The translations under genes were made by a program, and so were the position numbers. A stretch of DNA of 64,000 nucleotides from Stegostoma tigrinum (lineage: Eukaryota): the NCBI RefSeq assembly GCF_030684315.1, contig NC_081395.1, positions 5,648,478 through 5,712,477 of the forward strand, read 5' to 3'. Each line of letters opens with the position of its first letter. The stretch's first letter is position 1. Below, one piece after another: positions 1 through 64,000 of this stretch. The notes under the pieces are model-generated. The model had not been told where the DNA came from and did no database searches. It saw only the letters and a list, made by a program, of their open reading frames with translations.

Positions 1-262
1 GTTTAAACAGAGGAGAAAGATTTTGAAAAGGACCCAGAGGCAACTTTTTCCCCCACAGAGTGTAGTTTGTATGTGAAATGAACTGCCAGAGGAAGTGGTA
101 GACACAGGTACTGTTATGACATTTAAGACATTTTCACAGGTACACAAATAGTAAAGTGGAGGGAAATGGGCCAAATGCAGGCAGAGGGGACTAGTTTGGT
201 TTAGGGAATTTGGTCAGCGTAGGCAAGTTATACCAGAGGATCTGTTTGACTGTTACATCTCT
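1..262 (+). mobile_element. CR1/HER1-like LINE 3' fragment
   Basis: gggcaactttttc..cacagag..tgaactgccagaggaagtggtag tail, shared with copies at about 5900-6140, 13900-14150 and 41960-42220. Confidence 0.7.
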
Positions 263-334
263 ACAAGAGTGCCCAATAGGAGTGTGGGCTCAAACACCTT
301 CAGCTGTTTCAAATGGCAGTAAAGTCACTCAAAA

Positions 335-1125
335 ATGGCTATGTTTACTGATGTCTGTACAATGCTCAGCACCATTTGTGACTTCAGATACTGAAACAGT
401 CCACATCCAAATTCAGCAAGACATGGACATATCTAGCCTTGGATTGGCAAGCTAGTTTGATTTCCATGAAGAGGCAGGCAACAGCCACCTCCAAGAGAAT
501 CTGATCATAACCACTTTACATTCAATGGCATCACTGCTGCTGAATCCCACCAATTTCCTAGGGGTTAATATCAAACAGCTATTCAAATACTAACTGCAAA
601 TGGTGAGGAATTTGTGAAATTAACTCACCTCTTGACTCCCAAAGGTCTGCCCACAATTTACAAGGTTTAGGTCAGAATGTGATGGAATACTCCCTACTTG
701 CCTGGATGACAGGCTTGACACCATCCATGCAAAACAGAACACTGGAGCACCACATTCACTCTCCCACTACTGAAGCCCAGTGTATATCAAAAGACACTGC
801 AGCAAGTCACCAATACTCTTTAAAATCAACAATTTCAAAACCCACGACCTCTACCATCTTGAAGGACATGGGCAGCAGATACATGGGAACACCACACCCT
901 GCAAGCTCTCGTCAGACTCCCACTAACCCAAGAAAATATCCAGGTATACTTTTTCCCCCAGTGTTGCAGGATCAAAATCCTGGAACTCCATCCCTAACAG
1001 CACTGTCGCTCCCTATTCCAAGGACTGGGGTGGATCAAGGCAGCAGTTCATCTTCAAAGGCAACTAAGGATGGACATTAAATGCTGGCCCAGCAATCAAA
1101 GCCTACCTTCTATGAATGATTTAAA
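335..1125 (+). mobile_element. Decayed CR1/L2-type LINE 3' fragment
   Basis: RT-end-like sequence and the tail ...aaggcagcagttca...ggcaactaaggatggacattaaatgctggcccagc, also seen at about 15650-16030, 22700-23030, 31560-31840 and 34540-35080. Confidence 0.6.
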
Positions 1126-1402
1126 AACACCACAAAAAGGCAGACTGCAACTTGGTGGCCAAGCAGTCAAAGTTTGGTGACTCACTGAACTCTGATGCTT
1201 ACTTTACTGGGTAACATAGCATGTTGAACATTCTCATCCTTTTGTGAAGCGAAAGCTTCCTGACAGGAGTGATCAAAATTATTCGCATAAGCATCATTCA
1301 GCTAGTGTTGTGGTTACAGGCATTCACAGCACCGCCACGCCTGCCACCACCCCCCTCCCCCCATCAAACCCCAGTACTAAACCAAGCTCAGTGGGGTCAT
1401 AC

Positions 1403-1685
1403 CTTCTATTCCATGGTCTATCAGTACAGATGGAGACAGTATCAACAGATCTTGGGGCCAGTTGCCATCCAACAAAACAGTGTTTTCTGGGGAGGAAGAT
1501 GAGGAATCCGAATCAAGGTCCAAGTAGCACCGGTAGCGATTGCAGAGGGTGCAGTACGGTGGTGTTCCACTGGGCCCCTGTGGGTAAGGTACTGTCTCTT
1601 TCTGCAGGTAGCTTCTGATTGCACCACTGTGGTGAGCTGGGCGGTCTCTGTGCCATATATAGTGGCATGGGATAGTAGCAATCAC
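1403..1685 (-). CDS. SPDYC: Speedy/RINGO coding exon 5 (VIATIPCHYIWHRDRPAHHSGAIRSY...); 3' end uncertain
   Basis: Acceptor tcaag before 1685; HYIW.RDR..HHSGA motif. It either splices at gtatga after 1403 to an exon I could not identify, or reads through to TAG at 1377-1379. Confidence 0.8.
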
Positions 1686-1994
1686 CTTGATTGAAAGGCA
1701 AAGGGCAGTAAAGTCACAGCAAGTAAACAATATAACGGACAGCACAAAAACTCAATGCCAGAAACTGAAGTGAGCAATAATTCAAACTGCACTTAAGTGC
1801 AGTGGTCCCTCTCTTCCACCCTCTGCCTCAGACATGGAGGCCTGTGGCTCAGCTAAGCAAGTTCAGACCTACTTCCCAACAAGTGTACTGTAGTGGTCTG
1901 CAACACAAAGCCCTTGGTTCAAAACTGCACAGAATCATTGAAACAGCAGCACAGATTCTTTTATAAACTTCTTGCCAGGCAGCCAGGCCTTCAG

Positions 1995-2330
1995 CGTAGA
2001 GTTTCATAGAATCCTTAGAATGGAATCAGACCACAGCCTGTCAAGTCCCACCAACCCTCCAAAGAGAATCCACCCAGACCCACCCCATAACCCACTCTTG
2101 CATTTACCCAAGGTTATCCCACCCAGCCTGCACATCCCTGGAAACAATGGCAATTCAGCATGGCCAATCCATCTAAGCTGCACAGCTTTGGACTGCACAA
2201 GGAAACCAGAACACCAGGAAGGAATCCCATGCATACACAGGGAGAATGGAGTTGCACACAGAGACCCAAAGCTGGAATCAGACCCAGGTTCCTGGTGCTG
2301 AGAGGCAGCAGTGTTAGCCACTGAGCTACC
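1995..2330 (-). mobile_element. HE1-like SINE
   Basis: Reverse complement of the same head and core (tttggactgc...gagaggcagcagtgttagccactgagc). Confidence 0.7.
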
Positions 2331-3045
2331 TAGCTCAGCTTAACAGAAAACACCAGGCTAGCCCACAATTTGGGTAGCAGTGAATAGTGAGCAGAGATCA
2401 GAACCCCACAGGAACTGTTAAGAGAATAACATTCAAAGTAACTCACTCACCCAGAGCTAAAAATATGCCCAAAACCAGTGTATCAATCCACTTACATTTT
2501 TCCAACTGGCAATCGTAGCTATTTATGATGACCTGGATTAGACAACAGTTTGAAAGAAAAAAAAAATCAAGAGCTAAAAGTGAGGCAGCAAGGAGGAATT
2601 CTAACCCCTCCTCAGTTATGGTCTTAAGAAAATTGTCCACCCCATAGACAGCAGAAGCAGCAAGTCACTGCATTTTTGTAAGGCAGAGGTAGAGTTATTT
2701 TCTATATCAACTTGTCTCAGATGTAATGTCATATGTCCAGAGCAGGCCAGAGTTGAACTCAGGTCTCCTAGCTCAGACGTACAGGCACTACCACTTCTGC
2801 TTTGAAGTAATTCTCAGCAGAGTACAAGATTCCTGGCTAACAAGGGAGTCAGCATTTTTAGGGAACAGGCAGGGACATGGAGTTGAGGCTCCAGCTGGAT
2901 CAGCTATGATCATATTGAATGGCAGAGAAGACTGGAGTGGCCCACACTTCATCCTAATTCAACAGGATCAAGGAGCTATCAGCAAGATGTGCAGAAAAGC
3001 AGTAACGTTACCCTGAAGTTACAATCATCAAGCCCAGCACATCAC

Positions 3046-3217
3046 CTCCTCACAGCATCGCCTGCTGACAGCCGCCTTGTAGTTCATCCGAGCCCACAGG
3101 TCCAGCCGCAATTTGAGGAAATTTGGCACAAGCTTCCTCCAGTTGTCACCCAATGCCCACGGAAATATCTCATACTTGTACTGTTCCTCATCCTCTTCCA
3201 TGTCATTTGCCAGGTAC
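3046..3217 (-). CDS. SPDYC: Speedy/RINGO coding exon 4 ([23 protein letters not shown]...[10 protein letters not shown])
   Basis: 172-bp exon bounded by ctgcag and gtgatg; contains the most conserved Speedy motif. Confidence 0.92.
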
Positions 3218-3719
3218 CTGCAGGACGAAAAAATTATAAAAGACTTGCCACCAGTTAACACTTAAGAATTCAGCTTACTTGGAAGATAAAATCAGTTCAA
3301 AGTGTTATTAAATGTCAGAATTATAATGGAGGCAGCCATTTTGACTATTTCGTGAAAGCAAAAATCTAAAGCAGGAACTGGGACCTCCCCAGTCAAATTT
3401 TGTTTTGGTATTTTCCTAAAGAGTTCACATGATTCTCTTCCTCCTGTCCCCCAACTGAAAAGACTGATTTCAAAGCTCAGGTTAACTGCAATAACAAAAT
3501 CCATGCCCCTTTACATCAATGGTCGCAAATGGCAATTTTGGGTAAACTGAAGGCAACTTGGTGCTTTTCTTCCCCTCCGTCATCTCCACTTTAAAGACTG
3601 GCTGTTGAGCCAATCAACACTTGGAGCCAACCCTGGTGTGTGGGCATAGGGGAACAGGAGAATATATTGCAACAATATGACGGCTTTAGTATTCTAGTTA
3701 ACCTAGTTTTCCTTTAACT

Positions 3720-6140
3720 CAAGGAACTATGCATGTGCACCCCTGGTCTCCATTCAGCAACACTCCCTAGGACCCTACCATTAACTGTACATGTCCTGTT
3801 CTGGTTTGCCTTACTAAAATGCAACATCCCATTTATCTAAATTAAGCTCCATTTGCTGCTCCTTGGCCCATTGGCTCAATGGATCAACGTGCTGTTGTAC
3901 TCAGATGGCTGAAGATGTTGAGATTCCGGTCAAGAATAAGGAGACATACATTAAGCATAGACAAATGGGATCATAGGGAATATCCTGAATAGTAATAGGG
4001 TGTAGGGGGCAAAAAAAATTCAGGAGAGCAAGTGAGATGCAAGATAAGGTCCTGTCAAGGCTAAAGGTCAATCCAGAAGAGATTCTACAAGTACATTAAA
4101 ATCAGGGTGGTTCTGTGGTTAGCACTGCTGCCTCAGGACCAGGAACCTGGGTTTGATTCCACCCTGTTGAGTTTGCACAATCAACGCTTTCTTCTCCCCC
4201 CCCCCCCACCACCACCACAAATTGGGTGCTCTGGTTTCCTCCCACAGTCCAAAGATGACTAGGTGCAGTGGCCATGCTAAACTGCCCAGTGTTCTGGGAT
4301 GTGTAGGTTAGGTGGGCTAGCCATGGGAAATACAGAGATAGGGTAGGTGGATAAGCTTGCATGAGATGCTGTTCAGAGGGTTGGTGTGGACTTGTTGGGC
4401 CAAGTGACCTGTTTGCACTTGTAGGGATTCTAGCAAATTCTAAGACAGAATAGGGTCCCTTAAAGATCAACAAGGTCATTACATAATGGAACCACAGGAG
4501 TCAGGAGAGAGATACCAAGATATTTCAGTTAGTGGAGAGATACCTGGAAGCTAGTGAACTCAAATATTGATATCTTGAAAACAGTCCACATTACAAGAGG
4601 TGGCGTTGGACTTTACAGAAAAGAAAACAGTAGATGAATCTTTAGGACCTGATGAAGCGTATCCTGGAACACTGTGGGAAGCTAGGGAAGAAACTGCAAG
4701 GCTCCCAGCAGCAATACTGTATAAGTGACCATTGTTGAGGTATCGAAGGACTGGAGAGTGGTTAATGTTGTGCCTTTATTTACAAAGGTTGCAAGGCCAA
4801 GCCTGCGAACTATAGACCAGTGAGTCACTGGTGATTAATTTGTTCGAGGAGATTGAAAATAGGATTTCTATGCATTGGGGGAGGCAAGGACCAACAAGGG
4901 ATAATAAGCATAGCTTTGTGTATCAGAAATCTCTCTAGTTTTTTTTTTGAAAAATGTTATGAAAAGATGACAGCAGAGTGGTAGACATTGACTTGAAGAA
5001 ATCCTTTGACCAGGTTTCATGCTGTAGACTAATTAGTAAAGCTAGATCTCATGGGATTCAAGAGAGATCTTGCCAACTGGATACAAAAGTAGCTTGACAG
5101 TAAGAGGCAGACTATATAGTGGGGAGGGCTGTTTTTCAGACTGAAGGCCTGTGACCAGTGGTATCCTGCAGGTACTGGTGCTGGGTCAACTGTTAGTCAT
5201 TTAGATAAATGAATTGGATGAGAATTTATGAAGCATAATTACTAAGTTTATGATGACACCAAAATTGGTGGTATGGTGGACAGTGCAGAAGGTTATCCAA
5301 GTCAGAAATCACACGATAGCTTATCATCCAACAGGTTTATTTGCAATCACACTCTCAGAACACTGCTCTGTTGTCAAATGGGCTGTCACATCTCCACAAA
5401 ATTATCTAAGATTACAAAGCGATCTTGATCAATTGGGTCAATGGGCTGAGGAGTGGCAGATGGACTTTAATTTGGACAAATGCAAGGTGTTGCATTTTGG
5501 TAAAACAACAAGGGCAGGGCTTGTACAATTAATATTGAGGACTGGGTAGTGTTGCTGAACAGAGATTCAGGGTACAGGTACACAGATCATTGAAAGTTCC
5601 ATCACAGGTAGATGGTGGTGAAGGAGTTTAGAACATTTGCTTTCACTGCACAGATCTCATGTTGGGGTTGCACAGAATGTTGGCGAGGCCACTTTGTCTC
5701 CAATTCTGGGGACTCTGCTATAGAGTGAGCATATTATCAAAATTGGAATGGTTCAGGAAAAATCTACTAGGACTAGATGGTATAGGGAGGGGCTGGGACT
5801 TCACCTAAGCACCACTCCTCCCAACCCAGTGACTAGCAAAGGTCGTTTGACCAGGGTAGTGAGTTCAAAACGGGGGGCATTTTTTAATGAGAGGAGTAAC
5901 ATTCAAAAAAGGTGAGGGGCAACTTTTCATACAGGAGGGTGGTTTGTACGTGGAATCAGCTGAGGGAAAAGTGGTTGATGCGTGTACAGTTAAAGACTTG
6001 AAAGACATCAGAATAGGTACAAGGATAGCAAAAGTTTAGAAGGATACAGCCAAACACAGGCAAGTTGACTAGTCAAGTTTTGGTAACTTGATTAGCATGG
6101 ACTAGTTGGACTGAAGAGTGTTTGAGCTGTATGACTATCA
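3720..6140 (+). mobile_element. Long decayed CR1/HER1-like LINE (RT region to 3' end) with an inserted SINE
   Basis: Remnants NYRPVS, DDTKIGG and LQSDLDQLGQWAEEWQMDFNLDKCKVLHFGK; many frameshifts. Confidence 0.8.
4104..4432 (+). mobile_element. HE1-like tRNA-derived SINE
   Basis: gtggttagcactgctgcctca...ggtttgattcc head, ggtttcctcccacagtccaaagatg core, gtagggattcta tail. Confidence 0.75.
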
Positions 6141-6274
6141 AAGACTTAGAGTCACAACTGTCTTGTAGGTGCAAACCAAAGGGAAAAATAGATTTTGGCC
6201 ACTGGACTAGACAACAAGCAAATAACCCAATCCTACAAGATGTTGATTGCCACAATTAAGACATGTGTACTTAC

Positions 6275-6360
6275 AATGCCAAGAAGAAGTTCATTCTGGA
6301 GTACTGACTTGTGTGAAGCTCTGCACGTTTGAAGTAAGTCAAGACCATGGCCAATAAATA
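6275..6360 (-). CDS. SPDYC: Speedy/RINGO coding exon 3 (YLLAMVLTYFKRAELHTSQYSRMNFFLAL)
   Basis: 86-bp exon absent from the ORF track; bounded by tttcag and gtaagt; supplies the missing part of the Speedy box. Confidence 0.9.
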
Positions 6361-7614
6361 CTGAAAGAGAATTGGGAATTCAGATACAACAAGTGGAGTG
6401 AGTGAGACTTACAGGAATCAAACATGTATTGCAGGATCCTAGATTAGCCAACTTAGTTCTGCAGCTGGGACACTTCAAAACCTTGGTGTGATCCCACTCC
6501 TGTGTGGTGTACTGTCTCACAAAGAATCAAGGAACAAAAATAGAACAAGTTTGGTTTGTAAGCCTCCCATGATAGAAAAAGTCCATTAACAGCACTATTG
6601 AAACCTTTTCCTAAACCAACGATACCGTCAGTGTAATGTTGTAGAACTAAAAAAGTAACTGATAAACACCGGTACGTTGCAGGTGCACATTGTGCCCCCA
6701 TTTCAGAATGCTTTGAACCGCTGTCTTTTGTAAAATAAAGTTGAAAGGCCAAGAGAAAATCTGAAAAAGTAAACTCAGCTCATCACCCAGTTAGTCAAGG
6801 CACTGTGCAACATTCTGATATCCATTAGGTCACAGAGATACATTTACTGACTCAATTGTATAGTCTGTGCCTTGTAATAGAGAGGGATAGCTGCACATAT
6901 TATTACTGAACAGTTGCTACAATATGGAGTGACTGGTTTAGGTTGAGGATGCTGCCAGTCGACAGACAAATTGCATAGCAGGAGCTAATTACTGCAGATG
7001 CTGGAATCTTATTTAGAGAAGAATGCAAAAAAAATGCTGGAGATCACAGGTCAGGCAGCATCCATGGACAGACAGCAAGCCAATATTGCAAGTCACTTTG
7101 AAGAGGTGACTAGATGCAAAATATGACCTTGTTCTCTCCATGGATGCTACCTGACCTCCAGCACTTTTTTAAAAAAAAAACTGACCGTACAGGCAGATGC
7201 CAGAGTCGTCACTAAAGAGTGACTGAAGGCCAAGGACACATGGTTTGACTAGGATCAGAACGACAACTGGTCTGCCAAAGCAGGTGACTACCTGCAGAGT
7301 GATGCCAACAGGCTGTTGTCACTCCTAAGACTGAAATAAAATGGCATCACTTCCCATAACACCTGTAGCTCTGAAGTGATAGCACATCAGATATTCAAAT
7401 ATAGATTTCTGAAAATTTAAAGTCAGAAAGCCTTGGGACTTAATTCAGGCAGATATAAAAAGTGAGAACTCATTAAACCACAGAACAGCAACTTAATGGT
7501 TCTGAACCAAACACCATGTTAGGCTTTTTTTTTGGGGAGGGAAGAAGCAGGGCAGGGCAGGATGCTTACCATCAGATACTGCTCAGATGCCTGCAGTGTA
7601 CGCAAAACCCTCAA

Positions 7615-7850
7615 AAAAATGTGGAAGCAGGCCATTGGGCCCATGAAGTCCACAGCAAAAACTGCCAAACAGCATCCCACCCAGACCCAAACCCCCATAT
7701 CCTATCCACGTCACCCTGTGTTTCCCATTGCTACTCTAGTAGGTCACACATCCTTGGACACTGAGCAATTCAGCATAGCCAAACCATCTAACCTGCACAT
7801 GTTTGGACTGTGGGAGGAAACCCACACAGTACATGCAAACTCTGCAGAGA
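7615..7850 (-). mobile_element. HE1-like SINE fragment
   Basis: ccatctaacctgcacatgtttggactgtgggaggaaacc core. Confidence 0.7.
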
Positions 7851-7950
7851 GCTGAGTAATAGTGTTAGTTTCAGGACTGCCTGAACATTTGAACTGCTCA
7901 CTTTCAAGCCCCGCATACCAGCAGCATGCACGATGGCCACTCCCCAGTAC

Positions 7951-8009
7951 CTTATCTGCAATTCGGCAGCAACTGTCCATCCAGAGGAAATCCTGAATCA
8001 CCTCATCAT
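7951..8009 (-). CDS. SPDYC: Speedy/RINGO coding exon 2 (DDEVIQDFLWMDSCCRIADK)
   Basis: 59-bp exon bounded by cttgcag and gtactg, in frame with its neighbours. Confidence 0.9.
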
Positions 8010-10129
8010 CTGCAAGAAATAAAATTCAGACCAAACATAGCAAGCTACCAAATGCAGGTATGTAGCAAAACATTGGGCAGTTTGTTCTAGTTTCATAGTG
8101 AATACAGCAGGATGCCCACTGCAAGTTGCATAGTCATTTCAAAAGGTCACTGCTGGACTTAAGGCAGGAAGAAAAAAAACCACGATCAAACATGACTGCC
8201 CTTGAACTTTTGCAGGCTATTCCTATCACCATTTTCAATTCCTCCTCATCTCCACCCTGAATGGGACACCCTTTATACTCAAACTGTACCCAAGTTTTGA
8301 ATCTTAACCTCCAATTATTCACCATTTTTAATCAAACCTCACTGGAATGGGTAAGGGGTGCTAATGGTTTTCAACTGAAAAATTGAAGAGGGGTGGTCCT
8401 TTGAAGTTAAGCTCTACATTTAGCAGAACTGCACATACCCCTTGGCACACTTCTGCTCCCTTGAGGGCAATAATAACCATTAAGAAACACAGTCATGTGG
8501 CACCAAGTTGAACATGCATTTTTATCCACACATTATCCCCACACAACATTTAACTGGGTATCAGAGGTAAAGTTTAGCTCTAATCTACCACCTCTAACCA
8601 GCCCTCATCCTCCCCCAGTATTTCAAGACAGCATTTGAATGCAGCACTAGGGTGCCCTCTGGTGGTCTGGAGTTGTAGCAGACTCAGAGCTACAAACCCT
8701 TGCTCATGACCGCAGGAGTCCCCAAAAAAAAAACATCCTCACCCAGCCACCTGAAATCATTCCAGTCTTGTGGAATTCTCCACCATAGAGCGAGTCTTTC
8801 AAATGTATATAAATATTGGAATGGATACACTTGCAAACAGTCAGGGACTCAAGGGAACATAAAAGCAGAGAGAGGCTAATATCAGATCAGCTCATTATCT
8901 TAGTCAATAATGAAAGTTGACCAAAGGTGATAACTCCTGCCCAAATATTTTCATATAAATATTAGCATTTTAATCAGTACTTCAAACTATATAACATACT
9001 ACAGCATGGCTCACAATGTCACAACATCTACATTTGCAAAATAGGCAAACTTGACAATCTATACACAAGATTCCAGTGTCACCAGATAAGTGACCAGTTT
9101 CCTTCCATAGTCAGAGCAACAGGAACATTTGAGTTTCTCTGGACTGTGCAGTGGGATCTACATCACACTGCATCCCAATATCACCACTCTAATCTCCTTT
9201 AATTACACAGCATGGAGTACCATTGAATGAGGAAGCATGGCCATCATTATGTTGATAAAATGGGCACAGGCAATAGATACCCAGTTAGTGAGATCTCCAA
9301 CATATTCAATGAAACTAAATAAAGTTTTAGAAAAAATGTCAAATCCATGAAAATAAATGAATAGTAGGATGCAGGGGTGAGGGGGAACAAGTTAAGTTTC
9401 AAAGATAGATTGATGGTCCACAATGTTTGAAGTGAGTTAATATAAAAATGGTAGAACACAAGACTCTTATTTGGGAATTAAACCAGCTTTTCTGGATTTC
9501 TACTCTTTCAAAGTCAAATGAAGATCATGGTTTTCAAAGCAGTTAGGTATTTTAGTCCAACCTTTGTGCTCTTAATCACAACGTAATGAAGGAAGGTTCA
9601 GAACAGAAACAGAATCACCAATCACCTTTAAAAATGCACTGATCTGGCACAGGACAGATTTGTGAAGAATTAGGTGGACATATTACCCTTTCACAAGTTC
9701 AACGTTGATGATCAGGAGCAGATGCATGCGGAGCCACCAGAAGTACTGTTCTGGAGTAGCAGCAAGACTCAGTTGACCTCAAAGGTGGCAATTTTAATCC
9801 TGGCTTGGCATTTTAACAAGTCTAGACTGCTACCAACACATTGCAGGGAGAGCAGAGTGCAGTCATCCTCTGGAATATGGTTAAATCTGGCACCAATCAC
9901 CTTGTTCAAACAGGTAAGAACAGAACAACTAGGAGTGGGTCTTCAGCCCCTTGAGGCTGCTTTTTTTAAAAAAGCTGATCAGATTGTGGCCTCAATTCAA
10001 CTTTCCAACATGACCATCTTTCCCTGCCCATGAATCCATCAGAGTTCGCCTAATTCAGTCTAGGGTACATCCAGAGATCCAGCTCCCACTGCTTACCTGA
10101 AGATAATTCTACAAGCTAATGACCTCAAA

Positions 10130-10835
10130 AATTGGGGCTCTGGTCAAGAATAAGGAGTCATATTAGGTGTTGCAACTGGATCAAGTGAATTGCTCGAACA
10201 CAAGTGGCGTAGGGGCATTCCAGAGGGAAATCAAGGGGACAAAAAGGGGATGAAATAGCCTTGGCATACAAAGGTTAAGGAGAATCCAGAGATTCCACAC
10301 GTACATTTACAGCAAGACAGCAACTATGGAGAGAATGGGGCCTCAGAGATCAATGGGCTTCTCCATGCGTAGAATCACATGAGATGTAAGAGATAGTGAA
10401 CAAATATTTTCACATCAGTTTTTACTGTGGAAAGATATAGAAGCTAGAAAACTTAGAAATGAATATTGAGGTCTTGAAAATAATTTACATTAAAAGGCAG
10501 GAGGCTAATGCTGGCGATCTTAAAAAGTAAAAGGTGAATAAATTTCCAGAACCTGATCAAGTGTATCCCTGGTCACTCTAGGAAGTTAAAGAAATTACAG
10601 GGGTCCCACTCAGATGTACATTTCATCCACAGCTGTAGGTGAGGGTGGTTTGTGTGGAATAGACTAAGAAGTAGTGGCAGATGCAGGTACAGTTACATTT
10701 ACTATACAAGACATTTTGATAGGTGGTTAGTGAATGTTTAGAGGGATATGAGCCAAATACTGGCTAGTGGGACTAGATTAGTTGGGAAAACTTGGTCAAC
10801 GTGGTCAAGTTGGACTAAAGGGTCCGTTTCTTTGC
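10130..10835 (+). mobile_element. CR1/HER1-like LINE fragment
   Basis: Homologous to the 3920-4750 and 5930-6130 segments. Confidence 0.65.
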
Positions 10836-12049
10836 TGAATGATGAGACTCCAAGAGATTCCTCCCCATCTCCATCCTGAATGGGACACCCTTTATACTCA
10901 CACTGTACCCAAGTTTTGAATTTTAACCTCCAACTATTCAAAGCTGTCCAGTTCAATTTTAGAAAAGTTCACGTCTCAGGTTTTCAACTCCTTCAATGAG
11001 TTTTCCCTTTCCATCCCGAATTATAGGGTTGTTAAAGTCGTGCACTTCAAATTTGGATTTCTGGTATGCCCTATTTGCTTTACTCCACTGTTGGTCTTCA
11101 GCTCCTGAGCTGCAGAAATGGGCTTCCCTCCATCTCTCCCACTCTTTTTAAAAAAGGTACCTTTTCAAAAAAGGGCTAATTTCCCATAGTCTCCAAAGAA
11201 TATCGTCAAGCATCTTTATCACATTTTGCTCAAGAACACCACAATGAAGTGCCTCACAGCATATTTTAGAAAAGAAAACAATGTGAATTGCTCAATGCTG
11301 ATCAATGTTAATCCTTCAGAAATCAATGATTCAAGACAGAACTTCAGCTCATTGCTGCTCAAGGATAGTCGCTGAAAGAATGGCAGCTAGTGAACTGTGA
11401 CTGCAGTTCTAAAATTAACTGCACTTGCTGAATGCGTTTATTTTGCGCAGTTCAGAGCTACTTTATCCCATCAGTACTGTGCCATGCTGAACTAGCAGCT
11501 GTTCTCATGGTTATTTCAACATGCCATGGAATCACAGGCAAAAGTATTTTCATTTTTAATATACCATATCTACATGACTGCATACATCCCACCAGAACAA
11601 GTTAGAAGATTGATGCAGTATTGGTGAAAAAATTGCTTTCATTGAAAACACTATACAAGTCAAGATATCTTCAAGGTTCTGTGGCTGTCATTTCTAACTT
11701 TTTCCATTCCCATGAATGTTGAAGTAGTATGCATTATCCATTCCTAATTGCTCTGAGAAGGTAACAGTACACTGCTCCTTGGACTGTTGTAGTCCATCTG
11801 GTCTTGGTGAAAAATGGCTGATGCCTATATATTTTCACCCTTGCGCAATCAACACTCCTAGTAGTAAAGAAAAAAGGGCTAAACTACGTCCAGGCCAAGT
11901 GGTTTTAAATTCTCAACAATTTTTGGGCAAAACACTTCTGTCTCAGAGGCTGTGGGTTCAAGATCCACTCCAGAGACTCAGTACATGAGAAAAATTGTCT
12001 CAAACACCAAAGCAGTAATCAGAGGAGATATTAAACAGTATTTTGGCAG

Positions 12050-12655
12050 GTGCCTCAGTGCTAGGGAGGCAGGTTCAATCCCACCCTCTGCTAGACCATT
12101 GCTGTTTGCCCCACGTCTGTGTGGGTTTCCCCAACTGTCTAAAAGGTGACAAAGGTGGGTGAATTAGCGATGGGGAAATGTGGGTTAGGTCTGGGTGGGC
12201 TACTGTTTGGAGGGTCATTGTGGACTTGGTGCCCAGTGGCCTGTTTCTATACTGTAGGAAGTCAATGTTCTATGACGTCCTAAAACTAATACTTGGGAGT
12301 AGACAGGGTGTTCTCCCTGGTTTCCTGGGCAGAAAATGTATCCCCTAACATCATGGGAGGAGACACCGGGTCATTCTTTAGGCAGCACAATGACTCAGAG
12401 GTTAGCACCAGTGTCTCAGTGCCAGGGACTGGTTGTGTGGAGTTTACATGTTCTCCCAGTGTCTGTGGTATTTCCTCTGGGTGGCCCAGTTTCCTCCCAC
12501 AGTCCAAAGAAATACAGGTTAGGGTGGATTGACCATGAAAAAAGTGGAGTCATTGGGATCGGGTATGTGGTTGGGTCTGGGGGGAAAAGACACCGAGGGT
12601 TGGTGTGGACTCTGAAGGGCTGAATGGCTTGCTTCCACACTCTGGGAATTCCAAG
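12050..12655 (+). mobile_element. Two tandem HE1-like SINE copies
   Basis: gcctca..ggttcaatccc head at about 12052 and agtttcctcccacagtccaaaga core at about 12489. Confidence 0.65.
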
Positions 12656-13068
12656 GATTATCAGATTGTGGTTTTGTAGAACTTCATTATGCCGTTATGT
12701 CCTACTTTACAACAGAGGCAACACCTTTTGTCTAGAAAGCACTTGGATGTCCCAGGGCTAGGGAGTCATTCTGGGAAAGTGTAAACTTTTTATTAAAAGC
12801 TAGCTCAAATTCTAAGCTAAAGTATTAGACAGAACCCCTTTACACGCAACTAACTGGGGAAGTTAGTTAGTGCTATTGCAATATTTGGGCAGAGTTACAT
12901 ATTCCCTATTCAAATACTGAATGACCAGCTCCAATCTCCACTTATTTCAGTTCAACATGTCTACCCATTTGACAGTTACACATCCGTTATAACTGTGGTG
13001 CATGAAAGCAGAAATAAGACATTAGAACACGCTCATTCTACGTGAATAAAGTTAATTCAGAGACATAC

Positions 13069-13288
13069 CAAGGAGTTTAAGAAAGGCTTCCAACTCATGG
13101 TGCTGTATGATAAACGGAACGTCCTTGGAGACCTTTGACATCTTGCTGGATTCCCCTTCACCCCTCTCGTGTAGCCTAGGCTTCCGAACAACCAAATCCC
13201 GGCTCTGATGTGACAATTTTGAAACCCCTGGCTTCACCTGAACGGTGACCGAAGAGGGATTCTGAGCGCGGGTCTGGTTGTGCCTCAT
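13069..13288 (-). CDS. SPDYC: Speedy/RINGO first coding exon (MRHNQTRAQNPSSVTVQVKPG...ELEAFLKLL)
   Basis: ATG at 13288; acceptor ttgcag before 13317; phase-1 donor gtatgt after 13069; MRHNQ start typical of Speedy proteins. Confidence 0.85.
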
Positions 13289-13679
13289 GATGGTAAATGA
13301 GGGCAATTAGGGGTGGTCTGCAATATATACAAAAAACAGACCGATTAGCAGGTCCAAGGAAATCTCCACATTGTTTCTTGTGCAGAAAAGTACATGCATG
13401 ACAGTCATTGCTCAATTCTCCAGCAAGTCAGACTTAGCTTTTTTAAATTTTGTCTTGGGAGATTACTCCAAGACAGGTTCAACTTCTGCACAAATAGTTC
13501 AGAGGTCAAATTCAATGCTTTCCTGTCACCTCACTAGTAAGGATTTCCCAGCTCAGGGAATGTTCCAACCAACTTCAACCCAGGAGTGCAAGAAGGAGCT
13601 AAAAACTATTAAGTCAAATATTGATAGAATCCTAGACTAGCACATTATTTTGAAGATGGACTAACACATTCAATTCTTG

Positions 13680-14150
13680 TCTCCCTGCTATAGGAAAGAT
13701 GTTACTGAAATTGAGGATGTTGCTAAGGTTGGAAAGTTTGAGTTTTGAGGAGAGGCCGAACAGGCTGGGGCTTTTCACACCTCCGCCCCAAACCCCAGGC
13801 TGTGACGTGACCTTTTGGGGAGTATAAACATCATGAGGGGTGTGGATAGGGTAAACAGACAAAGGACTTTTTCCCCCAGGGTAGGGAATCCAAAACTGGA
13901 GGACATAGGTTTAAGGAGAGACGGGGAAGATTTGAAAGGGACCTGAGGGGTACCTTCCCCACCTCCCCCCACAACCCCTCCCCCAAAGAGGATGTTAGGT
14001 GTGTGGAATGAGCTGCCAGAGGAACAGGAGACTGGTACAATTACAACATTTAAAAGGCATCTGGATGGGGACATGGATAGGAAGGGATTAGAGGGCCAAA
14101 TGAGACTAGATTAATTCAGGGTATCTGGTTGGTATGGATGAGTTGTACTA
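13680..14150 (+). mobile_element. CR1/HER1-like LINE 3' fragment
   Basis: Near-identical tail to 41730-42200 (acaacatttaaaaggcatctggatggggacatggata). Confidence 0.75.
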
Positions 14151-17100
14151 AGGCTCAGTTGTACAGGACAAAAACAATCATTATTTATAGATTTAAACCA
14201 AAAAAAGAATTTGGCTTCAACAGCAAGTGAATGGGAAACATGATGTTTTGTCGGCAAATCAGGAATCAATTGATAGACAGTATCAACTACAGACTATATA
14301 CATTATCATTCACACCATTCTAGGGTCAGGACTACAGCACTAAGCCACGTTGCATAGTTTCAATAGTAGAAAAGTGAAAGTATTAACTCGTCTAGTTTTT
14401 CACCCTGCAACACCTGCAGCCAAATGCATCAGAAATGGAATAAGAGCAACAGAATTTCTGTTCTAAAAAGGAATCACATTCAATTTGAAACTTTAACTGT
14501 TTCTCTTCAATTACTGAAAGACCTAGGCAAGTTCCTCCAGCACCTGCTGTTACTATTGCAACATCATTTCACATTTACTGAAGAAATTCTTCCCTTAGCT
14601 TTTTAAACAGGGTTTTGTGGATCTACTGAATTCTACACCACCTAAACACCACTAGCCAGCAAGACCCCAGATTCAACAACACGTCTGTCATTAGAGATGA
14701 CAGACGGACATTATCTCTACAGTGGGGCACAGGATGAAAAACATTTTCACTTGCGTATAGAAGGGCACGGTATAGCATAGTGACACCCACTACCAGCTCA
14801 CATCTACATTGAATGAGCAGTTCAGCAACATGCCCAAAGGACGCCAGTTATTGAAGAACTTCCAAAAAACCTCCAGGCCAATAGGAAAGGTTAGTAGTTT
14901 GTAACAACCTGCAGGGCAAATAAACAGCTTTCTAAAGCCAGTCTGAAACAGGCAACTTTCTACAGTTAAAGTACATTCTTAGGAACACCAGATCAAACCA
15001 GTAACCTGAAAAATGATTTCCCCCCCGATATCTGAAGGTGTGAATCAGACTGAGCTCAATGCATTAATGCACAACACAAAACTAACTGAAGGATAAAGTT
15101 CATTTTTCCTTTACACAAATGCTTAGTGAAGGGATACTCAAACTAAGATGCAGAACCACAATAGTTACATCACACAAAGAAACCTTTCAGCCCATCATGT
15201 TTGCACCAGCTCTTCAAATGAAGATTTTACTTAGAGAAACAAAAGAAAGACTGCCCAATTTTTAAAAAAACATGCCCGTTTAAGAGTATATTCCAAGCCC
15301 CTCAGGCAGCTGACATCATCCACCTCAGGGTGCCATTTAGGAGGGAGGAGACAGAACCAAGACAACACTAAGTCTAACCACCACAAAATCCCACTCTTGT
15401 GCTTAATGTGGGCACTTTTTTTTTGCACTCACTCCTTTGTGTATCAAAGAGTAGGAGGCCACTCAGCCTCAGGTCTGTACAACCATTCAGCAAGCTCTAA
15501 TTATCCAATTATAGCCTCTTTCCACACAAACACACCAGTGCATTTTAGCCACCAGTTAACCAAAGAAATCTATTTCTGACCTAAAACTAAGACAGGCTTT
15601 ACTCTCATTCAAACTCTTTTCCTCAAAAGGCAAAGACTCAACACTTTAGTCTCAGACCAAAGCAGCCTGCTTGATTGGCACTACATCCACAAAGCTCAGT
15701 AGCAGTGTACACCATCTACAAGATGCACTGGAGAAATTCAAAGATCCTCAGACGGCACCTGCCAAACCCACTTACATCTAGAATGGGATTACATATATGG
15801 GAACACCATCTCACCCCCAAGTTCCCCTCCAAGTCACTCACCATCCTAACTTGGAAATATATCACCATTCCTTCAGTGTCCCTGGGTCAAAATACTCCCA
15901 AGTAGCATTGTGGATCGACACAGCTGGAGGACTGCAGCGACTCAAGAAGGCAGCTCACCACCACCTTTGAGGGCATCCAGGGATGGGCAAGAAATGCTGG
16001 CCCAGCCAGCAAAACCCACATCCAAGCAAATAAAAAACCTGAATAGGTGATGCTGCATGCTAGGAAACCGCCAACTTCGAAGATAGCAAGAACTGCAGAT
16101 GCTGGAGTCAGAGATAACAAAGTGTGGAGGTGGAGGAACACGGCAAGCCAGGCAGAGGAACACGAAAGCTGAATTTCAGTCATGACTCATCTTCCTCCAA
16201 CTCCACACTTTGTTAACCCCAACTTCTAGATGCTTTTGGACACCCTCTCTTTGAGGTGGGCATCATTGTCAAAACTAGCATTGGTGGCCCATCTGCAATT
16301 GCCATCAGGCAAAGTGGCTTGGGTTTCAGGAGGTAACCCCATTACTGTTAGTCTGGAGACTCTTAAGCAATGACAGCAGATACATTTGCTATTTCACAAG
16401 GCACTGAAACAGATGTGTCTTTACAATCCTGTATAAAAAGACAGGCCACAGTTACTGAGATCACCCAGGGGTGGGGGTGGGGAGAAACCCAAGAAAAACC
16501 TGAGTGACACATTTTGGTCCAATACATCACAAATACCTCAATTTCAATCCAGAATATATATTTCCAAGTACTACATATTTAAGAAAACTGCTCATCTTGC
16601 CCCTTTTAGATAGCATTCAATTCAAATTGAAAAATCCACCAGCTTTCTTAAAACTATTTATTCTCATGATACAGCCATCACTATCTCAGCCAGCATTTGA
16701 GTCAATGGTAATAAGCTACCTTCTTGGACAACTGCAAGCTGCTATGGTGGAATTTAAACTTCATATTGCAACATAAGCTTGAGGTCCTCAGATGACTAGT
16801 TATAGGCATTGCAAAGGAATCACAATCTTCCCTTCCCACTCAACATCTAAAATGTCCTGCTTCTCATTCACACCAGCATTCCCCTAACATCTAGGCCTTG
16901 CACTCCATTTATCCTGCCTTCCATCCCACACAATCCATCCTTCACCCTTAGCTCTTAACATCATCCTTCACTCTCCCTGCATCTCACTCTCCTCCATATC
17001 TTGAAGGATGCTCCCATTAACTAGGGAGTTCAAAACCAGGGGGCCACAGACATAGGATACAAGGCATTTATAATGAAGATGAGGAGTAACATCTTCACCC

Positions 17101-17306
17101 AGAGTAGCAAACCAGTGACATTCTCTGCCAGAAACAGAGATTAAGGGTAAAACAATGATTTTTTTTAAAAAAGGGGTTACAGTACTCAGAAGAAAAGAGG
17201 ACCAAAGGATTGAAGAACAAGGCACTGAGCCAAACAAACAATCTGGTACGGTCACAGCGAATGAAGGAGCAAGCAAACAACGGAAAACAGCTTAATCCTA
17301 GCATTA

Positions 17307-17384
17307 GAGATAATGGGAACTGCAGATGCTGGAGAATTCCAAGATAATAAAATGTGTTCATCCAGCCTCACATTTTATTATCTT
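17307..17384 (+). mobile_element. About 75-bp PLE end-only insertion
   Basis: Same gataatgggaactgcagatgctggag family as above; TSD cttaatcctagcatta at 17291-17306 and 17382-17397. Confidence 0.8.
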
Positions 17385-17681
17385 AATCCTAGCATTACCA
17401 GATTGCCCTACCTCACCCCATCCACTCAACACCTCAGCATCCTACCACAAAACCTTCCCTTCTCAGCACACCCCACTCACATTCCTAGCCTGCTTCTTCA
17501 GCCTACTTCATCCTTCACCACTTTTTCTATTTCATTCCTTCAGCCAGACATCTTGCATTAGGCCCACCTTCACTGTGCGACCTACCACCCCACGCCCAGC
17601 CTTCAGGTGACAATAAAGTCAAATTCCCCACCGCCCTCAGCTTTCCAGCGTCCAAGCCCAGTTTCATCAATCGCTTCCCGA

Positions 17682-17722
17682 CAACCCAACCCAACCCAAC
17701 CCAACCCAACCCAACCCAACCC
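17682..17722. repeat. (CAACC)8 microsatellite
   Basis: Seen directly. Confidence 0.95.
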
Positions 17723-17949
17723 GTTTGATCTTTTCGTTGCATCACCACAACATCTGATGCCCATTTCCCACCGCCATATTGCCATCGCTTCCCTCTCACC
17801 TGGACTGAGGCACGTGCCGCACCTGCCGGCTCCCGGCCCGCCAACCGGCTTTTCATAGGTTGCCGCCGCGCTGAGGTCAGCGCGTCGCCACCAATGATCG
17901 CCCTCCAACCCGATCGCCACGCCCCCCCCCCGCCCCTGCCTGCTGCTGC

Positions 17950-18073
17950 GTAACCATGGCAACAAGGGGCCCGTCCAAACTCCCCCCCCCCAATCCAAGC
18001 AAATTCCCAGCCGCACGGTGACCATGGCGACCAGCGGCCCACCCCGCCCCCTCCGCCCAGCAACCATGGCAAC
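17950..18073. promoter_or_regulatory. Three RFX X-box motifs
   Basis: GTAACCATGGCAAC 17950-17963, GTGACCATGGCGAC 18018-18031 and GCAACCATGGCAAC 18060-18073, compared with the consensus GTTGCCATGGCAAC. Confidence 0.75.
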
Positions 18074-18413
18074 CGCCGCGTGACCCGCCCCGCACCCGCC
18101 GTCTTCTGCTTCCACATCAACACATCATGGAAGGAAAGTTAAAAGCCTAACCCTCCAAAGGTTTCTCTATTTCGTCATATCATAATTTTTGTTCCCTAAA
18201 AATTAATATGTTTTAAAAACGTCCTTCGAGGATTCACTTTACGCCCGCCCCCACCACCGGCGTCACACGACGCGGTATCCCATTGGTTTAGATCGGAGAC
18301 GGGAAGTCATGGCTCCTGATTGGTGGTTTTGTGAGATCGTCGGGGGTTCTGATTGGACGAGGCCGCCGATGGCCCCCGCGGAGCTGCCGTGCGTTCGTTG
18401 GACGGTGCGGTGA

Positions 18414-18432
18414 CCAATGGGAAGCGGCCACG
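18414..18432 (+). promoter_or_regulatory. ER stress response element (ERSE-I) of SYVN1
   Basis: Exact CCAAT-N9-CCACG (CCAAT gggaagcgg CCACG) upstream of a known UPR target gene. Confidence 0.85.
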
Positions 18433-19009
18433 GACTCGGTATCCTTGATCGCTTCAGGTGGGAGGACTGAAGCAGGATTTGTGTACAAACGTGAAAACAA
18501 AATTTCCCAGTCGTTGGCTGGCGCGGTTGGATGCGAATGAGATGATTGAGGAGTAGGAAGGTGTGTGGAGCCGTCGTGAGCGGTAGCAGCTGTCGCCGTC
18601 GGAGACGGTGAGGATGCGGACCTTTTGTTCGGGGATTCGTCTTCTCCCGCGCTGCTGGTGGGTGGGGGACGACAAAATCCCGGGCACCGGGGCTGTGAGG
18701 ACGGAAGTGGGGGAAGATAAAGAGGGCGGACGAACCCTCCGACCGGAAGTGAGTTGTCTGAAGTCTTCAAGTCGCTCCGAGGGTGTCCCGTGTCAGTGAG
18801 TCCGACCCTGGGGCCCGAGAAGGTGGTGGGGGGGGCAGCACCACCCTGTGAGTGTGAGGTGGCCTTGCCCTTCTCTGTTTTCGACTTGCTGTACTTGCGG
18901 GGGAGGGAGGGCATCTTACGCCAGCTGGGCCATATACTGGGAAGTGGCGTCTGTGGGATTGAGGCCTGGCTTCCCCGCCCCAGGGCACTGGTTAGTGTCC
19001 CCCTTGGCT

Positions 19010-19375
19010 CTTTAGGATGTCGCCACAAAGCTCCTCTGAAGTATCCCCTCCTGTTTGGCTGTTTAGGACGTCGCCCCCCGCCAGCATCTTTTTTGAAGTC
19101 TCCCTCTCCCTCCCCCTCCCCCCCTTCCCCTTTTCTGGCTGTTTAGGACGTCGCCCCCCGCCAGCATCTTTTTTGAAGTCTCCCCCCCCCTCCCCCTCCC
19201 CCCCCCCCCCCCCCCTTTCTGGCTGTTTAGGATGTCGCCCCCCGCCAGCACCTTTTTTTGAAGTCCCTCCAACCCCAACCCCCCACTCCCCCCTCCCCTT
19301 TCTGGCTGTTTAGGATGTCGCCTCCAGCTCCTCTGATCCCCCATTTCAGCCACTGTTTTAGATGTCTTCCCAGCT
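19010..19375. repeat. About 80-bp C-rich minisatellite in SYVN1 intron 1
   Basis: gctgtttaggaYgtcgccccccgccagca recurs at about 19059, 19138, 19222 and 19305, with decayed copies at 19011 and 19353. Confidence 0.9.
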
Positions 19376-19599
19376 CCCCTGCCTTTGATCTGTTTATAGA
19401 GCTTCTCCTGGTGCTCTGAAGCCCACTCTGTTTTTTAAAAAAAAATTCCCCAGTCCTCTTAAAACCTGTCTGCTTATTAATATGTCCCCGCCCTCTAAAA
19501 CTTGTGCATGTTTAACTACCTCGGCTCAGCCTCTTGATGATTGAAATACTGCCAGTTTTGTTTTTAAAGGAGAGCTTTGGGTGTTCGGGATAATGTCAG

Positions 19600-19915
19600 C
19601 ACGTTAATAATCCAGTACAACAAATTTTAAGCCCGGGGTACAAAGGGTTAAATCCTGCCATGGCATATGGTGACATTTTAAATTCAGTTTTTAAAAAAAT
19701 TGTTTAAAGTTGTCCTTGTGACCCAGTAACCACTATCCATTATTTTAAAAAGCCATCCGGTTTGTTAATGTCCTTTTTAGGGAAGGAAATCTGTTGTCCT
19801 GATCCGCTCTGGTCTACATATGATGCCAGTTTTACAGCAATTTGATTGTCTATTCCAAGTTAAGAGTCAATGACTGCTGACCTAGTCAGTGATGTCCACA
19901 TACCACAAATACATT
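19600..19915 (+). mobile_element. Shark SINE (SacSINE1-like, named from memory)
   Basis: ttaatgtccttttagggaaggaaatctg core; reverse copies at about 24530-24780, 40780-41070 and 46000-46320. Confidence 0.55.
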
Positions 19916-20297
19916 AAGCAAACTGTTTAAATCTTCCCCATGACCATCAGTTGTTTAAAATTTACCCCTCACCCTGACCTGACCCCTGCTCCATTAACTG
20001 TACCATGCTCCAATTTGCATTGTGCTTTGGATTCAAAACATTGTGGAGATTGTGATCATCTGCCCCTCTCTCTTTTATTTTTCATCCAACAGTGAGATCC
20101 TAAAGTCTAGCCAAGGAGTGCCAGCAGATTCCTGAGCGATCTTTGTTTGGAGCGACGCACCTTCCCACTCACTAGGGGTGGTCACGGACTGATTTTTTTT
20201 TTGTTGTCGTTTCAAGAAACATTTTGCCACGGCCCAGTTCCGGGACTCAGGTTCCCGGTGAATTTCCAGCAAGCTGTTTCCTGCAGGGAGAGACGCG

Positions 20298-20429
20298 ATG
20301 GTCCGTTCGACGTTGGCCACTGCTGCCAGCCTGGTGCTCACCACAACTGTGGTCACCCATGCCTATTACCTGAAGCGGCAGTTTTATCCCACTGTGGTGT
20401 ACCTGACTAAATCCAGCCCAAGTATGGCG
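20298..20429 (+). CDS. SYVN1: SYVN1 coding exon 1 (MVRSTLATAAS...HAYYLKRQFYPTVVYLTKSSPSMA)
   Basis: Acceptor ctgcag ending at 20286, ATG at 20298, donor gtaagt at 20430. Confidence 0.95.
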
Positions 20430-23400
20430 GTAAGTTTCTGCATGACAGTTACTGTCTTTCGAGCGCGGAGCTGCGTTTTGGATTGCTGCACATGTGGAAA
20501 ATGATAAGAGCAGTTGTTTAAGAGAAAGAAAAGGTACTTTTTTTTTAATATGAAGCGTGTCAAAATTCTGGAACTCCCTAAAATGCACATGTTGCGGTGG
20601 CTCGGGGAGGCAAGTCACCACCAACTTCTCCAGGGGAAATTGGGGACGCGGTACAAATGCTGGGCTAAACCAGCAGTGGTCACATCCTATGGGGGGGAAA
20701 AAAAAAATTGTGCGAGATCAATGTTACCAGAAATGTGGCAGTCTGCTTGCACCCGACAAGATCCACCAAAAAGCAGCAATAATAACGGCCGGCGATGTTG
20801 GTTGAAGGATGTTCGTCCTTCATCCTGGATGAACCAGGGAGAGCTCCGTGGTTATTCTTTTGAAGTAGTCGCTGAGGACAGGTGGCTCCTCCGTTGGAAG
20901 TTTGAGCTGAAAGATAGCACCGTCCGACAGTGTGATACCTCCCTGTGTGTTGGCATGGTTTTGCTGCTCAGGTTATTGGGGGGTGGGGGTGGCTGCACGG
21001 TGTGGGTGTAGGTTGGTGGGAGTTGTTGAATTTAAGGGTGAGAGCACTACATACTGCAGCACTGCCTGGGGAAGAGTAAGATATTGATTAGAAAGTGGGT
21101 GTAGTTCTAGGTAAGATCCATTAACAGGAGCTCCTTCAGAAGTCTCAGTAAATTAATAATCTGGAAAAAGTAAAATGTTGACCAGGGTTTCATGTGTTAC
21201 CAATCATTGGGCTGCTTTTTGTTACTGTAACCAGTGACGTTAATGTGTCTTTCTGTACTGTATCTGCAGTCGCCTCACTGTTTTAATGTTTAACTTTAAG
21301 CACTTGCATGACTGTTTAATGAGATTGGTGAGCTTTTTGTTTGTGGGTCTCTTGATTCTTGTAGCTTTCAAATTGGAACAAAGTGTATTTTGTGAAGGGT
21401 GAGCTGATTTACTGGCCCTGTCAATCTTGAATTTTTGAGATCGATAATTCCATCATGGGAGAGGATGAGCTGTTGCTCCTAGCCAGTAATTTTCTGAATT
21501 CTGTACTTTGGTTTGGCTTTTTTGGCCTTGTCTTTGGGTCTGCTGTGTTTATGTGGGGCGGTTGTTTATTTTGGCAGGTGCTTTGTCAGTGTTTCACACT
21601 GCCATGTGGCTCTTGTAGCCAGTACCATATGGAAGGACAGAAAGTGCTGGTGAAACTCGGCAGGTCTAGCACCGGCTGTGGAAAGAAAGCAGAGTTATCG
21701 TTTTGAGGCCTGTGACTCTTTCACCGCTGAGTTTCACCATCAATTGTGTTTTTTTTCCAGGTCTCGAGCATCTGCAATTCTTTGTTTTATTTTATGATAT
21801 GGAAGGAGCCTTAATTACTCCTTTAACATACATGTGGGCCTTAGTTGACTGTTTGTTTTGAGGTAACTTTCCATTGTGTTTCGGTCTTGTATTTCAGCAT
21901 GCTAGAATGTTAGTCACTTGGAGCTTCACCAATGTGACGCAAACTGTCCCTGCCCTAAAAGGCACTGGTTTGCCACGTTTCTTCATTGTTCTGTGGTACT
22001 CCTGCCAAGTGACCACAAGATGTGCCTATCTAGACAGGTTATTGAACCACAGTGATCTTTGTGGTAAAGCCTCTGTCTGTGCATTACTGCTTGTTTGCTT
22101 GCTGCCAGAGGACAGCTGGTCAATGACTTGTGGTAGCCTGGGGGCAGATTACACATTTGGGAATATGCTGGCAGTATGTATGAAGTATGTGACATAGACA
22201 CGGATCCCTTGAACCAATCAGTCTGCATCTGCATTTACACTCCCTTGTCTAATTGTGTCATACAAAGTGGAGTGGATGTGCGAGTTCAGACCCAAATCCT
22301 TAAATGGCTGATAAGGATTACAAGTGCATATGGTCCAGTTTAGTTCCTGTTTTTCCTTTTATACTGCTACAGCAAAGGCCGAACTTGCTACAACCCTCAG
22401 CTGATCTTGTGGCCCCAAGAACAGAGCTGGGTGTATTGCTGAGTCTCAATTCAGAATGTGAACCTCTGAACAATCATTTAGTCGAACTGAGTTTGAAGTG
22501 GCCTGGAGGAGGAGTTCCCTTTCTAGTGTTTTGTTGAGCTTTAACTTTTTATTAAACAGCTGGTCTTGTGAAATGACTGATTTTCTTGCTCACTAAGGCT
22601 GGCCAGTAGATTGCATGTTTGCACAACCTAATGTGCCCTCGCCACAGTCTCCTGGCTGCAGCTCTAGAGATGTACCTAACACAAGCCAATACCTTTTGAG
22701 GGAACTTACACAGACTCTTTTGAAAGCACCATCTAAATTTGTGACACATACCACAGGAAACATGAGGACAGCAGGTTCATGGGAATGCCAATTCCTGGAA
22801 GTTCAACTTCAGCCATTCATTCATCTTGACTTGAAACTACATCACCGCTTTGCTGTCACTGCGTTAAACTCCTAGAACACGCTCCTTAATTGCATTGTGG
22901 GTGTGTCTACACCCCCATGGACTGCAGCAACTCAAGAAGGCAGCTCGTCACCTTTTCTTTCCAGGGCAATTAGGGATTGGTGATAAATGCTCACTTAAAC
23001 AGGACTGCCCACATCCTGTGAAAGAATAGTTAGTTTGTGTTGGGGGTGGGATTACCTCGCACGTGCACTTGCACTTATCAACCCAAGCCTGAAAGTTGTG
23101 CAGATCTTGTTGCTTTCGGATTTGACTGTTGCAGTAAATTTACTGTTTCTGTCCTTGTTAAGTTATAGCAACATGGCCACCCTTATTTTTGCGTAGAATC
23201 CCCATGGTCTGTTTTGGTTGAAGGAGATATGTTGGTGATGACTCCAGGAAAATCCCCTGTTCTTCAGATATTGCAGTGGCATCTTTCATGTGCTTGTTGG
23301 AGAGAGCAGAGAAAAGACTCTGTTTGCCTCACCTGAGGAAAAAGCATCTCCTGAATATTTTCCTGTTGCGTTGGGAGTCCTAGCCTGGATTGCTCTCAAC

Positions 23401-23865
23401 TCAAGCCAGTTCCAGTTTCAAAAACAGAAATTGCTGGAAAAGCTCAGCAGGTCCGACAGCACCTGTGGAGAGAAATCAGAGTTAATGTTTCAGGTTGAGT
23501 GACCCTTCACAACCAGTTCTGGTTTCACTGCTGCAGGTGTGTAGCTCTATGAACAAACAGTACAGGTTTAGGTGTGAGAAAATCTGAGCATCACACGTCA
23601 CCGGGGGATTTGGAGGTGGGTGGGGGTGGTGGGCAGTTGATGAGACACTTCGTAAGATCCCTTGTTCCGTCTTTAGGGAACCACATCTCTAAACAGCTTG
23701 AGTTAACTAATGATGCAGTATATTAACTATGGCTGCATTTAGACATTTTGACTCCAATCTGGTTTGCTCCCCTGGTATCAACTGCATTTCTGTTTTATAC
23801 TAAATCATCTTGTGCTGTCCCAGAAATCAGTTTAAACTTCACTTGTGCTCGGTGCGTTTCAATTA

Positions 23866-24100
23866 GAATCATAGACTTCCTACAGCGTGAGAGCAGGCCG
23901 TTCAGCCCTTTTGAGTCAATATCACCCCTCCAAAGAATATTCTATCCAGAGCCCCACCACCCTAACTTATAACCCTGTATTTCCCAATCCACCTAACCTG
24001 TAGATCTTTGAATTGAGAAGGAAACTGGAGCACATAAGAGAAGATCTGCACCGACACAGGGAAAATGTGCAAACTTCACATAGTCACCCAAGGGTGGAAT
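23866..24100 (-). mobile_element. HE1-like SINE fragment
   Basis: agaatcatagacttccctacag...ccaatccacctaacctg. Confidence 0.65.
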
Positions 24101-24149
24101 TTTGTTTGTTTTTCTTCAGTCATTCACAAGATGACCAGGCAACGTTTAT

Positions 24150-24527
24150 TATCTATGGTGGTGCATGACAGTAATACTAAATAAATGGGATTACCTCTCC
24201 AAGGCATGTGCGTAGCCAGCCAACAAGAACACATACTGGCAAGTGCAGACAGACCTGACACCACAACTAGACAACAAGATCCTCAACACACTTAACAGAC
24301 TCGAACAGATCAATGAAACAGACTTCCTAAGAATGAAACCTGAAGGAACCAACACACCCCAATTCTACAGCCTCCCAAAAGTACACAAATTGGAAGCACC
24401 CCTTGGACCCATAGTCTCCCTGCCAGGTACGCCATCACATAGATTAGCCAAGGAACTACAAAGGAGACTAAAGAACCTTGTCAACAAGTCACCCCATATA
24501 ATCCACTCAGCCCGAGAGTTCCTCAAC
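24150..24527 (+). mobile_element. Penelope-like reverse transcriptase fragment
   Basis: PQFYSLPKVHKLEAPLGPIVSLPGTPSHRLAKEL matches the PLE RT motif P.FYGLPK.HK...PLRPIVS..G.P...LAK.L. Confidence 0.8.
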
Positions 24528-26013
24528 TTATTGTCTATCCCTAATTGCACAGAGGACATTTCAGAGTCAACCACGTTGCTGTGGGTCTGGAGTCATATGT
24601 AGGCCCAGACCAGGTAAGGATGGCAGTTTCCTTCCCTAAAGGACATTAGTGAACCCAATGGGTTTTTCTGACTACAACAATGGATTCACGGTCATCGTTA
24701 TCGTCTTAATTCCAGATATTTATTGAATTCAAATTCCACCATCTGCTGCTGTGGGATTCTAATCTGGTTGCCCAGAATGTTATCTGAGTTAAAAGTTAGA
24801 AACTTTATTCCCGACAGGACAGTGATTGTGGCTGTTGGAGTCGGGTGGCTGGACAGGGTAAGAGAGGCTGTCCCTGTCCCTTTCTGGAAGATGTGGCGAG
24901 GAAGGAGGTACCCAAGCAGCTATTACAGTTAACTCCAGGAATTTCTCTTCAATCAAATAGGGGCCGATGGCCAAGAGGGCATGCTCCAAACAGTGGCGAG
25001 GAATAGGTAACTGAAGTGCTGTTCTTAACACTTGTTGTTGTTATATGGAGCATCCAGGTGAAGTAGTGATGGTGAAAAAGTAGTGGAGTTGCCTAAAACG
25101 TTTAGGTACTGCAGAGTGAAAAGGAGCCAGGGCCCTGGAGGTAATAGTCAAGGTGCTAAGCTCTAACATTCCAATTGATATAGGGGCACCTGCAGCACTG
25201 GTAGGAATTCAAGAATTTGCCACTTTATGGGTTAACAAGGAAGTAGCTGCCAAACTTACTGTGTAGTACAGCTGTTCTTTTCACCCTTTTAGTGGAGTCT
25301 GTTTTGGGAAAGCAAGGTGACTGACTTCCAAAAAAGCTGAAATTGCAGCTCTTCTGTCAAACAATTGCCTAGTACTGCAGTGTGCATGTTTAAAAACTTT
25401 GCCAAGGAGCTGGTGTGCAAATACGCGCACACAGTGGACTGTTGGGGCAAATGTCTTTTCGCATTTTGATTTTGATTATCCCAAAGTATGTTGAGGCTAG
25501 GAAAAAAGTTCATCTTAATATCAATATTTTCTGTTTGAAAGTGTCACTGTCACTCACTCTCTCATGAAATATATCAAGGGCAACTGGTTGGGATCCTGCT
25601 GAAAGTCAGCGAAATAAACTAAGTTTTTGAAAATTAAAACAAGGTATTTGTTCCCTCAAACGATTTGGCTCGGGACATGGAGTGAAAGAAACCCCACGCA
25701 ATGCCTGACCAAACAAAATTAAACTCATACCGCTTCATTCAACAGTCTGTCCACCTGTAAGAACCTCCACTTACTTCTCATTTTAGTACATGTGGCTCTT
25801 TTGGTGCAGTACTCTTCAGCCGCTGAGCCAGGATTGCTGGCCTGCGTTCCAAACTTCCTGACCTGGCTGAGACAAGCTGAAAAATGTGCCAATTGGTCTG
25901 GTTTTTGGCCAGTTGGCTGCGTGGGCAACCCCCATCGATCTGTTTCAGATTGACTTTGTCATCGATTCTGCTCGTATGCACCTCACACAACGGTTATTCT
26001 CTTTTCTGACCAG

Positions 26014-26106
26014 GTGCTGTACATCCAGGCATTTGTCTTGGTCTTCCTCATCGGCAAGTTCATGCGGAAAGTGTTCTTTGGGCAGTTGCGCGCTGCAGAG
26101 ATGGAG
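26014..26106 (+). CDS. SYVN1: SYVN1 coding exon 2 (VLYIQAFVLVFLIGKFMRKVFFGQLRAAEME)
   Basis: 93 bp, bounded by cag and gtgagc. Confidence 0.95.
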
Positions 26107-28398
26107 GTGAGCTTATAATGGCTGTTGCAGTTTCTGGCCTTGCTGGGCTATTGCCATGTCACTGCGAAGTGCTGATTACGGTGGTGTGCAGTTGGTGATT
26201 CGGCGTGTAATTTCCTCAGTTATCAATCACAAGTTACTGTGGGAGTGCATTCAGTAACATGGGAGAATTGGGTTTATACTTGAAGGAACCTCCAGAGGAA
26301 GTGGTGGATAGGTGTACAGTTAAAACGTGGTAAGAAAATTTGGATAAGCACATGAATAAGAAATGTTTGGATGGAGCTGGGCCAAGCATAAGCTGGTGGG
26401 GCTAGTTCTCTTTGTGATTATGGATGGCACAAACTGCTCGGACCCAAGGATCTGTTTCAGTGCTGTACGATTGCATTTTTTTGCCGAACTCTAGAGAGAG
26501 CAGGAAAGAGACATTGAGCTAATGTGGCTACTGGGTTCAAAATGTTGTTGCACAGACCACAAATCAGGGAGGATTAACAAAGCAGCTGGTAGAGATTACT
26601 GGGATTGGAGTACTGAAGCTAGGATTGAAGTACTAAATCTTTAGAGAGCAGTGGTCTGGCCCAGCTGGAATATTTGGTGGTGGGGGTGTGGTTCTCATGA
26701 AAGGATGCCCTGGAAATTTGCTTGGATGTCTCCAGGGTACTCTAGTCATGTGAAGTCACTGGAGAGCCTGGGCCTATCCGTTTGATTAAAAGCCGAACAC
26801 TGTGCTGGCAAAACTCAGCCGGTGTGGCAGCATCTGTAGAATTTCACGGATGCTGCCAGACCTGAATTTCTCCATTCTGTGTTTATTTCTGGCCTGGTCC
26901 TTCTTGGAGTAGAGACAGTGAAGGGAGCACTCGACATTTGTTTCTTTGGGTTTCGACAGCCAATGATGAGAATCTGTTCCCAATTGCTTAAGTGTTGGTC
27001 ACCAGAGGGCACAGATGGGGCATTGCAGGAAGAGTTTTTGTAGTGTGAAAAGAGACCTTTTAGCCCATGTCCTTGCTGGTCATCAAGCATCCATCTAATC
27101 TAAGATAAGAGTGTGGAGCTGGACGAACACAGCAGGCCAAGCAGCATTTTAGGATTACAAAAGCTGACGTTCCGGGCCTCGACCCTTCATCAGAAAAGGG
27201 GGTTGGGGAGATCCATTTCCCAGCACTTGGGGCACAGTCTAGTATTGAGTAGACAGGCATTTCAAGTGTACACAGGTCTGAAGTGTCTCGAGGGTTCCCA
27301 TCTCTGCTACCCTTTCAGGAGGTAGGATGTTGCTGAGCACATCTTTGGCAACTGTGTTTTCCCAGATGGCCACTGTGACTTGCATGAACTCCTTTGCAGG
27401 GGGTGGAGGGCTGCAAACACACACTGGCATTTCTCAAGGTGGGGCTGTTTTTGGAAGAGTGATGTTTCAGATCAAAGCCAGGCTATTCCAGTGTGAAGGG
27501 GCTGAATGGCCTGCAGGTGAATGAAAGGAAAATGGGGGTGAGTAAGCCTGACAAGATGACATTTCCCATTAGTTTTTGGGGCAGCGGGTGAGAAGGAATT
27601 ATTGAAACTGAAGTAGTGATTAGGGGTTTAAAGTGCGCGGTCTGATAGTGTAGATTGACTTAATAGTTTTCGAAAGGGAATCAGATAAACCACTGCAGAA
27701 ATGATGGGAAAGAACAGGATGAGGGAGTGACTGGATTAATGTCCTGGCCTTGTGTGAATGAGGAGAAAATATCCAAATCACCACCTGGCTCCATATTGAA
27801 ATATCTTTGTGGCCATCGGGACTGATCAAGGACAGAAACTATGTCAGCTGCCTCCTGTATCTTTCCCTGCAGCCAACACTGTTAACACAGCCTGATGCCT
27901 CTCAGTTTCTCCTTGTGAAGTTTCAGGCCGCAAACAGCCAGTCACCCGACAACTAAGGCATAACACTTGTTTGTAATATGGTTGAGGGAGATGCCACCTG
28001 ACTGTAGGAGGGCCACAAACTTGCCTGCATTCTGTAACGGTGTGAAGCGAGAATGTTATTAATGTTGTTCCGCATGGCCAGCCCTCGACTTGCTTCCTCC
28101 AAACCAGAACTTTGCTGCAAATTTAGTCAGCCTTGACGGCACATTATTTGGCTGACTAATGTTGGGGCAGATACGGTCACAGATCAGTAACTGGCATGTA
28201 GGAGCAACTTAGTCTGACTGCTGCGTTTGATTGTGCTGTTGAAGGAGGACCAATGCAATGTTTGTGTTTTCACTGTCTTTCCCCCCCCACCCCCAACCAA
28301 TTGGTGTTTTCCACTCTGCACTGCAGCATCTGAATTAACATCACCATGATACCAATCCTGCATGGGCTAGTGCTCTCAGAGATGAGTGGAATTATTGG

Positions 28399-28643
28399 GA
28401 CTAAAAACAGAAGTTGCTGGAAAAGCTCAACAGGTCTGGCAGCATCTGTAAAGGAAAAAACAGATAATGTTTCAGGTCCAGTGACCCCTCCTCAGAACTG
28501 ATCTGAGGAAGGGTCACCAGACCCAAAATGTTAACGTTTTTATTTTTCCTTCACAGATGCTGCTAGACCTGTTGAGCTTTTCCAGCAACTTCTGTTTTTA
28601 TTCATGATTTACAGCATCCACAGTTCTTTTGGTTTTTATTTGT
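28399..28643. mobile_element. Palindromic PLE-derived element (second family) in a SYVN1 intron
   Basis: About 100-bp inverted arms around the centre tcctcagaactgatctgagga; aattattgg direct repeat at 28390 and 28644. Confidence 0.75.
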
Positions 28644-29517
28644 AATTATTGGAAGATGCTCCTTGACACTGACTGAGACTTCCCTCCAGGCTTCATACAA
28701 TCAGAAAAATACATCTAGCATATTATTACACACATGGCTCTTAACTCACTCCAGTGGCAATTTGAATTTGTTTCTCATTGCTTTATTCACTTCATGCTGG
28801 GACTGGAGGTAAAGAAATGTTTATGTTCACCACAACCTAGATGTCTTTGTTTGTGAGTCATTCAAAGCTGGTGCTTTAAGCAGTCAGACAAGGGGTATAT
28901 TCACCATTAATGCTAAAACATCCAAGTACAGGAGTAGAGCTGACTTGGCGCAGTCGTGCAATGCCTTGCTGTGACTGTGCAAAGTTTCCCAATGTTCCGT
29001 CCCCATCAGTCAGCTAAGTGGGCTGAAGGCCATCAAAGTACACCTGTTCCAGTGAGGGAGCAGTCTTCCATTTTGGTATTAATCCATTGACTCTCAACGT
29101 GCTGACTGTGGCTTGTTCTGCACTGGTGCGGCAAGCAATTAAGGCAACTAGTGTATTGGCTGTTTTATTACAAGGTGGGTTTGTGTACCTGATGAAAGCT
29201 GTCTTACTGCAGGTTTAAAGAGTGTTGTGTACAGATACACTTTTCTAGGTATGCTTGCTTTCACGGGAGTGCAATGGAAGTTCAGTAGACTGATCCCTGG
29301 GATGATGGGATTGTCCTTGAGGAAACTGTGCCTCTAATTGCTGGAGTTTATAAGAATGAAAAGTGATCTTGTTGAAGCATACAAAATTTTTACGGGGGCC
29401 CTGACAAAGTGGGCGCAGAACGGATGCTTCCTGCTGATTGTGAGGGTGTTGAGGATCTCTTTCATTATTTAAAGATACTTGGATTTTCTAAAGCTGTTTC
29501 CATCCTATCTTCCGCAG

Positions 29518-29670
29518 CATTTAATCGAGCGTTCCTGGTACGCTGTTACTGAGACCTGCCTGGCTTTCACCGTCTTCCGGGATGATTTTAGCCCACGCTT
29601 TGTGGCCCTCTTCACCCTGCTGCTCTTTCTCAAGTGCTTCCACTGGCTAGCTGAGGACAGGGTGGACTTT
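29518..29670 (+). CDS. SYVN1: SYVN1 coding exon 3 (HLIERSWYAVTETCLAFTVFRDDF...HWLAEDRVDF)
   Basis: 153 bp, bounded by cag and gtaagt. Confidence 0.96.
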
Positions 29671-30394
29671 GTAAGTGTTTCTGGTGTTTCATGCTCCTGA
29701 GCTGCTGATGAATTGGGCGTTTGTGTGCTGTGAAGTGAAAGTTGCAAATGTGAATCAGGCTGCCCGTGTGCTCGTGGTTTGCAGCTATTCCCTCCCTACT
29801 GACTGATCATGTCTGACACGATCAGGGGGAGTGGAGGGGGACACGGTTGATGGGTCATTGCTCTGCCTGAAAGAGCGGTGGTAGCAGATCCGGTGGAACT
29901 TTTCAAAACGGGAGTTTGGATAAATACTGGGAAGGGGAGAAACTGCGGACCCACAGTGGAGTGGGAGAAAGAATGGGATTGCAGGGATAACTCCTTAAGG
30001 CTGCACAGGCATGATGGCCTGAATGGTTGTCTTTTTGGTGTAGCAGCTGCTTGCTAGCCTGGATTGTCAGGGAGGCTTAGTTTTGTCCTGATCGATCCAA
30101 ATGTTAAACCACTCATTGTTTCTGTGCGATGCATTGCAACAATGTGATGGCTTACAGTAGAGGCTTCGGTTTCTGAGATTGGTGCTTCCAATTTTCTTCC
30201 AACTACTTTCTTAGTCCAAGCCTTGGGCTTGTCACTGGCTTTAAGCAGAATAGAAAGAAGGGTCTTCCCCCAACTCGGTCTTGCTCTCGCTCTCTGCACA
30301 GGGGAATGGAACACTTCCAAGCATCCACATTGCCCCTTTCTTTAGCTTATTATTAATAAAGCACTCCCAGAGTAGCGTGGCTTATACACATTAT

Positions 30395-30520
30395 AGCTCT
30401 GTCTACTCTCTCTTCATCTGACAGTAAAGCTTCCCCCATTTAAACCCTCCCAGGACAAGGACAGCACAGGGTTAGATACAGTAAAGCTCCCTGCGACTGT
30501 TTCAGTCAAAAGCTCATCAG
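30395..30520 (+). repeat. Decayed shark satellite-like repeat (acagtaaagctccc...cccaggaca..acagcacagggttaga)
   Basis: Two partial units; a reverse-orientation relative lies at about 33785-33895. Confidence 0.5.
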
Positions 30521-30789
30521 CATCTGCCATGTCCTACAGCAGTCACATGAAGTAAGGTTACTAATTCGGGGTAGCTTTATGCTGTGAGCTTGTTCCTGCT
30601 AAGGCTGGGACTCTGTTAATTCATTCCATTGAGATCCCAATGTCAGCAGACAATGGGTTTGGATGCTAGCCCAGGAGAATAGAGACCAGAAGTCTTGCCC
30701 ACTGTCAGCTTGTTTTGTGTGCAGCATTGCTGTGTCGCAGATTGTGTGCACGTCACCTGAACACATTCCTGTTTTTTGTTTCTGCACAG

Positions 30790-30838
30790 ATGGAGCGGAG
30801 TCCAAACATCTCGTGGCTTTTTCACTTCAGAGTTGTCT
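30790..30838 (+). CDS. SYVN1: SYVN1 coding exon 4 (MERSPNISWLFHFRVV)
   Basis: 49 bp, bounded by cag and gtgagt. Confidence 0.93.
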
Positions 30839-33800
30839 GTGAGTATTGTGCCTCATGGTTAAGTGAAAGCTTCACATCATTCTTGAGTTTCATGCCATCT
30901 ACGTTTAGTCCAGTGAGGGGAACAGATGTTACCTGTGTCGTCAGCTTCTGTGAACAAGATGATCCAGGAGAATGTGGTAGCACCATCCACTGAGGGGCTG
31001 AGGTCTTATTGGGATCTGGATCAGTTGTTCTGGAGCCAAATGATTTCCTCAAGCCCCGATTTTTAAGTAATTGGATCAAGCGTGTCCCCTTGCTCCAAGG
31101 CATCCCGAGAGAGAAGGGGAAAAGTTACTGCTGCTGCTCGTAATCAAGGCCACTTTCTGTTTCAATGAAATTGCCAACAAGGCCCTGCAATCTCATGTGA
31201 CAAAATGTGGAGTTGACGTGTTCGGTCCCCGTCGACAGTGGTGTTGACTTCTTGTTTGTCACTGCGCCAGCGTTTCTTATCTCTGTATCAATCTTTTCGT
31301 TCTCTGGCCTATAAATTCTAGTCAGGTCTCCGAAATCACTTGACTTGTAATTTTGTCACCTTATGATGACTTTGAGGTATTCCCAAAGCACTTTGCAGCC
31401 AGTTTTCGGAGGTAGGAGGTAATGCAAAGACCAATTTGCACAGAACAAGCTCTCTCAAATAGCAATGTGACCGTGATCCAAATTTTCTTTCCACGTATTA
31501 CATATTGGTTGACGGACAAGTATCGGAACAAGCCATTTGGGGAGTGGGGTGGCGGGGGGAGACGCGGATGCCCATGCTCAGCAAGCCCACTGCTGAGAAG
31601 GGCAAAGGTCACGGGCATTTGGGAACTCCAGCTGCAAACCCTGCCCCATCCTGGCTTGGAACTGTATCGATGGCTCCTTCACTGTCACTGGGTCAAAGTC
31701 CTGGAACTCCCTCCTGAACAGCAATATCTACCACTGACTGCTAATAGCAGTTTAGAGAGGATGTTCCACCACCTTCTCAGGAGGGCTTTGGGGCTGGATG
31801 TTAAATGTTGGCATCGCCAGCAATGCCCACATCCCACAATGGAATCTTTTTATTTGGCCTTGAGATCTTTAGCACCTACGTGAGATGGCCGAAAAGGTTG
31901 AACGCTCATCTGAACAATGGCACTTCTGACAGTGCAGTAGCTCATGGAGTTCTGCTCCGACTGTCATCCAAATTGATGTGTTTAGGTTTCTGGAGTTGGG
32001 CCTTCAGATTCCGATGATCAGCGAATAGCTGCCTTACAACTAACACTGAAGAGAATAGTTTCTGCGTAAAAGTCCCCGGTCCCCTCAAGTTCATTTACAA
32101 GAAGCAGATGCTGAGGATTTGCATAGACGTTACTAAATACTGAATTCAGGGACTTTCCCGCTCACTGCTCCACACAGCTGCTGCTTCTTCGAGCTGACGT
32201 GTCCTGTCGGTATTTGCCACAGCTTGTGGAGACTAGACCACTTGTTAAATCAGACGTCAAGGGAGCAGCCAGCCTTCTGGCGGCGCTGCTGCTTGTGCCA
32301 CCCTTTAAAGGAATACTATCTCTGCCATCTCTCTCGGCTTGTAAGCTGCTGACCTCTCCAAATCACTCTGTGAACTGTAAAATGAAAGGAATTAGAATCT
32401 ACAGGACAAGAAAAGCAGATTACATTGTGTGAATGGTCGTATATGATATTCGTGTATGGTATTTGTCTAAGGAAGGATGGCCTTGCCATAGAGGGAGAGT
32501 GCAGTGAAGATTCACCAGACCAATCCTAGACCAAGGGTCTAGAGTGGGGAATTGTTTGAGTTGCCCATTGGTGAAGTGTTGTTAGTTGAACACAGCAGTT
32601 TCCGCAATCAGTCATGGCCTCCATGCTCATAGCAACCAGAGAAGATAATTAAGTGTCTCATAAAAACCTTTGAGTGAAAGTGAAAACCTGTTATTCAGTG
32701 AAGTGTAGAAGGGAAAGTCAGATCCCGCTATAATCAAAGGCTTAAGTAATTGCCGTTATGTATTGTACGTATAGGTATCCTGAAATTATAAGTGTAACTA
32801 ACAAACTAACATCCTTTCTGCAAATTGCTGTAGATAGATAGAAACTTGACATATCATCAGGGGCTATTGAAGAACCATTAGTATAAACGCTGAGGGCCTA
32901 ATGATGTTCAATGAAAGCTATAAACAGAGAACCTAATAAAAGAACACCGGAAAACAGCATTGTAAGGGGGCAGTTGTGAAGCATTACATAGTTCTTGTGA
33001 CGGGAAAATAATTGCAGCATCGCTAGATTAAAAAAACTGTTCCCATTCAGGATGGTGCAGCTGGTGTCTGGGGAGGTGGCAAGTGCTGGTGTTGATGTTG
33101 TGAGACCATTTTATGGTGGAATGTATACATTTCCTGCTGGGAGGGTTGAGAGTAGTGTCTTGCAGTCTGTTTCCAATGATCTCTTCCAGGTTGTGTTGTC
33201 AGATGCTCTGAATAAAGATTGATTTTTGTGCTGCTGAAAATGGGACTAAGACTCCTTTAACATCCCTCTCCCACAGGGTGGCAGGATCAGTGAGGAGAGG
33301 GTGATGAAATTTAGCCCTGATTTTCTGGACTTGTAAATAATGAGGTCTGATCTCTGTGAAACTTCTTAAATTCCTGCAGGTTTTGCATGTGGGTGTGGTG
33401 GCTGGTGATGCTAGCATCAGAGGATGCTGTCGCAGGATATGTGCTAAACCACTTAGGGTTGAGATGAGGAATTTCTTCACCTGAGACAGTAGTGAAGTTT
33501 TGTAAATCTCACCCTAGAGGAATGTGGTGACTCAGTGACTCTGTACATTCAGAACAGGGTCTGATAAGCTCACATCAGGAGATTGAAGGTCAAGCGGGAA
33601 AGTGGCACTGGGGGATTCGTTAGCTGTGGTGTTATTGAATGCTAGAGCAGGCTCACTGGGCTGATTGGTGTCCTCCTATCTCTGAGTTGAAATGCACTGC
33701 ACAGTATGTATTGGGAAAGATGTACATGTTACACTTCTCAATGGGATGTGCTATTCTACATCAAATCTAATCTTAGCAGCTTCTGCCCTGGGAGTCCAGA

Positions 33801-34019
33801 TGGAGCTTACTTTGTCTAATCCCAAACTGTACCTATCCTTGGATTATCTGAGTGGGTCACTGTTGAAGGAGCTTTACTCTGCCTCTAACTCTGCAATGAA
33901 ACTTATTCTCGGAATGTGTTTTATGCTGTCCTGCAGTGGAATGAGCTTCACTTTCAGTATCCAGATGTTCATGCTTGGGATTTTAAAGCAACATCTGTCT
34001 GTCTGTCTTTCTCTTGCAG

Positions 34020-34123
34020 CACTGACAAGTTTACTGGCTGTGTTGGATCTGTTGTTTGTAAACCATGCCTGTCACAGCATCATGACTCGGGGAGCATCTG
34101 TCCAGCTGGTGTTTGGCTTTGAG
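34020..34123 (+). CDS. SYVN1: SYVN1 coding exon 5 (LTSLLAVLDLLFVNHACHSIMTRGASVQLVFGFE)
   Basis: 104 bp, bounded by cag and gtgagg. Confidence 0.95.
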
Positions 34124-35244
34124 GTGAGGATTTCCTCTTAAGGATATGTGGGGTGACAGTGGTGAATGATTAATGTACTACAAACAGGGAATGAATTCTT
34201 TTTTCCTTTTGGACGTTTTCTTTTCCTCTCTTGGAAGTAGTAATACTGACATAACCATGGTCCTGCTATTTACCTGGTTACTGGGGAATAAACACTGTGG
34301 ATTCTCCAACCTGCCCATAGACAACCATCAAAGTACTAAGTGCCATTCTTCAAGAGGAGATGACACTGTTGGCCAATACAGACAGAGAATTAAACAATTC
34401 AGCCCCTATCTCTACCTTTAGATCTTGTTCACCTTTTACAATACAGCCGACAACTGGACTGTAAGTAAATGTTCAGGTACAAAATCTTTAACCTGGGATG
34501 TGACCTTGAGAGCACATTACAGGCTAGGAATCCTGCAGTAAGGGAGGATTACCTTTTACCTCCTGACTCTCCAAAGCCTGACCTCCATCTACAACACAAG
34601 TCAGGTGTGTAATGGAATGCTGTCTGTCTATCGGATGAGTATACCTCCAAAAACACTGGAAGCTTGACACCATCCAGAACAAAGCAGTCCAGTGGACTGG
34701 CACCTTGTTCGCTACCCTCGGCATTCACTCCCTCTACACTGACTCTCAGCAACAGTATGTATCGTCTGCAAGTTGAAACACTGCAGGAACTCACTAAGGC
34801 TCCTTTTTAGCAGAATATTCCAAATCAGCCAGCTCTGTCAACAGGAAGGATAAGAGGGGCAGATCCATGGAAACGCCACCTGCGAGGTCCTTTTTGACCT
34901 CACCAGCCTAACCTGGAAATATATTGCCATTTCTTCTTCAATGCCACTGAGTGAAAATCCTACAATTTGTTTCCTTACAGTGCTATAGGTCTCCTATACC
35001 CAGCATTTCAAGAAAGCAGTTCACCACCGTCACCTTCTCTATGGACGATAACCGCAAGCCTAGCTAGCAATGCTCTGAAATTGCCGGTGATCCTGTCAAT
35101 TACCCTTTGCCAGTTATTCTGGTTACGCAGCGGATGGCAGATACTGACAGTGGTATAAGTTGGGATAATGAGATTCTTGGCAGTGGTGGTGATGCCATGA
35201 TTGTAGGGATAATGCTTTAACCTCTGTTCTGTGTTCACTTGCAG

Positions 35245-35371
35245 TATGCCATTCTCCTCACCATGGTGCTGACCATAGTCATCAAATACATTCTGCACAC
35301 TATTGATCTTCAGAGTGAGAATCCCTGGGACAACAAGGCTGTGTATATGCTGTACACAGAGCTCCTGACAG
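35245..35371 (+). CDS. SYVN1: SYVN1 coding exon 6 (YAILLTMVLTIVIKYILHTIDLQSENPWDNKAVYMLYTELLT)
   Basis: 127 bp, bounded by cag and gtatgg. Confidence 0.95.
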
Positions 35372-35652
35372 GTATGGACAGCAGTAAAAATGAGGGAGTG
35401 ACCAGACAGGCGAGGTGGTTGGGGTGGCTTGTAAAATTGCTGGGTGTGAGATGTATGGCAATTCTTGCTGTTCTTCCATCAAGACTCTGAAAGGGCGAAT
35501 GTGTTCTGAACTCTGATAGAACGCAGTGAAGACCAGCTGCTAACTTCCATCCTGGGTGTCCTTTGCTTAATTCCATGCTGTCGTATAATGTCATCTGCCT
35601 TGTGGTGCATGGCTGCTGCTCTTGTCAAAGCTGATCTTTCCATCTGTTTCAG

Positions 35653-35752
35653 GCTTCATTAAGGTGCTGCTGTACATGGCCTTCATGACCATAATGATCA
35701 AGGTTCACACGTTCCCTCTGTTTGCCATCCGTCCCATGTACCTGACCATGAG
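35653..35752 (+). CDS. SYVN1: SYVN1 coding exon 7 (FIKVLLYMAFMTIMIKVHTFPLFAIRPMYLTM)
   Basis: 100 bp, bounded by cag and gtgagt. Confidence 0.95.
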
Positions 35753-35979
35753 GTGAGTCCTTGCATGAGAAGGAAGCGGTATTTAGTCGTCCCCCCCCAT
35801 CCTCCTGCACAGGTAGTCTCAAATGATGACAGCAGCAGCTCCTAGGTGACGGGTGTTTCTGGAGAAACTTGAGTTTTCAGCTGCTGGGCAAGTTTGGGTT
35901 AGAAGTTGAGACTCTGGCATCAAGGTCAGATTTCTTAACGGTTTAGTGTTGCTATGTCAAAGCAACACACTTCATGTGT

Positions 35980-36540
35980 CATAGTCATACAGCATAAAAA
36001 CAGACCCTCCAGTCCAACCAGTCTATGCTGACCATGTTCCCAAATAAACTAGTCCCACATGCCTGTGCTTGGCCCCTATCCCTCAGCCTTTCCTATTCAT
36101 GTACTTATCCAAATGTCCTCTGAACGTTGTGACTGTACCTGCATCCACCACTTCCTCTAGAAGTTCATTCCATACACGAACCATTTTTTTTTTTTGGGGG
36201 TGGTAGGGGGGGATGGGCTGACCCTCCAGTCCTTTAAGTCTTTTTCCTCTCACCTTAAAATGTATCCTCCAGGCTTGAAATCTCCCAACCCAAGGAAAAG
36301 ACCTTTACATCTTATCTATATCCTCTCATGATTTTATAAAATGTCTACAAGGTCACCCCTTCATCTCTTGTACCCTGGTTAAAAATGTTCCTGGCCTATC
36401 CAGCCTCTCCTTTATAACTCGAGCATCCCAGTCCCGAAAACATCCTGGTAAATCTTCTCTGAACCCTTCTCAAGTTTAATAATATCTTGGCTACAACAGG
36501 GTGAGCAGAACTGGGTACAATACTTCAGAGGAGGCCTCAT
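35980..36540 (-). mobile_element. CR1/HER1-like LINE 3' fragment
   Basis: Reverse complement of the LINE tail seen at 41730-42220. Confidence 0.75.
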
Positions 36541-37097
36541 CGGTATGCCTCTCTTTTTGAGCTGCAGTGACGTTAGCAAGTGCTGCCAACAACTCATAGG
36601 CACAACAGGATCGCACCTCACCCCTGCCAAACTCGTCAACCAGATGAATTTATCCAGTTAACTGAGGGAAGAATGTTGACTTTAGTGACCAAGGCAACCC
36701 CTGGCTCTGGGCAGTTCCGAGACGTAGGGTACTTTAAAAGAAATTTCAGAGAAACCACTTCAAAAGGTTGGAATAAAGTAATTCGGAGGGAAACTGAGGA
36801 ACGAATCACCTTTTTGGGTGCAGGGTATTACAGAAGCCTTCCCAAAACACGACTGGAAATCAGACTTGGAGAAGGCAAGCTGTCTGGACCAAGTCACGTT
36901 AAACATGTCGAAATCCCCTGTGTCAAAGGCTCCCACCCACCTCCCAACCAACAAAAAAAATGCCTAATTGCTGCCAGCTTCCCTCTGCTCAGGTCAAGTG
37001 GCTGTGTTCTGAGTGCTGAAGTGCAAAGGGGCTGATGTTAGAACAAGAGCTTGTGACGGTCGTACAAACCTAATTATCTCCTTGCCTCCATTTCCAG

Positions 37098-37163
37098 GCA
37101 ATTCAAGAAGGCAGTGACCGATGCCATCATGTCCAGACGAGCTATTCGCAACATGAACACGCT
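37098..37163 (+). CDS. SYVN1: SYVN1 coding exon 8 (QFKKAVTDAIMSRRAIRNMNT)
   Basis: 66 bp, bounded by cag and gtgagt. Confidence 0.95.
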
Positions 37164-38424
37164 GTGAGTACTGAGCTTGGTGACCTTGCTTCCATTCACT
37201 CACCCTTTTTGATTGTCGTCCTGTGTAGCATTTGGCAGAACTTTGTGTGTGATCTTTTGCTGTTCCCCCTTGTTTGTTTTTATTTGTTCTTGGGATTTGG
37301 TTGTCACTGCCTGGGCCAGTATTTATTGGCTGTTCAGAAGGTAGTGGGGAGTTGTCATACTTAACCATAAGCACCAAGAACTGCAATTCAGGAGGGAGTT
37401 CCAGGAATTTGACCCAGAGAGACTGAAGGAATGGCCCATATGGTTGCAAGTCAGCATGGTGTGTGGCTTGGAGGGGAATGTGCAGATGGTGGTGTTCTGA
37501 TGAATCTGCCGCCCTTGTCCTTGGACACAGAGGTTGTGGGTTTGGAATCTGCTGTCGCAGGAACCTTGAGGCTGCAGTGCATCTTGGAGATCATACAATG
37601 CTGTGCCTGTGCCAAGTGACAGAGGGAGTGAATAATGAAGGTTGGCAATTAAATTCCAGACAAGTATGGATTATTCCATTGCACTCCAAATGAGTGCCTT
37701 GTAGATGGTGGGTGGGCTTTGGGAAGTCAGGAGGTCAAAGCTGTTCATGCAGAAATTCATTTCACCTGGACTTCACCTTGCTAGGCTATGAGTTGCTCCT
37801 TGCTGCATTTAATAAAATATGTTGTTCTTTATCCTATTTATGCTTCTGCAAAGCCTTAAGTCTGTGTTCCCAAGATCTTGTTCCTTGTCAATGGACGCAG
37901 CTTTACTTTGTCTACTTTCTGTACCCATGTCCTATTCTTCAAGAAATCTCCTCCTTTCAGTATCCTTTTTTCTCCATGGAGAACAGTCCCAAACATTCCA
38001 GACCACCTCATCAGCCCTGGAGCCACGCTGGTGAATATCCTCATGTCCTTACTGAAGTGTGGCGAACACAACTCGGGTCAATGCTGTTACTGGCATCTAA
38101 GTGAAACTTTATATCCTGAAATACAATACCTTCCCTGCTATTGGCCTGATAACTTGTACGTTTTGCTGAAGCCTCCCTCAACTGGACTTGTCACCCACTT
38201 TGTACTAGCAAATATATGTTGCCAGCATCACCTATGCTGTATCATTGGAACCTGAGGGTTTGTGGTCACTACTCTTAGCCATGGGAGCACAGCGTCCACC
38301 CTCTGTCTCCCTTGTCCTCCTGCTCGTGCTCTTTGGAATGTGACTCTCTGCACCAAGTCTGTTGTGATGTGCTAAGCACCCCCCCCCCCCCCCACCATTA
38401 TCTTTATCCGTTTGTCTCTGGCAG

Positions 38425-38541
38425 GTATCCTGATGCCAGTCCAGAGGAACTCCAGCAAACCGACAACGTCTGCATCATTTGCCGTGAGGAGATGGTGACT
38501 GGAGCCAAACGCCTGCCGTGTAACCATATCTTCCACACCAG
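38425..38541 (+). CDS. SYVN1: SYVN1 coding exon 9, first half of RING-H2 (YPDASPEELQQTDNVCIICREEMVTGAKRLPCNHIFHT)
   Basis: 117 bp, bounded by cag and gtgagt. Confidence 0.96.
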
Positions 38542-39937
38542 GTGAGTGAAGCTGAGAATAGCCAATCTGCAATATTTCCTCCATGTACAAGTGGGACAAA
38601 TCCAGGGCTAGACAGGGTTTAAAATTAATGAACCGTTCTGTCGAGCAGGTGGATGAACACCAAAACAAAGCTTAATCTTTTAACGTCTGGTAAATTTTAG
38701 ATTGCCTTTGGAATAGACGTTTCTCATCCAACCACCCACCCATCTGCCTGTGTAGATCAAGGTTAAAGGTTCAGTGGAGAGATCCCAATAGATCTCCAAT
38801 TGGCAATTGTTCTTCTAATCAATTCTAAACTCTCCCATGCAGAACAAAAGATAACATTTCTCTGGATAAGACTTAACCCTGTAGAGCAGAGTTGAAGAAA
38901 TTTCTTGACTGAGTGTTGTGGTTCCCATCATTGCTTCTTCAAAACAGATGGATTGACTGTCTGGTGCTATTGTAGAACTGATGGATAGTTGGCAGAATGG
39001 AGTTCAAGTAGAAGAACAGCTGTGATTTCATTTGAGCAGTGGCATAGGCTGAATGGCCTTCTGCTCCTACTTCTCTTGCCCTTAGCTACTTTTTTCCCCA
39101 TCCATCTAATGCTGTTTGTTCTGTGTCCCGTCGACGCCAGTGGTTCACCCCAAGGAACTTGCTTTTCTCTCTGCCAAGCAATGAACTTTAGCATGAAATT
39201 TGATTAGTGCAGAGACTTGTAGCCTTCACTTGATCCTCTCCTTCCTGCATATTTCCACTTGTCCACTGGAGCTCCACAAAGCAGTTAGTGCTTTGATGCA
39301 GGGCCTGTGACTGGTTTACTTTTCATTCCTTGGCCCTTCAAAGCTGTTTGCGTTGCACACTTGGCATTGCCATGTGCCTTGTCTCTCCATGGTGGAGTCC
39401 TTTCCTGCCTCAAGATTGCAGGTTCAGGCTTCACTCAAAGGTTTGCAACCATCCTCCAACCCGACACTCCATGTCTTTCAGATGAAATTAAAACCAGTTT
39501 CAATCTGAGCCTCTCGTTAAGACAATCTTTTTATTAATATAAAATAAAAACAGCGACCGTGTATTCCCTAGTGCCCAAAGCGCAATATTTCTCGAGCAAA
39601 ATCACCCCTCGAGATGGATGAGTTGGACCGAAGGGTCTGTTTACTGTGCAGCATATCTGACTGTAAATATCACTGCGCTAACGCCAATGCAGCCCCCCCC
39701 CCCCCCCCAACCCATCCTCCAGTCCTGCACCACATAATTACAAGCCAGCTGTGGTTGCTGCCCGGTTCTGCCAGGAATCTGTCGGGTCTGTGTGTTGTGT
39801 ACTATATGTTCTCCCACAGCATGGACGTGTGCATTTCGCCACCTGTTTTCCCTGTACGTGGCGTCACCTCTCCACGCCTGCTAGCTACTAACGGTCATCT
39901 TTTCTTTACCCTCTTCTCCCCCCCCCCCCCCCCACAG

Positions 39938-40083
39938 TTGTCTCCGCTCCTGGTTCCAGCGGCAGCAGACGTGCCCCACGTGTCGCATGGATGTCCTGCG
40001 AGTTACGCCCCCCGTGCAGACGCCACCACAGCAGCCTCAGCCGCAGGTGCCGCAGACCCCCCTGGTCCCCCAGCAACCCAATC
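39938..40083 (+). CDS. SYVN1: SYVN1 coding exon 10, second half of RING-H2 (CLRSWFQRQQTCPTCRMDVLR...)
   Basis: 146 bp; poly-C tract then cag; donor gtgagt. Confidence 0.95.
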
Positions 40084-41639
40084 GTGAGTCGCAACCTAAA
40101 TCCGTCCGCTCCCCTGCACCACCTACACTTTTTCTACCTGCAACCAATAAAGCTTTGCACTCCACTGCAGGTTGGACGTACCAGCCTTGGAGCTTGGCTT
40201 CTCCAGAATAAATCTGGCACTAAACGCACTGAATTATTTTTGCTGTTTGTTTTTAAAAAAGATCAGTTGAAATTACAGACCAAATGACTGACTTCTGCAC
40301 TGTAGCAGTTCTGAATTCTATGAATATTCGAGTGGGTGTTTCCCTGGGTATCGGAGCTTAAAGACACGGTTGGATTTGAGATGAGGATGATGAAAGAGTT
40401 CACGGGGAACCTACTTCCACCTGGTGTTTGGGGTCCCCAAAGAGAGATCCCAGAGCAAAGGTGACAGCACTTTTTTTTTTGTAAAACATCCAAGCCAAGC
40501 TGTCTGCGGAAACTGTTGAGACCAAGTGGTGAGTGATTGGAAGTGTCACATTGGAGATTGATTTACTATTTCCTGCTTAAAGTAAGGGATATTTTAAATG
40601 AACCAGGGTGTGGAGAATTGCTTTCATTGAGTGCATTGTGGTCAGGCTGCCTTGGTGGAAGCAGATTCAACAGGGGATTTCAAAAGGGGAAATCAGCAGG
40701 ACTATGGTGTGGATTGGTAGTGGGGGTGGAGCAGTGAAATGTTACTCCTCGTATTTCTCTTTATTATTTCTTCAACATGCTCGTGACTGGCAGGCCAGCA
40801 TTTGTTGCCCAGCCCACTATGCCTTTTGAGCTGTGCTTTACTCCGCCATTTCAGAGGGCAGTTAAGAGCCAACTGCACTGCTGTGGGTCTAGAGTCACAT
40901 GAGGATAGGTGGTAGATTTCCTTCCCTAAAGGACTTTTGTAAAATTCCATTTGGTTTCCAGAAGTTGACAGAAGCCATGTGGTTGCCATTAAGTTTTTTT
41001 TTTTAAAATTTCAGGTTTCCATTAAACTACATTATTTGCCATATGGCAGAATTCAAATGCATGCCCCCAGTAATTTTCTTTCACACTTGGGATGAATCCC
41101 TAAATTAAAACTCATAGCTGTATATATTTTCTCAAGTACGAGAGAACTTGACTATCCAAAGTAGCTTCAATGAGATAGCTGTAAAGACGTCCTGGGGAAA
41201 GTGGGGTGCTATGGAGTAATTGGGGAAGGCGGGTGAGAATTAGTCTTGAAGGATCCCCTGGAAGGAATCACAGCAGGAGGGGAAGGGCTGTGGTGTTTGA
41301 AACTGGAAGGGCTGGGAGCTTTTGCTGCCATCATCATTAACTCAGAGTATGAAATACATAGCACAGGTTGCACTATATAGCAGTGGTCCCCAAAAGCTTG
41401 TGTTTATATTGCCCCTATTACAACCACGGTGCATCCCAAAGTGCATTAATAACATGTTTCAATAAATCATGTCACTTGTAGGAAACACAGAAGATTCGGT
41501 GTAGTCAGCAGTGAGATAAGCGACCTAATGACATAATGTCAGTCCCTGCTTGCTTAAACAATAAGAATGATTGCAGCATCAGCTGATCAGGACAGTGGGG
41601 ATAATCCCCTCCAAACTAGCACCCACCTGCACAACATTT

Positions 41640-42225
41640 TTTTTTTAAAAAATTGGACAGGTATATAAAGAGGAAAAGTTAGGAGGGAAATCACTAATCA
41701 CAGGCAAATGGGACTATTTGATTCTGGACCCCTGCTTTGGAGAGATGTTGTGAAACTTGAAAGAGTGTGGAAAGGATTTACAAGGATGTTGCTGGAGTTG
41801 GAGCTATAGGGAGAGGCTGAATAGGCTGGGGCTGTTTTGCCTGGAGCAGCAGGGACTGAGTGGTAAGGTTTATCCAACCACAAGGGGAATGGATACGGTG
41901 ATTAGCCAAGGTCTTTGCCCCAGGGTAGGGGTGCCCAAAACTAGAGGGTGAGGCTTACCGTGAGAGGGGCAAGATTTAAAAGGGACCCAAGGGGCAACTT
42001 GTCCGTGCAGTGGGTGATGTGTTTATGGAGTGAGCTGCCAGAGGAAGAGTTGGAAGCTGGTACAGTTACAACATTTAAAAGGCATCTGGATGGGGACATG
42101 GATAAGAAGGGTTTAGATCGATATGGGCCAAATGCTGACAAATGGAACTAGATTAATTTAGGGTATCTGGTTGGCATGGATGAGTTGGACTGAAGGTTTT
42201 GATTCCTTGCTATATGATTCTGACT
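41640..42225 (+). mobile_element. CR1/HER1-like LINE 3' fragment
   Basis: SYRERLNRLGLFCLE and RFKRDPRGN remnants plus the 3' tail. Confidence 0.8.
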
Positions 42226-42586
42226 CCACAATCAAAAGAGGCTTAGTAGCGTCGGATAAAGCTAACATTTAGCTCAAACACCAGGGAAAGCTTCCCCTGC
42301 TACCATTTCAGAGGGTTATTTAAGCTCCACTGATCTCCCATCTAAAAGACAGTTCCTCCTGTGTAGCAGCATTCCCAAGGTACAAGTATAAACCTGAGGC
42401 TGATGTTCTGTGAGAGCCTTTTGAAGTGGTCAGCTGGGAAGGGGGAAATTGCATGTATTTGGGAAACAACAGTTGCAGGGGAATGTGGGAGAGGCAGAGT
42501 TCCTCCTGCAGGCTTTGTGTGTTCTTGAGTTATGCAGGTGTCCACTGTGGTGTGCACGGTTCTCACTGCTGCTGTTCCTTTTTCAG

Positions 42587-42736
42587 TGCCTCCAGGGATG
42601 CCACCCTTTCTGCCAGGAATGTTCCCCTTCTGGCCACCCATGGGTCAGCACCTCTTCCCACAGGCTCCTGGTGGGGCTCCAAATGCACCACAGCCAAACA
42701 CGTCAGCTGCTACCGGTGCAGAGGGCCAGGCCAACG
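42587..42736 (+). CDS. SYVN1: SYVN1 coding exon 11 (PPGMPPFLPGMFPFWPPMG...)
   Basis: 150 bp, bounded by cag and gtaagt; proline-rich. Confidence 0.9.
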
Positions 42737-44599
42737 GTAAGTAGTAACATAAGGGTTGGTGGGAAAGGGAAGAAATGTGAAGAAACAATATTGTCTGTGT
42801 GTTTTCTTTTTAAACCAAAAGTATCAGCCTGCCCACTGTGTTGTTTGCAGCAAGCTTGTACACTCCCACCAGTGAGGTAATAATTGGGTAACCCGTGTTT
42901 GACAGTGAGTATTGGGGAAGTGACTGAAGCGGGTTCTGACGGGGCTTGAACAGAGTAGACATAGGCAGTCAGGGAATCTAAAGCACAGTCTCCGGATAAG
43001 GGACTGATCACTTCAGACTGAGATGAGGAACTATTTCACTGAAAGGGTGATGAGTCTTTGGAATTCTTTACCCCAGAGAGTTGTGAAGTCAGTATTGATT
43101 ACACACACAGGTAAGTGAGACTTTGGTATTGGTGAGCAGGAAAAGTGGAGTTGAAGCTTGAGATCACCATGACCGTATGAAAGATCAACTGAAATGTTTA
43201 CTTCTCCCGTTGCATGTGTTCTCCTCTTGCCTCTGTAGTGGCTGTGGGATCCATAGCCACTGAGACCTCTTAGTCTGCCATTGGAAAGGTGGCAACAGCA
43301 TCCACCTTTTTGAATCAGTTTGCATCTTTGTGCTGACGTGTTGGACTGGACTATGTGACTCCTGAACCCCACTTGCTGCCCCCCACCCAAAGCCTCTTAC
43401 TGCCTGCTTTTTGTATGTGTGTGTGGTGGTCTGGGTAGAGTGTTTAATCTACGTCCCAGTGCAGGCAGGGTCCCAGCTGTCTATGACTTCACAAAGGGGC
43501 ACAGCATCCAGTGTGACATCGCTAGCAAACCAGCTCAGTGTCGAGAGAGACTGTGGAAGAGAAAGGTGCCTGGGAGGGGGCTACAGGTTCCCCCAATCAC
43601 CTCTGACCTGCTGATGGAATCCAGGAAGAGTGCCCAGCGCCAGAGCAGGCAAAGGGAGAAGGCGGTCACCAAGCTGAGGAGATACTCAGAATTGCAATGC
43701 AGTGGTGAGAGTTAATGAGATCCTGATGCTGAAATAGGCCACCTCCTACGTACCTCTTCCTTCCTTCTGTTCTGAGCCTCCGACAGGGCAGCAGTGGGAA
43801 TGTCAGCCTAGTGTTTTGGCTCTGGAGGTTGAAGACCTGAACATTGACTCTCTCTATTTGAGTGCGGCCTGCTGAATCCAAGGCCAGCATCCAGTATACA
43901 TGCGCTGGAGTAAAATTCCCAATCCAGGCCCAGTCACTAGAATGAGCATTGGGACGTGGGGATGTAATTCCCTCACAGCTAATTTGGGAGCTGTAATATT
44001 TGCCAGCGGGACCCTGTATCTCACATCATCTGTCCAAACAACCTAGCTTTAACACTTGATTAGCGGAGAGCATTAGGATTAGAGGATGGGAGGAAATAAA
44101 CAGTGATTTTTGAGAGTATTTAAAAGTTTGCGTTTGCCATAAGAATGTCCTTGGATGAGGAAATGGGTAGGATTAAACCCTTCTGAAGTGTTGTCCTGAT
44201 GGAGCTCGGTTGGGAAGCAGCAGTAGCCCTACTTCATAACCTCTTTATTTGGGCTTGCTCTGTATCGTTAACCAGGAAAGAAATGGAATATTATGAACCT
44301 TGAGATTGTGTAGCATTAACATCTCTCACCCTGCTTACCCTAGTTTGCAGCTAGCCCTGTCTAATCAGGAGTTTGGGCTTTATCCATCCCCAAAGTGCTT
44401 GGTTGCCACTCACTTACTTTTCTTTTGAGTATAGGGGCAGGTACCAAAGCTAACCTGCCTGACCTTTTAACCACTCTGAACCTCGATGATGTTTGTTAGT
44501 CTCTTCTGAAATGCCTTTCATTTCCCAGTAAACCTTTTTGCACTGATGTACTTGTTTTGTTTCCCTCCCCGTTTCTGCGTCGCCGTCTGTAAACTCTAG

Positions 44600-44746
44600 C
44601 TGCCAATGGTGAAGAATCCCGGAGCACTGAGGCCATGTCGGGGACTGGTTTGGAGCCACCCACTGCTGGATCGATCCCATTCTCCTTCCCTTCCTTCCCT
44701 GCCTTCCCGTCGGCTCCTTGGGTGGGAATGCCACCCCCACCGTTTG
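44600..44746 (+). CDS. SYVN1: SYVN1 coding exon 12 (ANGEESRSTEAMSG...PSAPWVGMPPPPF)
   Basis: 147 bp, bounded by tag and gtaaga; phase 1-1 fits both neighbours. Confidence 0.85.
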
Positions 44747-45621
44747 GTAAGAGTAAGGCATGTGCTGTGATGGCTTGATGTGATGTGTGCTAATGGGCAA
44801 ATTCAGTCTCCTATTGTTGTAGCTGCTTTGGGTTTAGTACACTGGCAATGTCCCAACCTGCAGGTATGCTGGGCTACAGACTGCCCTGTTGCTCTCCTGT
44901 TTTTACTAAATGATAAATTCACTGTGGCACATGGCATAGAACAGAGTGCCAGTTTGGTCAGATCAGATTAAGCCCTATGTACAGTCTGACTGATGCTGGA
45001 GATGAGCCTTAAAGTTGACATTATGTTCAATAACTCCAGATCATAAATTCTATTCTCTGTTTTGGTGCACCCCTTCCCTCTGTCTTGTTTGAATGCTCTC
45101 AGCAGAGGAGCCCTGCTACTGTCAACTACCATTAACACCTATTCTGCATCTATATCACTTTTTTTCCACTGCCATTGGCACTCCCTTTTTTTTCCCTTTT
45201 GCTCTGGGTACCCTCATCATCTCAGTTCCATTTACTCCTCATTTCCCCTTTTACCAATAACAAGAAAACCATCACTTTCCAGTTCCAGAGATAGTAGGAA
45301 CTGCCAATGCTGGAGAATCTGAGACAACAGGGTGTAGAGCTGGATGAACACAGCAGGCCAAACAGCATCAGAAAAGCAGGAAAGCTGACGTTTTGGGTCT
45401 CGACCCTTCAGAAACTTTCCTGTTCCCTTCATTTCCGATTAAAGTCTAACCAGACTTGAAACATTAATTCTGGTTTTCTCAGCACCGATACAGCAGCGTC
45501 TGCATTACACTGCTTTTACTTGTTTTTCATTTTACTCCGCTTTGAGTTGACACCCAAGGTGTAACATTGTCTGTGGAAGAAGAACTCCCGCTTTTATTTA
45601 CTTATTTTTGCTCATCTTTAG

Positions 45622-45808
45622 GAATGCCTCCGATGCCAATGCCACCTTCTGGCTTTGCCGGATTAACAGAAGAGGAGCTCCGAGCAATGGAAGGTCAGGA
45701 GCGTCAGAATCTGGAAGCGAGACTGCAATGTCTTCAGAACATTCACACGCTACTGGATGCAGCCATGGTCCAAATCCACCAGTACCTCTCAGTCGTTGCT
45801 ACTCTCAG
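45622..45808 (+). CDS. SYVN1: SYVN1 coding exon 13 (MPPMPMPPSGFAGLTEEELRAMEGQERQNLEARLQCLQNIHTLLDAAMVQIHQYL...)
   Basis: 187 bp, bounded by tag and gtaggc; conserved helical segment. Confidence 0.95.
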
Positions 45809-46568
45809 GTAGGCTGGATTGCCGCATCGGAGGAACTAGTGTTGAAAAAGGCTCAGTCAGTCTCGGCCTGTTTGTACAATGTGCGTGCAGTGTCTTGTAG
45901 CTCCTGCAGAGTTATTGAACTGCGGTGATCAAATTCAAACCAGATTCTTCCAAACATGCAGCATGGTGAAATCTTGCAGCACTGAGGGAAGTTTTTTTTA
46001 AAAAACATTCACAGGATATTGGCTTCGATGGCTAAGCCAGCATTCATTACCCAACCCTAATTGCCTAGAAGGCAGTTTAGAGTCATCTTCATTGCTGTGA
46101 ATCTGGAGTGACAAGTAGACCAGACCAAATGAGGCTGGCAGATTTCCTTGTGTAAAGGACATAAGTAAATCACTTGTGTTTTTCCTGACAATCAGCATGG
46201 TGGTATGGTCATTGTTAGACTTTTAGTTCCAGGTTATGTTTTTAGTTGATTTTCAGATTTGACCATCTGCTGTGGCAGACTCTGTAGATTAACAGTCTAG
46301 CAGTTAGTACCAAGAAGCTGTTGCCTTGTCTTTGGCTCTTTGTTCCTTTGCCAGCTCCTTCCCGTGTGGGACCATCGCCCTCATCTTTATCATAAGTTAT
46401 CCCAAATCGGAGATATTTATGACATTACTCCACTTCTAATTGTCGCGGGTCACCCTTGGCTGGTTTCTAAAAGTGACCATGATTAGAATCTGGATCCATT
46501 GTAGTAGGGGATCCTGGTGAAGACTGTAAAGCATCAATTTTCAAGTGCCACTGCTTTCCTTTCTCTAG

Positions 46569-46720
46569 TCCACCCAGACCAGCGGCAACTACCAGCTCAG
46601 CACCAAGCACAGAATCTACAGTTCCGACATCTGGATCGCAGGTGGAGTCAACTGGAGACTCACCACCACCTGCTTTCGACAGCACCTCTGTACCACCTCC
46701 CCTGCAACCTGAAGACATAG
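46569..46720 (+). CDS. SYVN1: SYVN1 coding exon 14 (PPRPAATTSSAPSTES...LQPEDI)
   Basis: 152 bp, bounded by tag and gtacca; phase 2-1 restores the frame into the last exon. Confidence 0.85.
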
Positions 46721-48575
46721 GTACCACTTTCTACTGGATTTATTTGTTTGTTTGGTGGGGAGCAAGGTGGAGGGGCCAGTCAGTTTGGTCTTTGAGGAGC
46801 TGACCAACTCTCTATGGTATGGTTTGGAGGGAGAGGTTTAGTATGTTGACTGTGGGACTACCTGATCTCTCAGACCTGGCCTGTCTCCTGTTTGTCTTTC
46901 CAAATAGGTAGCTAAGGAGAAGGTTTAAGAGGTTTGAAAATAGGAAGAAAGAAGCCAATTGGATTTAACACCATATAGTTGAGGAAATGAGATTACTGAC
47001 ATTTTGGAATGCTAGTGTCCAGGACCGAGTTATAAGGGCATTCAGTAAAACCCCTGCTGTTGGTGAATGTAAAGGTTTCTTGTGGAAATATAGTACGAAT
47101 TTTTGTTCAGTTTTGAAGCTTTTGTTAGTTTGCTTTGGCTGGTGAACTTCACATGAGCATGCTTGGTCAAGTCCCGCTACTATCACATTGCTGTCCACAC
47201 ACAGATGGCACACTTCAAACAATAAATGCTGCACAGGAATGTAGCATCACACTACATCACCTAGTGCACTGGAGAGAAATTTACTAATGAGAATTCTTTC
47301 AAGGAACAGGTGAAGTTATCCTGAGTTGTGGAAAGACGAGGAATTGTCTAACTTGGTAGTAGACCATTCAGCTCATCTCAACCTTGCATGTGTTTCTACT
47401 CTACACCAGTTCCCTTCCTCCCCACCTTTGTCACATTACCATAAAATAGTCACGAGGGTACACAGATTCAACAAGCCAAGTTCATTGTGTAAAAAGACAA
47501 AAGCCAAAAAGCAGCGAACTAGGTAATCTCTAATTCGAGAAAGTAACTGGAAGGAAAACCTAAACATTCAGCAGAATGAAGGTTCAATCTAAGCCCAATG
47601 CCATCAATACTGCAATTTAAAATCCAAAGAAGAAATAACTCCATATTGACTAATTTCTCCCCAGTTTCTGACCTGTGAACTGAAGTCATCTTTCATGAAT
47701 AGTCAAGATTTGAGAGCTTTGGACTTTTTTAGCTTCTAATAACCAAACATTCCTGGTCTGGAAGTTCCACAGCCAAAACGCTGCTTTTTTTATTTTGAGG
47801 TAATTCTGCTTCTCCTGGACTGTGGTGTACTTGTCTCCGTGACAGACACGATTCTTGCTTCTGATCCAAGTCAGGCTGCCTCCAACAGCTGCTGAAAGAT
47901 TTCAATCTCTGGGTTTTGTAAGTGAGGTTAGTCCTTGGTTATTAGCTGAAGCAAGCTAAAACCCTTCAATGTTTATGCCACCTGTCATAAGCTACTACAT
48001 TACAAAAAATTTTCCATTTACGTTTCAGGGATTTGCATGCATCTATTCCCTGACATGTATGGGATCAGGTCACTGTTCCAGAAGGAACTTCTGACCTAGC
48101 TTGTTTGAAAAGGAAACCTTCCCTAAAGTAACCAAATCCAAACTCTCACGGATAATCTACTAAATTTCTCACCTTTCCACGCTGTTCACTTGCGTCATCC
48201 ACTTGTGATACCACGTCACTTGTTCTCCCACTCTGGGTAAAGAGGTTTTCATTCAAACCACAGGACAAAGGATACGGTGACAAACTGAGAAGAAATGGGT
48301 TCAGGAGCCAATGTCTAAAAGTAGTTCACTATCCAGAGCGTGAACGTTAAATGGAGCAGGAGCCTGACTGGAGAATGGAGTCATTCAGGTTATAGTCAGA
48401 GTGGGTGGGGTTGCTAGTAGGAGGCTGGGGAGGAATGTTCATGAGAAAGGAAGGGCCCCCTCCCTAGTCCTTTGTTTGTCTCTCTCCTGTCCTGCATTAG
48501 CTCTTTAGGGGTTTTAGTGTTTTTCCTTTGTAATTTTAAAAATAGCAACGTTGGTCTTTTGTTGAATGTTTGCAG

Positions 48576-48727
48576 GGCAGAGTGACCTGGAAGGGGCAGT
48601 GGGATACTCCGTACCTGACTCGGCTGAAGTTCCGGGCGACGAGAAGGACACTCTCAGTGAACCAGATGCAGCCGAACTGCGCCGGCGGCGGCTACGGAAA
48701 CTTGACCTGCCCAGCACCCATCATTGA
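48576..48727 (+). CDS. SYVN1: SYVN1 last coding exon (...EPDAAELRRRRLRKLDLPSTHH*)
   Basis: Acceptor tgcag; TGA at 48725-48727; conserved C-terminal p97/VCP-binding-type motif. Confidence 0.93.
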
Positions 48728-48823
48728 CCACTTGGATTGGACTACACAGCTCGACGCCGGGTCAGAGTCAGACTGGGGTTAGGATGGGAGAGACCCAGAG
48801 GGAATGTGGGGAGGGTTTGGGCT

Positions 48824-49003
48824 NNNNNNNNNNNNNNNNNNNNNNNNNNNNNNNNNNNNNNNNNNNNNNNNNNNNNNNNNNNNNNNNNNNNNNNNNNNNN
48901 NNNNNNNNNNNNNNNNNNNNNNNNNNNNNNNNNNNNNNNNNNNNNNNNNNNNNNNNNNNNNNNNNNNNNNNNNNNNNNNNNNNNNNNNNNNNNNNNNNNN
49001 NNN
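48824..49003. other. Assembly gap (180 N) in the SYVN1 3' UTR
   Basis: Run of N characters. Confidence 1.
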
Positions 49004-50520
49004 CATCACCCCTCCCATTCCCCACCCACCCTGACCCACCACCAAGTGCCGTTGATCCTGTGCTAACACAGGAAGTCCGAGCTTTGAAAGTTGCTGCCAA
49101 AGACCCTGCGGCGAATCTGGGAATAGCGAGAAACTCCAGTAAAAAGCAACAGATACACCAGCTGTGATCTCTCACTCTCTCTGTCATTCTCATTCTGTCG
49201 TCCATGCACACAGCGTGATGTTTGTACTGAAATCAGCAAGGTCATTTTCCCCCCCTCCCCCCCCCCCCCCCCCCCAAAAAAAATCCTTTTGTCTATCCCT
49301 GATTCAAAACGGTAGTTGGGCTTGGACAGGGCTTCTGCTGCTACTTGCGAGTTGGTCCAGCCATATCTCCCCGTCTCCCTCTGTTTCTCTCCTCCCTCTC
49401 CCTGCATCCAAAAACAAAAGGTGTTGCCATATGAGGAGGATCATGCCTCGGTAGCCCTGCATCCACTGTTGTCTACAGATTGGATTCAGTCTGCGAACTT
49501 GCCCTCATCAATGCACTTTGGTGACCTCTTCTCCTCCTCTTTCTCCCTGCCTCCACCAAAAACACTGCTGCCAACTGACTAGAGCTGGAATAATCGTTTT
49601 TCACTTGGATGTTTTGAAACCAAAGCTTCAACGTTCTCTCTCCTCTACTGCATGAACATCCTGAGGGCAAGAGGCAGCAAGACCCATCTCGGCTAAGAGC
49701 ATCGAAACCACTTTGAATGGACTGAGCCTCGTTGTACCGGACCATGCAGCTCTTTCTCCCTCTTTTTGAATGTTTTAAACTTCTGTATTTGCTGTTTGTT
49801 CAATAATGTGGCTGTCTTGTTGGAACGAGGATTTACTTAAATGGTAAATGCATAGCAGAAGTATCAGTGGACAAAAGCAAGTAGACGTTTACCCTCTTCT
49901 TGAGAGGGAGGTACTATCTTTCTTGCATCCAAATAACACGAGTGAGGAGCTTTGGATAGGAGTCTGGGAGCCAGTTCCAGGAGGGACACTTCACATTGTT
50001 TACCCTCTGCAATAGGCTTAAACTGGTGGCTGGTTTGAAAGTCAATAGATACAGCTTGTGACTTTGGGGACTTTGGTTGAGTTTTATTTTGCTGGAAGCA
50101 GCTTTTTTTGGTTTGTTGTTTTTTCACATCCCTTTGTAGGGAGTTACCTACTTCGTATTCACTGTTTAAGGAAAGGGGGTTGTCAGTTTCCCATTCCCTG
50201 GTCTGGGATGATCAGCACTAGATTGGCCAGGGGCCTGCAGCATGCCCCCACCCCCCCAAAAAAAAACCTAGCTTTGCCTGCTGGCAATTTTTCTCCTATG
50301 TTCTTGGTCCCAGCTGTGATTTCAGAGGCTCAAAGGTGCCATGCATGTGAATCTGCTCGCTTGACATGAACAGACCCAAGGGAAGGGGAACAGCCTCCCT
50401 TCCCACCCATCTCTTTCCGACCGTTGTCAACATACCCAAGGACAGTAGAAACTACATTGGGTGGGATGCCTCCATCACCTCTTTTCATGTATGTCTTTTT
50501 TCCTCCAATATTCCCTGTCA

Positions 50521-50526
50521 ATTAAA
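50521..50526 (+). terminator. Candidate proximal poly(A) signal of SYVN1 (ATTAAA)
   Basis: ATTAAA followed by T-rich sequence, about 1.8 kb after the stop codon. Confidence 0.45.
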
Positions 50527-50653
50527 AGGTTTAATTTTTGGATTGCAGCAAAAGTTTTTAATTGTTGCATGCTCTAAATTTACATTGCCTCTATCCAAAA
50601 AAAAAACCTTTTTGTGATTTCACTTCACAGTGTGAATGCCTGATGTTTCCCCA

Positions 50654-50777
50654 AAGTCCTAGTTTATATGGCTCGCTGTCACACCAACTTGTTGGGATGT
50701 ATTGTCGCCAGTAATAACAGTGTAAGAGAACCAGCCTTCCCAGTTGGTGTGACAGCGAGTCATATAAGCTAGGACTT
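50654..50777. repeat. 36-bp inverted repeat with a 52-nt spacer
   Basis: Arms at 50654-50689 and 50742-50777; 34/36 complementary. Confidence 0.95.
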
Positions 50778-52116
50778 CAGGAAATCCCTTTTCACTGTCT
50801 GCACTGAGTTGGCTGATTTGTGAATGATTTCAGATTGACCTCCCTGTGTCCTGAGGCTGTTTCGTGGTGGTTAATTAACGGTGTGCTAGAGACGTGGGCA
50901 GTACTGTGGACTCCAAACGGATTGACAGCTAAGCTGCTGTACGGCCCACTCCCTGAGGACGAAGGTCAGCATAGCCATTGCGCTATTCCCACTTTGCAAC
51001 AACAGGGACTCCTCTTCCTGGCTCACAGTATTGTAACACCCCACCCCCATTCACAGCCTTGTACTGGATCTGGGACTCATTGGAAGCCTCCATCTATTAA
51101 ACTGCATGCAGGAAGAATCAACACTCCCATTTCCGAGATGCTGGGGTTGGAGTGTGGTTTGTGTGGCTGTCCCTATTGGACAGTACTCCACCAGTACCTG
51201 ATCAGCCTGTATATCAATGTGTGAGGTGTTTTTGGGGGTTGCTGAATGATATATAGCATCCAGTCTCTGAGAGTTGTTATTAATTGGAGGGATGGGAAGG
51301 GTAAGCTGTTGGTGTTTTTGGTGATGGTGAGATTGGTCGCAAGTAAGTTTGTGTCTGGATTGAGCTTGCTGTCGCTTTTGCTCTGAATGATAGTGTTAAG
51401 AAATTGCAAAGAATCTTCTTTCATAGTTGCAGTGGTAAACAGAAGGGCAGTGAGGCCTGTCATTCTGTCTCTTTTCCACACCCTGTGGAAGATGCAGTGT
51501 TCATTGATGTGCTAGTAGTAAATAAGGCAGCGGGGGTGGGGGGGTACGTCTGAGTTGGTGGCAGTATTCATTAATTAGTGATACTAGTGGGAGGGTGGGG
51601 TGCAGGGTTCTGATGGAGGTAATGGGTCCCACTACTGTGTGGGAAGCTGTCTGATGTGCAATTCCCTGCCTTTGTGGCTGTGGTACCAAGTGAAATGCTG
51701 TGCCCTGGAGATAGGCACCTATGTGAGTTATAACTCATTAAGCAGAATCAATGTTGTTGGTGTCAAATAGGCCAAACATTGACAGAGGAATGCTGCTCTC
51801 GAGTGAATGAGGGCTGCTCCCTAAGGAATAAGCCTTTCTTCTTTTTTTTGAACATTTGTCTTTTTTTTAAACCCCCCCCCCCCCCAAAAAAAAAATTGGG
51901 GCCGAAACAATAGTTTCGATTCACAATGAGTCCGTGTGCGCGCGCCAGGCATCTTGGTCAGATGTATGGTTTGAGAGTTGTTAGACCTGAGATGTGTGAC
52001 TTGCAGAAACCGTTTTCTTTCTGCAGTTTTCACGTTAGGGTCTCTGCATAATCCAAGGAATCTCTTAAATCTAAAAGCTCTATATAGGTGAGGGTTTTGA
52101 GGTTGATTATTTAATT

Positions 52117-52200
52117 TGTACATATTGTATAAAATTTTAATAGCTGGAATTGTACATACTGCACAATAAATTCTGCTGGTTCTGTCTTGTGTGTTGTCAT
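52117..52200 (+). terminator. Candidate distal poly(A) site of SYVN1 (AATAAA 52165-52170)
   Basis: AATAAA preceded by two TGTACATA elements (52117, 52151) and followed by GT/T-rich sequence. Confidence 0.6.
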
Positions 52201-53835
52201 TCCAAAAATACAACTATCATTTCTATTTTCACATCTATTTCTACTAGTTTATCATCTTTAGTATCATAACTCTTGCCTTCCACTACATATCAGTGCCAAC
52301 ATATCAGTGTTCCTTTTGAGTACTTAACTCTCACCCTTTTACTTAAATTCATTAAATAAACATCCAGTGGCTAAATCTGAATACATGTCCTGCCAGTTTT
52401 TTTCCATGTTGCTAGCCACCCTGATGTGGAATTATTTTGCTTTCCTTGTTACGAGTGCACCTATGCTACACAGACTACAGTACTTCAAGAAGGCTACTTG
52501 CCACCCTTTCAAGGCCAGTGCCTGGAAGAAGTATTTTTAACTAGCCTGTCCACCCACCTCAGGACATGTCACAGAAGATAATGGCCTTGAATCAGCTCTT
52601 TCTGGCTCAGGTTGAGACACTATCACTAGAACAGGCCCATTAATTGAAAATAACCACTTTGAATTAATTACTTCCTTTCTATTATAATCCACCTCTAAGG
52701 CAGGTGAGCCTTGAAACTGGACTGTCTTCCAAGAGCTAGGCATGCTACCCCTCCACCTCTACAAGGTCCTGTATAAGTTTTTTTTAAAACAAAGACCTTG
52801 TTAATATTGAGGTTGATGAGAACACCCTGATTTTAAGCAGAATCCTTCAGGATGGCTTGGATCAGGTAACGTTCAATTAAGTACAGCCACTGTGATGGAG
52901 GCAGATTTGATAATTAGTTTGCACAAGACACAGATCTGTAAATAGAAATGAGATCATCTGTTTTGGTAAGATTAGTAGCAATGTCACAAACTTCTGTTAA
53001 GACTGTCATTGTCAAAATGTCCTTGATCAGTAGACAAGATTTTTAATTTAAAATTAGACTGATGTAAGGTACCTCAGAATGCATCAGTGCCTCTTAGCTG
53101 TGTCGGAGAGACACTCTAGCCTGCTCTGAAGTGGAACTGGATACGTCCATATAAAGCATTTGGTTGGTACCACCAACCTGAACCTTCATTTTCCATCTCT
53201 CTTTCTATTTATTCCTTCCTTCCCTTCTCTCTTCCTTCCCCCCACCCCCCCACAAAAAAAACTTTCTTCATATACTGATAGTAGCACTGGTATGTACCAT
53301 CTATAAGATTCGCTACAAACACTCATCGAGGCTCCTTCTCCAGTACCTTCCAAATCTGGCTCCCTACTACCTAGAACGACATGATGTGCAGGTGTTGGTG
53401 GTGGGCAGAGTCAAATGTCATGACACCAGGTTATGGTCCAACGGGTTTATTTGAAATCTTACGCTTTTGGAGTGTAACCCCTTCATCAGGAGAAGTGAGA
53501 GAAAAGTGTAAGCACACACGGTTTATAGGTAGACAGACCAAAAAAATCATACATATGGTGTGAGTGGAATGTTGAATAATAAGTCTCTGCAGGTGATCAT
53601 AATGTCAGACACAGAGTCAAGTGTGAACAGCTGAATAACAAGTGAAGGGTGACCAATAACTTGATCAAATGAGGCAAAGAGATAATTACAAAAAATTAAA
53701 AATAAGGTGGGTGCTGAGATAAACCAAATAATTGAAATAACATGAAAGGGATGAGGGTCTACACAGTAATAATCAAAAACTGTACAATCTAAGAGAGAGA
53801 GAGAGAGATCTTAACAAGTTATCAAGGTGATCTTA

Positions 53836-54000
53836 GTGATAATGGGAACTGCAGATGCTGGAGAATCCAAGATAATGAAATGTGAGGCTGGATGAACAGC
53901 AGGCCCTTCTGACGAAGGGTCTAGGCCCGAAACGTCAGCTTTTGTGCTCCTGAGATGCTGCTGGGCCTGCTGTGTTCATCCAGCCTCACATTTCATTATC
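53836..54000 (+). mobile_element. Mini PLE fold-back insertion with hammerhead core
   Basis: Inverted pLTR ends; TSD aaggtgatctta at 53824-53835 and 54001-54012. Confidence 0.85.
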
Positions 54001-54266
54001 AAGGTGATCTTATCCTGTTTTGGTCGTAAGGAAGATTTTACAGATACAGTATGGTGGGATCACATGTTGCATGGCATGAACCCAAGATCGCGGTCGCGGC
54101 TGTCTTCACGAGTACGGAACTTGGCTATCAGTTTCTGCTCAGCAATTCTGCATTGTTCTGTATCTCAAAGGCCATCTTAGAGAATCCTTACCCGAAGATC
54201 AGAGGTTGAATGTCCTTGACCGTTGAAGTGTTCCTCGACTGGGAGGCAACGTTCCTGTCTGACGAT

Positions 54267-54369
54267 GCCTCTCTGATGAAGGGTCTAGGCCCGAAACGTC
54301 AGCTTTCGTGCTCCTGAGATGCTGCTGGGCCTGCCGTGTTCATCCAGCCTCACATTTTATTATCTCATA
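54267..54369 (+). mobile_element. Mini PLE 3'-end insertion with hammerhead core
   Basis: TSD ttcctgtctg(a/g)cgat at 54252-54266 and 54370-54384. Confidence 0.8.
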
Positions 54370-54764
54370 TTCCTGTCTGGCGATTGTTTTGCGGTGTCTA
54401 TTCATGCGTTGTTGTAGCGTGTGAATGGTCTCTCCAAAATCCCATGCTGCGGGACAACCTTGCCTGCAACATGTGAGATAGACAAAATCTTGCAACTATC
54501 ACATTAATGTGTCTGCGATAACAAGTGTGACTGTTAACATTGCAAAGTGAATGAGAACCATAAGCCGAGTAATGAGTAAATGCTGAGAATCATTCATTTC
54601 CCATTGTTGTGACTTACCATTGCAAATTAAACTTTTTCTTGTGTAACTGTGGGAGTTCAAAGAATGCAATTTCAGAGGTGTTTAGGAAACAAATCAAGCC
54701 ACGCAGCATCAGAGGAGCAGGAAAGCTGCCGTTCCGGATCTGAAACGTCAGCTTTCCTGATGCT

Positions 54765-54928
54765 AAATAACAAAGTGTGGGGCTGGATGAACACAGCAGG
54801 CCAAGCAGCATCTCAGGAGCATCAAAAGCTGACGTTTCGGGCCTAGACCCTTCATCAGAGAGGGGTCTAGCTCCACACTTTGCTATCTTAGATTCTCCAG
54901 CATCTGCAGTTCCCATTATCTCTGATCA
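54765..54928 (-). mobile_element. Mini PLE insertion nested in an older related pLTR fragment
   Basis: TSD cagctttcctgatgct at 54749-54764 and 54929-54944. Confidence 0.8.
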
Positions 54929-55179
54929 CAGCTTTCCTGATGCTGCCTGGTCTGCTGTGTTCATCCAGATCCACACCTAGCACTAGGGATATTGACGAGA
55001 TGACTCGTCCAGATGTTTAGGTGACTTAGAATCAACTGATTTGCTTCTTGAAGACCTCTGAGGGTGCATTATTTAAACTCCCACACAAAGAAAAAAATTT
55101 TTAATTTGCAATAATAAGTCACAATAATGGGAAATGAATAATTGAAATTGGAACGATCCTGACTCAAGATGCAGAAGGC

Positions 55180-55760
55180 TACCCCTACGCTTTCCTCCCC
55201 TCCCCCCACCAACCGCTCACAGCAGTTTCCGGTTCCGGTGCCTCAGACGATGGTGACAGGAGTAATGGAGGCGGTGGACAATCCGTGGCTGGAACCCGAG
55301 CGGAATCCGCCGGCATCCGCTCCAACGAGTGGTGAGTGACCGCAGTCCTGTCACCGATAGTGAGGGAACGAGCGGACCGTTTGAATGGCACCGATATTGA
55401 CCGGAGAGGAGGGGGGGGACGGGGAGCGCGAACGATGGCGGATGCGGGAGAATTGTCACCGACGCCGAGGAAGGGGCGGGGGATGTGTGGGTCGCGGGGT
55501 GGTGGTGGAAAATGGACGCCTGCCGCGTCGGCAGGATACAGTTGGAGGTGGGATGTGGGAGAGAAAGAGACGGAGACCCTTCCTGTAACAGCTCCCTCTT
55601 CCCCCGGTGTCCGCCCCCGAAGTCGAGCTGGAAGAGTCGCTTGTAATGGCGGCGAGGAACAGCCGGCGGGGGCGACCAGCGCGTGCGTAGAGCTGGAGTC
55701 TGGCTGGTGGCGGGGGATTTGGACGGGAAACAGACCCGGATGGGAACCAGGAAGTGAAGT
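55180..55760 (+). promoter_or_regulatory. CpG island promoter / first exon region of the PRPF39-like gene
   Basis: CpG-rich; tandem TTCCGG ETS-like sites at about 55227-55238; donor G|gtgagt at 55331/55332. Confidence 0.75.
55250..55331 (+). CDS. PRPF39: PRPF39-like coding exon 1 (MVTGVMEAVDNPWLEPERNPPASAPTS)
   Basis: Two in-frame strong-Kozak ATGs (55250, 55265); the phase-1 donor gtgagt joins in frame to the acceptor at 60712. Confidence 0.7.
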
Positions 55761-56089
55761 CAAATGCCCCCCCCAGTGCTCAAAGAGAAGGGAATAGATG
55801 TAACTACAGTCCCTTTCTCCACGTCGAGGGGATTGGATATAAACGACCTGCCCCGATGGAAGGACATGGATGTAATGACCATCTCCACACAGAAAAGATG
55901 TAACTCAGAAAAGGGAATAGTGTATCTATCATCTCCCTTAGGCAGAGGCGTGTATATGTAACTATACCCCTCTGCACCCCCCCTTTCCCAATAGGGATTG
56001 CTACATTTCACTACCATGCTGCCCCCCCCCTCCCCGTGCCCCAGAGGGAAATAGATATAACTGTCTTTCCAGTAGAGTGAAATAGATGT

Positions 56090-57697
56090 GATAATGGGAA
56101 CTGCAGATGCTGGAGAATCCAAGATAATAAAGTGTGAGGCTGGATGAACACAGTAGGCCCAGCAGCATCTCAGGAACACAAAAGCTGACGTTTCGGGCCT
56201 AGACCCTTCATCAGGGAGGGGGATGGGGTGCGGGTTCTGGAATAAATAGGGAGAGAGGGGGAGGCGGACCAAAGATGGAGAGAAAAGAAGATAGGTGGAG
56301 AGGAGAGTATAGGTGGGGAGGTAGGGAGGGGATAGGTCAGTCAGGGAAGACAGACAGGTCAAGGAGGTGAGATGAGGTTAGCAGGTAGGAAATGGAGGTG
56401 CGGCTTGGGGTGGGAGGAAGGGATGGGTGAGAGGAAGAACAGGTTCTCCGCCTCCGTCGCATCTGCTCCCACTATGAGGCATTCCACTCCCGCACATCCC
56501 GGATGTCCAAGTTCTTTAAGGACTGCAGCTTTTCCCCCTACAGTGGTCGAGAACGCCCTCGAACGCGTCTCCCGCATTTCCCGCAGCACATACCTCACAC
56601 CCTGCCCCCGCCACAACCGCCCAAAGAGGATCTCCCTCATTCTCTCACACCACTCCACCAACCTCCGGATACAACGCATCATCCTCTGACACTTTCACCA
56701 TCTACAATCCGACCCCACCACCCGAGACATTTTTCCATCCCCACCCCTGTCTGCTTTCCGGAGAGACCACTCTCTCCGTGACTCCCTTGTTCGCTCCACA
56801 CTGCCCTCCAACCCCACCACACCTGGCACCTTCCCCTGCAACCGCAGGAAATGCTACACTTGCCCCCACGCCTCCTCCCTCACCCCTATCCCAGGCCCCA
56901 AGATGACTTTCCACATTAAGCAGAGGTTCACCTGCACATCTGCCAATGTGGTATGCTGCATCCACTGTACCCGGTGTGGCTTCCTCTACATTGGGGAAAT
57001 CAAGCAGAGGCTTGGGGGCCGCTTTGCAAAACACCTCCGCTCAGTTCGCAATAAACAACTGCACCTCCCAGTCGCAAACCATTTCCACTCCCCCTCCCAT
57101 TCTTTAGATGACATGTCCATCATGGGGCTCCTGCAGTGCCACAATGATGCCACCCGAAGGTTGCAGGAACAGCAACTCGCATTCCGCTTGGGAACCCTGC
57201 AGCCCAATGGTATCAATGTGGACTTCACCAGCTTCAAAATCTCCTCTTACCCCACCGCATCCCAAAACCAGCCCAGTTCGTCCCCTCCCCCCGCTGCACC
57301 ACACAACCAGCCCAGCTCTTTCCCTCCACCCACTGCATCCCAAAACCAGACCAACCTGTCTCTGCCTCCCTAACCTGTTCTTCCTCTCACCCATCCCTTC
57401 CACCCACCCCAAGCCGCACATCCATTTCCTACCTACTAATCTCATCCCACCTCCTTGACCTGTCCATCTTCCCTGGACTGACCTATCCCCTCCCTACGTC
57501 CCCACCTATACTCTCCTCTCCACCTATCTTCTCTTCTCTCCATCTTCGGTCCGCCTCCCCCTCTCTCCCTATTTATTCCAGAACCCTCTCCCCATCCCCT
57601 TCTCTGATGAAGGGTCTAGGCCCGAAACGTCAGCTTTTGTGCTCCTGAGATGCTGCTGGGCCTGCTGTGTTCATCCAGCCTCACATTTTATTATCTT
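56090..57697 (+). mobile_element. 5'-truncated Penelope-like element with GIY-YIG endonuclease remnant and inverted pseudo-LTRs
   Basis: ORF 56903-57373 (FTCTSANVV..I.C..CG.LYIGE.KQRL..RF..H...LGTLQPNGIN); about 56120-56445 is the reverse complement of 57372-57697; TSD tagagtgaaatagatgt at 56073-56089 and 57697-57713. Confidence 0.9.
57604..57631 (+). ncRNA. Minimal type-I hammerhead ribozyme-like motif in a PLE pLTR (copies also at 53909-53936 +, 54273-54300 +, 54831-54858 -, 56187-56214 -)
   Basis: CTGATGA-A-GGG(TCTAGG)CCC-GAAA-CGTC: complete hammerhead core with a palindromic ACGT helix III. Confidence 0.65.
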
Positions 57698-58801
57698 AGA
57701 GTGAAATAGATGTACCTGCTTCCCGAGTGAAGAGAAATAAATGTAGCTCTCTCGTTTCCCCTCCAATAGTGAGTAATTCCACCTCCACAGAAGGGAAGAG
57801 ATGTAACTTGCCCCTACCTGCCTAAAGGGGAATAGGTGTTGACTGGTCCCCAGCCCTGTAGAGGGGAATGTCTGGAACTACCTGCCCCACAGAAGGAAAT
57901 ATCTAACTGCCCACCCCCCCATTAGCAGGGAGTAGATGTACCCACTGCCCCATACTTGTAATTATCCCCTCATAGGCCCACAGAAGTGAATAAAGGTAAT
58001 TGCGCCCCCCCATCCCACCCCAATCACCCATCTGCAATGCAGAATCACAGAATTGTTCTGGTGTTGGAGGAGGCCATTCAGCCCACCATGTCTGTAGCAG
58101 CTCTGAATGAGCATCATGGTTTAGTGCTTTAAAAAAAAGACAGTGTTGGAGAAATGCAGCAGGTCTGGCAGCTCCTGTGGAGAGAGACACAGTGTGGACG
58201 TATCAAAGCCAGTATCGCTGCTCTGCAGAATGAATTGGGTGCTATTCTCCTGCCTTTCCCCTTTGACTGTAAACATTGAGATAATTGATAGAAACAATGT
58301 CAAATTGAATGCTTTGATTGTACCTACCTCCTCCATACCACTGCAAGTTATTCTCACACTTCATCTGTTATTTTAGTTCAAAACTCAAGCACCCCCTTCA
58401 TTCACTATATCCTTCAGTTCTCAGGAGTCCTGGGCTTCACAGCAATCCTGTTCCAAGCATTGCTCAAAACTCAAAATAAAACTGAAACCAGAAGTCTCCC
58501 TGTAAGTGATGGGTGTTTCTTTTGAGCTTAAAAAGCAAGTTTCAGAAGAAAACCTTGAAAGGCTCATTGTTTGCCTTGATGGGACACGAAACAAACTGAT
58601 CTACACAAACTTATTCACTCTAAAGCTAGGTCTCAAAAACTGTTTTAAAAGAAATCACCACAGCTACAGAAATACTTAGAATAAATAATTAACTTCAGAC
58701 ACTGAAAAACCCACAGGCTACCTACTCAAAAACTAAGCTCAAACTTATCTGCCTCCCCCGCCTCCATATTTATTTCAGAATCCCCTTCCCCTCCCCCATT
58801 T

Positions 58802-58829
58802 CTGAAGAAGGGTCCCGACCCGAAACATC
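58802..58829 (+). ncRNA. Variant hammerhead-like motif in a PLE 3' fragment (about 58750-58897)
   Basis: CTGAAGA-A-GGGTC(CC)GACCC-GAAACATC; stem II is preserved with a different sequence. Confidence 0.5.
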
Positions 58830-60711
58830 AAGCTTTCCTGCTCCTCTGATGCTGCTTGGCCATTTGTGTTCATCCAGCTTCACACCATGTTATCTCAAAC
58901 TTATGAAAATTGTTTTTAAAAATGTATCTGTACATAAATCACACAGTTCATATTCACAGTTCTCACTGAGGAGCAGAAGAAGCTGATGATCTGATGCAGC
59001 TTTGAGGGGGTGCTGTCTTGTTGAGGATGTTGTCAAGGAGTCAATATTGAGGAAATAGATGCTGTCAGGGAGCCTGTCAAGGGGCCTTCTCCATCTGAAG
59101 GGTCATCTTTTGGGCTAGACAGAATCTCCATCTGCATATTTGAGGTGGATGTGAAAAACCCCACTGCCACTATTTTGCACATATGGAGAACAACTCTACA
59201 TGATGTACTGAGGCCAATTTGATCCCACAAACAGCAGCATGATAAAATGATCTGGTCATTACTACTTTGCTGCTTGTGAGGCCTACGCAAATTGAATGTT
59301 GGTTTCTTACATTTCAAAACCAACTACACTTTAAAGTACTTCACTGATTGTAAAAAGTTTCTGGCGTCTGGTCATCGTGAAAACTGCTGTGAAGCTGTCA
59401 GTCTTTCCCCATAGTGCTGGCGACATTCTGTGAGCTACTAGTCTGTCACCAAAGGTCTTATTGTGAGGTGATTAAATTCAGATTTTTGTGTTAAGAGGAT
59501 ATTGGCCTCTCATACAATCGTTGCCTTTAAAGTTTGCACCACTTTCTGCCAATACTTGCTAGCAACGGAACTGAGGCTCCCTGATGCTGGAATAAGTCTG
59601 CATAATCCCACAAAACCTTGATTTCTTGTTTTGAGTCTTGAGCTACCTTCTCCAGGATTTTTATAACTTGGAATTTGGTCCTACTTTCAATTTCACTCAC
59701 CAGCCTTTCTGTAACTCGCTATTGATTGTGACATTGCCCATAATCAAGTATGACAGCTGTAATACAATGCCTGCATGGGCTGTTGGCTATTTTTAGTTTA
59801 CACCTCATGTTTAATTTGATTCAACATAATTCAAATCTCTATTGCTTGTGTCCTAACTTGGTCTGAGTCCCATACATCTGTCTCCCTTGTGAAAGTTGAT
59901 CTACATTTGTTCAGAGCTAAGCAATCCTTTTTTAAAATCCCTGTTTTTCAGATTTTTCCATGAACTTGCTCCCTGCTCTTTCAGTAATTTCCTTTAGCCC
60001 TAAAGCCACCCACAGACACTAGCTCCCCTGCCCCCAAAGAAATAGTCTGTGTGTTACAGTAACTCTGGTTTCTAGAGCATTCTGCATTTCAGTCACTGTT
60101 TCATTGGCAGTTATGCATTCAGCTACCAGGATCTTGAGCTCTAAAATTCCATTAAGACTCCCCTTAAGTCCAGCTTTATCCCAGCATTTGGTGATCTAGC
60201 CTATTGCCTCACTGTAGGCCTGATATCAAATATTGTGAATACTTAGAAAATGCCTTGGGGTATTTTTAAAAACTTTCTTTCACCAGGTGTGAGCAGCGTT
60301 TGTTGCCTGTCCCTAATTGCCCTGGACAAGGTCGTGTTGATCCACTGTCTCGAAACTCCTTGGGGTGAAGAAACACCCACAATGCTGTTAGGAGGGAATT
60401 CCAGGATTTTGACCCAGTGACATTTGAAGGAATGGAGATACATTTCCAAGTCAGGATGGTGTGTGGCTCAGAGAGGAACTTGTAGGGGATGGTGTTTTCA
60501 AACGGGCGTTGTTTCTGTTGCTGTAACTTCCTTGTTTTCCCAAGGTAAATTTTGGAACTGAACATTGTGTCAGAAGCATGGAGCATCCCGAATATTTTCC
60601 TTCCACATTGAACCAGTTCTCACTGTCGTTAACCCCTTTGGAGCCGAGACCTGTGATTGTTTATCACTAACTGAGTCTGTGTGCATTAACATCTTCCCTT
60701 TTCTTTTGCAG

Positions 60712-62228
60712 ACAATGAGCAGAAATTATTAAACAAAAGCCGCCGAGTTAGGAGCAATCAGTGCATCACGCAGGATGTGTCCACTCGGCCCCTAAGCCTG
60801 CGCGTTGATGAGACTGCTGTGGAGGAGGCCTCCGCCGACAGCCCAAGCCCCTGTGACGGAGACACCGGAGAAGAATCAGCAGCTAGTACTCCGGCACCAA
60901 GTGTCGGGGACACCGGAGAGGAGCTGGCGGCGGATTCCACCGCAGACACTGGCGAGGAGTCTGCAGCTGATTCCACTGGTCCCAGTGACGGAGACTCTGG
61001 GGAAGAATCAGCAGCTGATTCCACGGGACCCCATGACACAGGAGAAGAGTCAGCCGCAGATTCCACGGGCCCAAGCGATGGTGATACTGGAGAGGAGTCA
61101 GCAGCTGACAGCCCTGCTCCCTGTAAAATCGACAGACTACTGGATACGGCGGCTGATTCCACTGGCCCAAGTGACAGGGACATTAGGGAGGAGACAGCTG
61201 CAGACAGCCCTGGCCCGTGTGATACGGATAGTATAGAGCAGGCGGCTGCAGCTAGCCCTGGTCCCTGTGATGGCGACACTGTCGGGGAGACTGCTGCTGA
61301 CAGTCCTGGTCCCTGTGACACAGATACCATGCAGCAGGGCACTGCAGTTAGTCCTGGCCCATGTGATACGGACCCTGTGGGGGACACAGCTGCCGACAGT
61401 CCTGGCCCCTGTGACACAGACACCATCGAGCAGGGAGCTGCAGGTAGCCCTGGTCCCTGTGATACAGACACTGTCAGGGAGACAGCTGCAGGTAGCCCCG
61501 GTCCCTGTGATACAGACACTGGTGGGGACACAGCTGCAGCGAGTCCTGGTCCATGTGATACGGACACGGTGGGGGAGACAGCAGCTGATAGTCCAGGTCC
61601 CTGTGATGGAGACACTGTAGGGGATATGGCTGCAGATAGCCCTGGCCCCTGTGATACGGACACTGTAGGGGAGACAGCTGCCTACAGTCCTAGCCCACAT
61701 GACCGAAATGAAGTAGAGAAACTGGCTGCTGAAAGCCCCCGTCCGTCTGGTGTTCAGAGCACAGCAGGAGACCTGGCTGCAAGTCCCAACCCACCAAGCG
61801 ACCAGGACACGATGGCAGAGATGGAGATAGACGGGCTGGGTATGGACAGGGAAACAACAGAGGAATCGGAGATTGCCGAGTCCACGAATGCAGGCAGAGG
61901 TCAAGACACTGTGAGCGGACTGGCGGCTGACTCTTCGAGCGGTGCGACAGTGATGGAGGCAGCAATGCTGCTCCCTGAGAGCGCCAATGGGCCACAGCAC
62001 ACCATGGATAAACCGATCAGTTGTGACATTGCAGACTACATGGCGACAGACAGCACTGCCACTGGTCTGGATGTGTACGAGCAGGCCAGCGGTGATTACG
62101 GGGTCCTCGAGGCGGAGGACAGCATCCCACCGTACCCCACAGACTTTGAGAAGTATTGGAAGATAGTTGAGGACAATCCATACGATTTCACAGGCTGGAC
62201 TTATGTCCTGCAGTATGTGGAGCAAGAG
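60712..62228 (+). CDS. PRPF39: PRPF39-like coding exon 2: repeat-expanded acidic N-terminus plus start of the HAT region; the gene continues beyond the window
   Basis: Acceptor ttttgcag, 1517-bp open exon, donor gtgagg. It ends with YPTDFEKYWKIVEDNPYDFTGWTYVLQYVEQE, matching the PRPF39 motif FPPEYEKFWK.VE.NP.DFTGW.YLLQYVEQE. Confidence 0.88.
60831..61820 (+). repeat. Coding minisatellite, 48-bp / 16-aa unit, about 21 copies
   Basis: Consensus AADSPGPCDTDTVGET; two shortened units (12 and 14 aa); frame is preserved throughout. Confidence 0.92.
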
Positions 62229-63059
62229 GTGAGGTAATTTTTGTGTAGGTGTTACTGTGCTAGTGCACCTCCTATATCACTTGCCTTCCATTGCCCGTGC
62301 AATAAACCCCCAAAAACAGATTCATTAGGAGCACAAGTAGATAAGGTTCTGTTCTGTAGTTTTGTTTTCCAATACTGTGGTATTTTTAGCAGCGCTTCTG
62401 CAATGTGATACCTTCTGTGCAGTGATGTGGAGCTGTAAAGTGAGAGAGTGACATGACACCGGAACAAGTGGGTACTAAGCAGGGATCGGAGACGGTGTTT
62501 AGATTGTGACTGGTGCTGGGTTCTGAAGAGGATTTTGAAGCAGGGCTGGTGGGGTTGTGGCTAGAAATGATGTGCGTGAGTATGTCTAGTGATTAATATC
62601 GTGCAGTGGGAAGTGTATTCAGAGCAAAGCAGAATTGGCAAGATTTTGACAATCTGTTGAAGAACAGAGCTGTGGAGAGGAGACTGCGCGGGACAGGGAC
62701 TAGAACATTTTTGAAGTTGATGCATCAGAGTGCCTGCAGGATAGTGAAGGGCTGTGAGGGCAAGGACTGTGACTTGGAACAGGCTAGCATCTTGGTTGGA
62801 GGCATCCAGGATGAGTTGCAAGTTGTATGGGAAGGAAATCTGGAGGTCAGCAAGGGAAACTGTGGCAGAGATCTTGTCTGGGTGTGACAATGAAAACTTC
62901 ATTAGAGATTAAATTAGTGATAGAAATAGGTGGCAAGGATATGGGCTGTTGATCCTCTCTGAGGCTGGAGGAGGGATAGAGTGTTGAGATGTGATGTTTC
63001 TCATCCAGAGAAAGGAGGATGACAGCACTGGATGCTCTGTGGGGTTTCCTATTGATGCA

Positions 63060-64000
63060 GTGTGTCTTGACAAGGTTGCTAAATAAGTAAGAGCCCATGA
63101 TGTTAAGGGTAAGGTACTAGCATCGATAAATGATTGGCTGACTGACAGAGAGTGGGGATAAAGGGGTCTTTTGGTGACTAGTGGAGTTCTGCAGTTGTCA
63201 GTGTTGGGACCACTCCTGTTGGGCAGTGCAGTGGCTCAGTGGTTAGCGCTGCTGCCTCAGGTTCAATTCTAGCCTTGTGCGACTGTGTCTGTTTGGAATT
63301 TACATGTTCTCCCTGTGTCTGTGTGGTTTTTTTTCAAGGTGTTCTGGTTTTCTCCCACAATCCAAAGATGTGCGAGTTAGGTGAATTGACCATACAAAAA
63401 AAAATTGCCCCATAGTGTCCTAGGATCTATGGATGAGCCATGGATTAGGTAAAAATCCCATGTGGGTTTACAGGATGGATGTCTGGTTGGGATGCTCTTT
63501 GGAGGGTCAGTGCAGATCCGGTGGGCCAAGTAGCTTCTCTCCGCACTAGGGATTGTATATTTATGTTAAGCATTAATAATCCAAACAAAGGAACTGAAGG
63601 CATTTTCGCTAAGTTTGGCAGGACATGTAGTATTGAGAAAGTGGAAAGGCTGCAGAAAGACAGGCTAGGACTTTAGGCAAAGAAGTGGTGGATGGAGTAC
63701 AAAGTGAGGTAAGTATGAGGTTATGCACTTTATTAGGAAGAATAGAGGTGCAGATTATTTTCTAAAGAGGGAAAGGCTTCGGAAATCCCAGTTCAAGATT
63801 CTTTTCAGGTTAACATGCAGGTTCATTTGGCAGTTAAAAATCAAATGCAAGTTAGGTTTCATTTTGAGAGGGCTAGAATATGAAAGCAAGGATGTACTAC
63901 TGAAGCTGTATAAAGCACCAATCAGACATTATTTAGAATATAATGAGCAGTTTTGAGTCCTGTATCTACGGAACATTATGCTGGCTTTGGAGGGGGTCCA
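63060..64000 (+). mobile_element. CR1-type LINE RT fragment interrupted by an HE1-like SINE (63221-63555)
   Basis: LGFILRGLEYESKDVLLKLYKA.IR..LEY..QF remnant; SINE head gggcagtgcagtggctcagtggttagcgctgctgcctca. Confidence 0.8.

Follow-up and report, generated by a model that had tools for sequence, protein, structure and literature searches.

In the zebra shark (Stegostoma tigrinum), one long exon on contig NC_081395.1 encodes a tandem array of 16-aa units ahead of the first HAT motif of a protein that resembles the U1 snRNP factor PRPF39. This raises the questions of whether the array is a genuine part of the expressed protein, to which gene it belongs, whether its amino acid sequence is maintained by selection, and what such a tail might do beside the HAT domains. 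We find that the array is real, expressed and selected, and that it sits on a vertebrate PRPF39 paralogue that is annotated but, in the literature searched, undescribed; that search, made mostly without subscription journals, returned no description of a PRPF39 paralogue in sharks or of the repeat. All coordinates are positions in the window, which is the whole 64,000-nt stretch of the contig that was analysed.

The array exon and its transcripts

The array is carried by exon 2 (60712–62228, + strand), which has 1517 bp and is open throughout; a pyrimidine tract and AG border it on the 5′ side and GTGAGG on the 3′ side. The coding part of exon 1 (55250–55331, +; 27 codons plus 1 base) lies inside a CpG island, starts at an ATG flanked by A at −3 and G at +4, and ends at a phase-1 donor, GTGAGT. 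Joining the two across intron 1 (55332–60711, +; 5380 bases, GT..AG) gave 533 codons with no stop, and the product was identical at 533/533 positions to residues 1–533 of XP_048380976.1, the zebra shark PRPF39-like protein of 1106 aa. Bounds, frame and protein match all agree with the 1517-bp open exon proposed in the initial annotation. The end of exon 2 (62148–62228, +; donor GT at 62229) encodes the start of the PRPF39 HAT N-terminal domain, as indicated by a profile match (Pfam PF23240, E = 8.6e-06; 26.4 bits, slightly below the 27.7 cut-off) and by a match to the mouse structure 6G70 (E = 1.3e-09). The remaining gene 3′ of exon 2 was not located within the window, which ends at 64000. Stops in each of the two remaining plus-strand frames led us to reject an alternative reading frame.

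We compared positions 55150–62400 with contigs from four of the 14 listed runs (X11, X13, X1 and X7), the types of which are unrecorded or guessed; X11 and X13 belong to one study, possibly the source of the window itself, and X1 to another study and organism. We relied on joints and bridging contigs alone, leaving aside contig depths and intron bins without coverage. The joint 55331→60712 was found in contigs of both studies, with one contig each in X11, X13 and X1 and with 100, 74 and 111 letters, respectively, on the shorter side. Exon 1 was covered from 55231 (X11) and 55220 (X1) to 55330 and was joined there to exon 2. Exon 2 was spanned by single gap-free contigs of the same three runs, which displayed no differences from the window in X11 and X13 and 72 differences without gaps in X1. 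The match of these contigs stopped exactly at 62228, beyond which they ran on (the X11 contig has 4836 letters). Run X7 gave three pieces on exon 2, with no joint among those listed.

None of the 15 joints listed enters exon 2 internally; 105 further joints exist, and contigs drop rare variants, so rare internal acceptors may occur. The exon 2 acceptor has pyrimidines at 17 of 20 positions, and internal AGs reach at most 14. The Chiloscyllium punctatum gene model (P0012) has another first exon and keeps the entire array, and the Heptranchias model (P0008) begins at a Met within it. We rejected an assembly artefact, given that the X11 and X13 contigs show no difference from the window and that five carpet sharks have a co-linear array. 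The array exon is thus real, spliced in whole and in frame.

Two further features of the region were recorded. Intron 1 contains a mobile element (56074–57713) of ~1.6 kb. Its inverted arms are ~330 bp long and 93–95% complementary, direct repeats of 16 bp bound it on either side, and it contains a frame of 227 aa in which Cys pairs and YIGE occur; the element presumably resembles a truncated Penelope-like endonuclease fragment. An assembly gap of 180 bases (N) lies at 48824–49003, outside the finding on the array gene.

The PRPF39-like paralogue and its HAT body

The initial annotation had contrasted the repeat tail with the short N-terminus of mammalian PRPF39. A search with the HAT body recovered shark and ray PRPF39-like proteins at 86–100% identity and a second shark set of 712–729 aa at 64–65%. 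In a tree of 61 rows, canonical PRPF39 (100/100) and PRPF39-like (100/98) were separate, with lamprey and hagfish outside both, and the PRPF39-like clade comprised sharks, rays, coelacanth, amphibians, reptiles and birds. In a quick tree of 36 rows, the second copies of bichir, sturgeon, gar and bowfin joined the like side, and all five mammalian rows (5/5) were canonical. The zebra shark itself has a canonical PRPF39 (XP_048393290.1) on a different contig, with 342/537 identical positions in the HAT body. By this placement, the window gene is an old jawed-vertebrate PRPF39 paralogue in the clade sister to that of mammalian PRPF39, to which it is not orthologous; the same species has a separate protein of the mammalian clade. 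The contrast with the mammalian N-terminus was therefore drawn against the wrong gene, and sharks keep a canonical, short-tailed PRPF39. Neither mammalian nor teleost rows were found on the like side of the 61- and 36-row trees, whose rows were picked from the best 120 of 693 and 120 of 174 matches together with cluster members, suggesting that PRPF39-like was lost in mammals and teleosts.

Within the window, the PRPF39-like gene comes after a Speedy-family gene and SYVN1. Exons of the Speedy-family (Spy1) gene (3031–8025, −) and of SYVN1/HRD1 (20299–40208, +) flank a CpG island at ~17500–19000, and the two genes are probably arranged head to head; a C-rich tandem repeat of 80–84 bp (19045–19322, ~3.3 copies) lies between this island and the first SYVN1 coding exon. 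Both are ordinary genes, usable as synteny markers. In human, SYVN1 and SPDYC map to 11q13 and PRPF39 to 14q21, regions that the early vertebrate genome duplication paired, and we infer that PRPF39-like arose in that event.

The folded HAT part of the protein looks functional. In the full-length model (P0017), helices extend over residues 504–1036, and the best PDB match is 6G70 (E = 1.3e-39); the HAT body compares with mouse PRPF39 in that structure at TM 0.94, rmsd 2.8 and 61–62% identity. Both the N- and the C-terminal HAT domains have the PRPF39 fold, according to the model and to PF23240/PF23241 assignments precomputed on relatives. The charged residues R458, R464, E576 and D577 (mouse numbering, checked on a 665-aa rodent protein), which were tested for dimerisation in mouse PRPF39 (PMC6582350, in part), are kept in 34/34 like-clade proteins. 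The position of Y536 is Phe in 34/34 of these proteins, and replacement of Y536 by Trp in mouse PRPF39 is described as having no effect (PMC6582350, in part).

A heterodimer predicted for the zebra shark C-terminal HAT domains scored 0.79 against 0.00 for the best control, a result that shows likeness and not binding, since the structure of a similar complex (6G70) is known and close relatives also pass the test. Contact agreement was at least 93% and pLDDT at least 87; the mark was reached by 51/78 solved versus 2/108 mismatched pairs (39/65 versus 2/126 for eukaryotes). The interface of PRPF39-like is predicted from this model to be compatible with canonical PRPF39. In the cited papers, metazoan PRPF39 is treated as a single-gene homodimer that replaces yeast Prp39/Prp42 (PMC6582350, in part). 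We saw a second PRPF39 gene in cartilaginous fish, non-teleost ray-finned fish, coelacanth, amphibians, reptiles and birds; with its intact dimer face, this gene opens heterodimer formation to direct test in cells of chicken or lizard. Databases already list it under the name 'PRPF39-like', and repeat tails specific to one lineage are nothing unusual.

Constraint and distribution of the repeat units

The array consists of 21 in-register 16-aa units at 60831–61820 (330 aa), for which TRF gave a period of 48 nt, 10.6 copies and 72% matches. The earlier count of about 21 in-frame copies therefore stands; the exact consensus, however, occurs in only 1/21 units, and 11 units outside the core match it at 4–10 of 16 positions. 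The array begins with eight older, degenerate units, mostly of the AADSTGPSDGDTGEES type (60831–61196, +), of which units 1–2 have 16+16 aa. One of the eight is shortened by 4 aa and one by 2 aa, and the unit alignment confirmed the earlier observation that these are the only length changes and that the frame is kept. Ten core 16-aa units follow (61197–61676, +), each with SPGPCD, as defined by translation, repeat finding and codon comparison, and then three degenerate closing units (61677–61820, +), recognised, like the first eight, from translation and unit alignment. S-P occurs in 15/21 units, and S-P together with T-x-x-D/E in 11/21, so the pairing that had been ascribed to most units is present but in barely half of them. 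The regularly spaced Cys, likewise, holds for 10/10 core units but for 12/21 overall, for 71% of 153 shark units and for 5/15 units in Mustelus.

A MEID motif (61821–61832, +) stands at the array end, and beyond it lies a non-repetitive, fast-evolving acidic linker (61833–62129, +). MEID resembles the motif SP...M[DE]x[DE] in the tails of both paralogues, which we counted in 32/64 canonical-type and 12/57 like-type tails against shuffle expectations of 1.7 and 0.6, with clades assigned by a rough marker and the tails otherwise unalignable. SP...M[DE]x[DE], on which the shark array ends, could be a short linear motif of old origin that has gone undescribed. The repeat tail is predicted to be disordered: residues 1–495 of the P0017 model lack secondary structure and have pLDDT values nearly all below 50, which may also stem from poor alignment of repeats. 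The disordered scaffold on a PRPF39-type HAT protein envisaged in the initial annotation is in line with this prediction. The net charge is −86 over 487 residues of the tail and −16 for the HAT body.

The effects of selection were apparent in several comparisons. In the core, the codons of SPGPCD gave a pN of 0.00 and a pS of 0.56 (six codons, 45 pairs from ten units; pairs within the array are not independent), in agreement with the earlier remark that SPGPCD stays intact while third positions vary. Whole core units gave a pS of 0.53, a pN of 0.16 and a dN/dS of 0.20, again from non-independent pairs, and the variable columns numbered 7, 6 and 14 at the three codon positions. Among the 72 exon differences between the window and X1, the 18 listed (60794–61145) comprised 15 synonymous and 3 replacement changes (dN/dS ~0.06, p = 5e-7). 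We used the acidic linker as an internal control. The array (residues 67–348) and the linker differed at 8/282 versus 14/104 positions in Rhincodon (p = 2e-4) and at 18/282 versus 31/104, 17/282 versus 33/104 and 16/282 versus 31/104 in three hemiscylliids (p ≤ 1e-8), all four comparisons sharing the window's branch. The array thus differs by 3–6% between species and the adjacent linker by 13–32%, a rate ~5x faster; the HAT body differs at 6–16 of 540 positions between carpet sharks. Since unit-specific variants stay in position across the five carpet sharks, this conservation does not reflect homogenisation, and gene conversion was rejected as its cause. The difference between array and linker indicates that the array is, at the sequence level, under purifying selection.

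The presence and copy number of the array among chondrichthyans, which the initial annotation had left to be checked, separate sharks from rays. The motif P[CSNHG][DE]x[DEN][TSA] occurs in 6–35 copies in 13/13 sharks, including Heptranchias and Pristiophorus, and in 0–2 copies in 8 rays and skates, which retain the gene. A profile of 153 units from 7 shark species had G6 at 88%, P7 at 92%, C8 at 71% and D9 at 95%, followed by G10 at 63%, T10 at 19%, D11 at 86% and T12 at 79%; positions 4–9 of this profile are partly fixed by the anchor pattern, and D11 and T12 are not. Positions 13–16 vary by lineage, and D11 and T12 persist. Recent runs of identical units, 11 in Carcharodon and 8 in Heterodontus, show continued unit turnover in other sharks. 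Comparison across the sharks sampled shows an array that is conserved in sequence and free in copy number.

Outside the sharks, like-clade tails are ~76–113 aa long in coelacanth, non-teleost ray-finned fish and sauropsids. Together with the 0–2 copies in rays and skates, these short tails mark the array as dispensable for the core role of the paralogue. Amphibian like-clade proteins carry tails of 858–1112 aa at the same place with unrelated sequence (P0109, P0100, P0110, P0115 and P0116), so bulk of any sequence is tolerated there. The caecilian PRPF39-like tail has its own 18-aa repeat in 13 copies, and salamander tails are mostly non-repetitive; one eel duplicate of canonical PRPF39 (P0107, P0108) has an acidic, Gln-rich, partly repetitive tail of ~400 aa. 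Rays and sharks have urea/osmolyte physiology in common; a link between this physiology and the array was dropped since rays share it and yet lack the array.

When the core array was searched against 1.84 billion representatives, 31 matches resulted, and those viewed included no other named family with the repeat. The top match was the shark family representative, and 18 of the 19 viewed among the other 30 were unrelated periodic repeats without GPCD. One unnamed 160-aa protein on an ENA contig (P0150) has six GPCD units of 14–15 aa and no HAT domain; its units likely represent convergence or a spurious frame. The best score in a comparison with the ESM Atlas, 0.82, was at chance level.

Possible roles of the tail and known systems

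Our best explanation, which we give about an even chance, is that the tail is a disordered array of short low-affinity motifs for avidity docking of a nuclear protein partner beside the HAT body. Constrained uncharged residues, free copy number and disorder together form the pattern expected of such an array. The core motif GP[CS]DxDT, usually with S-P before it, would serve as the binding unit, its ligand would be a protein, and many weak motifs would dock this nuclear partner by avidity. The HAT body is predicted to dimerise and would act on U1 snRNP like PRPF39, so that the tail might take part in 5′ splice-site choice. Human PRPF39 binds the C-terminal domain of U1C, joins U1 snRNP and promotes the use of weak 5′ splice sites (PMC5648754 and PMC9808567, each in part), and by analogy the action of the shark HAT body at U1C and weak 5′ splice sites would be carried over from it. 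Docking could be tuned by proline-directed phosphorylation at S-P and by CK2-type phosphorylation at T-x-x-E. The sequence [ST]Px[KR] is absent from 12/13 sharks and occurs once in one, and Px[ST]P is absent from 13/13; having neither a basic residue at +3 nor Pro at −2, the S-P sites are minimal kinase sites only. A bolder proposal, which we consider unlikely, is that non-mammalian jawed vertebrates have mostly re-evolved a yeast-like two-subunit PRPF39 dimer, in which the tail of the second subunit in sharks, a selected array of up to ~35 phospho- and Cys-bearing motifs, would equip U1 snRNP with a multivalent, CTD-like arm for recruiting a partner and would tune splice-site choice by lineage.

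Somewhat unlikely, but the most serious of the rivals, is a tail that works as bulk polyanion or spacer, so that solubility, nuclear-speckle partitioning or competition with RNA for a basic HAT surface would depend on charge and length and not on a motif. The charge of −0.16 to −0.25 per residue in 13/13 sharks lies near that of the short canonical tails of sharks and primates (−0.15 to −0.20), and long acidic tails of unrelated sequence arose in the amphibian paralogues and in canonical duplicates of the eel. GC-rich RNA is a ligand of human PRPF39 (PMC9808567, in part), and disordered regions are a common product of long internal exons (PMC9825244, in part), as this reading would have it. 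Charge and length alone, however, would not account for the uncharged G6 and P7, which show no replacement in the ten core units while silent sites vary, nor for the ~5x faster change of the equally acidic linker next to them; in addition, the HAT body is itself net negative. The sharks and rays, with 6–35 and 0–2 copies, offer a clean natural series for distinguishing motif action from bulk-charge action of disordered tails.

We regard as doubtful the idea that the tail binds metal ions through its spaced Cys-Asp-x-Asp motifs, or that these serve as a thiol/redox buffer switching its state. Cys is invariant in the core units, D9 and D11 flank it, and shark tails have 10–35 Cys compared with 0–1 in canonical shark and primate tails. 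Conversely, Ser, Asn or His replaces Cys in ~29% of the 153 units, older Cys-free units are still constrained, and each unit has one Cys, without a CxxC pair or a predicted fold. With Cys in 71% of units and in 5/15 of those of Mustelus, a redox role is possible but not required.

It is improbable that the array arose almost neutrally, by replication slippage and unequal crossover within a disordered exon that tolerates such growth and in which only the frame is kept. The spread of copy number, the recent identical runs in Carcharodon and Heterodontus and the near absence of the array from batoids would fit such growth, but replacement changes are strongly depleted relative to silent changes and to the linker, and keeping the frame alone would not spare the G, P, C and D codons.

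The initial annotation had likened the units to FHA ligands and to the SDT repeats of MDC1, and in that reading they would be CK2 phospho-sites that bind FHA/BRCT proteins and link the factor to DNA-damage signalling. An acidic sequence context suits CK2, the FHA ligand consensus is pT-x-x-D, and the window exon has 8 C-D-T-D motifs and 9 TxxD. The likeness breaks down: SDTD is absent from 21/21 chondrichthyan tails, in which SDT occurs once (it is absent from the window exon), Cys occupies the Ser position, Gly takes the place of the D-T-D Thr in 63% of the 153 shark units, CDTD occurs 0–3 times in 6/13 sharks, and TxxD occurs only 1–2 times in 5/13. We therefore consider this reading very improbable. 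Least credible of all is a constraint on RNA, with the 48-nt repeats acting as splicing enhancers: a very long internal exon such as this one of 1517 bp needs exon definition, but the amino acids are preserved against a background of freely varying silent sites (pS 0.53 versus pN 0.16 in whole units), and the strong acceptor is matched by no internal AG with a comparable pyrimidine tract (17/20 versus at most 14).

Among known systems, metazoan PRPF39 shares with PRPF39-like the HAT fold (TM 0.94), the dimer residues R458, R464, E576 and D577, and an acidic disordered N-tail before the HAT domains, of which 73 residues are unresolved in mouse (PMC6582350, in part). PRPF39-like differs in forming a separate jawed-vertebrate clade, in having Phe at Y536 in 34/34 proteins, in its neighbours SYVN1 and the Speedy gene, and, in sharks, in its tail of ~500 aa with the 21-unit array. 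Eukaryotes without Prp42 are expected to form PRPF39 homodimers (PMC6582350, in part). Yeast Prp39/Prp42 resembles the vertebrate pair in having two paralogous HAT proteins per genome with compatible C-terminal dimer faces (predicted in shark); the duplications are independent, however, the vertebrate pair is still 64% identical, and its heterodimer is a prediction.

The array itself has Pro/Cys periodicity in common with Cornifin/SPRR (PF02389), to which it shows a weak match (E = 4.7e-06; 27.3 bits against a gathering cut-off of 34.8). SPRR repeats are Lys/Gln-rich, whereas the shark repeats are acidic and are fused to a HAT splicing factor. The SDT repeats of MDC1, CK2 sites that bind NBS1, likewise belong to a nuclear protein, where acidic Thr/Asp motifs recur within a disordered stretch, and in their S-D-T the Ser and the Thr are both phosphorylated (PMC2315670, in part); the shark array, in contrast, is a regular 16-aa tandem without S-D-T-D, with Cys where Ser is needed and with a Thr that is not conserved. 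Finally, the shark exon resembles the long internal exons described in PMC9825244 (in part) in that an elongated internal exon beside a folded domain encodes predicted disorder, and differs from them in that the addition in the shark is a tandem array of motifs whose sequence is strongly constrained.
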